Shown here: positions 1-64,000 of the stretch, one piece after another | Numbering within the stretch: position 1 is the stretch's first letter | Layout: each line of letters starts with the position of its first letter | Origin: Malacoraja senta | Lineage: Eukaryota | Direction: 5' to 3' | NCBI GenBank assembly: GCA_038087875.1 | Contig: JAXLNO010005073.1 | Coordinates: forward strand, 186,001 to 250,000 | Length of the DNA stretch: 64,000 nucleotides | The notes under the pieces: generated by a model | Databases searched by the model: none | Seen by the model: only the letters and a program-made list of their open reading frames with translations | Told to the model about the DNA's origin: nothing | Position numbers and translations under genes: made by a program

Positions 1-405
1 CAGGGTGGGGGTGTGCAGGGAAAGAGGGGGTTCCCATCACCAGTGTGGGGGGTGCAGGGAAAGAGGGGGTTCCCATCACCAGGATGGGGCTGGTGCAGAA
101 AAAGCAGGGGTTCCCATCACCAGGGTGGGGGGTGCAGGGAAAGAGGGGGTTCCCATCACCAGTGTGGGGGGTGCAGGGAAAGAGGGGGTTCCCATCACCA
201 GGTTGGGGGGTGCAAGGAAAGAAGGGGTTCCCATCACCAGTGTGGGGGGTGCAGGGAAAGAGGGGGTTCCCATCACCAGGTTGGGGGGTGCAGGGAAAGA
301 GGGGGTTCCCATCACCAGTGTGGGGGGGGGTGCAGGGAAAGAGGGGGTTCCCATCACCAAGGTGGGGGGGATTCATGGAAAGAGGGGGTTCCCATCACCA
401 GTATG
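1..405. repeat. G-rich 39-40 bp minisatellite, about 10 copies (GGGTGCAGGGAAAGAGGGGGTTCCCATCACCA core)
   Basis: Direct tandem repetition; same family at 15408-15545 and 52447-52726. Confidence 0.95.
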
Positions 406-450
406 CTGATTTCCCACCTCTATGCCACATTTCCCTTATATCCTGGGTTA

Positions 451-1032
451 GCCTCTACTTCCTGAGAAGATTACGTCAAGGAGGCCTCTCTCTAACTTCT
501 ACAGGTGCACAGTAGAGAACATGCTGACCGGTTGCATCGCGGCTTGGTTCAGCAACTGGAGCGCCCTGGAGAGGAAAAGACTACAAAAAGTAGTAAACAC
601 TGCCCAGTCCATCATCGGCTCTGACCTTCCTTCCATCGAGGGGATTTATTGCAGTCGCTGCCTCAAAAAGGCTGCCAGTATCATCAAGGACCCACACCAT
701 CCTGGCCACACTCTCACCTCCCCGCTACGTTCAGGTAGAAGGTACAGGAGCCTGAAGACTGCAACAACCAGGTTCAGGAATAGCTACTTCCCCACAGCCA
801 TCAGGCTATTAAACTTGGCTCGGACAAAACTCTGAACATTAATAGCCCATTATATGTTATTTGTACTTGATCAGTTTATTTATTCATGTGTGTATATATT
901 TATATAATGGTATATGGACACACTGATCTGTTTTGTAGTCAATGCCTACTATGTTCTGTTGTGCTGAAGCAAAGCAAGAATTTCGTTGTCCTATCAGGGA
1001 CACACGACAATAAACTCACTTGAACTTGAACT
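451..1032 (+). mobile_element. Rex1/Babar-type LINE 3' fragment
   Basis: ORF 521-835 ends SGRRYRSLKTATTRFRNSYFPTAIRLLN, typical Rex1/Babar C-terminus; 3'UTR ends AATAAA plus (CTTGAA)n. Confidence 0.85.
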
Positions 1033-1413
1033 ATCCCCTCCCATGTCCCATTCTCCCATAAACCTCCCTCTGGCTTCATCTTCCACACCCCTACCCTTCT
1101 TATCCAACATGTTTTATCACTTTCACCTGTGGCCTTTGTTACTTATTCCATCCATCTGCCAATCACCCACCCCCACATGCCAGGCTTTGTCCCACCCCCA
1201 CTTTCCATCTTTCTCCCCCCTACTCCAGTCTGTATGTTTCTAACCCAAAATGCCATCTGTCTATTTCCCCCACAGATGCTGCCTGACCCTCAGAGTTCCT
1301 CCAGCACTTCTGCTCAACATTCCAGCACCCTGAAATACAAGGAACGTGACCACAAAGCAATTAAGAAAGGACATTGTTAATCTTTCTCAAAGATTTATCC
1401 CCATTGAAACCAC

Positions 1414-1648
1414 ATGAGGATCGCCTCAGCGCAGAGGGAGAGCAAGGAGGGAAGAGATGGACTTTGGGACTTTTTGCCTTCCATCACAGTGAGGAGGTGC
1501 CTGGTGGACTCACTGTTGTGGATGTTAAACTGTGTTGAGTGTGTGTTTTTGTTATTTATTCTATGTTATGACTGCAGGCTAAACCATTTCGTTGCACTGA
1601 AAAGTGCAATGACAATAAATTGAATCAAAAAAAAATCAAAAAAAAATA
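1414..1648 (+). mobile_element. Short retroposon insertion with A-rich tail, specific to the left duplicate block
   Basis: Ends GACAATAAA plus poly-A; absent at the paralogous site near 53740; 3' part resembles 39700-39860. Confidence 0.55.
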
Positions 1649-2689
1649 AACAAAGGCCTTATCTTCATATCATCTCCACAAAGACTAGATTAGATAGACT
1701 TGGTTATAACAAAAAAACAGATCACTTTAATGATTGAAATCTCCTGACATCCTTGATCACACCCTCTATCACAAGCAGTACTTGGAACAGCAAGTTGACA
1801 AAGCCCATCTATCACAAACCATAGAAAACTGGGGACATTAGAAGATCTCCAGAGACCTTGGCACATCAACCTTGGTAGAATAACTGTAGTGGGAGAAACA
1901 GCAGCAGGTGAGAAAATTCTACATTCACCTCAAAATATCAAACACTCGGTGGACAGGGCCTGGAAAAATAACTCTAGGCCCAATGTTTCAAGGTCAGTTT
2001 ATCGTCACATATACCAATTAAGGTTCAGTGAAATTACAATGTGTCTGCAGTAGTGAATCCTACAGGGTAGAAGAATACATTGACTATTTTCATAATCAAA
2101 CTGGCACAGCAACATGCCAGCTATATCAAAAACAAACTTCACACAAACAGTGAACTCCCTGAATGAGCTGCCCAATGCTGTAACTCTTACTATGGGCATC
2201 AAACGTGACCCCCTGAGTTACTCCAGCACTCTGTAAAACGTCACCTATCCATGTACCCCACAGATGCTGCCTGACCCGCTGGGTTACTCCAGCACTCTGT
2301 GAAACGGCTTCTATCCATGTTCCCCACAGATGTTGCCTGACCCGCTGAGTTACTCCAGCACTTTGTGCCTTTTTTGTAAATCAGCACCTGCAGTTCCTTG
2401 ATTTTCATCCCAAATCTTGCCTGGTTTCAGGGTTTTTACTAAATTTGGTATCTGTCCAATGGGTGCATTACGGTGAAAGGTAAAGGGTCACAGAGCAATA
2501 GAGAACCATTTTGCAGTAAAGAACACAATACCTAATTTGTAGACAGCGCTCCCAATGTGCAGTGAATTCACATAACAGGTCGCTCCAATTTGTGGTCAAC
2601 ACTCCCACCGTGTGGTGATCCGCCGCACTGCAGTCAACACTCCCACCGTGTGGATTAAGAGCGAATTGCAGAAGCTGGAAAAATCGAAG

Positions 2690-3260
2690 GTAGACAAAAA
2701 TGCTGGAGTAACTCAGCGGGTGAGGCAGCATCTATGGAGAGAAGGAATAGGTGACGGTTCAGGTCGTGACCCTTCTTCAGACTGAAGTTGGGGTGGGGGT
2801 GCGGTAAAAGGACGGGAAAGGCAGAGACAGTAGGCTGTGGGAGAGCTGGGAAGGGAAAGGAGGGAGAAACCACTGAAATTGGAGAATGGGAAGATGAGGC
2901 CAGTGGTGGGATCCCGTTGGAGGTGGCGAAAATGTCGGAGGATTATCTGTTGTATGTGACGGCTGGTAGGGTGGAAGGTGAGGACATGGGGGACTGGGTA
3001 CTTGTTACGAGTTACGATGGGGAATAAGAGCAGAGCTGCGCGATATTGAGGAGACCATGATAAGAGTGCTGGAGAAACTCAGCAGGTCAGGCATCATCTT
3101 TGGAGGAAAAGGATGGGTGATATTTTGGGTAAAAACCCTTCTTCTATTCCTTCCCAAAATTACTTGTTTGTCCAGAGATGCTGCCTGACCCACTCAGTCA
3201 CTCCAGCAATTTGTCTATCTTTGGTATAAACCAGCATCTACAGGTCTTGGTTTCTACATT
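2690..3260. mobile_element. Penelope-like element fragments (terminal repeats plus ORF remnant)
   Basis: GAGTAACTCAGCGGG..GGCAGCATC terminal-repeat motif; minus-strand VSSISRSSAL remnant matching 61402-61812. Confidence 0.65.
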
Positions 3261-3619
3261 TTACATCAGCCAGATTCAATTTCAGTTGTGATAAGTTTAG
3301 GGTATCATCACTTTAGTAAAGATACATCCTTTTATTCTGACACTGTGCCCTCTGGTGCGAGACTCTCCCGCTAGTAGAAACATCCTTTTAGTTCGGAGAT
3401 ACAGCACAGAATCAGCACAATTCCAGTTGCACCAGAAAAAAATAATCATTAAAAACCCGGGACACTTCAAATTACAACAATTGAAAGGAAAAGTCAACAG
3501 AATTAATCAAAGAAGCAAACACAATTCCGTAGAGAGCGATAGTGTTCTCACCAACCTCATGCCCTGGAGATGTTGATCCACATTAGACACAAGGGGAGAC
3601 TCCCTGTCTCTACCCTGAG

Positions 3620-4503
3620 CACTGCTCCCATCCACAGCCCAGAACCACTGCTCCCATCCACAGCCCAGGACCACACCTCCCATCCACAGCCCAGGACCAC
3701 TGCTCCCATCCACAGCCCAGGACCACTGCTCCCATCCACAGCCCAGGACCACTGCTCCGATCCACAGCCCAGGACCACTGCTCCCATCCACAGCCCAGGA
3801 CCACTGCTCCCATCCACAGCCCAGGACCACTGCTCCCATCCACAGCCCATGACCACTGCTCCCATCCACAGCCCAGGACCACTGCTCCCATCCACAGCCC
3901 AGGACCACTGCTCCCATCCACAGCCCAGGACCACTGCTCCCATCCACAGCCCAGGACCACTGCTCCCATCCACAGCCCAGGACCACTGCTCCGATCCACA
4001 GCCCAGGACCACTGCACCCATCCACAACCCAGGACCACTGCTCCCATCCACAGCCCAGGACCACTGCTTCCATCCACAGCCCAGGACCACTGCTCCCATC
4101 CACAGCCCAGGACGACTGCTCCCATCCACAGCCCAGGACCACTGCTCCCATCCACAGCCCAGGACCACTGCTCCCATCCACAGCCCAGGACCACTGCTCC
4201 CATCCACAGCCCAGGACCACTGCTCCCATCCACAGCCCAGGACCACTGCTCCCATCCACAGCCCAGGACCACTGCTCCCATCCACAGCCCAGGACCACTG
4301 CTCCCATCCACAGCCTAGGACCACTGCTCCCATCCACAGCCCAGGACCACTGCTCCCATCCACAGCCCAGGACCACTGCTCCCATCCACAGCCCAGGACC
4401 ACTGCTTCCATCCACAGCCCAGGACCACTGCTCCCATCCATAGCCTAGGACCACTGCTCCCATCCACAACCCAGGACCACTGCTCCCATCCACAGCCCAG
4501 GAC
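3620..4503. repeat. 26-bp minisatellite CACTGCTCCCATCCACAGCCCAGGAC, about 34 copies
   Basis: Direct tandem repetition; 26-aa periodicity of the spurious ORFs equals 3 units. Confidence 0.97.
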
Positions 4504-4533
4504 AACTGCACTCAGACACTCCCACAACTCCCC

Positions 4534-4620
4534 CTTTTATACACAGCAGCTGACAATTTTCTAATCAGCTTCAATCAAGCTGATTACCACATTCACCATT
4601 CGCCCACCGGTAGCCAATCA
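4534..4620 (-). promoter_or_regulatory. Candidate TATA promoter (TATAAAAG 4534-4541, 10-bp inverted repeat 4562-4586, CCAAT 4614-4618)
   Basis: Motifs seen directly; TATA and palindrome conserved in the paralog at 63855-63910; function inferred. Confidence 0.35.
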
Positions 4621-4734
4621 ATGTTTGTTGCACACATCATGATATCCACCTGGGGCAGTGTTTGTCTGCAGGACAATAATTGCCCTCCGACTTGTTGCTT
4701 TTTACACAAAGTGGCTGCTTGCATTTCCTTAAGT

Positions 4735-5190
4735 CAGGGACGACACACAGAAACAGAATTAGGCCATTCGGCCCATCGAGTCTACCCCACCATTCAATCA
4801 TGGCTGATCTATCTCTCCCTCCTAACCCCATTCTCCTGCCTTCTCCCCATAACCCCTGACACCCGCACTCATCAACAATCTATCTATCTCTGCCTTAAAT
4901 ATATCCACTGACTTGTGGCCTCCACCGCCATCTGTGGCAATGAATCCCACAGATTCACCACCCTCTGGCTAAAGAATTTCCTCCTCATCTCCTTCCTAAA
5001 GGAAAGTCCTTTAAATCTGAGGCTGTGCCCTCTGGTCCTAGACTCTCCCACTAGTGGAAACATCCTCTCCACATCCACTCTCTCTGGGCCTTTCACTGTT
5101 CAGAGAAGTTTCAATGAGGTCCCCCCCCACCTAATCTTCTAAACTCCAGCGCGTACAGACCCAGCGCCGACAAACGCTCATCGTACGTTT
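4735..5190 (-). mobile_element. CR1 LINE 3' fragment
   Basis: ORF 4884-5096 MFPLVGESRTRGHSLR...FFSQRVVNLWDSLP, CR1 ORF2 C-terminus. Confidence 0.85.
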
Positions 5191-5344
5191 GAGAAGTGAA
5201 TAGTGATGATTTGTTAATTCATCATGGCTGAACCAGGTGGGCTCACTTCTGACTAGACTTTACTGTGGACATTTAAACAGGAACAGTAAACTTTCTTTAT
5301 AAACAATGAATGACCCAGAGAAAGGAGAATGTTACTCTTGGAAG

Positions 5345-8300
5345 TTCATAGTCACAGCATGGAAACAGGCCCTTCCTTCGGCCCAACTTGTCCGCCCCGA
5401 CCAACATACCCCATCTACACTAGTCCCACCCCGACCAACATGCCCCGTCTACACTAGTCCCACCCCGACCAACACGCCCCATCTACACTAGTCCCACCCC
5501 GACCAACATGCCCCATCTACCCTAGTCTCACCCCGACCAACATGCCCCATCTACACTAGTCCCACCCTGACCAACATGCCCCATCTACACTAGTCCCACC
5601 CCGACCAACATGCCCCAGCTACACTAGTCCCACCCCGAACAACATGCCCCATCTACACCAGTCCCACCCTGACCAACATGCCCCATCTACACTAGTCCCA
5701 CCCCGACCAAGATGCCACATGTACACTAGTCCCACCCCGACCAACATGCCACATGTACACTAGTCCCACCCCGACCAACATGCCCCATCTACACTAGTCC
5801 CACCCCGACGAACATGCCCCATCTACACTAGTCCCTCCCCGACCAACATGCCACATCTACACTAGTCCCAGCCCGACCAACATGCCCCATCTACACTAGT
5901 CCCACCCCGACCAACATGCCCCATCTACACTAGTCCCACCCCAACCAACATGCCCGATCTACATTAGTCCCACCCAAGACCAACATGCCCCGTATACACA
6001 AGTCCCACCCCGACCAACATGCCCCATCTACACTAGTCCCACCCGACCAACATGCCCCATCTACACTAGTCCCACCCCGACTAACATGCCCCATCTACAC
6101 TAGTCCTACCCCGACCAACATGCCCCATCTACACTGGTCCCACTCCGACCAACATGCCCAATCTACACTAGTCCCACCCCGACCAACATGCCCCATCTAC
6201 ACTAGTCCCACCCCGACCAACATGCCCCATCTACACTAGTCCCACCCCGACCAACATGCCCCATCTACACTAGTCCCACCCCGACCAATATAACCCATCT
6301 ACACTAGTCCCACCCAGACCAACATGCCCCATCTACACTAGTCCCACCCCGACCAACATGCCCCATTTACACTAATCCCACCCCGACCAACATGCCCCAT
6401 CTACACTAGTCCCACCCCGACCAACATGCCCCATCTACACTAATCCCACCCCGACCAACATGCCCCATCTACACTAGTCCCACCCCGACCAACATGCCCC
6501 AGCTACACTAGTCCCACCCCGAACAACATGCCCCATCTACACCAGTCCCACCCTGACCAACATGCCCCATCTACACTAGTCCCACCCCGACCAAGATGCC
6601 ACATGTACACTAGTCCCACCCCGACCAACATGCCACATGTACACTAGTCCCACCCCGACCAACATGCCCCATCTACACTAGTCCCACCCCGACGAACATG
6701 CCCCATCTACACTAGTCCCACCCCGACCAACATGCCACATCTACACTAGTCCCAGCCCGACCAACATGCCCCATCTACACTAGTCCCACCCCGACCAACA
6801 TGCCCCATCTACACTAGTCCCACCCCAACCAACATGCCCGATCTACATTAGTCCCACCCTAGACCAACATGCCCCGTATACACAAGTCCCACCCCGACCA
6901 ACATGCCCCATCTACACTAGTCCCACCCGACCAACATGCCCCATCTACACTAGTCCCACCCCGACTAACATGCCCCATCTACACTAGTCCTACCCCGACC
7001 AACATGCCCCATCTACACTAGTCCCACTCCGACCAACATGCCCCATCTACACTAGTCCCACCCCGACCAACATGCCCCATCTACACTAGTCCCACCCCGA
7101 CCAACATGCCCCATCTACACTAGTCCCACCCCGACCAACATGCCCCATCTACACTAGTCCCACCCCGACCAACATGCCCCATCTACACTAGTCCCACCCC
7201 GACCAATATAACCCATCTACACTAGACCCACCCCGACCAACATGCCCCATCTACACTAGTCCCACCCCGACCAACATGCCCCATCTACACTAATCCCACC
7301 CCGACCAACATGCCCCATCTACACTAGTGCCACCCCGACCAACATGCCCCATCTACACTAATCCCACCCCGACCAACATGCCCCATCTACACTAGTCCCA
7401 CCCCGACTAACATGCCCCATCTACACTAATCCCACCCCGGCCAACATGCCCCATCTACACAAGTCCCACCCCGACCAAAATGCCCCATCTACACTGGTCC
7501 CACCCCGACCAACATGCCCCATCTACACTAGTCCCACCCCGACCAACATGCCCCATCTACACTAGTCCCACCCCGACCAACATGCCCCATCTACACTAGT
7601 CCCACCCTGACCAACATGCCCCATCTACACTAGTCCCACCCCGACCAACATGCCCCATCTACACTAGTCCCACCCCGACCAACATGCCCCATCTACACTA
7701 GTCCCACCCCGACCAACATGCCCCGTCTACACTAGTCCCACCCCGACCAACACGCCCCATCTACACTAGTCCCACCCCGACCAACATGCCCCATCTACCC
7801 TAGTCTCACCCCGACCAACATGCCCCATCTACACTAGTCCCACCCTGACCAACATGCCCCATCTACACTAGTCCCACCCCGACCAACATGCCCCAGCTAC
7901 ACTAGTCCCACCCCGAACAACATGCCCCATCTACACCAGTCCCACCCTGACCAACATGCCCCATCTACACTAGTCCCACCCCGACCAAGATGCCACATGT
8001 ACACTAGTCCCACCCCGACCAACATGCCACATGTACACTAGTCCCACCCCGACCAACATGCCCCATCTACACTAGTCCCACCCCGACGAACATGCCCCAT
8101 CTACACTAGTCCCACCCCGACCAACATGCCACATCTACACTAGCCCCAGCCCGACCAACATGCCCCATCTACACTAGTCCCACCCCAACCAACATGCCCG
8201 ATCTACATTAGTCCCACCCTAGACCAACATGCCCCGTATACACAAGTCCCACCCCGACCAACATGCCCCATCTACACTAGTCCCACCCGACCAACATGCC

Positions 8301-10200
8301 CCATCTACACTAGTCCCACCCCGACTAACATGCCCCATCTACACTAGTCCTACCCCGACCAACATGCCCCATCTACACTAGTCCCACTCCGACCAACATG
8401 CCCCATCTACACTAATCCCACCCCGACCAACATGCCCCGTCTACACTAGTCCCACCCCGACCAACATGCCTCATCGACACTAGTCCCACCCCGACCAACA
8501 TGCCCCATCTACACTAGTCCCACCCCGACCAATATAACCCATCTACACTAGTCCCACCCCGACCAACATGCCCCATCTACACTAGTCCCACCCCGACCAA
8601 CATGCCCCATCTACACTAATCCCACCCCGACCAACATGCCCCATCTACACTAGTCCCACCCCGACCAACATGCCCCATCTACACTAATCCCACCCCGACC
8701 AACATTCCCCATCTACACTAGTCCCACCCCGACCAACATGCCCCATCTACACTAGTCCCACCCCGACCAACATGCCCCGTCTACACTAGTCCCACCCCGA
8801 CCAACACGCCCCATCTACACTAGTCCCACCCCGACCAACATGCCCCATCTACCCTAGTCTCACCCCGACCAACATGCCCCATCTACACTAGTCCCACCCT
8901 GACCAACATGCCCCATCTACACTAGTCCCACCCCGACCAACATGCCCCAGCTACACTAGTCCCACCCCGAACAACATGCCCCATCTACACCAGTCCCACC
9001 CTGACCAACATGCCCCATCTACACTAGTCCCACCCCGACCAAGATGCCACATGTACACTAGTCCCACCCCGACCAACATGCCACATGTACACTAGTCCCA
9101 CCCCGACCAACATGCCCCATCTACACTAGTCCCACCCCGCCGAACATGCCCCATCTACACTAGTCCCACCCCGACCAACATGCCACATCTACACTAGTCC
9201 CAGCCCGACCAACATGCCCCATCTACACTAGTCCCACCCCGACCAACATGCCCCATCTACACTAGTCCCACCCCAACCAACATGCCCGATCTACATTAGT
9301 CCCACCCTAGACCAACATGCCCCGTATACACAAGTCCCACCCCGACCAACATGCCCCATCTACACTAGTCCCACCCCGACCAACATGCCCCATCTACACT
9401 AATCCCACCCCGACCAACATGCCCCATCTACACTAGTCCCACCCCGACCAACATGCCCCATCTACACTAATCCCACCCCGACCAACATGCCCCATCTACA
9501 CTAATCCCACCCCGACCAATATGCCCCATCTACACTAGTCCCACCCCGACCAACATGCCCCATCTACACTAGTCCCACCCCGACCAACATGCCTCATCTA
9601 CACTAATCCCACCCCAACCAACATGCCCCATCTACACTAGTCCCACCCCGACCAACATGCCCCATCTACACTAGTCCCACCCCGACCAACATGCCCCATC
9701 TACACTAGTCCCACCCCGACCAACATGCCCCATCTACACTAGTCCCACCCCGACCAACATGCCCCATCTACCCTAGTCCCACCCCGACCAACATGCCCCA
9801 TCTACCCTAGTCCCACCCCGACCAACATGCCCCATCTACCCTAGTCCCACCCCGACCAACATGCCCCATCTACCCTAGTCCCACCCCGACTAACATGCCC
9901 CATCTACACTAGTCCTACCCCGACCAACATGCCCCATCTACCCTAGTCCCACCCCGACCAACATGCCCCATCTACACTAGTCCCACCCCGACCAACATGC
10001 CCCATCTACACTAGACCCACCCCGACCATCATGCCCCATTCTACACTAGTCCCACTTGCCCGCGTTTGACCCATATCCCTCCAAACCTGTCCTATCCAAG
10101 TGTCTCTTAAACGTTGTGATAGTCCCTGCCTCAACTACCTCCTCCAGCAGCTCATTCCATACACCCACCATCCTCTGTGTGGAAATGTTGCCCCTCAGAT
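5345..10200 (-). mobile_element. CR1 3'-end fragment hosting a massive internal minisatellite expansion
   Basis: Flanks 5345-5400 and 10052-10200 join into a CR1 ORF2 end plus 3'UTR that contains one copy of the 34-bp unit. Confidence 0.7.
5393..10052. repeat. 34-bp minisatellite GTCCCACCCCGACCAACATGCCCCATCTACACTA, about 137 copies
   Basis: Direct tandem repetition over about 4.66 kb. Confidence 0.98.
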
Positions 10201-10282
10201 TGACATTATTAATGTGGACCATTTGTGCACAACTCTGCTGTTGTGAGTAATAAATGAAATGATAGATAGCAAAAATACACAG

Positions 10283-10570
10283 TTGTGCAGCGGTAGAGTT
10301 GCTGCCTCACAGCGCCAGAGACCCGGGTTCCATCCTCAATATGGGTGCTGTCTGTACGGAGTTTGCACGTTCTCCCCGTGACCTGCGTGGGTTTTCTCCG
10401 GGTGCTCCGGTTTCCTTCCGCATTCGAAAGACCTGCTGGTTTGTAGGTTAATTGGCTTCTGTAAAATTGTCCCTAATGTGTGTAGGATGGAGCTAGTATA
10501 CGGGGTGATCACTGGTCGGCGATGACTTGTTGGGCCGAAGGGCGTGTTTCTGCGCAGTATCTCTAAAATC
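10283..10570 (+). mobile_element. tRNA-derived V-SINE (HE1-like)
   Basis: tRNA-like head GCAGCGGTAGAG...GGGTTCCATCC; V-domain GTTCTCCCCGTGACCTGCGTGGGTTTTCTCCGGGTGCTCCGGTTTCC. Confidence 0.85.
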
Positions 10571-10929
10571 TAAACAATACCCGGTGACTTGGCCTCCACC
10601 GCCCTCTGTGGCAATGAATTCCACAGATTCACCACCCTCTGGCTAAAGAAATTCCTCCTCATCTCCTTTCTAAAGGCATGAGTGGGAAAGGCAGAGAGGG
10701 TGAGGGGCCAGACGTGGGCATGTGGGACTAGCTTCGATAGGCATGGCTGTGTGTTTCTGTGCTGTGGGACTGACGGGGCTACACAGGGTAGTAGTTCGAT
10801 GCTTCAGCCTGCAGCAACCCAGGAGAACTGTGTTCCAGATGTTTCATTAGTTTGTTGTTCTGCACATCGATCGGGAGACGATGAAATCTCTCGTTCACAC
10901 GCAGCGGCCAGAGCAAACAGTGTACATAC

Positions 10930-12570
10930 AGTGATGACCAGCCGCTCCATTCTCTCAGCATATGACAGTCCCGTCATCCCGGGAATTAACCTTGTAAACC
11001 TACGCTGCACTCCCTCAATAGCAAGAATGTCCTTCCTCATATTAGGGGACCAAAACTGCACACAATACTCCAGGTGTGGTCTCACTAGGGCTCTGTACAA
11101 ATGCAGAAGGACCTCTTTGCTCCTATATTCGATTCTTCTTGTTATAAAGGCCAACATGCTATTCGCTTTCTTCACTGCCTGCTGTACCTGCATGCTTACT
11201 TTCATAGCCTGATGAACAAGGACCCCCAGATCCCGTTGTACTTCTCCTTTTCGCAACTTGACACCATTTAGATAGCAATCTCCCTTCCTGTTTTTGCTAC
11301 CAAAGTGGATAACCTCACATTTATCCGCATTAAACTTCATCTGCCATGCATCTGCCCACTCCCCCAACCTGTCCAAGTCACCCTGCATTCTCATTGCATC
11401 CTCCTCACAGTTTACACTGCCACCCAGCTTTGTGTCATCTGCAAATTTGCTAATGTTACTTTGAATCTCTTCATCCAAATCATTGATGTATATTGTAAAT
11501 AGCTGCGGAACCAGACCGAGCCTTGCCGTACCCCAGTAGTCACTGCCTGCCATTCTGAAAGGGACCCATTAATCCCTACTCTTTGTTTCCTGTCGGCCAA
11601 TCACTTCTCTATCCATGTCAGCACTCTACCCCCAATACCATTTGCCCTAATTTTGCCCACTAATCTCCTATGTGGGACCTTATCAAATGCTTTGTGAAAG
11701 TCCAGGTACACTACATCCACTGGCTCTCCCTTGTCCATTTTCCTAGTTGCATCTTAAAAAAATTCCAGAAGATTGGTCAAGCATGACTTCCCCTTCGTAT
11801 ATCCATGCTAACTCAGACCGATCCTGTTACTGCTATCCAAATGTGCGGCTATTTCATATTTTATAATTGACTCCAGCGTCTTCCCCACCGCCGATGTCAG
11901 GCTAACTGGTCTATAATTCCCTGTTTTCTCTCTCGCTCCTTTCTTGATAAGTGGGATGACATTAGCTATCCTCCAATCCACAGGAACTGATCCTGAATCT
12001 ATTGAACATTGGAAAATGATCACCAATGCGTCCACTATTTCTAGACCCACCTCCATGAGGACCTTGGGATGCAGACCATCAGGCCCAGGGGATTTATCAT
12101 CCTTCAGTCTCATTAGACTACCCAATACTATTTCTCGCCTAATGAACATTTCTTTCAGTTCCTCTACCCCCTTAGATCCTCTGTCCTCCAGTATTTCTGG
12201 GAGATTGTTTGAGTCTTCCTTAGTGAAGACAGATCGGAAGTACCTATTCAACTCTTCTGCCATTTCCTTGTTGCCCATAATAATTTCACCCACATCTGCC
12301 TTCAAGGGACCCACATTTGACTTTGCTACTCTTTTTCCCTTAACATATCTAAAGAAGCTTTTACTGTCCTTCTTTATATTCCTGGCCAGCTTCCCTTCGT
12401 ACTTCATCTTTTCAGCCCGTATTGCCCGTTTTGTTTCCTTCTGTTGTCCTATGAAAGTTTCCCAATCCTCTGGCTTCCGGCTACTCTTTGCTGTGTTGTA
12501 CAACTTGTCTTTTAGTTTTATTATATCCCTAACTTCTCTTGTCAGCCACGCTTGCCTCCCACTCCCCTTA
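10930..12570 (-). mobile_element. CR1 LINE ORF2 (RT) fragment, frameshifted
   Basis: ORFs 11808-12503 and 10804-11553 with [38 protein letters not shown]. Confidence 0.92.
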
Positions 12571-13134
12571 GTTGTGAAAAAATCAGGAAGGAAAACAGCC
12601 CAGAGATCAAAATAGACGAATCATTGTGGTTGAATTGCATAAAAGCTCTTAATGCAGCCTTAACCATTGCTCTGAATTTTGCTTTAGGTCCTGAATGTGA
12701 TATGAGTTTGTATGTTGGTTGCACCAAGCTTCAGTGCGTCCCTCAGCACGTTTTCCTGCAGTCTGGAGTGGGTCAAGTGGCAACATTCCCTGATGGACCA
12801 CACGTTGACAGATCGTTGCTTCATTCCTCAGCACAGTAACAGTGTGTGGGAGATGGGACAATGTTCCTGTCCTTATAATACAGCCTTTGACCCACAGTGA
12901 GCAGCACCAGAACAGAAGTATTGCAATTAAAGTTTTATCTTTAGAAACAAGAGACACTTCCTCAATCTTACATTTAATGGCCTTAGCATTGAAGGCAAGC
13001 ATACCATACGCCTTCTTCACTACCCTAACTACTTGTGCTGCCACTTTCCGTGAGCTATTAACGTGGACTCCAAATGCACTGAAGATATGTGTCTCAAACT
13101 GGCTCAGTCTAAAATTCTATGTTATTTCCCACAG

Positions 13135-13208
13135 GGAATCCACAAAATGAGGCCCAGGTTTTTCTGCAGCAGTTTGCCAGCTGGTTTGATGTTCGGTGTC
13201 TTTGTTTT
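13135..13208 (+). pseudogene. Relic leader exon of a paralog of the Ig receptor gene, truncated by an LTR
   Basis: Acceptor TTATTTCCCACAG at 13134, ATG 13147, MRPRFFCSSLPAGLMFGVFVF matches MRSRFLCSSLPLGLMFGFFVF at 22340. Confidence 0.75.
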
Positions 13209-14537
13209 TATCAGAACTGAACGAGGAGGAGGACTCAAATGCAGGCTCAGACACAGGGCAGATCAGTTTCCAGAGTTTAATCGGTCCAAGTCGGTACACA
13301 GGTAAGCAAAAACGGAGACAACAGTACAATCTAGGAGCAGGCAAAAACAGTGGTCGAAGACAGGCACTGGTCGAGATAACAAGGTCAACAGATTTGTAGA
13401 GCTGGCACGAGGTGATACAAATTAAAATACACAACGAACTGGCAATGAGAACTAAAACACAAAGGGCTTAAATACACAGCCTAAAGGGTCTGTCTCACGG
13501 TGTTGCGGTCATCGGCGGTGAAGCGCGGCTTCGCCTGTAGAGGGGACCGCACGGCAACTGCGAGAGCGCCGAGCCTATGCCACGGGAGCGCCGCACGGAT
13601 GCTGCGCGGGGGCCGAGTGATTTAAATACGGCTGGTCCCTCGAGCTGGCGGTAAGTTAAAAAAAAGGGCGGGCCGACTGCGATGACGTCATTTTGGATCT
13701 GCGGGGCTGTGGCGGCGGCCGTCCTGATCGCGGCGCTGTAGCGGTGGCTGTGGCGGCGGCAGTGCCGCACACGTGACTCACTAGCGGCGGCTGTGGCGGC
13801 GGCTGTGCTGATCGCGGCGCTGTAGTGGTGGCTGTGGCAGCGGCCGTGCCGCACACGTGACTCACTGGCGGAGGCTGTGGCGGCGGCTGTGCTGATCGCG
13901 GCACTGTAGCGGTGGCTGTGGCAGCGGCCGTGCCGCACACGTTTCTCACTAGCGGCGGCTGTGGCGGCGGCTGTGATGAGCGCGGCGCTGTAGCGGTGGC
14001 TGTGGCGGCGGCTGTGCTAATCGCGGCGCTGTAGCGGTGGCTGTGGCGGCGGCCGTGCCGCACACGTGCCTCACTAGCGGAGGCTGTGGCTGTGCAAGTT
14101 CGACGCACGGCGCTCGTGCCACACTGGCGGCGGCCGTGCTGCACTCGTGCCTCACTGGCGGAGGCTATGCGGTAGGGACATATTTTTGAACAGTGTTGGT
14201 TTTATTTTAGCACCGTGCGGTGTTGGGAACAACGCCGCACGGCCCCGGAATTGTGCGTTTGACCGAGTGCGCGGTCTATGGCAGCCCAGGAGCGGTAGAT
14301 TCTTCCTGTTTCGCCGCCAATGACCGCAGACTCGTGACACAGGCCTTTAACAGGGGATAACGAGACACAGGTGAAACACATCAGGGCGGGGCCTACAATC
14401 ACACGAGGGGAAAGGACATGACAGGAAATGAGACCTGAAACGAGAGGAGATGTGAGACACCAAAATAAAACAAGAATGCAACCAATAATACTAAAAACAA
14501 TAAGAAACAGAAACTAGATCAAACGTGAGACCTGACA
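13209..14537. mobile_element. Solo LTR (Gypsy-like) interrupted by a MITE
   Basis: Termini T(A)TCA...TGACA; halves rejoin as CACAGCC-TAA-CAGGGGATAACGAGACACAGGTG; no TSD found. Confidence 0.55.
13485..14347. mobile_element. Non-autonomous PIF/Harbinger-like DNA transposon with GC-rich internal tandem repeats
   Basis: About 40-bp imperfect TIRs (AGGGTCTGTCTCACG... / ...CGTGACACAGGCCTT) and TAA duplication at 13482-84 and 14348-50. Confidence 0.75.
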
Positions 14538-14965
14538 CAGTGAGAACTAGAATGCAACAAGAGACACAACAAGAAATAACTGAACTGAATAAATCTCATC
14601 TTTAACGTTCAAATTGTTGCTGCATTTTAAGAGTTATTCACATTTTAGGCATTAATATCCCTTTTCCACTTGCCATGCCCGTCAGCTGTGCCTGCGCAGT
14701 AATGCCTGCATATTCTACATCACAATGGGAACCCAATGGGCGGGAATGGATGCTCTGTCGGAGAGCCGCTAATAACGGATGCGGGGAGGGGGATGGAGTG
14801 AGTACGTGGGGGGGGGAGGAAGGGCAAGGAGCGGAGTGGGGGGTGAGATCAGGAGCGTCACAACCAGAATACGTCAGCTACGCCTGCGTAGTTGGGGCTA
14901 TGGGTGAGTGGTGGAATATTGCGTTGGGGGACCAGGCCTCCTGTGTCAGAATGAACTTAGTCGAG

Positions 14966-15545
14966 TGAACATCAAACTACTTTCCCTGCAACAGCAGCCA
15001 ACTAGGATTACTTTAACCAGGGGATGTAACCTGGTCCAAAACAAAGTGCTGGAGGTACTTGGCAGATCAGGCACCATCTACCCGACCACAAAGGGAATGG
15101 ACAGATGCTGTCGTTTCCTGTTGGGACCCGTTCAGACTGATGGAGTCGGACAGAGAAAGTGGGAAAGAGGTGGGAGCAGGACAAAGCCTGTTACGTGATT
15201 AGTGGATACAGGGGAGAGGGTGATGGGTTGTGACATTGGCTAGGGGTGACAAGGAGACAAAAGGTGCAACAGATGAGAAGAGTGAAACGTAAAGCTGGAG
15301 GGAGGGATACGGATGGAAGGGGATAGAGTGAAATATGAGACTGGTTTGGGAGGTGAGCATACACAGGGAAGGAGCAGAGTGACCAAGATGTTGAGGGAAG
15401 TGTTCACACCAGGGGGGGTGCAGGGAAAGAGGGGGTTCCCATTACCAGGGTGGGGGTGCAGGGAAAGAGGGGGTTCCCATTACCAGGGTGGGGGTGCAGG
15501 GAAACAGGGGGTTCCCATCACCAGGGTGGGGATTCAGGGAAAGAG
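14966..15545 (+). repeat. Dispersed duplicate of about 52003-52590, ending inside the G-rich minisatellite
   Basis: Colinear near-identity by eye, e.g. AAACTACTTTCCCTGCAACAGCAG...ACAGGGAAGGAGCAGAGTGACCAAG. Confidence 0.9.
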
Positions 15546-16449
15546 GCAGCTCTTAGCCAAGGAAAGGTGAAGGAAAATGTCAATGTGTGAGAGTTGGCAG
15601 CCCTGTATTCAGGCCCTGCATTCAGGACCTGATGCCAAATTCAGAGCAATGGTCAAGGCTGCATGAAGAGCTGTCTTGCAATTTAATCACAATGATTCGT
15701 CTATTCTGAGCTCTGGGCTGTTTCACTTCCTGTTTTTTATCTCAACTAAATTTCACAATGTGTAAATAAACATCAGAAGTGTGAAGGACAAAGAAAACAC
15801 CCCAAAACCTATTGAAACATGCAAAACAGAATCAGGGGTGGATTAACTGTCACTTTGAGCCTGTTCAATCATTCCAAACAATCTCATATTCCAATTCTCT
15901 CCCGATAAATTTTGATGCATTTTATGTCAAATAAATCTATCCCCTACTTAACAGGATTTAGTGACCTGCCATCTACCATTTTCTGTGGGGTGGATTTCAA
16001 TGGCTCACCATATTCACAATGAAGAAATGTCTCAGCCCTAAATGTTTCACCCCTTATCTTGAGTCCAAACCCCCTTGTTCCAGATCCTAGTCACTGGAAA
16101 TATCTTTATGTATCGAGTTTGTCTAGCTCTGCTTTGAATTTTGTTTAATTTAGAGAGGTCATGTTTAAGTCTTCCAAACTCCAGTAACTACTGGCTCAGT
16201 CAGCTCTTCCTCTCCTTACACATTAGTCCTGCCATTCCAGGAATCACTCTGGTCAGCCTTGGCTGCATTACATCTGTGGCTGAAAACCCTTTCTCCGGTA
16301 AGGAGAGCACAAAGGCATGTTTGGAGAGACATGGGCCAGGCACAGCCAATTGTGATGGGGTCAGTTGGACATCTTGGTCAGCATGTGTGCGTTGGGTCGA
16401 TGTGTCTATTTCCATGCTCTACAGCTCTATGACTCTCTGCTGCATCTGT

Positions 16450-16790
16450 ACATATTTGGCAAGTAACTCAACTGACTGACATCACCTGCAAACCTCTTTG
16501 CATCCTCTTTGCTTCTCCTACTTACTCTCAGTTTCATGTCATCAAACTTAGAAACATTAAATTTGTTTCCTTGTCAATACCATTGATGAACATTGAAAAT
16601 AATGGACTCAAGAACTGGATTGATTCTGGATCATTCATCACCAACTGCCACCCTAACGAAGTCTTCTCTCTGTTTCCTGTCTGCCAAATTATTTTCAATT
16701 CATGCCTGTTTAATATTGCCTAATCCACATATTATAAAATTCAAAGACCTTCTGAAAATTGGACACATCCTCTTGTTCTCCCTGAAACAA
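16450..16790 (-). mobile_element. Ancient degenerate CR1 RT fragment
   Basis: Translates to SNFQKVFE, LADRKQR, NVSKFDDMKL, decayed CR1 RT motifs. Confidence 0.65.
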
Positions 16791-18902
16791 ACAAAAACAA
16801 TCTGCTGGAGGGAATCAATGGGTCAGGCAGCATCTGTCGAGGAAAATGTGCAGATGACCCTGTATCGTGACCCTTCTTCAGTTGCCAATGGTCATCTGTC
16901 CATTTACTTCCACAGATGATTCCTGATCCACAAATTCCCTCCAGCAGTTTGCTCTTTGCTCGTGTTTCCAGAATCTGCAAACTCTTGGGTCTCCACATCT
17001 TCTCCCTTATCTATTCTACATGGTACATCACCATCATCTCCAATAGATTTGTTTGCCATGATTTCACTTACATAAATTCAAAAATACATTGTCTTATCGC
17101 ATAAATTATTTTAAAATATCCAAACACTGTTTTGGAACCTGGAAACAAACTAGGTTGGAGATTGAAATATTTTCATCCAGCAAGTAGCAAACTGGAAATT
17201 TAATATGTAGAAAACAATAATTAGTTACTATCTTAGTTAGTTACTATCCTTATAATAAATACATCCTCAGCACACATGCCCCATGTGCTGTTCTCATAGT
17301 AATTAAAACAATTACATAAATAGAATTTCCACGGAATTACTTTTAAATGTAAAGGGTAAATAGAGAAGTTGTTTCTGTAGATAACATCAGCGTAAAAGAT
17401 GAAGGATCTGTGTTAGGTCCTGTTTACACTTCTGCTGTGAAACTCAGCAAGTGCCTCAACGGAGACATTTGCACAAGTTAAGACAGGGGGTGATGTTTAG
17501 AATGTGAGAATGACAGACAGTGTGGGTTGGAGGGGCAATGAGATGAATTACGAAGAGACAGATTCAGGAGCTGGGGGAAATATCAAAACAGAGGGTGAGC
17601 AGCAATAAAATTGAATTGTATTTCTCTGCAGAATTCACACAATATGGGGGAAATGAGTTGTTCGGATTAAGGATGGAGCCTGATTAGATTTCTTGTCACA
17701 ATTAGGACGACACTAACTCCTGAGCTGATGATGAGCTGCACTTTGTGATTCCCTCCAGAATTGTTGCTTATAAATCTATGTTTTTGGATGTGGGCCTCAG
17801 TGCTTAAGCTTCCATTTTAAACCCATGAGGATGTGACCATACTTATTTCACCACTGAGGTGTTTTGTAAATGATAGGAGTAGGCCCCACAAATAACGAAG
17901 GATCAGCAATGCATTTCCAAGTTATGATGGTGACTAACTGGGTCAATTTGTGCCACTCCAATAACTTGACCAAGCAATTCTGGGTATGGATTGTGCTTGC
18001 ATATTGTGGATATATTTTCTAGCACCGATGCAGTCATCAATGTAATGGGGATAGAGTTCGGGTATAGGGCCAGTGTACACGTGGAACACAATGTATCTCT
18101 CGCGTCTATATCTCTAGGCTGTGAAGATATTGGTGCAACTCTGTGAGTATGGGCTTGGAGAACACCAAATGACATGGGGAAAAACTTGTGAATGTGAAAA
18201 TGTTTGCTGGAGGTTCTACCTTGAGTGAAATTCAGAACTGAGGAGAAAATTGCTCTCAATATTGGGCTTACTTTGAAAAATTGTAGTAGTTTGATTATCA
18301 TATGCAGCTCATCGGTGACCTCCTAAGTCCAACCTCCACCATGATCTGATGCAATTGAATATTGGTTTGAACTATCGAACCAACTACAGCATGAACAGGC
18401 AAGAATATTGACCATTCCATTTATGACAAAACAACAGATTCTGTCATTTGCCATTATCATAGACCTTTCAAACATCACACAGTCATCTGGTTGAATATGT
18501 GTTACTGGAAACTATTCTAACTTCTGTTGTGAATAGCATTCATTATGCTTGTCTTTCTCCAGGCTGGTTAGCACTCTGCAAAAGCTTTTCTCTTTACCTC
18601 AGAAACGTGACACTGAACTAAACTGAATTGAACTGGAAGGGACGTGATTTATTCCCAGAGGTTGTGAAGGTCTTGCTGCAAACTGTGCGGTTTGATTTGG
18701 AGAAAACTGAAAGTTGCAGAAGAAAGTGGATGTTCATGAGGATGGTAACTGGTGGGTTTACCTTGTGTGAAACTCAGGAGATTATTACACTCAATATTGG
18801 AATAACTGAGTAAATACAGCAATTTTATTATCACATCTGCTCGTTTGTGTTCTCCTCAACCTAAAACTCACATCGTTTTAAACTGCCAAACCACCCAAAT
18901 CA

Positions 18903-19170
18903 CAGTGGCACAGATGTTAGAGCTGCTGCCTCACAGAGCCGGAGACCAGGGTTCAAATCTGGCATCGGGTGGTCTCTGGGTGGAGATAGCACGCTCCCTG
19001 TGGCCACGAATGAGTGGGGTTGTAGGTTACTTGACCTCAATAAATTGCCTGTAGTGTGTAGGGAGCGGACGGGAAAGTGAGATAACAAAACGAGCGTGAA
19101 CGGGTGATCAGAGGTCGGCGTGGACGGAGGGCTGAAGGGCAAGTTTCCATGCTGTGTCTCAAAACTAAAC
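18903..19170 (+). mobile_element. Degenerate V-SINE (HE1-like)
   Basis: tRNA-like head GTGGCACAGATGTTAGAGCTGCTGCCTCACAG..GGGTTCAAATC; interrupts module copy 2. Confidence 0.65.
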
Positions 19171-19744
19171 TCAATCAGAACATCACTACAGATGCAAGAA
19201 AATTGACACCTACTCATCATTACAAAACTTAGATACTCTCATTCCCCAATGCCCTTGACATTTGTTATCCTCCAATAACCTTTAGAAAGATGAGGTTCCA
19301 TGTCTCAACGCATCCAATGCATGTTTGAGCTCAGTAAATTCCCATTTGCCTTTGCCGAAATAAGGTTTTACAAGATGGGTTTTACGCTGACTCAAACGCT
19401 TTCAACAGAAGTGATGTCTGAACCATGAGCAGGAGAGGAAGAGGGAGGTCCTGTAGTTTCATAAGACACAGAGTGAGACTGGGGAACTCAGTGTGTCGCC
19501 GTGCTTGGAGCTTTGCTGCCCACGTCTCTGGACTCGTTCACCAGTCCCTTCCCACAAGGTAGGCGACTTTACTACAGGTTCACTTCAGGTAAAGGAGTGG
19601 TTTAAATGGGATCTAGAAACGGAACTCCGTGTTCAATAATTTCTAACGTGTGATATTCCACTCCTACAACCATTTATTAGACTGTTCCAGCCTGTTCTGC
19701 TTTAGATTTTACAAGGACATAGAAACGTAATGAATAATGAAGAG

Positions 19745-19970
19745 AGACACAAAATACTGGAGTAACTCAGCGAGACAGGCAGCATCTGGAGAGAAAGAAT
19801 GGGTGACGTTTCAGGTCGAGACCTTTCTTCAGACCCAGACTTCTTCGACCCGAAACGTCACCCATTCCTTCTTTCCAGAGATGCTGCCTGTCCCGCCCAG
19901 TTACTCCCGCCCAGTTACTTTAGTGTCTATATTCGGTATCAAGCAGCATCTGTAGTTCCTTCCAACACGA
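19745..19970. mobile_element. Inverted pair of Penelope terminal repeats
   Basis: Minus copy 19745-19837 followed by plus copy 19841-19970, forming an imperfect palindrome. Confidence 0.7.
19800..19837 (-). ncRNA. Minimal type I hammerhead ribozyme motif
   Basis: Minus strand TGGGT-CTGAAGA-A-AGGTCTCGACCT-GAAA-C-GTC-ACCCA: catalytic core, stem II, 5-bp stem I. Confidence 0.55.
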
Positions 19971-21299
19971 AACGTTATCAATGTATTTTTGTCTCCATTG
20001 TTTCCACTGGAAACTTAATGAAGCTTAATTACCAGCATCTGCCATTTTACCCATTTGGGCTTTCTTCTTTGTTGCCTGGTCAATCTAATGTATCCATGCT
20101 AATGTGGATTTTATTTTTCCCATTTCTCCGGCAATCCTCTGGGACTGATTGAGGATGTTCAACGTCCTCGCCGTTCTGTTGCCCGCTGAATTAATTGACT
20201 GCCTAGTGAGGTACAAATGAGTTAAAACCATTCTACCGAGAAGCAGGAGGTAAGTGGGTCAAGAATGAAAATGTTGGCGTACAGATGAGTCGTTTCAGTC
20301 AAGGCAAACCGACTGAATGTGGTTGTGAAATCCCAGATTACAGCAGTGACAATATTCCAGAGGCAGATTCCACAGAGGAATGGTCCTTCCCCGTGTAATT
20401 GTGTGCGGTTAATTCTCCAATGGTCCGGGCCCAGGGTTTTCAAAGTGGCTGTGTTCAATGCAACACTTGCCAACTAGCAATTTACTGCAGCATTTCCTTT
20501 GCAAATTATTTAGTGTCCCTGTTCCGTTCAAGATCACACGACGATCAAACATGCTTAAGTATAATTTTACCGATCATCACCACTTCAAATGGTGACATTT
20601 GTTTTAGAGAAATGCAAGGTGGTTATGCGGGTTATTCTCAGAGGCTGTGAAGGTCTTGGTGCACTCTGTGAGGTTGAACTTGGAGAACACTGCAAGGTGC
20701 AGGAACAATTTGGATGCGAATGAAAATATTGGCTGGAGGTTCCTCCTTGAGTGAAATTAAAAGCTCGGGAGAAAATTTGCATTCAATATTGTACTAAGTT
20801 TGAAAATAATGTATGATCCTGATTATCAAATGCACCTCATTTGTAACCCCCTAAACCCACCGTGATCTGATACATTTGGATATAGATTTAAACTGCAGGA
20901 CCAGCTATAATGGTATATGGACATATAATGGTATATGGACACACTGATCTGTTTTGTAGTCAATGCCTACTATGTTCTGTTGTGCTGAAGCAAGAATTTC
21001 ATTGTCCTATCAGGGACACTTGAACTTGTGCTAAAGCTTTAACATCGCTGCAAGGCGTGAATATTGACCATGTTCCCTTCGTTACAAAACTGCAGATCCC
21101 TCGTTTGCCATTATCTTAGACATTTGCCACCCACTAATATCATTTAATATAAGGAGGTTCCAAGTCTAAACTTATCCAATATATTTGTGATCTCAGGATA
21201 TTCCCGATTTGGTTTGTCCAAATTAGCTTTTACAAGATGATTTTTAATCTGAGCCAAACATTATGAACACAAATGGTGTCTGAATCCTGAGCTGGAAAG

Positions 21300-21423
21300 A
21301 AAGAGGAAGGGTGTTTGCCCTTCCAAAGAAACTGTGTGAGACTGTGAATCTCAGTGTGTCGCCGTACTTGGAGCTTTGTTGCTCAGTCTCTGTGCTCATT
21401 CACCATCAGTCTCTTCTCACAAG
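21300..21423 (+). other. Probable non-coding exon 1 of the Ig receptor gene (5' end uncertain)
   Basis: Donor CAAG/GTAGGT at 21423, conserved in the paralog at 19558; no in-frame ATG; next exon has an acceptor upstream of its ATG. Confidence 0.45.
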
Positions 21424-21646
21424 GTAGGTGACCTCACTGCAGTCTCACTTCATGTCAAAGAGTGGTTTAAAAGGTATCCACAAACTGAACAATGTTGGAT
21501 GTCCTGTAAACTGTGATATATCACTCATTCAATCAATTTGTTCCACTTTAGATTTGACAAGGGCATACAAACTTTATTAATTTCATTTTGTCTCCTTTGT
21601 TTCTCACAGCTAAATGACCAGCATATGCCATTTTCCCACTGGTTTC

Positions 21647-21885
21647 AATAGACAATAGAGAATAGGTGCAGGAGTAGGCCATTCAATTTGATCATGGCTG
21701 ATCTTCCCCAATCAGTACCCCGTTCCTGCCTTCTCCCCATATCCCCTGACTCCGCTATCTTTAAGAGCCCTATCTAGCTCTCTCTTGAAAGCATCCAGAG
21801 AACCGGCCTCCACCGCCCTCTGAGGCAGAGAATTCCACAGACTCACAACTCTCTGTGAGAAAAAGTGTTTCCTCGTCTCCGTTTC
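21647..21885 (-). mobile_element. CR1 3' end fragment
   Basis: Reverse complement of CR1 ORF2 end and 3'UTR tail CTCCTGCACCTATT. Confidence 0.8.
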
Positions 21886-22330
21886 CTAGTCAATCTAAAT
21901 TGAATACTTTTTTCCCGTTTCGCCGACAAAGTCCTGGGACCGTTTGATAATATTGAATGTCCCTTGCCATTCTGTTGCCTTCTCTGTTCATTGACTCACT
22001 AGCGAGGTCTGATTTGGTTGAGAATATTTTACCGAGTGGTAGGGGGTAATTAAGCCAAACATTAAAAAAGACGGAGTTCAGATGAGTGATTTGGGACAAG
22101 GCAAACCGATAGCGGTTGAATATGGTGGTGAAATCCCAGATTACTGAAGTGACAATATTCTAGCGGCAGAGTCCACCAAGCGAATGTATTTTCCCCGTGT
22201 AATTGTGTGCGGCCAATTCTAATGTGCCCCAGGGTCAGGAGTTTCAAACTGGCTGTACTCAATACAACATTTGCCAACTACCAATTTACTGATCCTTAGT
22301 CTAAAACTGCACCTTATTTCCAAACAGAGA

Positions 22331-22427
22331 ATGCACAAAATGAGGTCGAGGTTTCTCTGCAGCAGTTTGCCACTTGGTTTGATGTTCGGTTTCTTTGTTT
22401 TCCTGCTTCGACCTGTTTCCACACAGA
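22331..22427 (+). CDS. Leader (signal peptide) exon MHKMRSRFLCSSLPLGLMFGFFVFLLRPVSTQ
   Basis: Acceptor TTATTTCCAAACAG at 22327, hydrophobic core, phase-1 donor A/GTAAGT. Confidence 0.85.
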
Positions 22428-22559
22428 GTAAGTGCTTTCTCTACGCCGGTCACAATCACCTTGCATTAATTATCATTGTCCGTGTAAACCCGCACCCATT
22501 GTCAATCTCGCTTTCCTCTCCACGTCCCTGAATGTGCTGCTGCCTCACAAATCCACGCC

Positions 22560-22990
22560 ATCCTTGCTGGACCTCCATTTCCGAGCCCATCCCATCAACC
22601 CCCTCTCCTTCTCCTGCACCGACACGGTCCTTATCAAAGTCATAAATGGCCTCCTGTGAGCTTGTTGCAGAGTTAAACTCTCCCTCCTCATCCCGCTCAG
22701 CCTCTGCAGCCTTTGACACGGTTGTCCACATCATCCTCCCCAACATCTCCTCACCACAGTCCAGGTGGGTGGAACTGCCCTCGACTTATCGATCCAGTCA
22801 CAGCCCGAGAACCACGCACAATGTCTTCACTTCACGCTCCCACAAAGTTCCTTCAAAACCAGGTGGAGTTCCTCCACTACCCCCAAGACAACCCCCTATC
22901 CCCACCTCCGTCTCCCTCCCTCCCACTCACTCACTTCTCTCATGTGATGAAATATCCCTGCATCAATCAGGCCAGGTTATTCCAGAAAGA
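22560..22990 (+). mobile_element. Degenerate L2-clade RT fragment in intron
   Basis: TDTVLIKVINGLL and SAAFDTVVH resemble L2 STETAL.KV.NDLL and LDLSAAFDTVDH. Confidence 0.6.
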
Positions 22991-23147
22991 CATCTCTTCA
23001 CAAACCGTGTCTTCCTCGCTGGAGTTTCCAAGGAAGATCACAACTGCCTGGAATTAAATTCAGTTCAAAATTAATGATTACAGATATGGGGTGGGTGGGG
23101 AAAATGTGGTTTAAATATTAATTCTTCATTGTTCGTATTCGCAACAG

Positions 23148-23489
23148 CAAACAGAAATCGAATGTATTTCTTGGATAACCGAGGCGACATTGTGTTAAAC
23201 GGACCGGACAATGCTGAGAAAGACACTGTTGTTGTCTGGGAATGGAAACCACACTCAGGGAAGGAAATCGGAAAATTGTCGACTTTTAGAAGAACGAGTG
23301 ACTATTGGATCAAAGTGAAGGCCGCTGGCGAGAGTAAAGTGGACTTGTACCCGGGGATGTATGTGAATCCCTATACCCTTGATCTGACAATTGATAAACC
23401 CACATTTAAATGGGCGGGAATTTTCACTTTGACTCAAACAGAACCGAGAAAGCAAATCCTGAAACAATATGAAATATTTGGGATGAAAG
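23148..23489 (+). CDS. Ig domain D1, cysteine-less V-like
   Basis: CAACAG acceptor, G/GTGAGT donor, 342 nt; IVLNG..WEW..LTIDKPTFKWAGIFTL; paralog of 28667-29011. Confidence 0.85.
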
Positions 23490-24164
23490 GTGAGTGGGTG
23501 CGATAAGGATCAATAATGTTTAATTTATCTCTGTAAATATTGTCACCTATAATGATGAGAGATGGCGGGAATTGTGAGACTTCTTCCACCCGGTGAAAAG
23601 TTAAACAACTGGGGAAGTGTTTTTGTTCATTGATTCTGTAATGATCAGCAGGGGTGATAATAGCTTGAAGACTTCACTGGGAACAGCAAATCAATGAATC
23701 GACCCGCAGCGAATACCATGGTCTTCTTGCCTGCACACGGTAAGGTGATCGCGGCAAGGTGGTATGAAACCAATGTCTCCCTGCAGTGGCCCCGGGGTGA
23801 CACTGCTACTTAATGTTACCCTGTGACCAGGTGGATGGAAGTCCATCGCCTGTGGAACATGGGCTCTGCCATAGAGTTCACCTCTTGAGAGCAATCAGAT
23901 ACACCTAGAAGGAGTGGAAATAGATGCATTTTCAACAGTTTGTGAATATTTGAAAGAGAACATGTGTAAATACAACAACGCCTGTATGTTGCCGGTTCCA
24001 CCTGCAGTCACACGGTGAACAGCCGGCATTTCACTGCGTCAATGTGACCAGCCACGGGTGTCAGGGGTCTGAGAGCACTGGGGGAGAAGTTGTTCTGACT
24101 TTCAGCTAGGCTGTCAGCTTTAAGCCCGGTTATTGGATGAACCATGAGATCCGCACTCTTCTGA

Positions 24165-26006
24165 AGTCCAGATTCCGGGCATTCAGGTCTGGAGATGCAG
24201 TGGTCTACAAGAAGTTCAGATACGACCTTGGTAAGGCCAACAAAAGTCCAAAAGGGACTTCTGCTCCAAGCTGGAGGATGAGACGGATGTTCGGCAACTG
24301 TGGTAGGGCTTGAATGCCATCACCTCCAACAAGGCAAAATCAGGAGGCAGCTCAAATGTCAGCGAAACATCACTCCCTGATGAGCTCAATGCGTTTTACG
24401 CACGTTTTGATAGGGAGAACACCGATGTGCCTTCCCGAGCCCCCATTCGCTGTGATGGTATTTCAGTCTCAGTCACAGAGGCCGACGTCAGGAAATCCTT
24501 CAGAGGGGTGAACCCTCGAAAAGCGCCTGGACCTGATGGTATACCTGGTCGTGTTCTAAAAACCTGTGTGGACCAACTGGCTGGAGTTTTTACGGACATT
24601 TTCAACCTCTCACTTCTGAGGTCTGAGGTTCCCACCTGCTTTAACAGGGCATCAATTATACCAGTGCCTAAGAAGAGCAAGGTGACGTGCCTCAATGACT
24701 ATCGACCTGTGCCACTAACGCCTGTGGAGATGAAGTGCTTTGAGAGGTTGATCATGACGCAGATAAACTCCTACCTCGACAAAAACCTGGACCCACTGCC
24801 GTTCGCTTACCGCCACAACAGATCAACGGTGGATGCGATCTCGCTGGCTCTCCACTCCGCTCTGGACCACTTGGACAACACAAACTCATATGTCAGGCTG
24901 TTATTCATCGATTACAGGTCGCCATTTAACACAATCATCCCCTCCAAGCTGGTTACCAAACTCTCAGATCTGGGTCTCTGCGCATCCCTCTGCAATTGGA
25001 TCCTCAACTTCCTCATTCACAGACCACAGTCTGTTCGTATTGGTGGAAATGTGTCAGACTCGATAACAATCAGCACGGGAGCACCTCAAGGCTGCGTGCT
25101 CAGCCCCCTGCTGTACTCACTCTATACTCATGACTGCGTAGCCGGACATAGTGCGAACTCCATCATCAAGTTCGCTGATGACACCGCTGTTGTGGGACGT
25201 ATCACTGATGAGGACGAGTCAGAGTATAGAAGTGAGATCGACCGATTGACCAAATGGTGCCAGCACAATAACCTGGCCCTCAACACCAGCAAAACCAAGG
25301 AATTTGGAAGGGGTAGGATGGGGGCCCACAGTCCCGTTTATATCAACGGGTCGATGGTGGAAAGGGTCAAGAGCTTCAAATTCCTGGGCGTGCATATTTC
25401 TGAAGATCTCTCCTGGTCCCAGAACACTGATGCAATTATAAAGTGAGCTCATCAGCGCATCTACTTCCTGAGAAGATTACGGAGAGTCGGTTTGTCAAGG
25501 AGGACTCTCTCGAACATTTACAGGTGCACAGTAGAGAGCATGCTGACTGGTTGCATCGTGGCTTGGTTCGGCAACTTGAGCGCCCAGGAGCGGAAAAAGC
25601 TACAAAAAGTAGTAAACACTGCCCAGTCCATCATCGGCTCTGACCTCCCTTCCATCGAGGGGATCTATCGCAGTCGCTGCCTCAAAAAGGCTGGCAGCAT
25701 CATCAAGGACCCACACCATCCTGGCCACACACTCATCTCCCCGCGACCTTCAGGTAGAAGGTACAGGACCCTGAAATCTGCAACATCCAGGTTCAGGAAC
25801 AGCTGCTTCCCCACAGCCATCTGGTTATTAAACACAACTTCAAACAAACTCTGAACTATAACAGCCTATTGCACTTTATCTGTTTATTTATGTGTGCATA
25901 TATGTATATATATTCTATGGTACATGGACACACTGATCTGTTCTGTATTTATGCCTACAATATTCTGTTGTGCTGCAACAAGCAAGAATGTCATTGTCCC
26001 ATCTGG
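24165..26006 (+). mobile_element. Rex1/Babar LINE, 5' truncated, RT ORF 24310-25446 plus C-terminal frame
   Basis: KAPGPDG, NDYRPVPLT, GAPQGCVLSPLLY, KFADDT motifs. Confidence 0.92.
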
Positions 26007-26063
26007 GACTTGACCTGTACAAACCACTACTCACTCTGAATCTCATTGATCTGTTTTTCACAG

Positions 26064-26333
26064 TTGAGGCAAGTCCACAGAGGCCTCTGCTGGGCAGTGA
26101 CGTCACACTCAGCTGCACCATCTCCAGACTCTCAGATACAGTCAGTCTTCACTGGAGACCCATGGACTCATCCCAGCAGAACAGGAGCGACACTGATCAG
26201 ATCCGCCTGGATAACACGGTCTATCTGATGGTTCAACACGTTACAGTGGGGGATGGGAAGCTGTATGTGTGTGATGTGCAGGAAAACGGAAACATTGTTC
26301 ACACAAGTAATGGAGATTTTACTGTAGTCAACG
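26064..26333 (+). CDS. Ig domain D2, C2-type
   Basis: TTTTTCACAG acceptor, G/GTGAGT donor; VTLSC..LHW..LYVC. Confidence 0.9.
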
Positions 26334-26970
26334 GTGAGTGTAAACACCTCCCATTGGATATCAAGTAGACACTTGTATCACGGTGCTTCTTGTAATATTA
26401 TGTGTGTGCCCTGTGAAGAATTGTGGCATTCAGCTGGGAGCAGGACCCGGGAACAGGGAAGAACAGGGAATCAATGGGTGTGAATGGGAGAGGGATGGTG
26501 GGAATAATGGGAATGAAGGGACGGGAAGACCCGACCTACTTGAAGTGCGAACCTGTCCGGGTCAGTCCCCACGCAGGCATCCTCTGGGCTGCTTCTGTCC
26601 GCAGCCTGAACCTGCACCACCTCTTGCAGACAAACTGACAGAGACATTCACCTCCCAGACCGCTCTCGGGAGTCTCCGGGAGGTTTCATTCCATCCCGGG
26701 AGATTCCCGGACAGTCCGGGTGTGGGGGCGAACCTAATGTTGAAATGTAGAGTGGAATATCCAAACTTCACTGCAATTTACTGCCGTACAGGACATTGTA
26801 TTTTATAAAGATCTGATGAGTTTAGTGCGGCATTCATGAAAGATGTTACATTTGAAACTTGATCAGCTGAACAAAACACCACGAATGTTTATAAGAATAC
26901 GGTTGAGAATCTCTGTATGGCACGGTAACTGTAATACTGAAAGGAGTTATCCTCTGTCTCTCTGATACAG

Positions 26971-27312
26971 ATTTATATAGGGAGATATACACACTTTACC
27001 GCTCCAGCACAGATCACAGTTAACTTCACCTGGTTTGTTCTGTGAGTTATGGTGATAGCTATTCCCGTGCTGAGTGGACCTGGACACCTCGTCGCCTTCA
27101 ACAACACAAAGAAATAGCATCTGCAGAACGTTCTCAGCCCATCAATGTCAAAGGGACCGACTTCAGGAATCGACTGGTGAGCTCAGGGAAACCCTTCGAT
27201 GGCGAGGATTTCAGTGTGAGGATTGTCCCCGTTGTGTTTCAAGATGCCGGAGTTTACGCATGTTTTCTGGAATCATATCCATTTCTCACCATTGATCTAA
27301 TCACAGTGAAAG
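26971..27312 (+). CDS. Ig domain D3, V-type, with premature TAA at 27021-27023
   Basis: TGATACAG acceptor, G/GTAGGA donor; LVC..EWTW..FSVRI..DAGVYAC; paralog has CAA (Gln) at the stop position. Confidence 0.85.
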
Positions 27313-27390
27313 GTAGGAGACAGAATGTTGCCACTGAGTTTACTGATGAACTTATTGTTTAAAATGTAAACAACCTGCTTGTTTCCACAG

Positions 27391-27651
27391 TCACAGCTGA
27401 ACCGTCTGATGCAGTGACTGAGGGAGACACCGTTACCCTGACCTGCACTGTGTCTCACGTCACTGGGTCAATGAGACTGGTTTGGATCAATGGCGATGGC
27501 AAAAGTGTTGGAGAAAAGACACTGACTGTGGAAGAGAAATCACAGAGTCTGGTTATTCAGAAAGCTGAGAGAGGCAGAAGGAACTGGAGATGTGGTTTGT
27601 TTCATCAAGACCTGCCCCGGCTTGTTGTCCCGTACTATCAGGAGCCCCGTG
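27391..27651 (+). CDS. Ig domain D4, C2-type with WxC
   Basis: TTTCCACAG acceptor after a 78-bp intron, G/GTAAGT donor; VTLTC..LVW..NWRC. Confidence 0.9.
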
Positions 27652-28666
27652 GTAAGTGATAAGGGTTTGTTCTTCATACTTAGAGTCATGATTGAGTTTT
27701 GATGTCGCTTATTGATCCTGAAATTTGAGTGGAATATTTTCTTCCAGTTTGAGTGGTCTAACTGTTATGATCAATGAATTCTCAAATTTCAAATAACACT
27801 TCCCGAACCCCACTTCTCCCCCCCCCCCCACCCTTCATTGTGCACGCATTTATCCCACCACCCAGTTATCCTATTCTCTTCCCTTCCTCTTTCAACTCAT
27901 CTCCCACCCCTTCCAATTGCAGAGTTTTCCTTTTATGTTCTTGCTCCACTTCCACCCATATCCCTCCCTCTGTTACTGATCTGACTGTAGATCAGTCAGT
28001 ATTAGTTGACCTGATCTATGTCATGTTTTACTGCATGCCGCTGTGTACTCGAACAGTCATCATATTATCTGGTCTGTTAGTCCAGCCTCTAGTTAGATTC
28101 GTTGCTGAGCTTGAGCTTACAACACCTAAGTATTTGAGCTCTGTGTGTTTACTATAACAAACAACTTCTTCTTATGTATGGATCCTGTTATTACACATGT
28201 TTATACTGACAACCTTTTGTCTCCATTTCACCCCTCCATTTTGTCATTATCTCAATCCATCTACTCATCACCATTCCCCACCTGTATCCACCTATCACTC
28301 ACCATGCTTTGTCTCATGCCTACTTCCCTTCCCCAGTTGTCACTCTCCCATTCCATCAGTCTGAGAATGCATCCTGACATGAAACGTCATCAATCCATTC
28401 CCTCCACAGATGCTGCCTGACCCATTGAGTTTCTCCAACACTTTGCGTTTGATCAACATTCCACAATCTGCAGTTTCTTGTGTCTCCATTGAGACCCACT
28501 GGTCAACGTGGACAGATTGCTGCAGAGGGCCTGTTTCCATGCTGTTCCATGATGATGAATTATAACGTACAACTTAGTAAAGATTAATTCTCTGCAATAT
28601 TGCTACTGACAAGGTCAGTGAAAAATTATTGTCCAACATTTACACATTTGTTCTCTTTTCCTACAG

Positions 28667-29011
28667 GAAGTGGACATTATATGTACTTTTTCCATCAGGA
28701 AGGCAACTTTGTATTGAAAGGACCAGACAGTCCTGGAAATGGCCCCATTGACTTGGAATGGAGGCCACACTCAGGGCAACAAACCACAAAGCGATTGGCC
28801 ACTTTCCACAGAGAAGATCAGCAGTGGGACGTACAATGGAGTGATGAGTACAATCAAATACCAGGCATTTCCCAGAGGATGCATGCGGACTGGGGTACCC
28901 TTAATCCGAGGATCAGGATGCCAACATTCAAACTTGCAGGACTGTTCACCTGGACTCAAACAGAGCCCGCTGGGAAAATCCTGAGACAGTGGGAACTATT
29001 TGGGATCAAAG
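28667..29011 (+). CDS. Ig domain D5, cysteine-less V-like
   Basis: TTTTCCTACAG acceptor, G/GTAATA donor; FVLKGPD..LEWRPHSG..PTFKLAGLFTWTQTEP. Confidence 0.85.
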
Positions 29012-29622
29012 GTAATAGAGTCATAGTGTCACACAGCACTGAAACAGGCCCTTTGGCCCAATTCATCCATACTGACCAACTACCCATCTAAACATCCCAT
29101 TTGCCCTCATTTGGCCCATATCCCTTCAACCTTTATTTCCATATACCTGTTTAAATGCCCTTTAAATGCTGTACCTGCATCAAACACTTCCTCTGCTCGA
29201 TCTTTCCATAAAGTATGTTTAGGTACCACACTCTTTGTCAAAACTGCCCCTAATATTAAGGGGTATATCAAATCTGCCCCTCTCACCTTAAACATGTACT
29301 ATCTAGTTGTTGATTCCCCAACCCTGGACAAAAGACCATGTGCGTTTACTATAGATATGCCTCTCATGATTTCATTCACTCCCATATAATCTCTGTTAAA
29401 GAATCCAAGAAATATAATGTCTGAAGAAGGGTCTCAACCTGAAACGTCACCTATCTATGTTCTCTAGAGTTCAAAGGTCTTTTATTGTCACGTGTAACAA
29501 TTAAGGGGCAGTGATATTCATATTACCAGACCTGCTGAATTACTCCTGCACTTTATGTCCTTTTATATATTAACCAGCATCTGCAGTTCTGTGTTTCTAC
29601 TATACTAAAAACATCCCTACCT

Positions 29623-30003
29623 GGAAGTGTTGATGTGGGAGACGAGGGGGCGAGGGGGACAGGTGGTCACTACCAGGAAGTGTTGATGTGGGAGACGAGG
29701 GGGCGAGGGGGACAGGTGGTCACTACCAGGAAGTGTTGATGTGGTAGACGAGGGGGTGAGGGGGACAGGTGGTCACTACCAGGAAGTGTTGATGTGGGAG
29801 ACGAGGGGGCGAGGGGGACAGGTGGTCACGACCAGGAAGTGTTGATGTGGGAGACGAGGGGGCGAGGGGGACAGGTGGTCACTACCTGGAAGTGTTGATG
29901 TGGGAGACGAGGGGGCGAGGGGGACAGATGGTCACTACCTGGAAGTGTTGATGTGGGAGACGAGGGGGCGAAGGGGGCAGATGGTCACTACCAGGAAGTG
30001 TTG
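29623..30003. repeat. 53-bp G-rich minisatellite, 7 copies
   Basis: GGAAGTGTTGATGTGGGAGACGAGGGGGCGAGGGGGACAGGTGGTCACTACCA repeats at 29623+53n. Confidence 0.95.
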
Positions 30004-30128
30004 AAGACATCACTGAGCACGGTAGCTCAACATTCAGCCGACTGTCAGTCTGCAGGAAAAAGACAATTCTGCCCACAGTAGTTCAGAAAGCTGTTGGTGA
30101 ACTGAACCACATGTGTCTGTTTCCGCAG

Positions 30129-30401
30129 TTGAGGCCGACTCACCGAGGCCAGTGATGGGCAGTGACATCACCCTCAGCTGTACCATCTCCAGACTCTCAG
30201 ATACCATCAGTCTTCACTGGAAACCAAGAGGCTCATCTCAGCAGAACAGGAGGAGCAACACTGATCAAATCCATCTGATTAACGCCGTCTATCTGATGAT
30301 CCAACATGTTGGAGCAGGAAATCCCAATCTGTACACATGGGAAGTGCAGGAAAATACCTCCATTATTCTCACTGGAGACACCAATGTCGAAGTGGATCAG
30401 G
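30129..30401 (+). CDS. Ig domain D6, C2-type, second Cys replaced by Trp
   Basis: TTTCCGCAG acceptor, G/GTGAGT donor; ITLSCTISRLSDTISLHW; LYTW versus LYVC in D2. Confidence 0.88.
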
Positions 30402-30721
30402 GTGAGTCCAAAGCTGCCTTGCAGCAGGTATTAAATAGATCTTGATATCAAACTGTTCCACATGTTGTATAGTGAGCACTGACTCCACCCGTGGGCTTCC
30501 ACACTGCAGGATGTGGACATTGCCTTTACCCTGGGACATGGTGTAAATATAAAATGGTGGTACTAAGATTGATGGAGCCACACAGGAGAACCAAGAGATT
30601 CATTTCAGTTCACCTGCATGAATCAAAGAGAATAATATCCAGTGATGGAAATAACATCTAGTTTTCAGTGTATAACAGAACAGGAAAATATGAACTAATT
30701 CAAGTATAAATGCAGAGGAAA

Positions 30722-31395
30722 TATCAGAATCAGAATCACATTTTATTGGCCACGTAATAATACACAGGGAATTTGACAGTGCTTTGCTCGCATAAGGTAA
30801 AAACACGATATACAACAGACAATTAAAAATAAAACATTATAATTTAAACATGTGAATATAAAGTACCGGAGTAAAAAGAGGCTACCGACTTTTGGCTGTT
30901 GAGTAGAGCTACGGCTCGTGGGAAGAAGTTGTTTTTATGTCTGGCTGTGGCTGCTTTGACAATCAGGACTCACCTGCCAGAGGGAAGTGATTCAAAGAGT
31001 TTGTGGCCTGGGTGAGAGGGGTCAGAGATGATCTTGCCCGCTCACTTCCTGGCCCTTGCAGTGTACAGTTCATCAATGGAGGGAATGTTGCAGCCAATAA
31101 CCTTCTCTGCTGATCGGACGATTCGCTGCAGCCTCCAGGTATCGTGCTTGGTGGCTGAGCCAAACCAGACCATGATGGAGAAGGTGAGGACAGACTCTAT
31201 GATGGTAGTGTAAAACTGGACCATCATTGCCTGTGGCAGGTTGTGTTTCCTCAGCTGCCGCAGGAAGTACATCCTCTGTTGGGACTTTTTGACTGTGGAG
31301 TCGATGGTGGCCTCCCAATTAAGGTTGCTGGAGATGATGATTCCGAAGAAATTAAATGACTCCACAGTTGTGACTGTGGTGTTGTTGAAGATGAG
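30722..31395 (-). mobile_element. Rex1/Babar LINE 3' fragment
   Basis: ORF 31042-31365 KKSQQRMYFLRQLRK..FYTTIIESVLT; (ATTCTG)n tail. Confidence 0.8.
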
Positions 31396-31469
31396 TGGGG
31401 GAGGGGAGGGGGAGCTCTACAATCAGGAGGGGATGATTGAGTCTACAATCAATTCCACTGTCTATAGAG

Positions 31470-31935
31470 CACTGAGCTTCAGGTTGTTACGATGTCAACA
31501 GGACACCAGCTTTATGATTAGGGTGACTTGGACATCTTGCTGAAGTAAGCATGCAGGTACAGCAGGCAATGGAGAAAGCGAATGGCATGTTGGCCTTCAT
31601 AGCGAGATGATTCGAGTATAGGAGCAAAGAGATCCTACTGCAGTTGTACGGGGCCCTGGTGAGACCACACCTGGAGTATTGTGTGCAGTTTTGGTCTCCT
31701 AGTTTGAGAAAGGACATTCTTGCTATCGAGTGAGTGCAGCATAGGTTCACCAGGTTAATTCCTGGAATGGCGGACTGACATATGATGAAAGAATGGATCG
31801 ATTGGGTATATATTCACTGAAATTTAGAAGGATGAGAAGGGATCTTATAGAAACGTATAAAATTATTAAGGGATTGGGCAGGCTAGATGCAGGAAAAATG
31901 TTCCCCATGTTGGGCGAGTCCAGAACCATGGGTCC
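31470..31935 (+). mobile_element. CR1 ORF2 3' fragment
   Basis: GTGAGACCACACCTGGAGTATTGTGTGCAGTTTTGGTCTCC encodes [13 protein letters not shown]. Confidence 0.8.
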
Positions 31936-32040
31936 CAGCTGACATCCCAGAGCCGGGGGTTTGTCCCTGTGGAAACTCACAACATTGTATCTCGGCGTGT
32001 GTGGAAATCTAATTCTTTGTTCCCTGTCCCTATCTTGCAG

Positions 32041-32379
32041 GTTTACATAACAAGACGTACACAGTTTATCGCTCAGTCACAGATCACAGTCAACTCGACC
32101 TGATTTGTGAAGCTTCTCCTGAGCTCATTGAAACCAAATGGACTTGGAGATCACCACGTTTCCAGAATCAAGAGAAGGAAATAGCTTCTTCTCACAGGTC
32201 TGGGCCGATACATGTCAACAGGAGCTACTTTGGGAATCGACTGGAAACCATAGAGGGAAATGTGAATGGCAAGAATTTCCATGTGAGGATTGTCCCCGTG
32301 CAGTTTGCAGATGCCGGAGTTTACACATGTTCCACGGGATCAAATATATATGTGACCATTGAACTAATCACAGTTACAG
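32041..32379 (+). CDS. Ig domain D7, V-type, intact (missed by the ORF track for lack of a start codon)
   Basis: TCTTGCAG acceptor, G/GTAGGA donor; GLHNKTYTVYRSVTDHSQLDLIC..KWTW..FHVRIVPVQFADAGVYTC..IELITVT. Confidence 0.9.
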
Positions 32380-33186
32380 GTAGGAGACTGGATGTTACTA
32401 CTTTCAAGAATTAAGTTACTGGTGTAGAGTTTCTAATCTGAGTGCAGACTGCAATGTCAGCAGAAATTCCCAAGTTTGAAGAATTATTTTACCTCCAGAG
32501 CTTCCTCTTCAACTTATTTGTATTTTGCTGAACCCAAAATCTGCTCTAAACCAACATTATTGGGAAGCACATCAAATGTTATTTTCATTTATTTTGCTGA
32601 AAACGCATTGTTTTATACATAAGAGAGGGAATATGATGAAATGTGATTCACAAAGGTGCAAATGAGCTTCTATCGAAAATATTTAAAAATCATTCAACTT
32701 CACTTAATACATTCCCCAAGTTTCTTTGACCCCAAACGACCCATCCTAATTTTTGAAGGCTCACTGGACGCTTAAAACTGAGTGTATTTTGTGGAATGTA
32801 TCGATTAATATTTACCTGGATGAGTGTTGTGGCCAAAACTGTGGCCAGAGACAATGATGTGGGCATTGGTTGCTCTTTGTATAATTAGTTCAAAACTGTT
32901 GTGAATGATTATGGAAAAGACACTTGGAGAGGTACATGGATGGGAAAGGTGCAGAGGGATATGGGCCAAATGTGGGAACATATTTTAGATGGAGCATCTT
33001 GGTCAGCATGGATGAGTTGGGCTGAATGGACAGAATTGTTTCATGCTGTATGACTATGCCTCTAACTCTTGTTGTGTAATATAATTTTCCACACTTAGAA
33101 CGCCAGATACTGGTGTCAAAGTACTGAGAAAAATGCAACACAATCCAGACAAAATTCATTGTTTTACGATTTTCTTCTTTCCACAG

Positions 33187-33456
33187 TCACAACTGAACCA
33201 TCTAGCGCAGTGACTGAGGGAAGAAACATTACCTTGACCTGCTCTGTGTCTCATGTCACTGAGTCAATAAGACTGGTTTGGATCAATGATGAAGGCAAAG
33301 TTGTAGAGCAGAAAAATCTCATTCAAACAAAGCAGGAGAATAATTCTTTGCAGCTGATTATTGCAATAGCTGATGGAGTAAGAAGGAAATGGACATGTGG
33401 TTTGTTTCATCAAAGAACAGCCAAGGTTGTCATTCCATATAATCTGCAGGTGAACA
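33187..33456 (+). CDS. Ig domain D8, C2-type with WxC
   Basis: TTTCCACAG acceptor, A/GTAAGT donor; ITLTC..LVW..KWTC. Confidence 0.9.
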
Positions 33457-33539
33457 GTAAGTTTCTTAGCTTCTGCTCTTCGTTATCTCGACACAGAGTT
33501 CTTGTCACGTTGCTATTCTTTTTGGATAACTTTTAACAT

Positions 33540-33900
33540 TCCATGTCTTACTGCAAGTAGAGCATAATCATAGACATTTCCTTCAAACCTCTTGTCCATG
33601 CCTATAAGGTCACTTCTATTGTAAGTCGTCCAGGTCTCTGAAGCACATGGGAGCACATGGATCACTACTGCTGGCAGACCACTGACCAAGACCTGTGTTG
33701 GCCATCTCATTGAAGGTGATCGGGAATTGCATCATCAATGTCTGTCCTTGTTGATAAGTGTCTCCACAGGTATGAAAACTGGTCCAGTAGTATGAACACC
33801 AGTGTGTCACTGTGAACCTTTTTGTCAGAGGTCAGTATAGTAAGGTGGGCAGCTTGGTGGAAGATCTTTGCCATAACACCCAAACTGTGCCACTTAAAGA
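33540..33900 (-). mobile_element. Degenerate RTE-clade LINE fragment
   Basis: FSYLWRHLSTRTDIDD and ASETWTTY match RTE RT C-terminal motifs. Confidence 0.6.
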
Positions 33901-34074
33901 TCACAAACATATTGAAAATCATCTTACAAATAGTTGTACACGTTTCTTTCCCCTGTTCTGATGCTGTAAAACATTACAGCGGTTGAAGCATCCACAGTAA
34001 CTTCACCAAAGGCTGCCATGTGAGAACAGAAGATGTGGGGGAGGGAATATTGATGTCTTCACCTTGTCTGACCA

Positions 34075-34376
34075 TGGCGGCTCAGTGGTAGGGTTGCTGC
34101 CTTACAGCGCCAGGGACCCGGGTTCAATCCTGACTACAGGTGCTGTCTGTATGGAGTTTGTACCTTCATCCCGTGCCCTGTGTGGGTTTTCTCCAGGATT
34201 TCCGGTTTTCTCCCAAATTCCAAAGATGTACAAGTCTGTAAGTTAATAGGCTTGGTTTAATTGTATGTTCTCCCTGGTGTGTGTAGGATAGTGTTAGTCT
34301 GTGGGAATCGCTGGTTGGTGTGGACTCGGCGAGCAGAAGGACTTGTTTCCCCGCTGTATCTCTAAACTAATCTAAA
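34075..34376 (+). mobile_element. V-SINE (HE1-like)
   Basis: tRNA head GGCGGCTCAGTGGTAGGG..GGGTTCAATCC, V-domain, CTAAA tail. Confidence 0.85.
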
Positions 34377-35569
34377 CACGCCCTTTCCTCCCAATCCCAC
34401 CCATCCATTAATCCCTGCCCTTCATGTGGCCCCAAGCCATCGGTGAAAGACATGTTGTACAATGCTGACATAAGGCAAAGCACTGACCCCTAACAGAGGA
34501 AGATCCTGTAAACACCCAGGCACAAAGAAACAATCTCCACCACACATAGATCAATCAAGAGTCAGTGAAGTACAAAGTGGAAAGTATCAATGTCCCAACA
34601 GGAACACTTTAATTCCTCACAGATAATGACATCATCCAATAATAGAATTGTGGAATGGTTGTAGCACAGAAGGTGGCCATTTGACCCATCATATCCATGC
34701 TAACTCTCATCCAGTGCAACTCGCTAATTCTACCCCCTCTCCTTTTGCCATTACATTGCAGCTTTTTCATCATTATATATTTGTCCAATTATCTCTGGAA
34801 AGCCACGGTAGAACCCAGCTCCCCAACTGATGCAGAAAGTACACTTTAGACTCCAACTACCTGCTGCCTAAAAAGATTGTCCTCAAGTCATTCTAGCATG
34901 TTTTCCCCTTTATTTTAAACCTATAACATTTTGTGCTCAGCCTTTCCACTGAAGGGAGCATCCTTCCACAATCCATTCTGTTCAGACTGAATAAATGATG
35001 CATAAATGAACAATGATGCCATTGATGTGATGAAAGAGCATTATTGACTCTTGTCTTCAAACTCTCTCTTCAGTGTGCCATGGTAATAACTGGACAGAGA
35101 ACAGCCATAAAAAGAATCTTAATTATACCAACCATGTTTACTGTTTAGTTTAGAGATACAGAGCGGAAACAGGCCCTTCGGCCCACCGGGACCACGCCAA
35201 CCAGCGATCCCCGCATATTAACACTATCCTACACCCACTAGGGACAATTTATACATTTACCAAACCAATTAAAGGGACGGAGATATCAATCAGTGAGTGA
35301 ATAGATTAGTTGGTGTGTGGAATTAATGCATGGATCAACCATCTCCAATTTTACACTAGAAACACAGGAAGATGTGTTCATTAGGATTGCAATAATAATG
35401 TGTTCAACCTCATTGACATCAGTAAGCAATGGTTACATGCACAGTACAGTTTTAGTACTTGAAGACCAAAATTAATTTTAGGAGTTGAAAATCGTAATGA
35501 AAAATCATAATAATAATCAGCAGGACAGATAGCAACTGTGAAAGAGGAACAACTGTGAAAGAGGAACAA

Positions 35570-36340
35570 AACCAAGGAACTGATTGTGGACTTTGGAAGG
35601 GGTAGGATGGGGACCCACAGTCCCGTTTATATCAATGGGTTGATGGTGGAAAGGGTCAAGAGCTTCAAATTCCTGGGCGTGCACATCTCTGAAGATCTCT
35701 CCTGGTCCGAGAACACTGATGCTATTATAAAGAAAGCACATCAGCGCCTCTACTTCGTGAGAAGATTACGGAGAGTCGGTTTGTCAAGGAGGACTCTCTC
35801 TAACTTCTACAGGTGCACAGTAGAGAGCATGCTGACCGGTTGCATCGTGGCTTGGTTCGGCAACTTGAGCGCCCAGGAGCGAAAAGGACTACAAAAAGAT
35901 GTGACCATTGCCCAGTCCATCACCGGCTCTGACCTCCCTACCATAGAGGGGATCTCTCGCAGTCGCTGCCTCAAAAAGGCTGGCAGCATCATCAAGGACC
36001 CACATCATCCTCGCCACACACTCATCTCCCCGCTACCTTCAGGTAGAAGGTACAGGAGCCTGAAGACTGCAACGACCAGGTTCAGGAATAGCTACTTCCC
36101 CACAGCCATCAGGCTATGAAACTCAACTCAAACAAAAATCTGAACATTAATAGCCCATTATCTGTTTATTTGCACTTTATCAGTTTATTTATTCATGTGT
36201 GTATATATTTATACAATGGTATATGGACACACTGATCTGTTCTGTATTCATGCCGTCTATATTCTGTTGTGCTGAAGCAAAGCAAGAATTTCATTGTCCT
36301 AACTGGGACACACGACAATAAACTCTCTTGAATCTTGAAT
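35570..36340 (+). mobile_element. Rex1/Babar LINE 3' fragment
   Basis: ORF 35586-36119, same family as 24165-26006; (CTTGAAT)n tail. Confidence 0.9.
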
Positions 36341-37148
36341 CTTGAGTCCAGCCATGATCGCATTAAATGTAGGTGCTGGCTCGAGGGGCTGAATGGCCTA
36401 CTCCTGCACCTATTGTCTATTGTCAAAGATCCTTTCTTTGAATCTGACAACGGTTTTTTCATCATAAAACATGAACTCACTTCTTTCCCTTTCCACGGAT
36501 ACTGCTCAAACGGCTGAGTATTTCTAACCTTTACAGTTCTTGTGCTCCTGGTTAGAGAGGATTGAAGCTGGAGGGCAATATCCACTCTGTTGTCAGCAGT
36601 GCTCATTCAACCATTGTTCCAGGCTTAGAATATGATAGACATTTGTCCACTGTACAGTGGGAAGTATCACAGCTGAATCAGCTACTTTATCAACCATCAG
36701 CTCCCATCTCATGCCTGAGAAATGGCAGCTGATTGTAACCAAGAAATAGAAACTTGTGTGAATGTTTACAGTCTCTAACTGATGGCTACTGAGGCAAGTT
36801 GTGGCTCTCTGATCTTTCTGAGTACGGTCAATTAATCTGGGGGGGAAAAGACGCAATGTGCTGGAGTAACTCAACGGGTCAGGCGGAATCTCTGGAGAAC
36901 ATGGATAGGTGAGGTTTTGGGTCTGGACCCTACTTAAGACTAAAGGGCTGAGTTTCTCCAACACTTTGTGTCTTTTATTGGTAAACTGTCATCTGCAGTA
37001 CCTTGTGTCTCAGTGAATCTGGATCACAAGTTAAACTCAAGACTTCTGATCTAAATTAGTCAGTGTGGTTAATGCCTGGTCTTTGGGGGAGCTTTTGAAC
37101 GATGTCCATTTATTCTACAAATGTGAACTGTGTTTATTATTTTGACAG

Positions 37149-37256
37149 GGAATCACCATTTTATAATCAGATTTGTTGTAATTATCGGGGGTCTGGCTGT
37201 TCTCATCATCATTATACTGGCAGTGGAGTTCTGTCAAAGAAAGCGCAAGCCTACAG
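37149..37256 (+). CDS. Transmembrane exon RNHHFIIRFVVIIGGLAVLIIIILAVEFCQRKRKPT
   Basis: TTTTGACAG acceptor, G/GTAAAG donor, hydrophobic stretch followed by Cys and basic stop-transfer. Confidence 0.88.
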
Positions 37257-38964
37257 GTAAAGTACATGAAGACATCCTTAATGCAGCACAGATTCCCCAC
37301 ATTATCAATCACAATGTTATCTCTGTTACAAGGAGAAAAGAACAATATGTTTTGGATAAGAAAAGTATCTGTTTGTGCTTATGTTGTTGAGAAATTGATT
37401 TCAGACTTTTTGTGTTCAATTAAAGCATTATTTATGCAATGTGGATTGTCCTGTCTACCTGCGTTGCCATGAGGAGTCTGCTGTATGATTTCAGGTGCTG
37501 TTCTGCAATGATCTGACCACGTGGTGATTGTGTCACCATCCCCTGTGTAAACCATTATCAAATAAACATGCCAGAAGTTGAAGTATAGCTAGTGTAGTCA
37601 TGTAGAAAATATGGTCCTCAATTTGCCCTCAACATGTTCCTATTTACTGAGGGATGAATATTGGCCAGGAAACCAGGAGACCAAGGCATCTCCACTGCAC
37701 TTTGGTGATTCACGTTCCAAAATCTATTGTGTCCCAAGAGGCCAGAAGGGGCCTCAGTTTAACAAATAATCTTTAATCTGGTGAGGCCAATGCTGCAACA
37801 ATCCCAAATGGCAACAGAGTGTTTGGCTCCACTGTGTGTTCAAATTTGGGGTTGTGCCTGAGGGTTTATTCTGTGTTGTTGAACAAACTGATCAGACGGG
37901 TATCGGTCTAGTACAACAGTTCATCAAGGTCACTGACACATGGAATACTCAATTCTTAAAGCTTCCCTTATATTTATATAAATCAACATTTTTTTCCCAT
38001 TAAAAAAATAAACCATTCCAATAACTGATCATTAGAAATATAAAATTACACATTGAATATATTAACTCTATGTATAATTATAAATTCAGTTGCTCCTTTA
38101 CTTGTCATCTTGACTTGTGAAAACTCTGCAGTGCAAAGATGCATTTGTCCACTCTCCAGATATTTTCAACTCTGCTAGGCACCTCCACATGTTGGCCTTA
38201 CCTCATTCATGGTCTCCTGTGCCTTCCCACCCATGTTCTGTCCAGCAATGGCTCTATCGTGGAATCCATACCGTAACTCAAATCCATGCTCATCCTGTAC
38301 CTCATATTCTCCATCACCATCTTCTTGGGCATCCTGTCCATGTAACACATGATCTATCCATGTAATTTGACTTCTGTCACTCATTCCCATCATTGCACCA
38401 CCATTTTATTCACAATATTTTTCCTGAACTGAATCCGAATTCTCAGATTATCAAATAGGATTTAAACCTGTGCTTCTGGACTATTAATCTCAAAGAGTCT
38501 TGGATTAATATCCAGTTAACCTATGACAATCCAAAAGTACATCAAAGTAAGCAAACTAAATAATGTACCCATTAACAGGAGTCAGCACAACACATTTGAA
38601 AGTAAGTTGGAGAGAAACACATCACCAATTCTAAATCTGGTAATGTTGGGTAAAATTAATTACATATTGTGTTTATCATATTTGTGGAAAACGGAGTTAA
38701 TGGAATCTCTATTGTGTTTTGTTCAATGTGTGAAATTAAATTGTATGTAAAATCATGAGGGGAATAGATAGGGTGAGTGTGCAGAGTCTTTGACCCAGTA
38801 TAAAGTAATCAAAAACTAGAAGACATAGGTTTAAGTTGAGAGGAACCTGAGTGGCAGCTTTTTCACTCAGATGATGGTGGTTATATGGAACAAGCTGACA
38901 GAGAAGGTCGTAGAGGAAGGAACTATAACTGCATTTAAAAGACACTTAGGTAGGTACATGAACC

Positions 38965-39860
38965 ACCGGGTGGCACCGCAATGGCTGCCTCGCCAACAGT
39001 CTGTCTCGTCCTTTTCCTTCTTTGATGTTTTTTAGTATGTGTTAGATGGATGTTTTAGTGTTCTTTAGCTTTATTTTATGTGGGGGGTGGAGGGAGGTTG
39101 GGGGAAACTTTTTTAGATCTCTTACCTCGACGAAGATGCATTTTTTTCCGTATGGTATCTCCATCCGCATCCGCACTGTGGCCTAACATCGAGGTGCTGG
39201 CGGCCTCTTGCTGGGGAATGACTTCGGGAGCTCCAACCGTGGGAGCCTGCAGGATATAATGATCGTGGAGCTGGTGGTCCCTGTCGGGGATCGACCTTGG
39301 AGCTCCAACCGTGGAGCCTGCAGGATATAACATTGTGGAGCTTGTGGTCCCTGTCGGGGATCGACCTTGGAGCTCCAACCGCGGGTGCCTGCAGGATATA
39401 ACATTGTGGAGCTTGTGGTCCCTCTCGGGGATCGACCTTGGAGCTCCAACCGTGGTCTGCAGATTTAACATCGTGGAGCTGGTGGTCCCTGTCGGGGATC
39501 GACCTTGGAGCTCCAACCGTGGAGCCTGCAGATTTAACATCGTGGAGCACGTGGTTAGGGATCGACTACGGGACCTCCAAGCCGCAGGAGCTTCGACTGC
39601 CCTGACCTGGGGGCTTCAATCGTCAGCTGTGGGAGCTTCTATCACCCCGACTGCGAATGGTTCGACTGCCCCGACCACGGGAGAATAAAGAGTGAAGAAG
39701 ATTAGACTTTATTACCTTCCATCACAGTGAGGAATGTGGAGAATCCACTGTGGTGGATGTTTATATTAACTTTTCTGTAGTTGTGTGTCTTGTTGCTTTT
39801 TCTAGTATGACTATGATAAATTGAGTTTAATTGCACCTTAATTGGTGCACATGAAAATAA
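38965..39860 (+). mobile_element. SINE-like retroposon with about 5 internal 67-71 bp tandem repeats (39228-39560)
   Basis: GGGGATCGACCTTGGAGCTCCAACCG repeats; 3' tail like 1480-1620. Confidence 0.55.
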
Positions 39861-39901
39861 AATACATTTGAAGCTTTGGAGAAGAAAGGTTAAGGTCATG
39901 G

Positions 39902-40128
39902 TGTAGCGGAAACTGCTGGCGCACATAGATATCGAACCCAGCGTTGGGAAGCTGCGGTCACGTGACTCGGGAGGGGCTGCTGTTTTCGTGCGGTTTCGTT
40001 TTGGCACCACAGTTGTTTTGCTGACCACCGTTGTGATCAGACGTGTATGCAGAGACCTTTTTGCTAAGGATCGAGTGTTCAATAAAAACCGTTCAGAAAA
40101 CGTAGTCGTGGTTTCTGCATCCGTTAAA
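39902..40128 (+). mobile_element. Solo LTR, 227 bp, with 4-bp TSD ATGG
   Basis: TGTAGCGG...CCGTTA(A)A termini, AATAAA at 40081, ATGG at 39898-901 and 40129-132. Confidence 0.7.
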
Positions 40129-40288
40129 ATGGGTGAATTGCAGGCACATGGGTCTAGCTTGGATGGGGCAACTTGGATGGTATAGACTAGTTGAGCCAAA
40201 GGACATGGTTCTGTGCTGTATGACTCTATGACTCTTTGACTTTATAAAAAGGTGATAACAATTTAAATTGTGCCCTCTCTCTAAACAG

Positions 40289-40387
40289 GTTTGGGCAATC
40301 AAAGACAGACAGCTCCACCATCAAAAAGAAACACAGAAAGTGAATCTCAACTTTAAGGCAACCTTGAAGAAATTCAGCAGATGGCAG
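40289..40387 (+). CDS. Candidate cytoplasmic-tail exon GLGNQRQTAPPSKRNTESESQL*GNLEEIQQMA
   Basis: Pyrimidine-rich CCCTCTCTCTAAACAG acceptor, phase 1 compatible; TAA at 40354-56; cut by LTR at 40389. Confidence 0.5.
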
Positions 40388-40877
40388 GTGTAGTGGCCAT
40401 TTGGCCTGTTTTACATGTCATTGATGATGGCATGTGCCTTTAAATTTTAGACTGCCCGTTGTATTGTGGGTGGGATTTATGACGTGTTTTTGGGCGTGTT
40501 TGGAACTTAGATGCTTGCGCAGAAGTCTAGTTTTTAGATTAGTTTGGAGAGACGATGGAGAAGGTCAATCCTTCGACCATGTCAATGTTACGGAGACACG
40601 AGGAGTTTTGTAATGTTTAAAGTTGCAAGTTGGGATTGAAGGAAGATTGCAGTAACGAGTCGGGAGAAACTTGGATGTATCTTGCTGTTTACCATCAACA
40701 ATAACGCATTTATTCAACAAAAGACTGCGTGTTGAAGCTTTATGAGTGAAGAAGCTCTGAAGGTGTCTGAGGAAGCTTGCATGCGTATCGAAGATATTCC
40801 CCTTATCCATTCTCATCCAAATAGCTGCTTGAGAATTTGTTTCTCAAAAGATAAGAAAAATCTGCCGTTACAATAAC

Positions 40878-41102
40878 TCGAAGGGAACCCCCGACAGGGG
40901 GATTAAATACTAGTCCCAGAGAGTGGGACAGAAGATTAAATCAAAGGGAACCTCCGGCAGGGGGGTTAAGTACTAGTCCCAGAGAGTGGGACAGAAGATT
41001 AAATCGAAGGGAACCTCCGGCAGGGGGGTTAAATACTAGTCCCAGAGAGTGGGACAGAAGATTAAATCAAAGGGAACCTCCGGCTGGGGGGTTAAATACT
41101 AG
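40878..41102. repeat. 63-bp tandem repeat, 3.5 copies, directly after the 5' LTR
   Basis: TAGTCCCAGAGAGTGGGAC at 40911, 40974, 41037. Confidence 0.9.
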
Positions 41103-43353
41103 AAAGGGACATTGAGGGTGGTCTTTGACTGTGCTGCAGTCTTTAAAGGTACATCGCTTAACAGTGAACTACTGCAAGGTCCAGACCTTATCAACCCACT
41201 CATTGGAGTTCTCATCAAATTTAAGCAAGAACCGATTGCTTTAATGGCTGACATCAGATCGATGTTTCATCAAGTGAAAGTAGCTGGTGAACACATTAAT
41301 TACCTGCGATTCTTATTGTGGCCTGAAGGGGATGTGCAGCAAGATCTTGTTGATTACCGATTGAAAGTACATCTCTTTGGAGCCGTGTCATCTCCAAGTT
41401 GTGCGAACTTCGCTTTAAGGAAGACCGCAGAGGATAATAAAGAGTATTTGCCAGAGGAGGTAATTTCCACTTTGAAAAATAATTTCTACGTGGACGATTG
41501 CCTAAAATCCATATCTACTGAGCAGAAAGCAATTCAAATGGTAAAACACCAGACCTCTCTCTGCAATAAGGGAGGATTTGTACTTTCCAAGTGGATCAGC
41601 AACAATCGTGTTGTATTGGAAAGCATTCCACCAGATGACAGAGCTGAAGAAACCAAGGAGTTGGATTTAGTTAAAGACAATTTGCCAATGGAAAGGGCAC
41701 TGGGACTGCACTGGTGCATGGAGACGGATGTGTTTAAGTTTAAATTGTCGATTCAGGAGCGACCATGTACAAGAAGGGGTATCTTTTCTGTGATTGGCTC
41801 AGTATACGACCCTTTGAGAATTCTTGCACCATTTACACTGCCAGCCAAGTTAATTTTACAAAACCTTTGTAAGGAAAAACTTGGATGGGATGAGAGTATA
41901 ACTCAAACATCCTCGCACCGTTGGCCAGAATGGTTAACGGACTCCATCAAATTTCAAAGTTTAAGGTGGATCGGTGCATAAAGCCTAAAAACTTTGGTAA
42001 GATCAGAAGTGCACAATTGCATCATTTTTCGGATGTCAGTGAAAGTGGTTACAGGACTGTTTCATATTAAAGACTGCAAAATGTTAGCAAAAGAGTGCAT
42101 GTTGCATTCTTAATGAGAAAAGCCAGAGTGGCACCACTGAAACAAATGACGATTCCCAGAATGGAACTTACAGCAGCAGTCTTAGCTGTTAAAATTGACA
42201 TAATGCTGCAAAAGGAACTACAATTTCAACTGGAAGAATCTATCTTCTGGACCGATAGCACTACGGTTCTGAAATACATCAATAATGAAAACAAACGCTT
42301 TATGACATTTGTAGCAAATAGAGTCTCCTTTGTATTGGGAGCTACTAATGTTTCTCAATGGAGATATGTTAGCACCAAAGAAAATCCTGCGGATGAAGCC
42401 TCTAGAGGACTAACAGCAAATTGTTTTCTAAACAACAGGAGATGGATCAATGTGCCCAAGTTTCTTTGTGAACAAAGCAGAGAATGGCCAAAGCTTGAAC
42501 TCGGATATGAAATCTCTGTAAATGATCCGGAAATTAAACAAAACATTTCGGTGATTGTGATTGCTAAAGACTCATATGACACCGTGAACAATTTAATTAC
42601 CCACTTTTCATCATGGAATAAATTGATAACTTCTTAAGATAAATTGATAATTGTTCTTAAAATAAAAACAAGATTATTGCTGGCGGCTCGAGAAAGGAGA
42701 CAAATTACAGAGTATCCTGGGAGAGAATCCTGATAAACGGAAAGGAGAGATTGAAGGCCAGATGCAAGTTTTTGAAGCTTCATATGACGTACAGGATTTA
42801 CGTCTTGATGATGTCCTCAAGGCGGAAAATGCGATCATCTCTTTCTGTCAAAGACAGAAATACAAAGAAGAAATATTAACATTGGAAGCTGGAGGACAGG
42901 GGGTAAAAAGAAACAGTCAATTGTACAAGCTCGACCCAGTCTGGGAGGAAGGTCTTCTGCGGATGGGTGGTCGCCTAAACAAATTGGCAATGCCCGTAAA
43001 AACTAAACATCCTATCATTCTCTCAAAGGACTTTTACATAACGACATTATTTTTACGACATATTCATGAACAAGTTAGACATGGAGGAAGAAATTATATG
43101 TTGTCCCAACTTGGTAACAAATATTGGGTTATCAAGGCTGATTCTGCAGCATCACGAGGTTCTTGGTTGATGGGAAGAATACTAGAAATCATGCCTCACG
43201 TTCGGGGTTTGGTGCGTATGGTACGTCTTAAAACAAAAAACTATGTTTTAATAAGATCAATAACCAAGTTGTGTTTGCTTCTAGAAGGCGAAGGTGATGA
43301 TGGAAGAGTCGATGAAGGGCCATGATTGCGGATATATAGTGCATGCTATTTTT

Positions 43354-43428
43354 TCCTCGTTAGTATCGTGTTTAGTATCCCTGCCTGTCACGCGTTAGAC
43401 CGGGGTTCAATTTGCCGACGAGGAGCCA
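43354..43428 (+). tRNA. tRNA-Asp(GTC) pseudogene with 3' CCA inside the BEL 3' untranslated region
   Basis: TCCTCGTTAGTAT...CCTGTCACGCG..ACCGGGGTTCAATTTGCCGACGAGGAG-CCA; 72+3 nt; perfect acceptor stem, damaged anticodon and T stems. Confidence 0.85.
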
Positions 43429-43795
43429 CAGGGTTTAATTCCCTGACCTTTTGCTTTTGATATATGTATAGCCTTTATGGCCATTTTTTAAATGTTTATT
43501 AGTAATTGCCTCGTTAGATACTCGGAACAATTAGGAGCCGGTATGTAGTGGCCATTTGGCCTGTTTTGCATGTCACTGATGATGGCATGTGCCTTTAAAT
43601 TTTAGACTGCCCGTTGTATTGTGGGTGGGATTTATGACGTGTTTTTAGGCGTGTTTGGAGCTTAGATGCTTGCGCAGGTCTAGTTTTTAGATTAGTTTGG
43701 AGAGACGATGGAGAAGGTCAATCCTTCAACCATGTCAATGTTACGGAGACACGAGGAGTTGTGTAATGTTTAAAGTTGCAAGTTGGAATTGAAGG

Positions 43796-46700
43796 GACTC
43801 AAATAGAGAATGCTATTAGACAGTGTGTGAGGCAGGAGGCAGAGAAGGAAAGCACTCAGACCCAACATGTAGGGGGGAAAGAAGAAAACAATAATAAACA
43901 GAGAATAAGAGGTGGTGGGGTTCTTAAACGGGTGAGCAGAGAAACAGAGGGGTGTAAAATGCGGGCGGAAGCAATAGGTAGCAAGGTGAAAAGTAAAAGT
44001 GGCAGGCAGACAAATCCACGGCAAAAATCAAAAAGAGCCACTTTTCAACATCATTGTATAAGGGGTAAGAGCGTTGTAAAAACAAGCCTGAAGGCTTTGT
44101 GTCTCAATGCAAGGAGCATTCGTAATAAGGTGGATCAGTTGAACGTGCAGATAGCAATTAATGATTATGATATAGTTGGGATCACGGAGACATGGCTCCA
44201 GGGTGACCAAGGCTAGGAGCTGAACATCCAGGGATATTCAATATTTAGGAGGGATAGAGAGAAAGGAAAAGGAGGTGGGGTAGCGTTGCTGGTTAGAGAG
44301 GAGATTAACGCAGTGGAAAGGAAGGACATTAGCTTGGAGGATGTGGAATCGGTATGTGTAGAGCTGCGAAACACTAAGGGGCAGAAAACGCTGGTGGGTG
44401 TTGTGTACAGGCCACCTAGCAGTAGTAGTTAAGTTGGGGATGGCATCAAACAGGAAATTAGAAATGCGTGCAACAAAGGCAAAACAGTTATAATGGGTGA
44501 CTTCAATCTACATATAGATTGGGTGAATCAAATTGGCAGGGGTGCTGAGGAAGAGGATTTCTTGGAATGTATGAGGGATAGTTATCTAAACCAACATGTA
44601 GAGGAACCAACGAGAGAGCAGGCTATTCTAGACTGGGTATTGAGTAATGAGGAAGGGTTAGTTAGCAGACTTGTTGTGCGTGCCCCCTTGGGCAAGAGTG
44701 ACCATAATATGGTTGAGTTCTTCATTAGGATGGAGAGTGACATTGTTAATTCAGAAACAACGGTTCTGAACTTAAAGAAAGGTAACTTTGAGGGTATGAG
44801 ACGTGAATTGGCCAAGATTGACTGGCAATTCGTTCTAAAAGGGTTGACGGTGGACATGCAATGGAAGGCATTTAAAGACTGCATGGATGAACTACAAAAA
44901 TTGTTCATCCCAGTTTGGCAAAAGAATAAATCAGGGAAGGTAGTGCATCTGTGGATAACAAGGGAAATCAGGGATAGTATCAAAGCAAAAGATGATGCGT
45001 ACAAATTAGCCAGAAAAAGCAGCATACCAGAGGACTGGGAGAAATTCAGAGACCAGCAGAGGAGGACAAAGGGCTTAATTAGGAAAGGGGAAATAGATTA
45101 TGAAAGGAAACTGGCAGGGAACATAAAAACTGACTGCAAAAGTTTTTATAGATATGTGAAGAGAAAGAGATTAGTTAAAACAAATGTAGGTCCCTTGCAG
45201 TCATAAACAGGTGAATTGATCATGGGGAACAAGGATATGGCGGACCAATTGAATAACTACTTTGGTTCCGTCTTCACTAAGGAAGACATAAATAATCTGC
45301 CGGAAATAGCAGGGGGCCGCGGGTCAAAGGAGATGGAGGAACTGAGTGAAATCCAGGTTAGTCGGGAAGTGGTGTTGGGTAAATTGAATGGATTAAAGGC
45401 CGATAAATCACCAGGGCCAGATAGGCTGCATCCCAGAGTACTTAAGGAAGTAGCTCCAGAAATAGTGGATGCATTAGTGATAATTTTTCAAAACTCTTTA
45501 GATTCTGGAGTAGATCCTGAGGATTGGAGGGTAACAAACGTAACCCCACTTTTTAAGAAGCGAGGGAGAGAGAAAACGGGGAATTACAGACCAGTTAGTC
45601 TAACATCGGTAGTGGGGAAACTGCTAGAGTCAGTTATTAAAGATGGGATAGCAGCACATTTGGAAAGTGGTGAAATCATTGGACAAAGTCAGCATGGATT
45701 TACGAAAGGTAAATCGTGTCTGACGAATCTTATAGAATTTTTCGAGGATGTAACTAGTAGAGTGGATAGGGGAGAACCAGTGGATGTGTTGTATCTGGAC
45801 TTTCAGAAGGCTTTCGACAAGGTACCACATAAGAGATTAGGATACAAACTTAAATCACACGGTATTGGGGGTTCAGTATTGATGTGGATAGAGAACTGGC
45901 TGGCAAACAGGAAGCAAAGAGTAGGAGCAAACGGGTCCTTTTCACAATGGCAGGCAGTGACTAGTGGGGTACCGCAAGGCTCAGTGCTGGGACCCCAGCT
46001 ATTTACAATTTATATTAATGATCTCGACGAGGGAATTGAAAGCAACATCTCCAAGTTTGCGGATGACACGAAGCTGGGGGGCAGTGTTAGCTGTGAGGAG
46101 GATGCTAGGAGACTGCAAGGTGACTTGGATAGGCTGGGTGAGTGGGCAAATGTTTGGCAGATGCAGTATAATGTGGATAAATGTGAGGTTATCCACTTTG
46201 GTGGCAAAAACGGGAAGGCAGACTATTATCTATATGGTGGCCGATTAGGAAATGGGGAGATGCAGCGAGACCTGGGTGTCATGGTACACCAGTCATTGAA
46301 AGTAGGCATGCAGGTGCAGCAGGCAGTGAAGAAAGCGAATGGTATGTTGGCCTTCATAGCAAGAGGATTTGAGTATAGGAGCAGGGAGGTTCTACTGCAG
46401 TTGTGCAGGGCCTTGGTGAGACCACACCTGGAGTATTGCGTACAGTTTTGGTCTCCAAATCTGAGGAAGGACATTATAGCCATAGAGGGAGTGCAGAGAA
46501 GGTTCACCAGACTGATTCCTGGGATGTCAGGACTTTCATATGAAGAAAGACTGGATAGACTTGGCTTATACTCGCTAGAATTTAGGAGATTGAGAGGGGA
46601 TCTTATAGAAACGTACAACATTCTTATGGGGATGGACAGGCTACATGCAGGAAGATTGTTCCCGATGTTGGGGAAGTCCAGGACAAGGGGTCACAGCTTA

Positions 46701-46995
46701 AGGATAAGGGGGAAAACCTTTAAGACCGAGATGAGGAAAAACGTTTTCACACAGAGAGTGGTGAATCTCTGGAACTCTCTGCCACAGAGGGTAGTTGAGG
46801 CCAGTTCATTGGCTATATTTAAGAGGGAGTTAGATGTGGCCCTTGTGGCTAAAGGGATCAGGGGGTATGGAGAGAAGGCAGGTATGGGATACTGAGTTGG
46901 ATGATCAGCCATGATCATATTGAATGGCGGTGCAGGCTCGAAGGACCGAATGGCCTACTCCTGCACCTATTTTCTTTGTATCTATGTATCTATGT
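43796..46995 (+). mobile_element. CR1 LINE, 5' truncated, ORF2 (APE-RT) with stops, nested in the BEL 3' LTR
   Basis: LCLNARSIRNK, GDFN, YLDFQKAFD, FADD; (CTATGTAT)n tail; LTR resumes at 46996. Confidence 0.95.
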
Positions 46996-47210
46996 ATTGC
47001 AGTAACGAGTCGGGAAGAAACTTGGATGTATCTTGCTGTTTACCATCAACAATAAATCATTTATTCAACAAAAGACTGTGTTGAAGCTTTATGAGTGAAG
47101 AAGCTCTGAAGGTCACTGAGGAAGCTTGCATGTGTTCCCCTCATCCATTCTCATCCAAATAGCGGCTAGAGAACTCGTTTCTCAAAAGATAAGAAAAATC
47201 TGCCGCTACA

Positions 47211-47535
47211 CCGATGTTGGGTGAGTCCAGAACCAGGGGCCACTGTTTAAGAATAAGGGGTAAGCCATTTAGAACGGAGACGATGAAACACTTTTTCTCA
47301 CAGAGAATTGTGAATATGTGGAATTCTCTGCCTCAGAGGGCGGTGGAGGCAGGTTCACTGGATGCTTTCAAGAGAGAGCAAGATAGGACTCTTAAAGATA
47401 GCGGATTCAGGGCATATGGGGAGAAGGCAGGAATGGGGTACTGATTGGGAATGATCAGCGATGATCACATTGAATGGCGGTGCTGGATCGAAGGGCCGAA
47501 TGGCCTACTCCTGCACCTATTGTCTATTGTCTATT
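47211..47535 (+). mobile_element. CR1 3' fragment
   Basis: MLGESRTRGH..FFSQRIVNMWNSLP; (CTATTGT)n tail. Confidence 0.85.
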
Positions 47536-47539
47536 GTAG

Positions 47540-48250
47540 GCTAACAAAGTAGTCGAAGTGTTTACAATACATTCGGCATTTCTGATCTGTTTAAATTCGG
47601 ATAATGACATGATGTTGCATTTGGCTCCAGTGTCGATCTTTGCAACAGTAATGGTGTTGACATGAAGTGAAACTTCAGGGTTAAGTTGCTTGTTAGTGGA
47701 AGCAACCAAGGAGTTTATGTTATGGCTGCTATCTACATGCTCAGGGAGTAGAGCTGGAGGTGGCGCTGCTAGCTCTTGGTACTTACTATCAGCAGCTTCA
47801 TGTTTTAACCAGTGTACAGACTGCCTTGGGAGTGATCGGATTCCACGAGTACTGCAACATTTTGAGAAATTATTTCTTCTTTTGCAAAAATGGCATATTT
47901 TTCCGAGAGCAAAGCAAAGATTGCGATCTGCAGGGTGGGAGCCGCTACAGTTAGAACACTTTCCAATAATCTTTGAGATTGTCGAGATGATGTGTGGGGT
48001 TGTGAGCGCTATTTACGGTAGGAAGTGTCGATAGCATCGACATGGTATGAGGAATGCGGTCCAGGTCCCAATGACCTGGTGTGAGAGGTCATGATCTCAT
48101 TAATACGACAAGCATGTTCAGCTCGGGCAAGTTTCAGTTCAGTATCACAAAGTAATTCATCGCATACTTTATCACTGAGAATTCCACCCATAGGCTGTGG
48201 ACCGAGCATCAAAAATGTGTCTAGAAATCCATTTTCGTGACCCACGTCAC
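47540..48250 (-). mobile_element. Degenerate Gypsy gag-protease fragment
   Basis: KIDTGAKCN aspartic protease motif; decayed zinc knuckle; ELLCDTELKLARAEHACRINE gag-like. Confidence 0.65.
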
Positions 48251-49094
48251 GGAACTACATGAAATTTTCCACAGATTTAGATGAAATATAATTGAGAAGG
48301 AACTCATAACTCGTCATTCCCAAAAGTTGCACATTAATTAATTAAACTAATTAGAAAATGAGATAGGGAAAGTAAGCCATATATATATATATATATATGA
48401 CTTGTAAATATGACTGTAATCATATATAGTTAAGTATAATTATATCATAAAAAATAATATGATGAATATAATTGTGTGTTTTTTTAATGACACTGTCGCA
48501 GAGGTCCTGCTCCTGAACCAGCCTAATTAATGGGTGAGGGCAGTTCTTGTGGGTTCCTCCCTTTACTGAACCCCACTGACTGCCAATGTGCAGAGTGGGG
48601 GTCACGGCCATAGTGGGACAGGGGCAGTTCCAGGCTGGGGGACAGCCCTTCAAGGCATCTTCCAGTTGTTTTAATAGGAAATTTAATGAGACTGCAGCAG
48701 AGGTCCCAGGTTTTTTAAATTTTATTTTATTATTTTTTTAAATTATTTTTATTAGAAGTACGGTAAATTACAGTAATACACAACACTTATATCTTAATAC
48801 ATTTTTTATACCGCTTCATTTTTTTGAGCTTTAAGAGAAAGATAGAAGTAAGAAAAGTAAAGAAAGTGCGCAAGAGTCGTGAGGTGCAAGAGAGTGTTGT
48901 GAAAAGAAAGCCCCTTAGAAAAGAAGTTAGAGAAGGAAGTAAAGTAAGAAAGTAGATCCTAGAAAAGAAAGAAAAAGAAAGTAGGAACAATCGCAGAAAG
49001 GGAACCACCAACCAAGTCTGTTTTTATTGTTTTACCTCCCATTACCAGGTCCTTATACCATTTATTTATTTATTTATTTTTTAAATTACTATTG

Positions 49095-50380
49095 CACCTC
49101 ATGCTTGTAATAGGTCCAAAAACGTAGACCACGTCTTTTGGAATTGGTCTGCTTTCCCTGCTAAGAGGAATCTCATCTCTTCCAGATGTAATGTTTCCAA
49201 CATATTTGATGTCCACATTTTTATTGTTGGTGTGGGCGCATTTTTCCAGAATTTAAGTATGAGCCTTTTTCCCATTATTAGCCCGTAATTGAATAAGTTC
49301 TTCTGATACACGTTTAATTCAGGGATACCTTCCGATATTCCAAAAATGATCCATTCTGGTTTTGGTACCAGTTTTATTTTAATTAATTTTGAGAAAATAT
49401 CAAATATTTCATACCAAAAATTTTGGATTTTTGTACACAAAACAAAAGAATGCGCTATGGTAGCTTCTTGACATAGACATTTATCACAGATTGGTGAAAC
49501 ATTAGGAAACATTTTATTTTATTTAGTTTTTGAATAATATAGTCTATGTAATGTTTTGAATTGGATGAGCGTATGTCGTACGTTGATCGAACATTTATGC
49601 ACCTGTAGTAAGTGGTTATCCCAGCTCTCTTTTGAAATTTTTATAGCTAATTCTTGTTCTCAGTCTCTTCTAATTCCTTCTGTTGTGGGTATTTCTATGT
49701 TTAAAATGATATTATATAAGTACGATATTAGATTAGCTGATTCCGCCTTTGTCTTCATTGCTTCATCTAGTAAGTCGGAAGGCATATTATGATAGTCTTT
49801 TGTGTATTTTTTCAGGTAATCACGAATTTGTAGATATTTAAAATATTGATTATTTTTCAGATTATATTTCAGTTGTAGTTGTTGAAATGATAGTAATTTT
49901 CCCAATTCATACAGATCTTCGAGCGTTTTGATTCCCATTCTTTCCCATTGTATAAATGATTTGTCTATGGTTGAAGGTTTAAACGATGGGTTATTAACTA
50001 TTGGTATTGAGAGAGATAGGTTTCTTAATTTTAGATTCTGTTTTATTTGTTTCCATGTTCTAATTGTGCTATTTATAATTGGGTTTTTATTATAATTTTT
50101 ATTATTCAAATTTATTGGAGAGAGAATAATCGCTCCTATATTACTCGGGGAACAGTCCCCTTTTTCCACTATAATCCAGTCCACCTGCTGGGCAGAATTG
50201 TCCAGCAGGTGAATCATATTTTTAATATTTACTGCCCATTTATAATACATAAAGTTAGGGAGCGCGAGACCCCCCAACTCTTTTCGTTTATTAAGGTGTG
50301 CTCTTTGTATTCTATGGGATTTATAATCCCATATACAATTTGTAATGTCTGAGTCCAATTTTTTGAAAAACTTTTCCCCA
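49095..50380 (-). mobile_element. L1/Tx1-clade LINE 3' fragment
   Basis: FFKKLDSDI..IW..GGLALPN; CDKC..H..C CCHC motif. Confidence 0.8.
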
Positions 50381-50599
50381 GGTTTTAAGGGCTCATGAAC
50401 CTGCCTAATTAAAGGGTCAGGACAGATCCTCTGTGTTCCCCCGTTTACTGAACCCCACTGACTGCCATAGTGGGGAGAGTGGGGGGTAACGGCCATAGTG
50501 GGACTGGGGCAGTGCCAGGCTGGGTGACAGACCTGTAAGAGGCCTGTCTTATTTCTGATGTAAATGCCACATCCTGACCAAGAATCGAATGATCTGATG

Positions 50600-51295
50600 T
50601 TTTACCCCAGACCGGGTTTATTCCGCTCCCCTGTGTGTTTATAACATTATTTACCTCAGTTTTACCTCAGACCGGGTATATACAAGATTCAAGAGAATTT
50701 ATTGTCTTGTGTCCCAGATAGGACAATGACATTCTTGCTTTGCTTCAGCACAAAAGAATATAGACGGCATGAATACAGAACAGATCAGTGTGTCCATATG
50801 CCATTGTATAAATATATACACACATGTATAAATAAAACAGATAAAGTGCAAATAAACTGATAATGGGCTATTAATGATCAGAGTTTTGTTTGAGTTGAGT
50901 TCAATATCCTGATGGCTGTAGGGCTGTTTGTGTATTTTGTTCCCCTGTGTGTTTATAACATTATTTACTGTATTATACTGTATTATAACATTATTTACTG
51001 TCACTACGTCATGTTGTTACTTGTGGGCGGAGCACCAATGCAAATTCCTTGTATGTGAATACTTGGCCAATAAACTTACTTTACCTCAGTTTTACCCCAG
51101 ACCGGGTTCATTCCACTCCCCTGTGTGTTTATAACATTATTTACTGTCACTGTATGTCATGTTGTTACTTATGGGCAGCGCACCAAGGCAAATTCCTCGT
51201 ATGTGAATACCTGGCCAATAAACATACTTAACCTCAGTTTTACCCCAGACCGGGTTTATTTTGTTCCCCTGTGTGTTTATAACATTATTTACCCC
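50600..51295. repeat. Imperfect tandem copies of a LINE-tail-derived unit, interrupted by a Rex1 3'UTR (50685-50915, minus)
   Basis: CCCCAGACCGGG and CCCCTGTGTGTTTATAACATTATTTAC recur 4-5 times. Confidence 0.65.
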
Positions 51296-51309
51296 AGCCC
51301 AGTGACTAA

Positions 51310-51492
51310 GTGGGTTTTCTCAGAGATCTTCACTTTCCTCCCACACTCCAAAGATGTGCATGTTTGTAGGTTAATTGACTTCGTATCAATGCAACATTGT
51401 CCCTAGTGTGTGTAGGATAGTGTTAATGTGCGGGGATCGCTGGTCGGTGCAGATTCGTTGGGCCAAAGGGCCTGTTTCCGCGCTGTGTCCCT
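51310..51492 (+). mobile_element. V-SINE 3' half
   Basis: TTTCCTCCCACACTCCAAAGA..GGGCCAAAGGGCCTGTTTCC. Confidence 0.75.
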
Positions 51493-52446
51493 AAATGTGA
51501 AACGTACCATGTCACATGAAGTGTTCTCCCCGACACTGCTCCTGATACTGTGCCCTTTACCATGGACATTGAAACCCTGTGCACAAACAGAAACAGATAG
51601 GAGCATGCAGGCAGTTCAAATATCTGGAGAAACACACCATGACAAACCAGATACTACTTTAACTGACAAAGAAATACTTTGAATTAAATGAGACGTACAA
51701 GTAAAGGAACAGTAGTGAAGTTTGGCCCAGTTTATGCAACATTCGGCAGAATGGGGTAGACAGTCTAACCCTGGCAGACTCTTCCTGCATCAGAGGACCC
51801 AGTCTTTGGAGATCCTGGGTGGAAACTAACACTAATTGGTCACCCCTTTGGAAAGGAGCAGAGAGGAGAGGAAATGGATTCTGGCAACAGACACAAACAG
51901 ACTAAACCAATTATAGATTTAGATCAATTCCAAACAAAGCTACAGTTGGGTGAATGGAAGGGGCAAGATTACTTAATTGTAATGAGTTAAACACAAGTGT
52001 CATGAACATTAAACTACTTTCCCTGCAACAGCAGCTAACTAGGATGACTTTAACCAGGGAATGTAACCTGGTCCAAAACAAAGTGCTGGAGGTACTTGGC
52101 AGATCAGGCACCATCTACCCGACCACAAAGGGAATGGACAGATGCTGTCGTTTCCTGTTGGGGACCCTTTAAGACTGATGGAGTCGGGTAGAGAAAGTGG
52201 GAAAGAGGTGGGAGCAGGACAAAGCCTGTTATGTGATTAGTGGATACAGGGGAGAGGGTGATGGGTTGTGACATTGGCTAGGGGTGACAAGGAGACAAAA
52301 GGTGCAACAGATGAGAAGAGTGAAACGTAAAGCTGGAGGGAGGGATACGGGTGGAAGGGGATAGAGTGAAATATGAGACTGGTTTGGGAGGTGAGCATAC
52401 ACAGGGAAGGAGCAGAGTGACCAAGGTGTTGCGGGAAGTGTTCAAA

Positions 52447-52726
52447 CCAGGGTGGGGGTGCAGGGAAAGAGGGGGTTCCCATTACCAGGGTGGGGGGTGC
52501 AGGGAAAGAGGGGGTCCCCATCACCAGGGTGGGGTGCAGGGAAAGAGGGGGTTCCCATCACCAGTGTGGGGGGGTGCATGGAAAGAGGGGGTTCCCATCA
52601 CCAGTGTGGGGGGAGTGCAGGGAAAGAGGGGGTTCCCATCACCAGGGTGGGGGGGGTCAGGGAAAGAGGGGGTTCCCATCACCAGGGAGGGGCGGATGCA
52701 GGGAAAGAGGGGGTTCCCATCACCAG
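52447..52726. repeat. G-rich 39-40 bp minisatellite, about 7 copies
   Basis: Same unit and same right flank as 1-405. Confidence 0.95.
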
Positions 52727-52775
52727 TATGCTGATTTCCCACCTCCATGCCACATTTCCCTTTTATCCTGGGTTA

Positions 52776-53369
52776 GCCTCTACTTCCTGAGAAGATTACC
52801 GAGAGTCGGTTTGTCAAGGAGGACTCTCTCTAACTTCTACAGGTGCACAGTAGAGAGCATGCTGACCTGTTGCATCGTGGCTTGGTTCAGCAACTTGAGC
52901 GCCCTGGAGAGGAAAACACTACAAAAATTAGTAAACACAGCCCAGTCCATCATCGGCTCTGACCTTCCTTCCATCGAGGGGATCTATCGCAGTCGCTGCC
53001 TCAAAAAGGCTGGCAGCATCATCAAGGACCCACACCATCCTGGCCACACACTCATCTCCCCACTACCTTCAGGTAGAAGGTACAGGAGCCTGAAGACTGC
53101 AACATCCATGTCAGGAATAGCTACTTCCCCACAGCCATCTGACTATTAAACTTGGCTCGGACAAAACTCTGAACATTAATAGCTCATTATATGTTATTTG
53201 TACTTCATCAGTTTATTTATTCATGTGTGTATATATTTATATAATGGTATATGGACACACTGATCTGTTTTGTAGTCAATGCCTACTATGTTCTGTTGTG
53301 CTGAAGCAAAGCAAGAATGTCATTGTCCTATCAGGGACACATGACAATAAACTCACTTGAACTTGAACT
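52776..53369 (+). mobile_element. Rex1/Babar 3' fragment, paralog of 451-1032
   Basis: Same junctions on both sides as the left block. Confidence 0.85.
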
Positions 53370-55208
53370 ATCCCCTCCCATGTCCCATTCACCCATAAAC
53401 CTCCCTCTGGCTTCATCTTCCACACCTCTCCCCTTTTTATCCAACATGTTTTATCACTTTCACCTCTGGCCTTTGTTACTTTTTCCATCCATCTGCCAAT
53501 CACCCACCCCCACATGCCAGGCTTTGTCCCATCCCCACTTTCCATCTATCTCCCCCTACTCCAGTCTGTAGGTTTCCAACCCAAATGCCATCTGCCTATT
53601 TCCCCCACAGATGCTGCCTGATCCTCAGAGTTCCTCCAGCACTTCTGCTCAACATTCCAGCACCCTGAAATACAAGGAACGTGACCACAATTAGGAAAAG
53701 ACATTGTTAATCTTTCTCAAAGATTTATCCCCATTGAAACCACGAGAAGGTTTAAACAAGGGCCTTATCTTCATATCATCTCCACAAAGACTAGATTAGA
53801 TAGACTTGGTTATAGCAAAATAAAATCACGTTAATGATTGAAATCTCCTGACATCCTTGATCACACCCTCTTTGACAATCAGTACTTGGAACAGCAAGTT
53901 GACAAAGCGCATCTATCACAAACCATAGAAAACTGGGGACATTAGAAGATCTCCAAAGACCTTGGCACATCAACCAGAAACAAGTAGAATAACTGCAGAG
54001 GGAGAAACAGCAGCAGGTGAGAAAATTCTACATTCACCTCAAAATATCAAACACTGGGTGGACAGGGCCTGGAAAAATAACTCTAGGCCCAATGTTTCAA
54101 GGTCATTTTATCGTCACATGTACCAATTAAGGTCCAGTGAAATTACAATGTGTCTGCGGTAGTGAATCCTACAGGGTAGAAGAATACATTGACTATTATC
54201 ATAATCAAACTGGCACAGCAACATGCCAGCTATATCAAAGACAACACTTCACACAAACAGTGAACTCCCTGAATGAGCTGCCCAATGCTGTAACTCTTAC
54301 TATGGGCATCAAACGTGACCCCCTGAGTTACTCCAACACTCTGTGAAACGTTACGTATCCATGTTCTCCACAGATACTGCCTGACCAGCTGAGTTACTCC
54401 AGAACTCTGTGAAACGGCACCTATCCATGTTCTCCACAGATGCTGCCTGACCCGCTAAGTTACTCCAGCACTCTGTGAAACGGCACCTATCCATGTTCCC
54501 CACAGATGCTGCCTGACCCGCTGAGTAACTCCAGCACGTTGTGCCTTCTTTTGTAAATCAGCACCTGCAGTTCCTTGATTTTCATCCCAAATCTTGCTTG
54601 GTTTCAGGGTTTTCACTAAATTTGGTATCTGTCCAATGGGTGCATTACGGGGAAAGGTAAAGGGTCACAGAGCAATAGAGAACCATTTTGCAGTAAAGAA
54701 CACAATACCTAATTTGTAGACAGCGCTCCCAATGTGCAGTTAATTCACATAACATTCAGAACTGCTGTAGATTTGGGAGCAACAGCAGCAGGAGATTAGC
54801 AAGAGATACGACTGATTGGCTCTCGCCCGAGTGGGAGGAGAGAAGTGAGTCAGAGGGGGGAAAAACAGTTGAAAAGTAGAAGCCAAGCACAGGCCGACTT
54901 TATTCAGAACTGCTGTAGATTTGGGAGCAACAGCAGCAGGAGATTAGCAAGAGATACGACTGATTGGCTCTAGCCCGAGTGGGAGGAGAGAAGTGAGTCA
55001 GTGCCGGGAAAACAGTTGAAAACTGAGGAATTTTGTTTGTAAATTGGTAAATCAGTCAATTTATCCGTCCATTTAAGCAAGACGGCTCTTAGCGAGCGGC
55101 AGTGAGTGAGCGGCCTTGTGAGGGAAGTGCCCTGTGAATAAAGTGTGAGTCTTTGGCGAGGAGAAGACACCACGCAATACGCTTGAGAGGTAGAGACAAA
55201 AGAAGGAG

Positions 55209-56135
55209 ATGTCAGGCAAGCTGATTCAGTGCGATGCTTGCAGTATGTGGGAGGTCAAGGACACCGCTGGTGCCTCTGGCTGCTACAAATGCGAGAAGTG
55301 CATCCAGGTAGAGCTCCTGAAGGGCCGTGTTGGGGAACTGGAGAAGCAAGTGGATGACCTCCGGTTCGTCCGAGAAACGGAGTCGTTCCTCGACAAGTCC
55401 TACAGTACGATTGTTACACCTAAGGTACTGGAAGAGAGAAGGTGGGAGACGGTGAGAAAGGGAGGGAAGCATGGAATGCCAACGTCCCCGGGTGTTGTAC
55501 CTCTTGTGAACAGGTTCACCCGCTTAGAAGCTGTTGGGACAGAAGACGTGTTTACACTGAGCGGCGGACTGGCTTGCGATGCGAATAGGGCTGTTGAGCC
55601 AAAACCAAAAAGGCCTAAGGCAGGCAACGCCATTGTAGTGGGAGACTCCATTGTGAGAGGTACGGACAGGGGTTTCTGTGGCAACAGACAGGATGCGAGG
55701 ATGGTGTGCTGCCTTCCTGGTGCCAGGATCCAGGATGTCACGGACAGAGTGCAGAAAATCCTCGAGGGCGAAGGTGAACATCCGGAAGTGGTAGTGCATG
55801 TCGGCACAAACGATGTCGGAAAGAAGGGGATGAATATTCTGCAGCGTGACTTTAGAGAGCTCGGAAAAATGCTGAAAAGCAGGACCTCCAGGGTTGTTAT
55901 CTCCGGTTTGCTTCCAGTTCCTCGTGCTGGCGAGAGCAGGAACAGGGAGATACGGGACCTGAACGTGTGGCTCAGGAACTGGTGCACGGGGCAGGGATTT
56001 AGATTCTTAGATCACTGGGATCTGTTTTGGGGTAAGGGGGAACTGTACAAAAGGGACGGATTGCATCTTAACAGGTGTGGGACCAGCATTCTGGCAGGCA
56101 GGTTTGCCACTGCTACACGGGTGGTTTTAAACTGA
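55209..56135 (+). CDS. CR1 ORF1p: zinc-finger, coiled coil, SGNH esterase
   Basis: CDAC..CEKC; VGDSIVRG, HVGTND, DGLHLN esterase blocks. Confidence 0.92.
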   Translation: MSGKLIQCDACSMWEVKDTAGASGCYKCEKCIQVELLKGRVGELEKQVDDLRFVRETESFLDKSYSTIVTPKVLEERRWETVRKGGKHGMPTSPGVVPLVNRFTRLEAVGTEDVFTLSGGLACDANRAVEPKPKRPKAGNAIVVGDSIVRGTDRGFCGNRQDARMVCCLPGARIQDVTDRVQKILEGEGEHPEVVVHVGTNDVGKKGMNILQRDFRELGKMLKSRTSRVVISGLLPVPRAGESRNREIRDLNVWLRNWCTGQGFRFLDHWDLFWGKGELYKRDGLHLNRCGTSILAGRFATATRVVLN

Positions 56136-56230
56136 ATAAGGGGGGTGGGGTGTCGAATGGGATAGTGGAGGATGGAGTTAAAGGGAAAGGGTTTCTTAAA
56201 TGTGTGAGCGTAGAGACAAAGGAGTGTAAA

Positions 56231-59167
56231 ATGAGGGTAGAAGCAATAGGTAGCAAGGTGAAAAGTAAAAGTGGAAGACAGACAAAACCAGGGCAAAAAT
56301 CAAAAAGGGCCACTTTTCAACAGAATTGTATAAGGGGTAAGAGTGTTGTAAAAACAAGCCTGAAGGCTTTGTGTCTCAATGCAAGGAGCATTCGTAATAA
56401 GGTGGATGAGTTGAATGTGCAGATAGCTATTAATGACTATGATATAGTTGGGATCACGGAGACATGGCTCCAGGGTGACCAAGGCTGGGAGCTGAACATC
56501 CAGGGATATTCAATATTCAGGAGGGATAGAGAGAAAGGAAAAGGAGGTGGGGTAGCGTTGATGGTTAGAGAGGAGATTAACGCAATGGAAAGGAAGGACA
56601 TTAGGTTCAAGGATGTGGAATCGGTATGGGTAGAGCTGCGAAACACTAAGGGGCAGAAAACGCTGGTGGGTGTTGTGTACAGGCCACCTAACAGTAGTAG
56701 TGAAGTTGGAGATGGTATCAAACAGGAAATTAGAAATGCGTGCGACAAAGGCAAAACAGTTATAATGGGTGACTTCAATCTACATGTAGATTGGGTGAAT
56801 CAAATTGGCAGGGGTGCTGAGGAAGAGGATTTCTTGGAATGTATGCGGGATAGTTATCTAAATCAACATGTAGAGGAACCAACGAGAGAGCAGGCTATTT
56901 TAGACTGGGTATTGAGTAATGAGGAAGGGTTAGTTAGCAGTCTTGTTGTACGTGCCCCCTTGGGCAAGAGTGACCATAATATGGTTGAGTTCTTCATTAG
57001 GATGGAGAGTGACATTGTTAATTCAGAAACTATGGTTCTGAACTTAAAGAAAGGTAACTTTGAGGGTATGAGACATGAATTGGCCATGATTGACTGGCAA
57101 TTAATTCTAAAAGGGTTGACGGTGGACATGCAATGGAAGACATTTAAAGACTGCATGGATGAACTACAAAAATTGTTCATCCCAGTTTGGCAAAAGAATA
57201 AATCAGGGAAGGTAGTGCATCCGTGGATAACAAGGGAAATCAGGGATGGTATCAAAGTGAAAGATGATGCGTACAAATTAGCCAGAAAAAGCAGCATACC
57301 AGAGGACTGGGAGAAATTCAGAGACCAGCAGAGGAGGACAAAGGGCTTAATTAGGAAAGGAAAAATAGATTATGAAAGAAAACTGGCAGGGAACATAAAA
57401 ACTGACTGCAAAAGTTTTTATAAATATGTAAAAAGAAAGAGATTAGTTAAAACAAATGTAGGTCCCTTGCAGTCAGAAACAGGTGAGTTGATCATGGGGA
57501 ACAAGGATATGGCGGACCAATTGAATAACTACTTTGGTTCCGTCTTCACTGTGGAAGACATAAATAATCTGCCGGAAATAGCAGGGGACCGCGGGTCAAA
57601 GGAGTTGGAGGAATTGAGTGAAATCCAGGTTAGTCGGGAAGTGGTTTTGGGTAAATTGAATGGATTAAAGGCCGATAAATCCCCAGGGCCAGATAGGCTG
57701 CATCCCAGAGTACTTAAGGAAGTAGCTCCAGAAATAGTGGATGCATTAGTAATAATCTTTCAAAATTCTTTAGATTCTGGAGTAGTTCCTGAGGATTGGC
57801 GGGTAGCAAACGTAACCCCACTTTTTAAGAAGGGAGGGAGAGAGAAAACGGGGAATTACAGACCAGTTAGTCTAACATCGGTAGTGGGGAAACTGCTAGA
57901 GTCAGTTATTAAAGATGGGATAGCAGCACATTTGGAAAGTGGTGAAATCATTGGACAAAGTCAGCATGGATTTACGAAAGGTAAATCATGTCTGACGAAT
58001 CTTATAGAATTTTTCGAGGATGTAACTAGTAGCGTGGATAGGGGAGAACCAGTGGATGTGGTGTATCTGGACTTCCAGAAGGCTTTCGACAAGGTCCCAC
58101 ATAAGAGATTAGTATACAAACTTAAAGCACATGGCATTGGGGGTTCAGTATTGATGTGGATAGAGCAATGGCTGGCAAACAGGAAGCAAAGAGTAGGAGT
58201 AAACGGGTCCTTTTCACAATGGCAGGCAGTGACTAGTGGGGTACCGCAAGGCTCAGTGCTGGGACCCCAGCTATTTACAATATATATTAATGACCTGGAT
58301 GAGGGAATTGAAGGCAATATCTCCAAGTTTGCGGATGACACTAAGCTGGGGGGCAGTGTTAGCTGTGAGGAGGATGCTAGGAGACTGCAAGGTGACTTGG
58401 ATAGGCTGGGTGAGTGGGCAAATGTTTGGCAGATGCAGTATATTGTGGATAAATGTGAGGTTATCCATTTTGGTGGCAAAAACAGGAAAGCAGACTATTT
58501 TCTAAATGGTGGCCGACTAGGAAAAGGGGAGATGCAGCGAGACCTGGGTGTCATGGTACACCAGTCATTGAAAGTAGGCATGCAGGTGCAGCAGGCAGTG
58601 AAGAAAGCGAATGGTATGTTAGCTTTCATTGCAAAAGGATTTGAGTATAGGAGCAGGGAGGTTCTACTGCAGTTGTACAGGGTCTTGGTGAGACCACACC
58701 TGGAGTATTGCGTACAGTTTTGGTCTCCAAATCTGAGGAAGGACATTATTGCCATAGAGGGAGTGCAGAGAAGGTTCACCAGACTGATTCCTGGGATGTC
58801 AGGACTGTCTTATGAAGAATGACTGGATAGACTTGGTTTATACTCTCTAGAATTTAGGAGATTGAGAGGGGATCTTATAGAAACTTACAAAATTCTTAAG
58901 GGGTTGGACAGGCTAGATGCAGGAAGATTGCTCCCGATGTTGGGGAAGTCCAGGACAAGGGGTCACAGCTTAAGGATAAGGGGGAAATCCTTTAAAACCG
59001 AGATGAGAAGAACTTTTTTCACACAGAGAGTGGTGAATCTCTGGAACTCTCTGCCACAGAGGGTAGTCGAGGCCAGTTCATTGGCTATATTTAAGAGGGA
59101 GCTAGATGTGGCCCTTGTGGCTAAAGGGATCAGAGGGTATGGAGAGAAGGCAGGTATGGGATACTGA
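56231..59167 (+). CDS. CR1 ORF2p (APE endonuclease plus RT) with one nonsense codon at 58820-58822
   Basis: Open frame from 56075, first ATG 56231; TGA where the sibling copy has AGA; same frame continues to 59167. Confidence 0.9.
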
Positions 59168-59275
59168 GTTGGATGATCAGCCATGATCATATTGAATGGC
59201 GGTGCAGGCTCGAAGGGCCGAATGGCCTACTCCTGCACCTAATTTCTATGTTTCTATGTTTCTAACACGTCGCTC

Positions 59276-59470
59276 CAATTTGTGGTCAACACTCCCACCG
59301 TGTGGTGATCCGCCGCACTGCAGGCCCGTCCAATTTGTGGTCAACACTCCCACCGTGTGGTGATCCGCCGCGCTGCAGGCCCGTCCACTTTGTGGTCAAC
59401 ACTCCCACCGTGTGGTGATCAGCCACAGTGCAGGCCCGTCCAATTTGTGGTCAACACTCCCACCGTGTGG
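59276..59470. repeat. 55-bp tandem repeat, about 3.5 copies (also 61086-61280 and a shorter form at 2586-2655)
   Basis: CAATTTGTGGTCAACACTCCCACCGTGTGGTGATCCGCCGCACTGCAGGCCCGTC. Confidence 0.9.
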
Positions 59471-59814
59471 ATTAAGAAATAAATGCAGATGCTGGAAAAA
59501 TCGAAGGTTGACAAAAATGCTGGAGTAACTCAGCAGGTGAGGCAGCATTTATGGAGAGAAGGAACAGGTGACGTTTCAGGTCGAGACCCTTCTTCAGACT
59601 GAAGTTGGTGGGGTTCGGGAAAAAGGAAGGAAGAGGCAGAGACAGTAGACTGTGGGAGAGCTGGGAAGCGAAGGGGAAGGAGGGAGAAAATAAGGACTAT
59701 CTGAAATTGGAGAATGGGAAGATGAGGCAGGTGGTGGGATCCCGTTGGAGGTGGCAAAAATCTCAGAGGATTATCTGTTGTATGTGACGGCTGGTAGGGT
59801 GGAAGGTGAGGACA

Positions 59815-60545
59815 ATAGACAATAGACAATAGGTGCAGGAGTAGATGCCATTTGACCCTTCGAGCCAGAACCGCCATTCAACGTGTTCTTGGCTGATCAT
59901 CCCCAATCAGTACCCCGTTCCTGCCTTCTCCCCATATCCCCTGACTCCGCTATTTTTAAGAGCCCTATCGAGCTCCTTCTTGAAAGTATCCAGAGAACCT
60001 GCCTCCGCCGCCCTCTGAGGCAGAGAATTCCACAGACTCACAATTCTCTGTGAGAAAAAGTGTTTCCTCGTCTCTGTTCTAAATGGCTTACTCCTTATTC
60101 TTAAACTGTGTGTGGCCCCTGGTTCTGGGCTCCCCAATATTGGGAACACGTTTCCTGCCTCTAGTGTGTCCAACTCCTTAACAAACGTATATGTTTCAAT
60201 GAGATCCCCTCTCATTCTTCTAAACTCCAGAGTATACAAGCCCAGCCGCTCCATTCTCTCAGCATATGACAGTCCCGCCATCCCAGGAATTAACCTGGTG
60301 AACCTACGCTGGGCTCCCTCAATAGCAAGAATTTCCTTCCTCAAATTAGGGGAACAAAACTGTACACAATACTCCAGGTGTGGTCTCACTCGGGCCCTGT
60401 ACAACTGCAGAAGGACCTCTTTGCTCCTATACTCAACTCCTCTTGTTATAAAGGCCAACATGCCATTGGCTTTCTTCACTGCCTGCTGTACCTGCATGCT
60501 TACTTTCAGTGACTGATGAACAAGGACCCCCAGAACCCGTTGTAC
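59815..60545 (-). mobile_element. CR1 3' fragment
   Basis: ORF 59907-60497 [24 protein letters not shown]. Confidence 0.88.
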
Positions 60546-61309
60546 TTCCCCATTTCACACAAGAGGTTAACAACTAGTTCACGTTAATTTTCCTCAACCA
60601 AGTACAATGTAGAACCACTTTAAATTCCTCGCTGTCTTCTTAATCATAACAATTAGTCATCAACTGAAAACCAGTCTTCATAAAGGGCCCCAATTAAAAC
60701 ACAATTGGACATCTATCCAGGAGACAAATTCATTCTTGCCATTGCCTTCATGAAGTAAATGGAACCACACCCAGAAATCAGTCTGAGGCTCCCAACCCAA
60801 GATCTCACCTATCCATGTTCCCCACAGATGCTGCCTGACCCGCTGAGTTACTCCAGCACTTTGTGTCTTGTTTTGTTAACCAGCACCTGCAGTTCCTTGA
60901 TTTTCATCCCAAATCTTCCCTGGTTTCAGGGCTTTTACTAAATTTGGTATCTGAGCAATGGGTGCATTACGGGGAAAGATAAAGGGTCACAGACCAACAA
61001 AGACCCATTTTGCAGTAAATAGCACAATATCTAATTTGTAGACATCGCTCCCAATGTGCAGTGAATTCACTAACAGGTCGCTCCAATTTGTGGTCAACAC
61101 TCCCACCGTGTGGTGATCCACCGCACTGCAGGCCCGTCCAATTTGTGGTCAACACTCCCACCGTGTGGTGATCCACCGCACTGCAGGCCCGTCCAATTTG
61201 TGGTCAACACTCCCACCGTGTGGTGATCCACTGCACTGCAGGCCCATCCAATTTGTGGTCAACACTCCCACCGTGTGGATTAAGAGAGAACTGCAGAAGC
61301 TGGAAAAAT

Positions 61310-61870
61310 CGAAGGTAGACAAAAATGCTGGAGTAACTCAGCGGGTGAGGCAGCATCTATGGATAGAAGGAATAGGTGACGTTTCAGGTCGAGACCCTTC
61401 TTCAGACTGAAGTTGGGGTGGGGGTGCGGGAAAAAGGACGGAAAAGGTAGACAGTAGGCTGTGGGAGAGCTGGGAAGGGGAAGAAACCACTGAAATTGGA
61501 GAATGGGAAGATGAGGCCAGTGGTGGGATCCCGTTGGAGGTGGCAATAATGTTGGAGGATTATCTGTTGTATGTGACGGCTGGTAGGATGGAAGGTGTGG
61601 ACATGGGGGACTGTGTCCTTGTTACGAGTAGGGGGATGGGGAGTAAGAGCAGAGCTGCGGGATATAGAGAAGACTATGATAAGAGTGCTGGAGAAACTCA
61701 GCAGATCAGGCATCATCTCTGGAGGAAAAGGATGGGTGATATTTTGGATAAGAACCCTTCTTCTATACCATCCCAAAATTACTTGTTTCTCCAGAGATGC
61801 TGCCTGACCCACTCAGTCACTCCAGCAATGTGTCTATCTTTGGTATAAACCAGCATCTACAGGTCTTGGT
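61310..61870. mobile_element. Penelope-like element fragments
   Basis: Minus ORF HTFHPTSRHIQQIILQHYCHLQRDPTTGLIFP resembles the PLE RT-to-GIY-YIG linker; terminal repeat with hammerhead core 61374-61408. Confidence 0.7.
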
Positions 61871-62239
61871 TTCTACATTTTACATCAGCCAGATTCAATT
61901 TCAGTTGTGATAAGGTTAGGGTATCATCACTTTAGTAAAGATACATCCTTTTATTCTGACACTGTGCCCTCTGGTCCGAGACTCTCCCGCTAGTAGAAAC
62001 ATCCTTTTAGTTCGGAGATACAGCACAGAATCAGCACAATTCCAGTTGCACCAGAAAAAAATCATCATTAAAAACCCTGGACACTTCAAATGACAACAAT
62101 TGAAAGGAAAAGTCAGCAGAATTAATCAAAGAAGCAAACACAATTCAGTAGAGAGCGATGGTGTTCTCACCGACCTCATGCCCTGGAGATGTAGATCTAC
62201 ATCAGACACAAGGGGAGACTCCCTGTCTCTACACTGAGC

Positions 62240-63829
62240 ACTGCTCCCATCCACAGCCCAGGACCACTGCTCCCATCCACAGCCCAGGACCACTGCTCCC
62301 ATCCACAGCCCAGGACCACACCTCCCATCCACAGCCCAGGACCACTGCTCCCATCCACAGCCCAGGACCACTGCTCCCATCCACAGCCCAGGACCACTGC
62401 TCCCATCCACAACCCAGGACCACTGCTCCCATCCACAGCCCAGGATCACTGCTCCCATCCACAGCCCAGGACCACTGCTCCCATCCACAGCCCAGGACCA
62501 CTGCTCCCATCCACAGCCCAGGACCACTGCTCCCATCCACAGCCCAGGAGCACTGCTCCCACCCACAGCCCAGGACCACTGCTCCCATCCACAGCCCAGG
62601 ACCACTGCTCCCATCCACAGCCCAGGTCCACTGCTCCCATCCACAGCCCAGGACCACTGCTCCCATCCACAGCCCAGGACCACTGCTCCCATCCACAACC
62701 CAGGACCACTGCTCCCATCCACAGCCCAGGATCACTGCTCCCATCCACAGCCCAGGACCACTGCTCCCATCCACAGCCCAGGACCACTGCTCCCATCCAC
62801 AGCCCAGGACCACTGCTCCCATCCACAGCCCAGGAGCACTGCTCCCACCCACAGCCCAGGACCACTGCTCCCATCCACAGCCCAGGACCACTGCTCCCAT
62901 CCACAGCCCAGGTCCACTGCTCCCATCCACAGCCCAGGACCACTGCTCCCATCCACAGCCCAGGACCACTGCTCCCATCCACAGCCCAGGACCACTGCTC
63001 CCATCCACAGCCCAGGACCACTGCTCCCATCCACAGCCCAGGACCACTGCTCCCATCCACAGCCCAGGACCACTGCTCCCATCCACAGCCCAGGACCACT
63101 GCTCCCATCCACAGCCCAGGACCACTGCTCCCATCCACAGCCCAGGACCACTGCTCCCATCCACAGCCCAGGACCACTGCTCTCATCCACAGCCCAGGAC
63201 CACTGCTCCCATCCACAGCCCAGGACCACTGCTCCCATCCACAGCCCAGGACCACTGCTCCCAACCACAGCCCAGGACCACTGCTCCCATCCACAGCCCA
63301 GGACCACTGCTCCCATCCACAGCCCATGACCACTGCTCCCATCCACAGCCCAGGACCACTGCTCCCATCCACAGCCCAGGACCACTGCTCCCATCCAGAG
63401 CCCAGGACCACTGCTCCCATCCACAGCCCAGGACCACTGCTCCCATCCACAGCCCAGGACCACTGCTCCCATCCACAGCCCAGGACCACTGCTCCCATCC
63501 ACAGCCCAGGACCACTGCTCCCATCCACAGCCCAGGACCACTGCTCCCATCCACAGCCTAGGACCACTGCTCCCATCCACAGCCCAGGACCACTGCTCCC
63601 ATCCACAGCCCAGGACCACTGCTCCCATCCACAGCCCAGGACCACTGCTTCCATCCACAGCCCAGGACCACTGCTCCCATCCATAGCCCAGGACCACTGC
63701 TCCCATCCACAGCCCAGGACCACTGCTCCCATCCACAGCCCAGGACCACTGCTCCTCACGACAGCCCAGGACCACTGCTCCCATCCACAGCCCATGACCA
63801 CTGCTCCCATCCACAGCCCAGGACCACTG
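62240..63829. repeat. 26-bp minisatellite, about 61 copies, paralog of 3620-4503
   Basis: Same unit, same flanks, same CACACCTCC variant unit near the left end. Confidence 0.97.
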
Positions 63830-64000
63830 CACTCAGACACTCCCACAACTCCCCCTTTTATACACAGCAGCTGACAATTTTCTAATCAGCTTCAAACAAG
63901 CTGATTACCACATTAACCCTTCGCCCACCAGTGGTCAATCAATGTTTGTTGCACACATCATGATATCCACCTGGGGCAGTAGTTGTCTGCAGGACAATAA

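Follow-up and report, generated by a model that had tools for sequence, protein, structure and literature searches.

The window analysed here, a stretch of 64,000 nucleotides from Malacoraja senta, contains an eight-Ig-domain receptor gene, transposons and satellites only. The receptor gene is real. It lies on the + strand and consists of a leader exon, two four-exon Ig blocks (eight Ig exons, D1 to D8), a transmembrane (TM) exon and one tail exon, with canonical AG/GT sites at all exons and phase 1 at every junction. All parts listed in an earlier note on this DNA (leader, (V-C2-V-C2)x2, TM and tail) were recovered, and its reservation that the protein results only "if read through" was apt, as two in-frame TAA codons are present in the gene, one in D3 and one in the tail exon.

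Exon 1 (22331-22427) encodes the start codon and the signal peptide, is matched by tblastn and ends in a phase 1 donor (GTAAGT). Its N-terminus is nearly identical to that of LOC129701495 of Leucoraja erinacea, the nearest relative, with about 80% amino acid identity. D1 (23148-23489) is an Ig domain of the V type that lacks the B/F cysteine pair, delimited by its splice sites, and D2 (26064-26333), supported by splice sites and a Pfam Ig match, is a C-type domain with YVC in place of WxC in strand F. A LINE reverse-transcriptase fragment (24310-25446, + strand; RVT_1, E 9.6e-30) lies in the intron between these two exons, outside the gene product. The first block is completed by D3 (26971-27312), a V-set domain with an in-frame stop, and by D4 (27391-27651), a C2 domain with NWRC. 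In the second block, D5 (28667-29011) is a V-type copy of D1 (43% amino acid identity) that also lacks the cysteine pair. D6 (30129-30401), delimited by splice sites, is of the C-type and has the strand-F cysteine replaced (YTW), a feature common to the proteins of Mobula, Leucoraja and the nurse shark. D7 (32041-32379) is an intact V-set copy of D3 (50% amino acid identity) and D8 (33187-33456), again bounded by splice sites, is a C2 domain with KWTC.

In the Pfam search, D3 and D7 were matched by V-set and D2, D4, D6 and D8 by the generic Ig model, while no Pfam match was obtained for D1 and D5. The predicted structure of the D5-type domain resembles a V-type Ig domain, matching the V domain of NITR-11 with Z 13.7 and an rmsd of 2.0 A over 103 residues. 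Together with the Pfam matches, this model bears out the V-C2-V-C2 order, repeated twice, that had been read from the sequence.

The TM exon (37149-37256) has an uncharged hydrophobic core followed by a basic stop-transfer signal, as in an inhibitory-type TM segment, and resembles the TM of ITIM-tailed members in Rhinoraja and Leucoraja. The tail exon (40289-40387) aligns with the tails of the relatives P0017 and P0091, in which a YxN motif is encoded here. It ends after 33 codons; the tails of relatives run on in further coded segments.

The gene model was checked against proteins and transcripts of related species. Annotated ray proteins matched the window exon by exon in tblastn (E down to 1e-58), which is far beyond chance. 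RNA-like contigs of related skates are spliced exactly on the predicted junctions between D2 and D3 (26332|26971, X1), between D4 and D5 (27650|28666, X1, GT..AG with 1015 nt skipped) and between D5 and D6 (29009|30127, X2); the start of D3 and the joining of the D4 donor to D5 are thereby backed by spliced X1 contigs. The contigs over the gene are 90-95% identical to the window and thus represent relatives or paralogues, not the locus itself.

The first in-frame TAA (27021-27023, + strand) lies in D3 at a codon that is Glu (GAA) in relatives; the relative from Leucoraja also carries E here. Position 27021 reads G instead of T in the runs X1 and X11, and partly also in X2, whereas X13 retains T; the T is therefore backed by one run only, which possibly is the source sample itself. 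The second TAA (40354-40356, + strand) replaces the tyrosine of a conserved L-Y-x-N motif, which reads LYSN or LYGN in relatives. Here, 40356 A>T, giving TAT (Tyr), was found in X2 as well as in a single contig of X13. Directly behind the tail exon, a BEL/Pao LTR retrotransposon (40389-43795, + strand) starts at base +2 of the splice donor and is followed by a LINE. Its two LTRs (40389-40642 and 43544-43795) share 97% identity, its internal ORFs match RVT_1, Peptidase_A17 and DUF5641, and many contigs start at 40389, the LTR boundary. No ITIM-like exon was found 3′ of the tail exon in the remaining 23 kb of the window, so that this copy has an ITIM-type TM and the first tail exon without the ITIM exons, which could lie beyond the window end.

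Due to the two TAA codons, the LTR element on the last donor and the lack of an ITIM-coding exon downstream, the copy in the window is probably dead, that is, pseudogenised, and would at best give rise to a truncated protein incapable of signalling. Apart from the two stops, the remaining exons are intact, with open frames, cysteines and splice sites kept, and the gene might still function if D3 were skipped, if the stops were allelic or assembly errors, or if the truncated tail belonged to a non-signalling decoy receptor. Skipping would keep the frame, as all Ig exons are phase 1-1, and RefSeq isoforms without D3 (P0017) or without D2 (P0028) are annotated in relatives, which suggests that the first stop could be avoided in a D3-skipped mRNA. 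We nevertheless regard a functional gene as rather unlikely, since two independent nonsense changes are present, both at sense codons in relatives, the last donor is occupied by the LTR element with the LINE behind, a downstream tail exon is absent within 23 kb and the RNA-like contigs, in view of their identity, do not stem from this locus.

The gene belongs to a large unnamed fish family; it is neither a CD4 nor a LAG-3 gene, nor a novelty of sharks. A profile of D1 and D5 matched 36 proteins among 1.84 billion (1.84e9) representatives, all from the same family and named "uncharacterized" or similar, among them proteins from Mobula, Scyliorhinus, Narcine, Heterodontus, Amblyraja, Callorhinchus, Acipenser and Anguilla; nothing outside the family was matched. 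Overall, the family is present in sharks, rays, chimaera, sturgeon, bichir, eels, tarpon, salmonids and mormyrids, so that its description as chondrichthyan in the earlier note was too narrow. That it is undescribed holds insofar as no paper characterising it was found in the literature searched. It is, however, annotated in many RefSeq genomes, where its members are filed as "uncharacterized protein" and in some cases carry names such as "CEACAM5-like" or "VCAM1-like", and a nurse shark "obscurin-like protein" with eight domains (AGQ17915) is the sole cDNA found.

The domains of the family diverge at different rates, with D1 being the fastest (35% identity to a Mobula protein, compared to 65-75% for D5-D7). 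The basic ectodomain would be a V-C2-V-C2 unit forming two rigid, CD4-like V+C2 rods. According to hhalign, the D1-D2 module is homologous to D3-D4 along both of its domains, with a probability of 98% and E 6e-14. A duplication of the four-exon block within the gene in the shark/ray ancestor would then have produced the eight-domain form with four rods. In the tree, the C-terminal halves of shark and ray proteins with eight domains group together in a single clade (support 100/99), and on this phylogeny the eight-domain form is older than the shark-ray split.

A kinship of the family to CD4, LAG-3 and G6F is supported by profile and structure comparisons. With the D3-D4 profile, LAG-3 (E 1.7e-12) and CD4 (E 1.9e-10) were found in the PDB close behind pIgR and CEA and at about the rank of titin, whereby the pIgR score, and largely that of CEA, is the sum over several repeated weak domain matches. 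LAG-3 and CD4 were the best contiguous, junction-spanning matches; LAG-3 is covered in stretches of more than 100 residues over the V-to-C2 junction, and its WGC falls on the WxC of the family in the alignment. For the D1-D2 profile, neither CD4 nor LAG-3 was among the best 60 PDB matches. In an exhaustive comparison of the AF2 model of a D5-D6-type module (pTM 0.78) against 48,161 PDB chains, rat CD4 D3-D4 came first (Z 14.4, rmsd 3.1 A, 171/177 residues) and human CD4 D1-D2 third (Z 12.9, rmsd 3.7 A). Other two-domain structures mostly fitted with an rmsd of 8-13 A, the closer ones being CAR (4.3 A) and CD200RLa (5.4 A). In both module models a single strand crosses the V-to-C2 boundary (strands 104-117 and 105-117), so the structure prediction proposed earlier as a check yielded a V-C2 pair with CD4-type rod geometry. 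These structural arguments are predictions from a 14-sequence alignment, made with a program that has seen CD4, and with the D7-D8 model neither Foldseek nor VIA discriminates between families.

The likeness to CD4 and LAG-3 comprises the V-C2-V-C2 architecture arising by V-C2 duplication, the WxC in the membrane-proximal C2 domain and, in the models, a rigid V+C2 rod in which one strand runs on through the junction. In contrast to CD4 and LAG-3, which have WxC in both C2 domains, D2 and D6 lack it, and D1 and D5 are without the Ig disulfide. The WxC read earlier from the sequence in D4 (NWRC) and D8 (KWTC) is present, while D2 has YVC and D6 has YTW, a pattern that holds across the family. 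Further differences are the doubling of the ectodomain to eight domains and the organisation as a multigene tandem family, as opposed to one gene per genome. The missing split of the first V exon, named earlier as another difference, does not separate the groups, as this exon is unsplit in shark CD4 and LAG-3 too (PMC10768021).

The gene is an orthologue of neither CD4 nor LAG-3, and the proposed separate lineage related to both is supported. That it might be an additional, expanded paralogue of CD4 or LAG-3 and a true MHC class II co-receptor of this lineage is suggested by the domain order with WxC in D4 and D8, by the junction-spanning LAG-3 and CD4 matches, by the modelled rod geometry and by the window tail, which, when read through, gives YGNLE and fits (F/Y)xxL(D/E). 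We consider this very unlikely, because the latter fit is limited to the window copy (relatives have YSNAM, YSNVN and YGNPD), sharks already own one CD4 and one LAG-3, both described elsewhere, D2 and D6 are devoid of WxC and G6F comes first among the structural matches of the N-terminal module. The tails disagree as well. The Cx(C/H) Lck clasp of CD4 was found in none of 140 members with a predicted TM and is absent from the window tail; instead, the family has YxN and ITIM-like motifs, or a lysine in the TM. The LAG-3 tail is coded by a single exon (PMC10768021), whereas the family tail is spread over several exons and has YxN as its conserved feature instead of a conserved (F/Y)xxL(D/E).

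G6F is, in the models, the closest named match of the D1-D2-type module, a link that is structural only. Human, rat and bovine G6F rank 1, 3 and 5 of 550,129 Swiss-Prot models compared with the D5-D6-type model, with E-values from 1.4e-10 (human) to 4.8e-9 and a TM-score of 0.58-0.65 over the whole G6F ectodomain; rat G6F (TM 0.65) is followed by CD4 D3-D4 (TM 0.65-0.68) and LAG-3. Like G6F, the family consists of type I membrane proteins, with a predicted V-C2 pair folded like that of G6F. G6F-like is reported, in an abstract of Ohashi et al. from 2010, to resemble CD4/LAG-3. The family might therefore be the counterpart, in cartilaginous and basal fishes, of teleost G6F-like and tetrapod G6F, and a receptor family of the thrombocyte lineage. 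The top rank of human G6F argues for this, as does the build of G6F-like, which has four Ig-like domains, a single TM and, in common with G6F, a conserved YxN, followed in G6F-like by tyrosine motifs split over exons (PMC3528668); the family tails likewise have YxN ahead of further tyrosine motifs on later exons. G6F-like, however, is an activating thrombocyte collagen receptor with an ITAM (two YxxL/I 6-12 residues apart on two exons), whereas the usual motifs of the family are ITIM-like and about 45 residues apart. Tetrapod G6F has two Ig domains only, and teleost members of the family, e.g., those of salmonids, are annotated as "uncharacterized" or "CEACAM1-like" and not as G6F-like. We hold this relationship to be possible, but not the favoured reading.

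A convergent likeness to CD4 in an otherwise unrelated adhesion or immune receptor of the CEACAM, Siglec, VCAM or nectin type appears highly improbable. CEA and CEACAM1 do lead the whole-protein PDB profile search, some RefSeq names point in the same direction, and D8 alone matches C2 domains of PECAM, VCAM, ICAM and Siglecs as well as CD4 D4. Against this, the scores of CEA and pIgR are largely summed over repeated domains, most two-domain structures superpose far worse than the 3.1-3.7 A obtained for CD4, and the D1-type domain matches the family only.

Two tail types occur in the family, one with YxN and two ITIM-like motifs and one with a lysine in the middle of the membrane and a short tail. 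Among the 140 members of the family for which a TM is predicted, at least one motif of the ITIM consensus (I/V/L/S)xYxx(I/V/L) was found in 59 and at least two in 35; due to a crude TM predictor with false positives, the counts given here are approximate. YxN, as YSN, YGN or YDN, is present in 52 of the 140 tails, its tyrosine codon being the TAA in the window. An ITAM pattern is loosely fitted by two tails only and was not detected in the window. The second type, with a YLL(V/I)KL-type TM, is common to 17 shark and ray proteins. From these two types, we infer a paired inhibitory/activating receptor family. Intact members would be type I membrane proteins of two kinds: in the first, YxN could serve as a Grb2-type SH2 site and the ITIM-like motifs might recruit SHP-type phosphatases and dampen signals, while the second may pair with an ITAM adaptor via its lysine.

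In having ITIM-tailed members beside short-tailed ones with a charged TM, the family is comparable to KIR/LILR, CHIR, teleost LITR/NITR and Siglec/CEACAM. It shares with such paired receptors the many tandem copies per genome, including pseudogenised ones such as that in the window, and a membrane-distal domain that diverges fastest. Unlike them, it is built of CD4-type V-C2 rods instead of C2/I-set strings or single V domains, and its occurrence in both cartilaginous and ray-finned fishes makes it much older than most. Taken together, we consider it probable that the locus holds one copy, probably pseudogenised, of the inhibitory type, from a tandemly expanded Ig-superfamily receptor family of cartilaginous and ray-finned fishes that shares a superfamily with CD4, LAG-3 and G6F.

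More speculatively, and with the odds against it, the family may be an ancient set of gnathostome receptors, paired as ITIM-tailed versus Lys-TM and made of CD4-type V-C2 rods, sister to G6F, CD4 and LAG-3 and surviving in cartilaginous and many ray-finned fishes. If so, the MHC class II co-receptors may have been recruited from an innate-style pool of receptors of this kind, and the eight-domain form of elasmobranchs would be a four-rod receptor without known counterpart.

The eight-Ig-domain receptor gene is located on the + strand (22331-40387) and consists of 11 exons with canonical splice sites and phase 1 at all junctions. A leader exon (22331-22427) is followed by one exon for each Ig domain, a transmembrane (TM) exon (37149-37256) and the first cytoplasmic exon (40289-40387), termed tail exon here. 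D3 (26971-27312) and D7 (32041-32379) match the Pfam V-set, and D2 (26064-26333, with YVC), D4 (27391-27651, NWRC), D6 (30129-30401, YTW) and D8 (33187-33456, KWTC) match generic Ig entries; D1 (23148-23489) and D5 (28667-29011) are without a Pfam match. The two four-domain blocks, D1-D4 and D5-D8, are duplicates with amino acid identities of 43, 61, 50 and 55% domain by domain. The introns contain LINE fragments and a 53-bp tandem repeat (29617-30004, in the D5-D6 intron; 7.3 copies, 96% match).

RNA-like contigs from two runs of related skates (90-95% identical) align only to the exons. They join D2 to D3 (26332 to 26971), D4 to D5 (27650 to 28666, skipping 1015 nt with GT..AG ends) and D5 to D6 (29009 to 30127), and no TM-to-tail splice joint was found in the contigs aligned over the TM and tail exons. 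Eight domains are likewise present in annotated proteins of Mobula, Rhinoraja, Leucoraja, Heterodontus, Cetorhinus, Carcharodon, Rhincodon and others, as well as in the 916 aa product of the nurse shark cDNA AGQ17915 ('obscurin-like protein'). A reading of the D1-D4 and D5-D8 blocks as two separate genes was rejected, since the D4-D5 interval contains neither a leader nor a TM exon, a contig splices D4 to D5 and the orthologous proteins have eight domains. The eight-domain gene with leader, TM segment and tail proposed in the earlier note is thus confirmed by its exons, the spliced skate contigs and the eight-domain relatives, and the WxC motifs reported there for D4 and D8 are both present.

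The gene belongs to a multigene family. A D1+D5 profile searched against 1.84 billion representative proteins matched 36 proteins and nothing else, and word-based searches revealed many further members, all unnamed. They are listed as 'uncharacterized protein' or 'Ig-like domain-containing protein', or carry automatic guesses (obscurin-like, VCAM1-like, CEACAM-like, CD276 homolog), and originate from sharks, rays, skates, a chimaera, sturgeons, paddlefish, bichir, eels, tarpon, salmonids, Umbra and mormyrids. Members of the basic form are about 450-560 aa long, with four domains. Closest to the window gene is Leucoraja erinacea LOC129701495, with ~80% identity in both halves. The LOC numbers of family genes are consecutive in Leucoraja and Rhinoraja, which points to tandem clusters. 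An undescribed chondrichthyan family member had been suggested previously; no paper characterising the family could be found, but it is already annotated as a multigene family of 'uncharacterized proteins', and its members from ray-finned fishes contradict a restriction to cartilaginous fishes.

For dating the doubling, a maximum-likelihood tree was calculated from 38 four-domain units. The C-terminal halves of the shark and ray eight-domain proteins form one clade (support 100/99), within which the batoids are a clade of their own (100/100), and the N-terminal halves cluster with the four-domain members. On the basis of these half-wise clades, the intragenic duplication to eight domains is placed as a single event before the shark-ray split. 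Divergence is greatest in the membrane-distal D1, with 35% identity to the Mobula protein compared with 65-75% for D5-D7. In the eel members P0007 (Anguilla rostrata, 2139 aa) and P0026, a D1-D2-D3 block is repeated many times, with up to seven D1-like domains in one predicted protein; this is a second, independent lengthening of the same ectodomain.

In the usual view, CD4 and LAG-3 make up a family of two genes, to which G6F is distantly related. In a search of all PDB sequences with a D3-D4 profile of the family, LAG-3 (E 1.7e-12) and CD4 (E 1.9e-10) ranked around titin and just behind pIgR and CEA, where the pIgR score, and largely that of CEA, is a sum over several repeated domain matches. 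In LAG-3, the match extends from the end of a V domain through the entire C2 domain and aligns the WxC of the family with the WGC of LAG-3. A D1-D2 profile showed no preference for LAG-3 or CD4 in the PDB, and D8 alone (single-domain phmmer, also against the PDB) resulted in generic Ig matches only, e.g., titin, IgE and PD-1.

An AlphaFold model of a D5-D6-type module (pLDDT 83, pTM 0.78) has one strand across the domain boundary. Among 48,161 PDB representatives, its best superposition was rat CD4 D3-D4 (Z 14.4, rmsd 3.1 A, 171/177 residues) and its third best human CD4 D1-D2 (Z 12.9, rmsd 3.7 A). LAG-3 D3-D4 superposed at 4.8 A and most other two-domain proteins at 8-13 A, with CAR (4.3 A) and CD200RLa (5.4 A) being closer. 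Among the Swiss-Prot models, human G6F was the top match (E 1.4e-10), followed by rat and bovine G6F, CD4 D3-D4 of many mammals (TM 0.65-0.68) and LAG-3. For a D7-D8 model, Foldseek searches of PDB and Swiss-Prot returned mostly antibodies and assorted IgSF proteins (E ~1e-4), CD4 having the best TM-score without being set apart, and VIA-align matched the D8 half only, where many C2 domains scored alike (Z 9-11). The two V-C2 modules of the family are mutually homologous (hhalign 98%), which agrees with the V-C2 duplication model of CD4/LAG-3 (PMC10768021).

The family therefore belongs in the CD4/LAG-3/G6F superfamily, yet fails the tests for CD4 or LAG-3; the link to G6F is suggested by the predicted structure only. 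In contrast to CD4, the Lck-binding motif Cx(C/H) is missing, and, unlike in LAG-3, there is no conserved (F/Y)xxL(D/E) on a single tail exon. Furthermore, of the two C2 domains of the family unit, only one has WxC. A LAG-3-type reading of the tail motif in the window copy was rejected because conservation in the relatives does not extend to its L and E. The unsplit first V exon, formerly listed as a difference, does not distinguish the gene, since this intron is also missing in shark CD4 and LAG-3. The shark accessions of the CD4/LAG-3 family given in PMC10768021 are XP_038629972 and XP_038678308. Teleost G6F-like proteins have a similar layout with four Ig domains and, behind a YxN, tyrosine motifs distributed over more than one exon, but these form an ITAM, whereas those of the family are ITIM-like.

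The family tails are of two types. Type 1 has an uncharged TM segment and a tail with YxN, (I/L)HY(E/A/S)(S/T)(I/V/F)xF and, near the C-terminus, V(I/V)Y(A/S/G)x(I/L), of which the last two match or almost match the ITIM consensus. In type 2, the TM segment is conserved and carries a central Lys (YLL(V/I)KL type), and the tail is short and free of tyrosine motifs; this TM was found in 17 shark and ray proteins, and sturgeon also has a Lys-TM form. Among 140 family proteins with a predicted TM segment, at least one ITIM-like motif occurs in 59, at least two in 35, YxN in 52 and Cx(C/H) in none; these figures are approximate given the crude TM predictor. From what is established for such motifs, type 1 members would recruit SHP phosphatases through their ITIMs and bind Grb2 through YxN, and type 2 members would use the TM Lys to pair with an ITAM adaptor. 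Judged by these motifs, the two types are the pattern of paired inhibitory/activating immunoreceptors. In P0171 and P0170 (Leucoraja, Amblyraja), P0009, P0085 and other family proteins, a strongly conserved central-Lys TM is combined with a short tail whose end is the conserved stretch ...ALQTL(K/N)SDP...; this combination is common to sharks and rays and marks a putative activating-type branch. In the Mobula birostris member P0037, a YxN segment of ~30 residues occurs twice in tandem, suggesting a duplicated tail exon.

The window copy itself has the TM and first tail exon of type 1. Its D3 exon contains an in-frame TAA codon (27021-27023); position 27021 is G (codon GAA) in the sequencing runs X1 and X11 and part of X2, T is kept in one run (X13), and Glu is found here in the most similar Leucoraja protein. 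A further TAA in the tail exon (40354-40356) is TAT in X2 contigs and one X13 contig, and in relatives this position is occupied by the Tyr of a conserved L-Y-(S/G)-N motif. The donor G of the tail exon (40388) is directly followed by the 5′ LTR of a short BEL/Pao element (40389-43795), whose internal ORFs match RT, Pao peptidase and DUF5641 and behind which a LINE is located. Its LTRs (40389-40642 and 43544-43795) are 97% identical, and the insertion is therefore fairly recent. ARAGORN detected no tRNA in this element or elsewhere in the window. In relatives, the tail runs on past this exon in segments with ITIM-like motifs, which are absent from the remaining 23 kb of the window according to tblastn with the relatives' tails and motif scans; likewise, a regular expression and sensitive tblastn revealed no ITAM or ITIM exons on the + strand in the rest of the window. 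Due to the two TAA codons, the LTR at the donor and the missing ITIM segments, the window copy is probably, though by no means certainly, a pseudogene and a decaying member of its cluster. All other exons are intact and exon-skipped isoforms are annotated in relatives, so that the copy might instead yield a D3-skipped, tail-truncated product.

The interest thus lies in the family more than in the window copy. It is a real relative of CD4, LAG-3 and G6F, apparently uncharacterised to date; of the separate CD4/LAG-3-related lineage put forward in the earlier note, the relationship without orthology stands, but the lineage is a fish-wide annotated family with paired-receptor tails. This points to a much larger set of CD4/LAG-3 relatives, multigene, unnamed and old enough to be common to cartilaginous and ray-finned fishes, whose tails resemble a classical inhibitory/activating pair, unlike co-receptor tails. 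The family is a concrete gene set for asking which roles CD4-type rods had before MHC class II recognition or alongside it. In addition, the family helps to account for the 'several CD4/LAG3-like molecules' mentioned for sharks in a passage of Redmond et al. (PMC6238376), of which the nurse shark AGQ17915 may be one, the sole basis being that it is a nurse shark cDNA.

Outside the gene, large C-rich satellite arrays (5395-10055, also 3620-4509 and 62239-63830) account for an extreme local GC skew. One C-rich satellite has a 34-bp unit (137 copies, 93% match), and two arrays of a 26-bp unit, one with 34 and the other with 61 copies, are located near both window ends. A near-complete LINE (55209-58822) encodes a GDSL-lipase/OSK-like esterase domain in ORF1 and endonuclease and reverse-transcriptase domains in the 915 aa ORF2, the two ORFs overlapping at about 56075-56135.

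Follow-up and report, generated by a model that had tools for sequence, protein, structure and literature searches.

The window, by which we mean the whole stretch of 64,000 nucleotides of Malacoraja senta DNA that was analysed, contains a receptor gene with eight immunoglobulin (Ig) exons arranged in two modules, a transmembrane (TM) exon and a first cytoplasmic exon, directly followed by a retroelement of the BEL/Pao type. Coordinates are collected in Table 1. In the second module all four Ig exons have open frames, as does the TM exon, and the splice sites are intact. Judged from its sequence, the gene is a skate receptor copy of the eight-Ig, CD4/LAG-3-like type and one of a tandem set.

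Table 1. Features of the receptor gene copy and of the adjoining retroelement (positions in the window)
Feature	Position	Strand	Description
Second nonsense codon (TAA), D3 exon of first Ig module	27021-27023	+	Glu in relatives; GAA in both Amblyraja copies
Transmembrane exon	37149-37256	+	Phase 1 in, phase 1 out; ends ..FIIRFVVIIGGLAVLIIIILAVEFCQRKRKPT-G
First cytoplasmic (tail) exon	40289-40387	+	99 nt, phase 1; homologous to the L-Y-(S/A)-N exon of relatives
TAA stop at the conserved-Tyr position	40354-40356	+	TAT in Rhinoraja L004 and Leucoraja L002
Splice donor GT	40388-40389	+	Host G followed by the first LTR base, T, which may also be host (2-nt overlap); CAG/GTGTAG versus ancestral CAG/GTGATG
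5' LTR, BEL/Pao	40389-40872	+	TG..CA, 484 nt; same orientation as the gene
63-nt tandem repeats	40874-41102	+	About 3.6 copies, each with ATTAAA
BEL/Pao pol remnants	41112-43325	+	RT, Pao peptidase_A17 domain, DUF5641
3' LTR	43544-47210	+	Two parts (43544-43795 and 47013-47210), split by a nested CR1-type LINE (43796-47012)
CR1 3' end	47211-47537	+	5'-truncated; abuts the 3' LTR

Relatives were gathered from 1.8 billion representative proteins, using the neighbouring D4' Ig exon and then an eight-Ig Mobula relative as queries. They form a large set of NCBI entries from sharks and rays named "uncharacterized protein," including Rhinoraja longicauda LOC144591061 (P0206), Leucoraja erinacea LOC129701489 (P0158) and Amblyraja radiata LOC116978408 (P0180), with further members in Mobula, Pristis, Heptranchias and Scyliorhinus. 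The family is tandem and multicopy (loci L001, L003 and L005), and its closest relative to the window copy is the Rhinoraja gene (locus L004). A literature search for an elasmobranch family of multi-Ig ITIM receptors found no paper.

Sequence at one end of the window recurs at the other (451-920 and 52776-53257; 3507-4511 and 62126-63874, including a G/C-skewed satellite), which suggests a tandem segmental unit of approximately 52 to 58 kb with one receptor gene each. Separately, a second leader-like open reading frame at 13130-13200 (..MRPRFFCSSLPAGLMFGVFVF..) is similar to the signal peptide located near 22340-22430 and may be a remnant of the first exon of another copy.

The first cytoplasmic exon and its stop codon

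The tail exon called in the first-pass annotation proved to be real: tblastn matches, exon length, phase and acceptor identify it as the homologous first cytoplasmic exon behind the TM exon. The TM exon itself was matched by the tails of P0048, P0034, P0009 and P0206 and, as in the homologous elasmobranch multi-Ig ITIM receptors, has no mid-membrane Lys. The tail of P0206 matched the window at 40285-40392 with 72% identity (E = 7e-11), and that of P0011 also matched the tail exon (E = 8e-5). Its acceptor AG lies at 40287-88, preceded by ..tctctctaaacAG, and the frame is open from the first base of the exon. Exon length, phase and acceptor are identical in the window, in Rhinoraja L004 (11410-11508) and in the Leucoraja erinacea paralogue L002 (21253-21351). 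Joined in phase 1, the TM and tail exons read ..CQRKRKPT-G-LGNQRQTAPPSKRNTESESQL-TAA-GNLEEIQQMA-G.

An origin of this exon from a CR1 element was also considered, given that the peptide behind the stop faintly resembles the end of CR1 ORF2 and that the 3' flank of the BEL element is a CR1 tail. It was ruled out, as nucleotide alignment with three CR1 copies scored no better than shuffled sequences.

Not every copy of the gene carries the exon. The closest paralogues, Amblyraja radiata L001 and L003, match the window up to 37712 and lack tail exon 1, so that the Tyr codon cannot be read there, while the three distal tail exons are present. At both loci (15519-16568 in L001 and 21977-23036 in L003) the TM exon is followed directly by an exon encoding E-Y-M-S; in the models P0048 and P0034, the reading continues past the TM donor or a different exon is used. 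Leucoraja L005 was rejected as a counterpart of the tail exon; it is another copy, 83 to 92% identical, and also lacks tail exon 1.

Among the proteins retrieved, 45 relatives have a segment that aligns gap-free to the window tail exon. It had been proposed that the in-frame TAA stands in place of an ancestral tyrosine, and the alignment of tail exons bears this out. The codon is TAT in both L004 and L002, Tyr occupies the position in 39 of the 45 relatives (Val, Asp and Leu in two each of the remainder), and all but three of the relatives continue for at least 67 residues past it. The change from Tyr to stop amounts to one transversion (TAT to TAA). Since 2 of the 21 one-step nonsense paths in the Leucoraja tail exon fall at the Tyr codon, a random stop would strike it about 1 time in 10, a mild coincidence. 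Behind the stop, the window reads TAA-GGC-AAC-CTT-GAA-GAA versus TAT-GCC-AAC-CCT-GAC-AAA in Rhinoraja, with five changes clustered right after the stop.

Could the TAA have arisen in assembly or sequencing, or represent a rare allele of a gene that truly has Tyr? A search of sequencing runs for the locus found no RNA run that contains it. Four runs (X1, X2, X3 and X5) yielded short DNA-like contigs over introns and, among those listed, none contains the 37256>40289 joint or extends across the stop site at 40339-40388. The contigs from X1 and X2 (window 40126-40338) both end at 40338, 5' of the TAA, and show 3 differences from the window in 154 nt (40246, 40256 and 40283); a different haplotype, a paralogue or a related species may be their source. 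These observations leave some room for an error or a rare allele, but a genuine lesion agrees with the five further substitutions relative to Rhinoraja in the next five codons, with the second TAA elsewhere in the gene, with the inserted LTR and with the loss of the 3' exons. We therefore consider such an error very improbable, and a single wrong base would leave the verdict on the gene unchanged.

The BEL/Pao element and the 3' part of the gene

Matches of the internal open reading frames to Pfam Peptidase_A17 (E = 1e-12), RVT_1 and DUF5641 assign the element at the splice donor to BEL/Pao. Its two LTRs are 95.8% identical. No gag was seen between the RT and the 5' LTR, suggesting that an internal segment has been deleted. 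The 63-nt repeats immediately follow the 5' LTR and occupy the place expected for a primer-binding site and gag. No target-site duplication was found around the element; the 5' flank is ..GCAGG and the 3' flank, CCGAT.., belongs to the CR1 fragment.

The first-pass annotation had described the tail exon as cut by this insertion. Instead, the exon is complete to its last base, as in relatives (..ATG-GCA-G/GTG), and the LTR begins at intron position +2. Because the host GTG and the LTR TG overlap by two bases, the insertion is placed at intron positions +2 to +4. A GT donor was re-created by the LTR and is no worse than the ancestral one. The plus strand of the 5' LTR contains neither AATAAA nor ATTAAA; downstream of the stop, ATTAAA first occurs at 40902, 40935, 40998 and 41061, in the 63-nt repeats inside the element.

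Between 28206 and 40390, the window and Rhinoraja L004 are collinear at 83 to 91% nucleotide identity, through all four Ig exons of module 2, the TM exon and the tail exon. This collinearity stops exactly at the LTR. In the relatives, the tail continues on later exons encoding E-Y-M-S-V, I-H-Y-G-S-I and (V/I)-I-Y-A-Q-I. Leucoraja L002 has at least four tail exons (21253, 22373, 39148 and 42904), and Rhinoraja L004 has, besides a last exon, tail exons at 11408, 13396 and 15128. In the last 23 kb of the window there is neither the intron of the collinear Rhinoraja gene, no continuation of which was found beyond BEL and CR1, nor its three further tail exons (E-Y-M-S-V, I-H-Y-G-S-I and I-I-Y-A-Q-I). 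Searches of the interval from 40.4 to 64 kb with tails from five species (fifteen relatives and P0206) and with L001 and L004 DNA detected no downstream tail exon. The missing exons could lie beyond the end of the window. Alternatively, a deletion or a recombination event involving two BEL copies may have eliminated the 3' part; either would in addition explain the absent target-site duplication.

These later exons bear on what the receptor once did. At least two canonical ITIMs follow the Tyr in 38 of the 45 relatives, which upholds the proposal of an ancestrally inhibitory receptor. The accompanying idea that its signalling motif resided in the tail exon does not hold; the main ITIMs were never there but in the later exons, which are absent from the window.

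Identity of the tyrosine motif

The cytoplasmic motif of LAG-3 is (F/Y)xxL(D/E), often (F/Y)PAL(D/E), and the LAG-3 tail behind the TM exon is encoded by a single exon (Takizawa et al., PMC10768021). The first-pass annotation had assigned the window exon to this type. According to its reading, a LAG-3-type, ITIM-like (Y)xxL(E) was lost at its Tyr, turning an inhibitory receptor into a signalling-null one with an mRNA that may now end in the LTR. The stop does replace an ancestral Tyr, the string after it fits xxLE, and the best solved-structure match of the ectodomain is LAG-3 D3-D4. However, the consensus among relatives is (Q/H/N)-L-Y-(S/A)-N-x-(N/H..)-E-(I/M/V). At the homologous position, Y-x-N occurs in 35 of the 45 relatives and (F/Y)xxL(D/E) in none, and the window itself fits the latter only with its stop read as Tyr. 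Since the Rhinoraja exon encodes Y-A-N-P-D-K, the Leu (CCT to CTT) and the Glu (GAC to GAA) are derived in the window copy. In addition, the relatives' tail is spread over at least four exons, as opposed to the single exon of LAG-3, with the real ITIMs on exons other than this one. The absence of a canonical poly(A) hexamer from the plus strand of the LTR and the second nonsense codon in D3 also count against this reading. When an intact relative was aligned with human LAG-3 using HMMER, its Tyr did not align with the LAG-3 motif, in what is a low-confidence region of the alignment.

Taken as a whole, the LAG-3-type reading has a very small probability, and by sequence comparison the resemblance to the LAG-3 motif is a coincidence that stems from later substitutions. 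The LAG-3 motif is thus unusable for classifying the genes of elasmobranch multi-Ig ITIM receptors.

By established SH2 specificities, pY-x-N is a Grb2-type SH2 site. In intact relatives the Tyr probably serves as such a docking site beside SHP-recruiting ITIMs, as in CD22-type tails.

State of the gene copy and comparison with known receptors

Besides the stop at the Tyr, the copy carries a nonsense codon in the D3 exon of its first Ig module (..STDHS-stop-LHLVC). Across module 2, the TM exon and the tail exon, dN/dS versus Rhinoraja was 0.78, and exon identity (approximately 90%) was hardly above that of the introns (83 to 91%). A value below 1 leaves room for some remaining constraint. For the module-1 exons (window 26066-27647), dN/dS versus the two Amblyraja copies was 2 to 3, based on only 5 to 8 synonymous changes, which are too few to interpret.

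Because of the TAA at the Tyr, the TAA in D3, the BEL element at the donor and the absent 3' exons, we consider it likely that the window copy is a decaying pseudogene of an unnamed elasmobranch inhibitory receptor family, with the Tyr lost to a stop. The change from Tyr to stop would then be a neutral lesion and not a selected loss of signalling. The suggestion that loss of the inhibitory motif was aimed exactly at the tyrosine finds no backing in a gene that has a second nonsense codon and has lost its 3' part, and in which a random stop falls on the Tyr about once in ten.

The alternative of a working short-tail decoy or co-receptor was weighed against the same data. Such a protein would be expressed in the membrane with a 29-residue tail and would bind ligand without signalling, similarly to the ITIM-less forms annotated in Mobula. 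Open frames and intact splice sites in module 2, the TM exon and tail exon 1, the dN/dS of 0.78, the re-created donor and the ending of Mobula P0177 and P0178 at tail exon 1 are all in keeping with it. However, the nonsense codon in D3 lies upstream of all of these parts and would truncate the protein or trigger decay, and no leader exon was seen before module 2, which makes a working short-tail receptor unlikely. We regard as quite improbable, too, that the copy is still transcribed into an ITIM-less receptor with a 29-residue tail or into a module-2 product, as a decoy created by the nonsense codon at the first tail Tyr, with its transcript ended by the sense-oriented BEL element. If that were true, the short-tail members of Mobula would represent a parallel case, and the locus would provide a snapshot of how paired-receptor families make nonsignalling members.

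Several members of the family differ in their tails or in their length. The annotated eight-Ig Mobula proteins P0177 and P0178 end at or just after tail exon 1 and have a Tyr two residues upstream (..ESYCLSNLQEIQQM); the family may thus naturally include short-tail forms devoid of ITIMs. Nine members (P0003, P0007, P0008, P0013, P0015, P0017, P0026, P0027 and P0033) share the same D4 domain, carry a Lys in the membrane span (..GYLLVKL..) and have short tails without Tyr motifs, a sequence pattern that suggests an activating/inhibitory paired family. The models P0001, P0162 and P0163 (Scyliorhinus, Mustelus and Heptranchias) are 1,400 to 1,720 residues long and combine the same tail with about 16 Ig domains. 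Repeated multiplication of the four-domain module would seem to account for them, unless these models fuse neighbouring genes.

On its own, the lesion in the window is ordinary damage to a tandem immune-receptor gene copy that is probably dead. Used as a marker, it leads to the tail architecture of a large unnamed receptor family of sharks and rays, which combines CD4/LAG-3-like Ig modules, grouped by four, eight or more, with a multiexon tail of a conserved L-Y-(S/A)-N plus two ITIMs, and whose sister genes have short tails and a Lys within the membrane span. The locus also offers a dated example of gene death through nonsense codons, an LTR insertion and the loss of 3' exons.

The nearest known set of genes is this unnamed family itself. 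The window copy shares with it the Ig modules, the TM exon and tail exon 1, including exon length, phase and acceptor; it differs from the family by the stop in place of Tyr, the nonsense codon in D3 and the BEL element at the donor, and by the absence of the exons for E-Y-M-S-V, I-H-Y-x-S-I and (V/I)-I-Y-A-Q-I.

Among solved structures, the best matches of P0158 in the PDB were LAG-3 chains (E = 1.7e-7 over D3-D4), a value that reflects similarity only. The family resembles LAG-3 and CD4 in its Ig modules of the V-C2-V-C2 type and in its phase-1 exon structure. However, LAG-3 has four Ig domains and, as a rule, one gene per haploid genome, located beside CD4, whereas the window family has eight Ig domains and consists of tandem multiple genes. 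Its tail is encoded on at least four exons with classical ITIMs and, in the 45 relatives, without (F/Y)xxL(D/E). It also has no Cx(C/H) motif.

CD22/Siglec-type and fish ITIM receptors combine ITIMs with one pY-x-N Grb2 site. At the level of motifs only, the family tail is similar to CD22/Siglec-type tails, being spread over several exons with one Tyr motif each, namely, I-H-Y-A-S-V and V-I-Y-x-x-I ITIMs and a Y-S-N-(V/I/A) site. The same set of motifs is found in the teleost matches P0014, P0019, P0020 and P0025. The ectodomain of the family, in contrast, is CD4/LAG-3-like and not Siglec-like. With the paired clusters of KIR, LILR, CHIR and NITR, the family shares the arrangement in tandem copies, some of them inhibitory and some with a TM Lys and a short tail. 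Dead copies with nonsense codons and transposon insertions, frequent in clusters of this type, are a further point in common.
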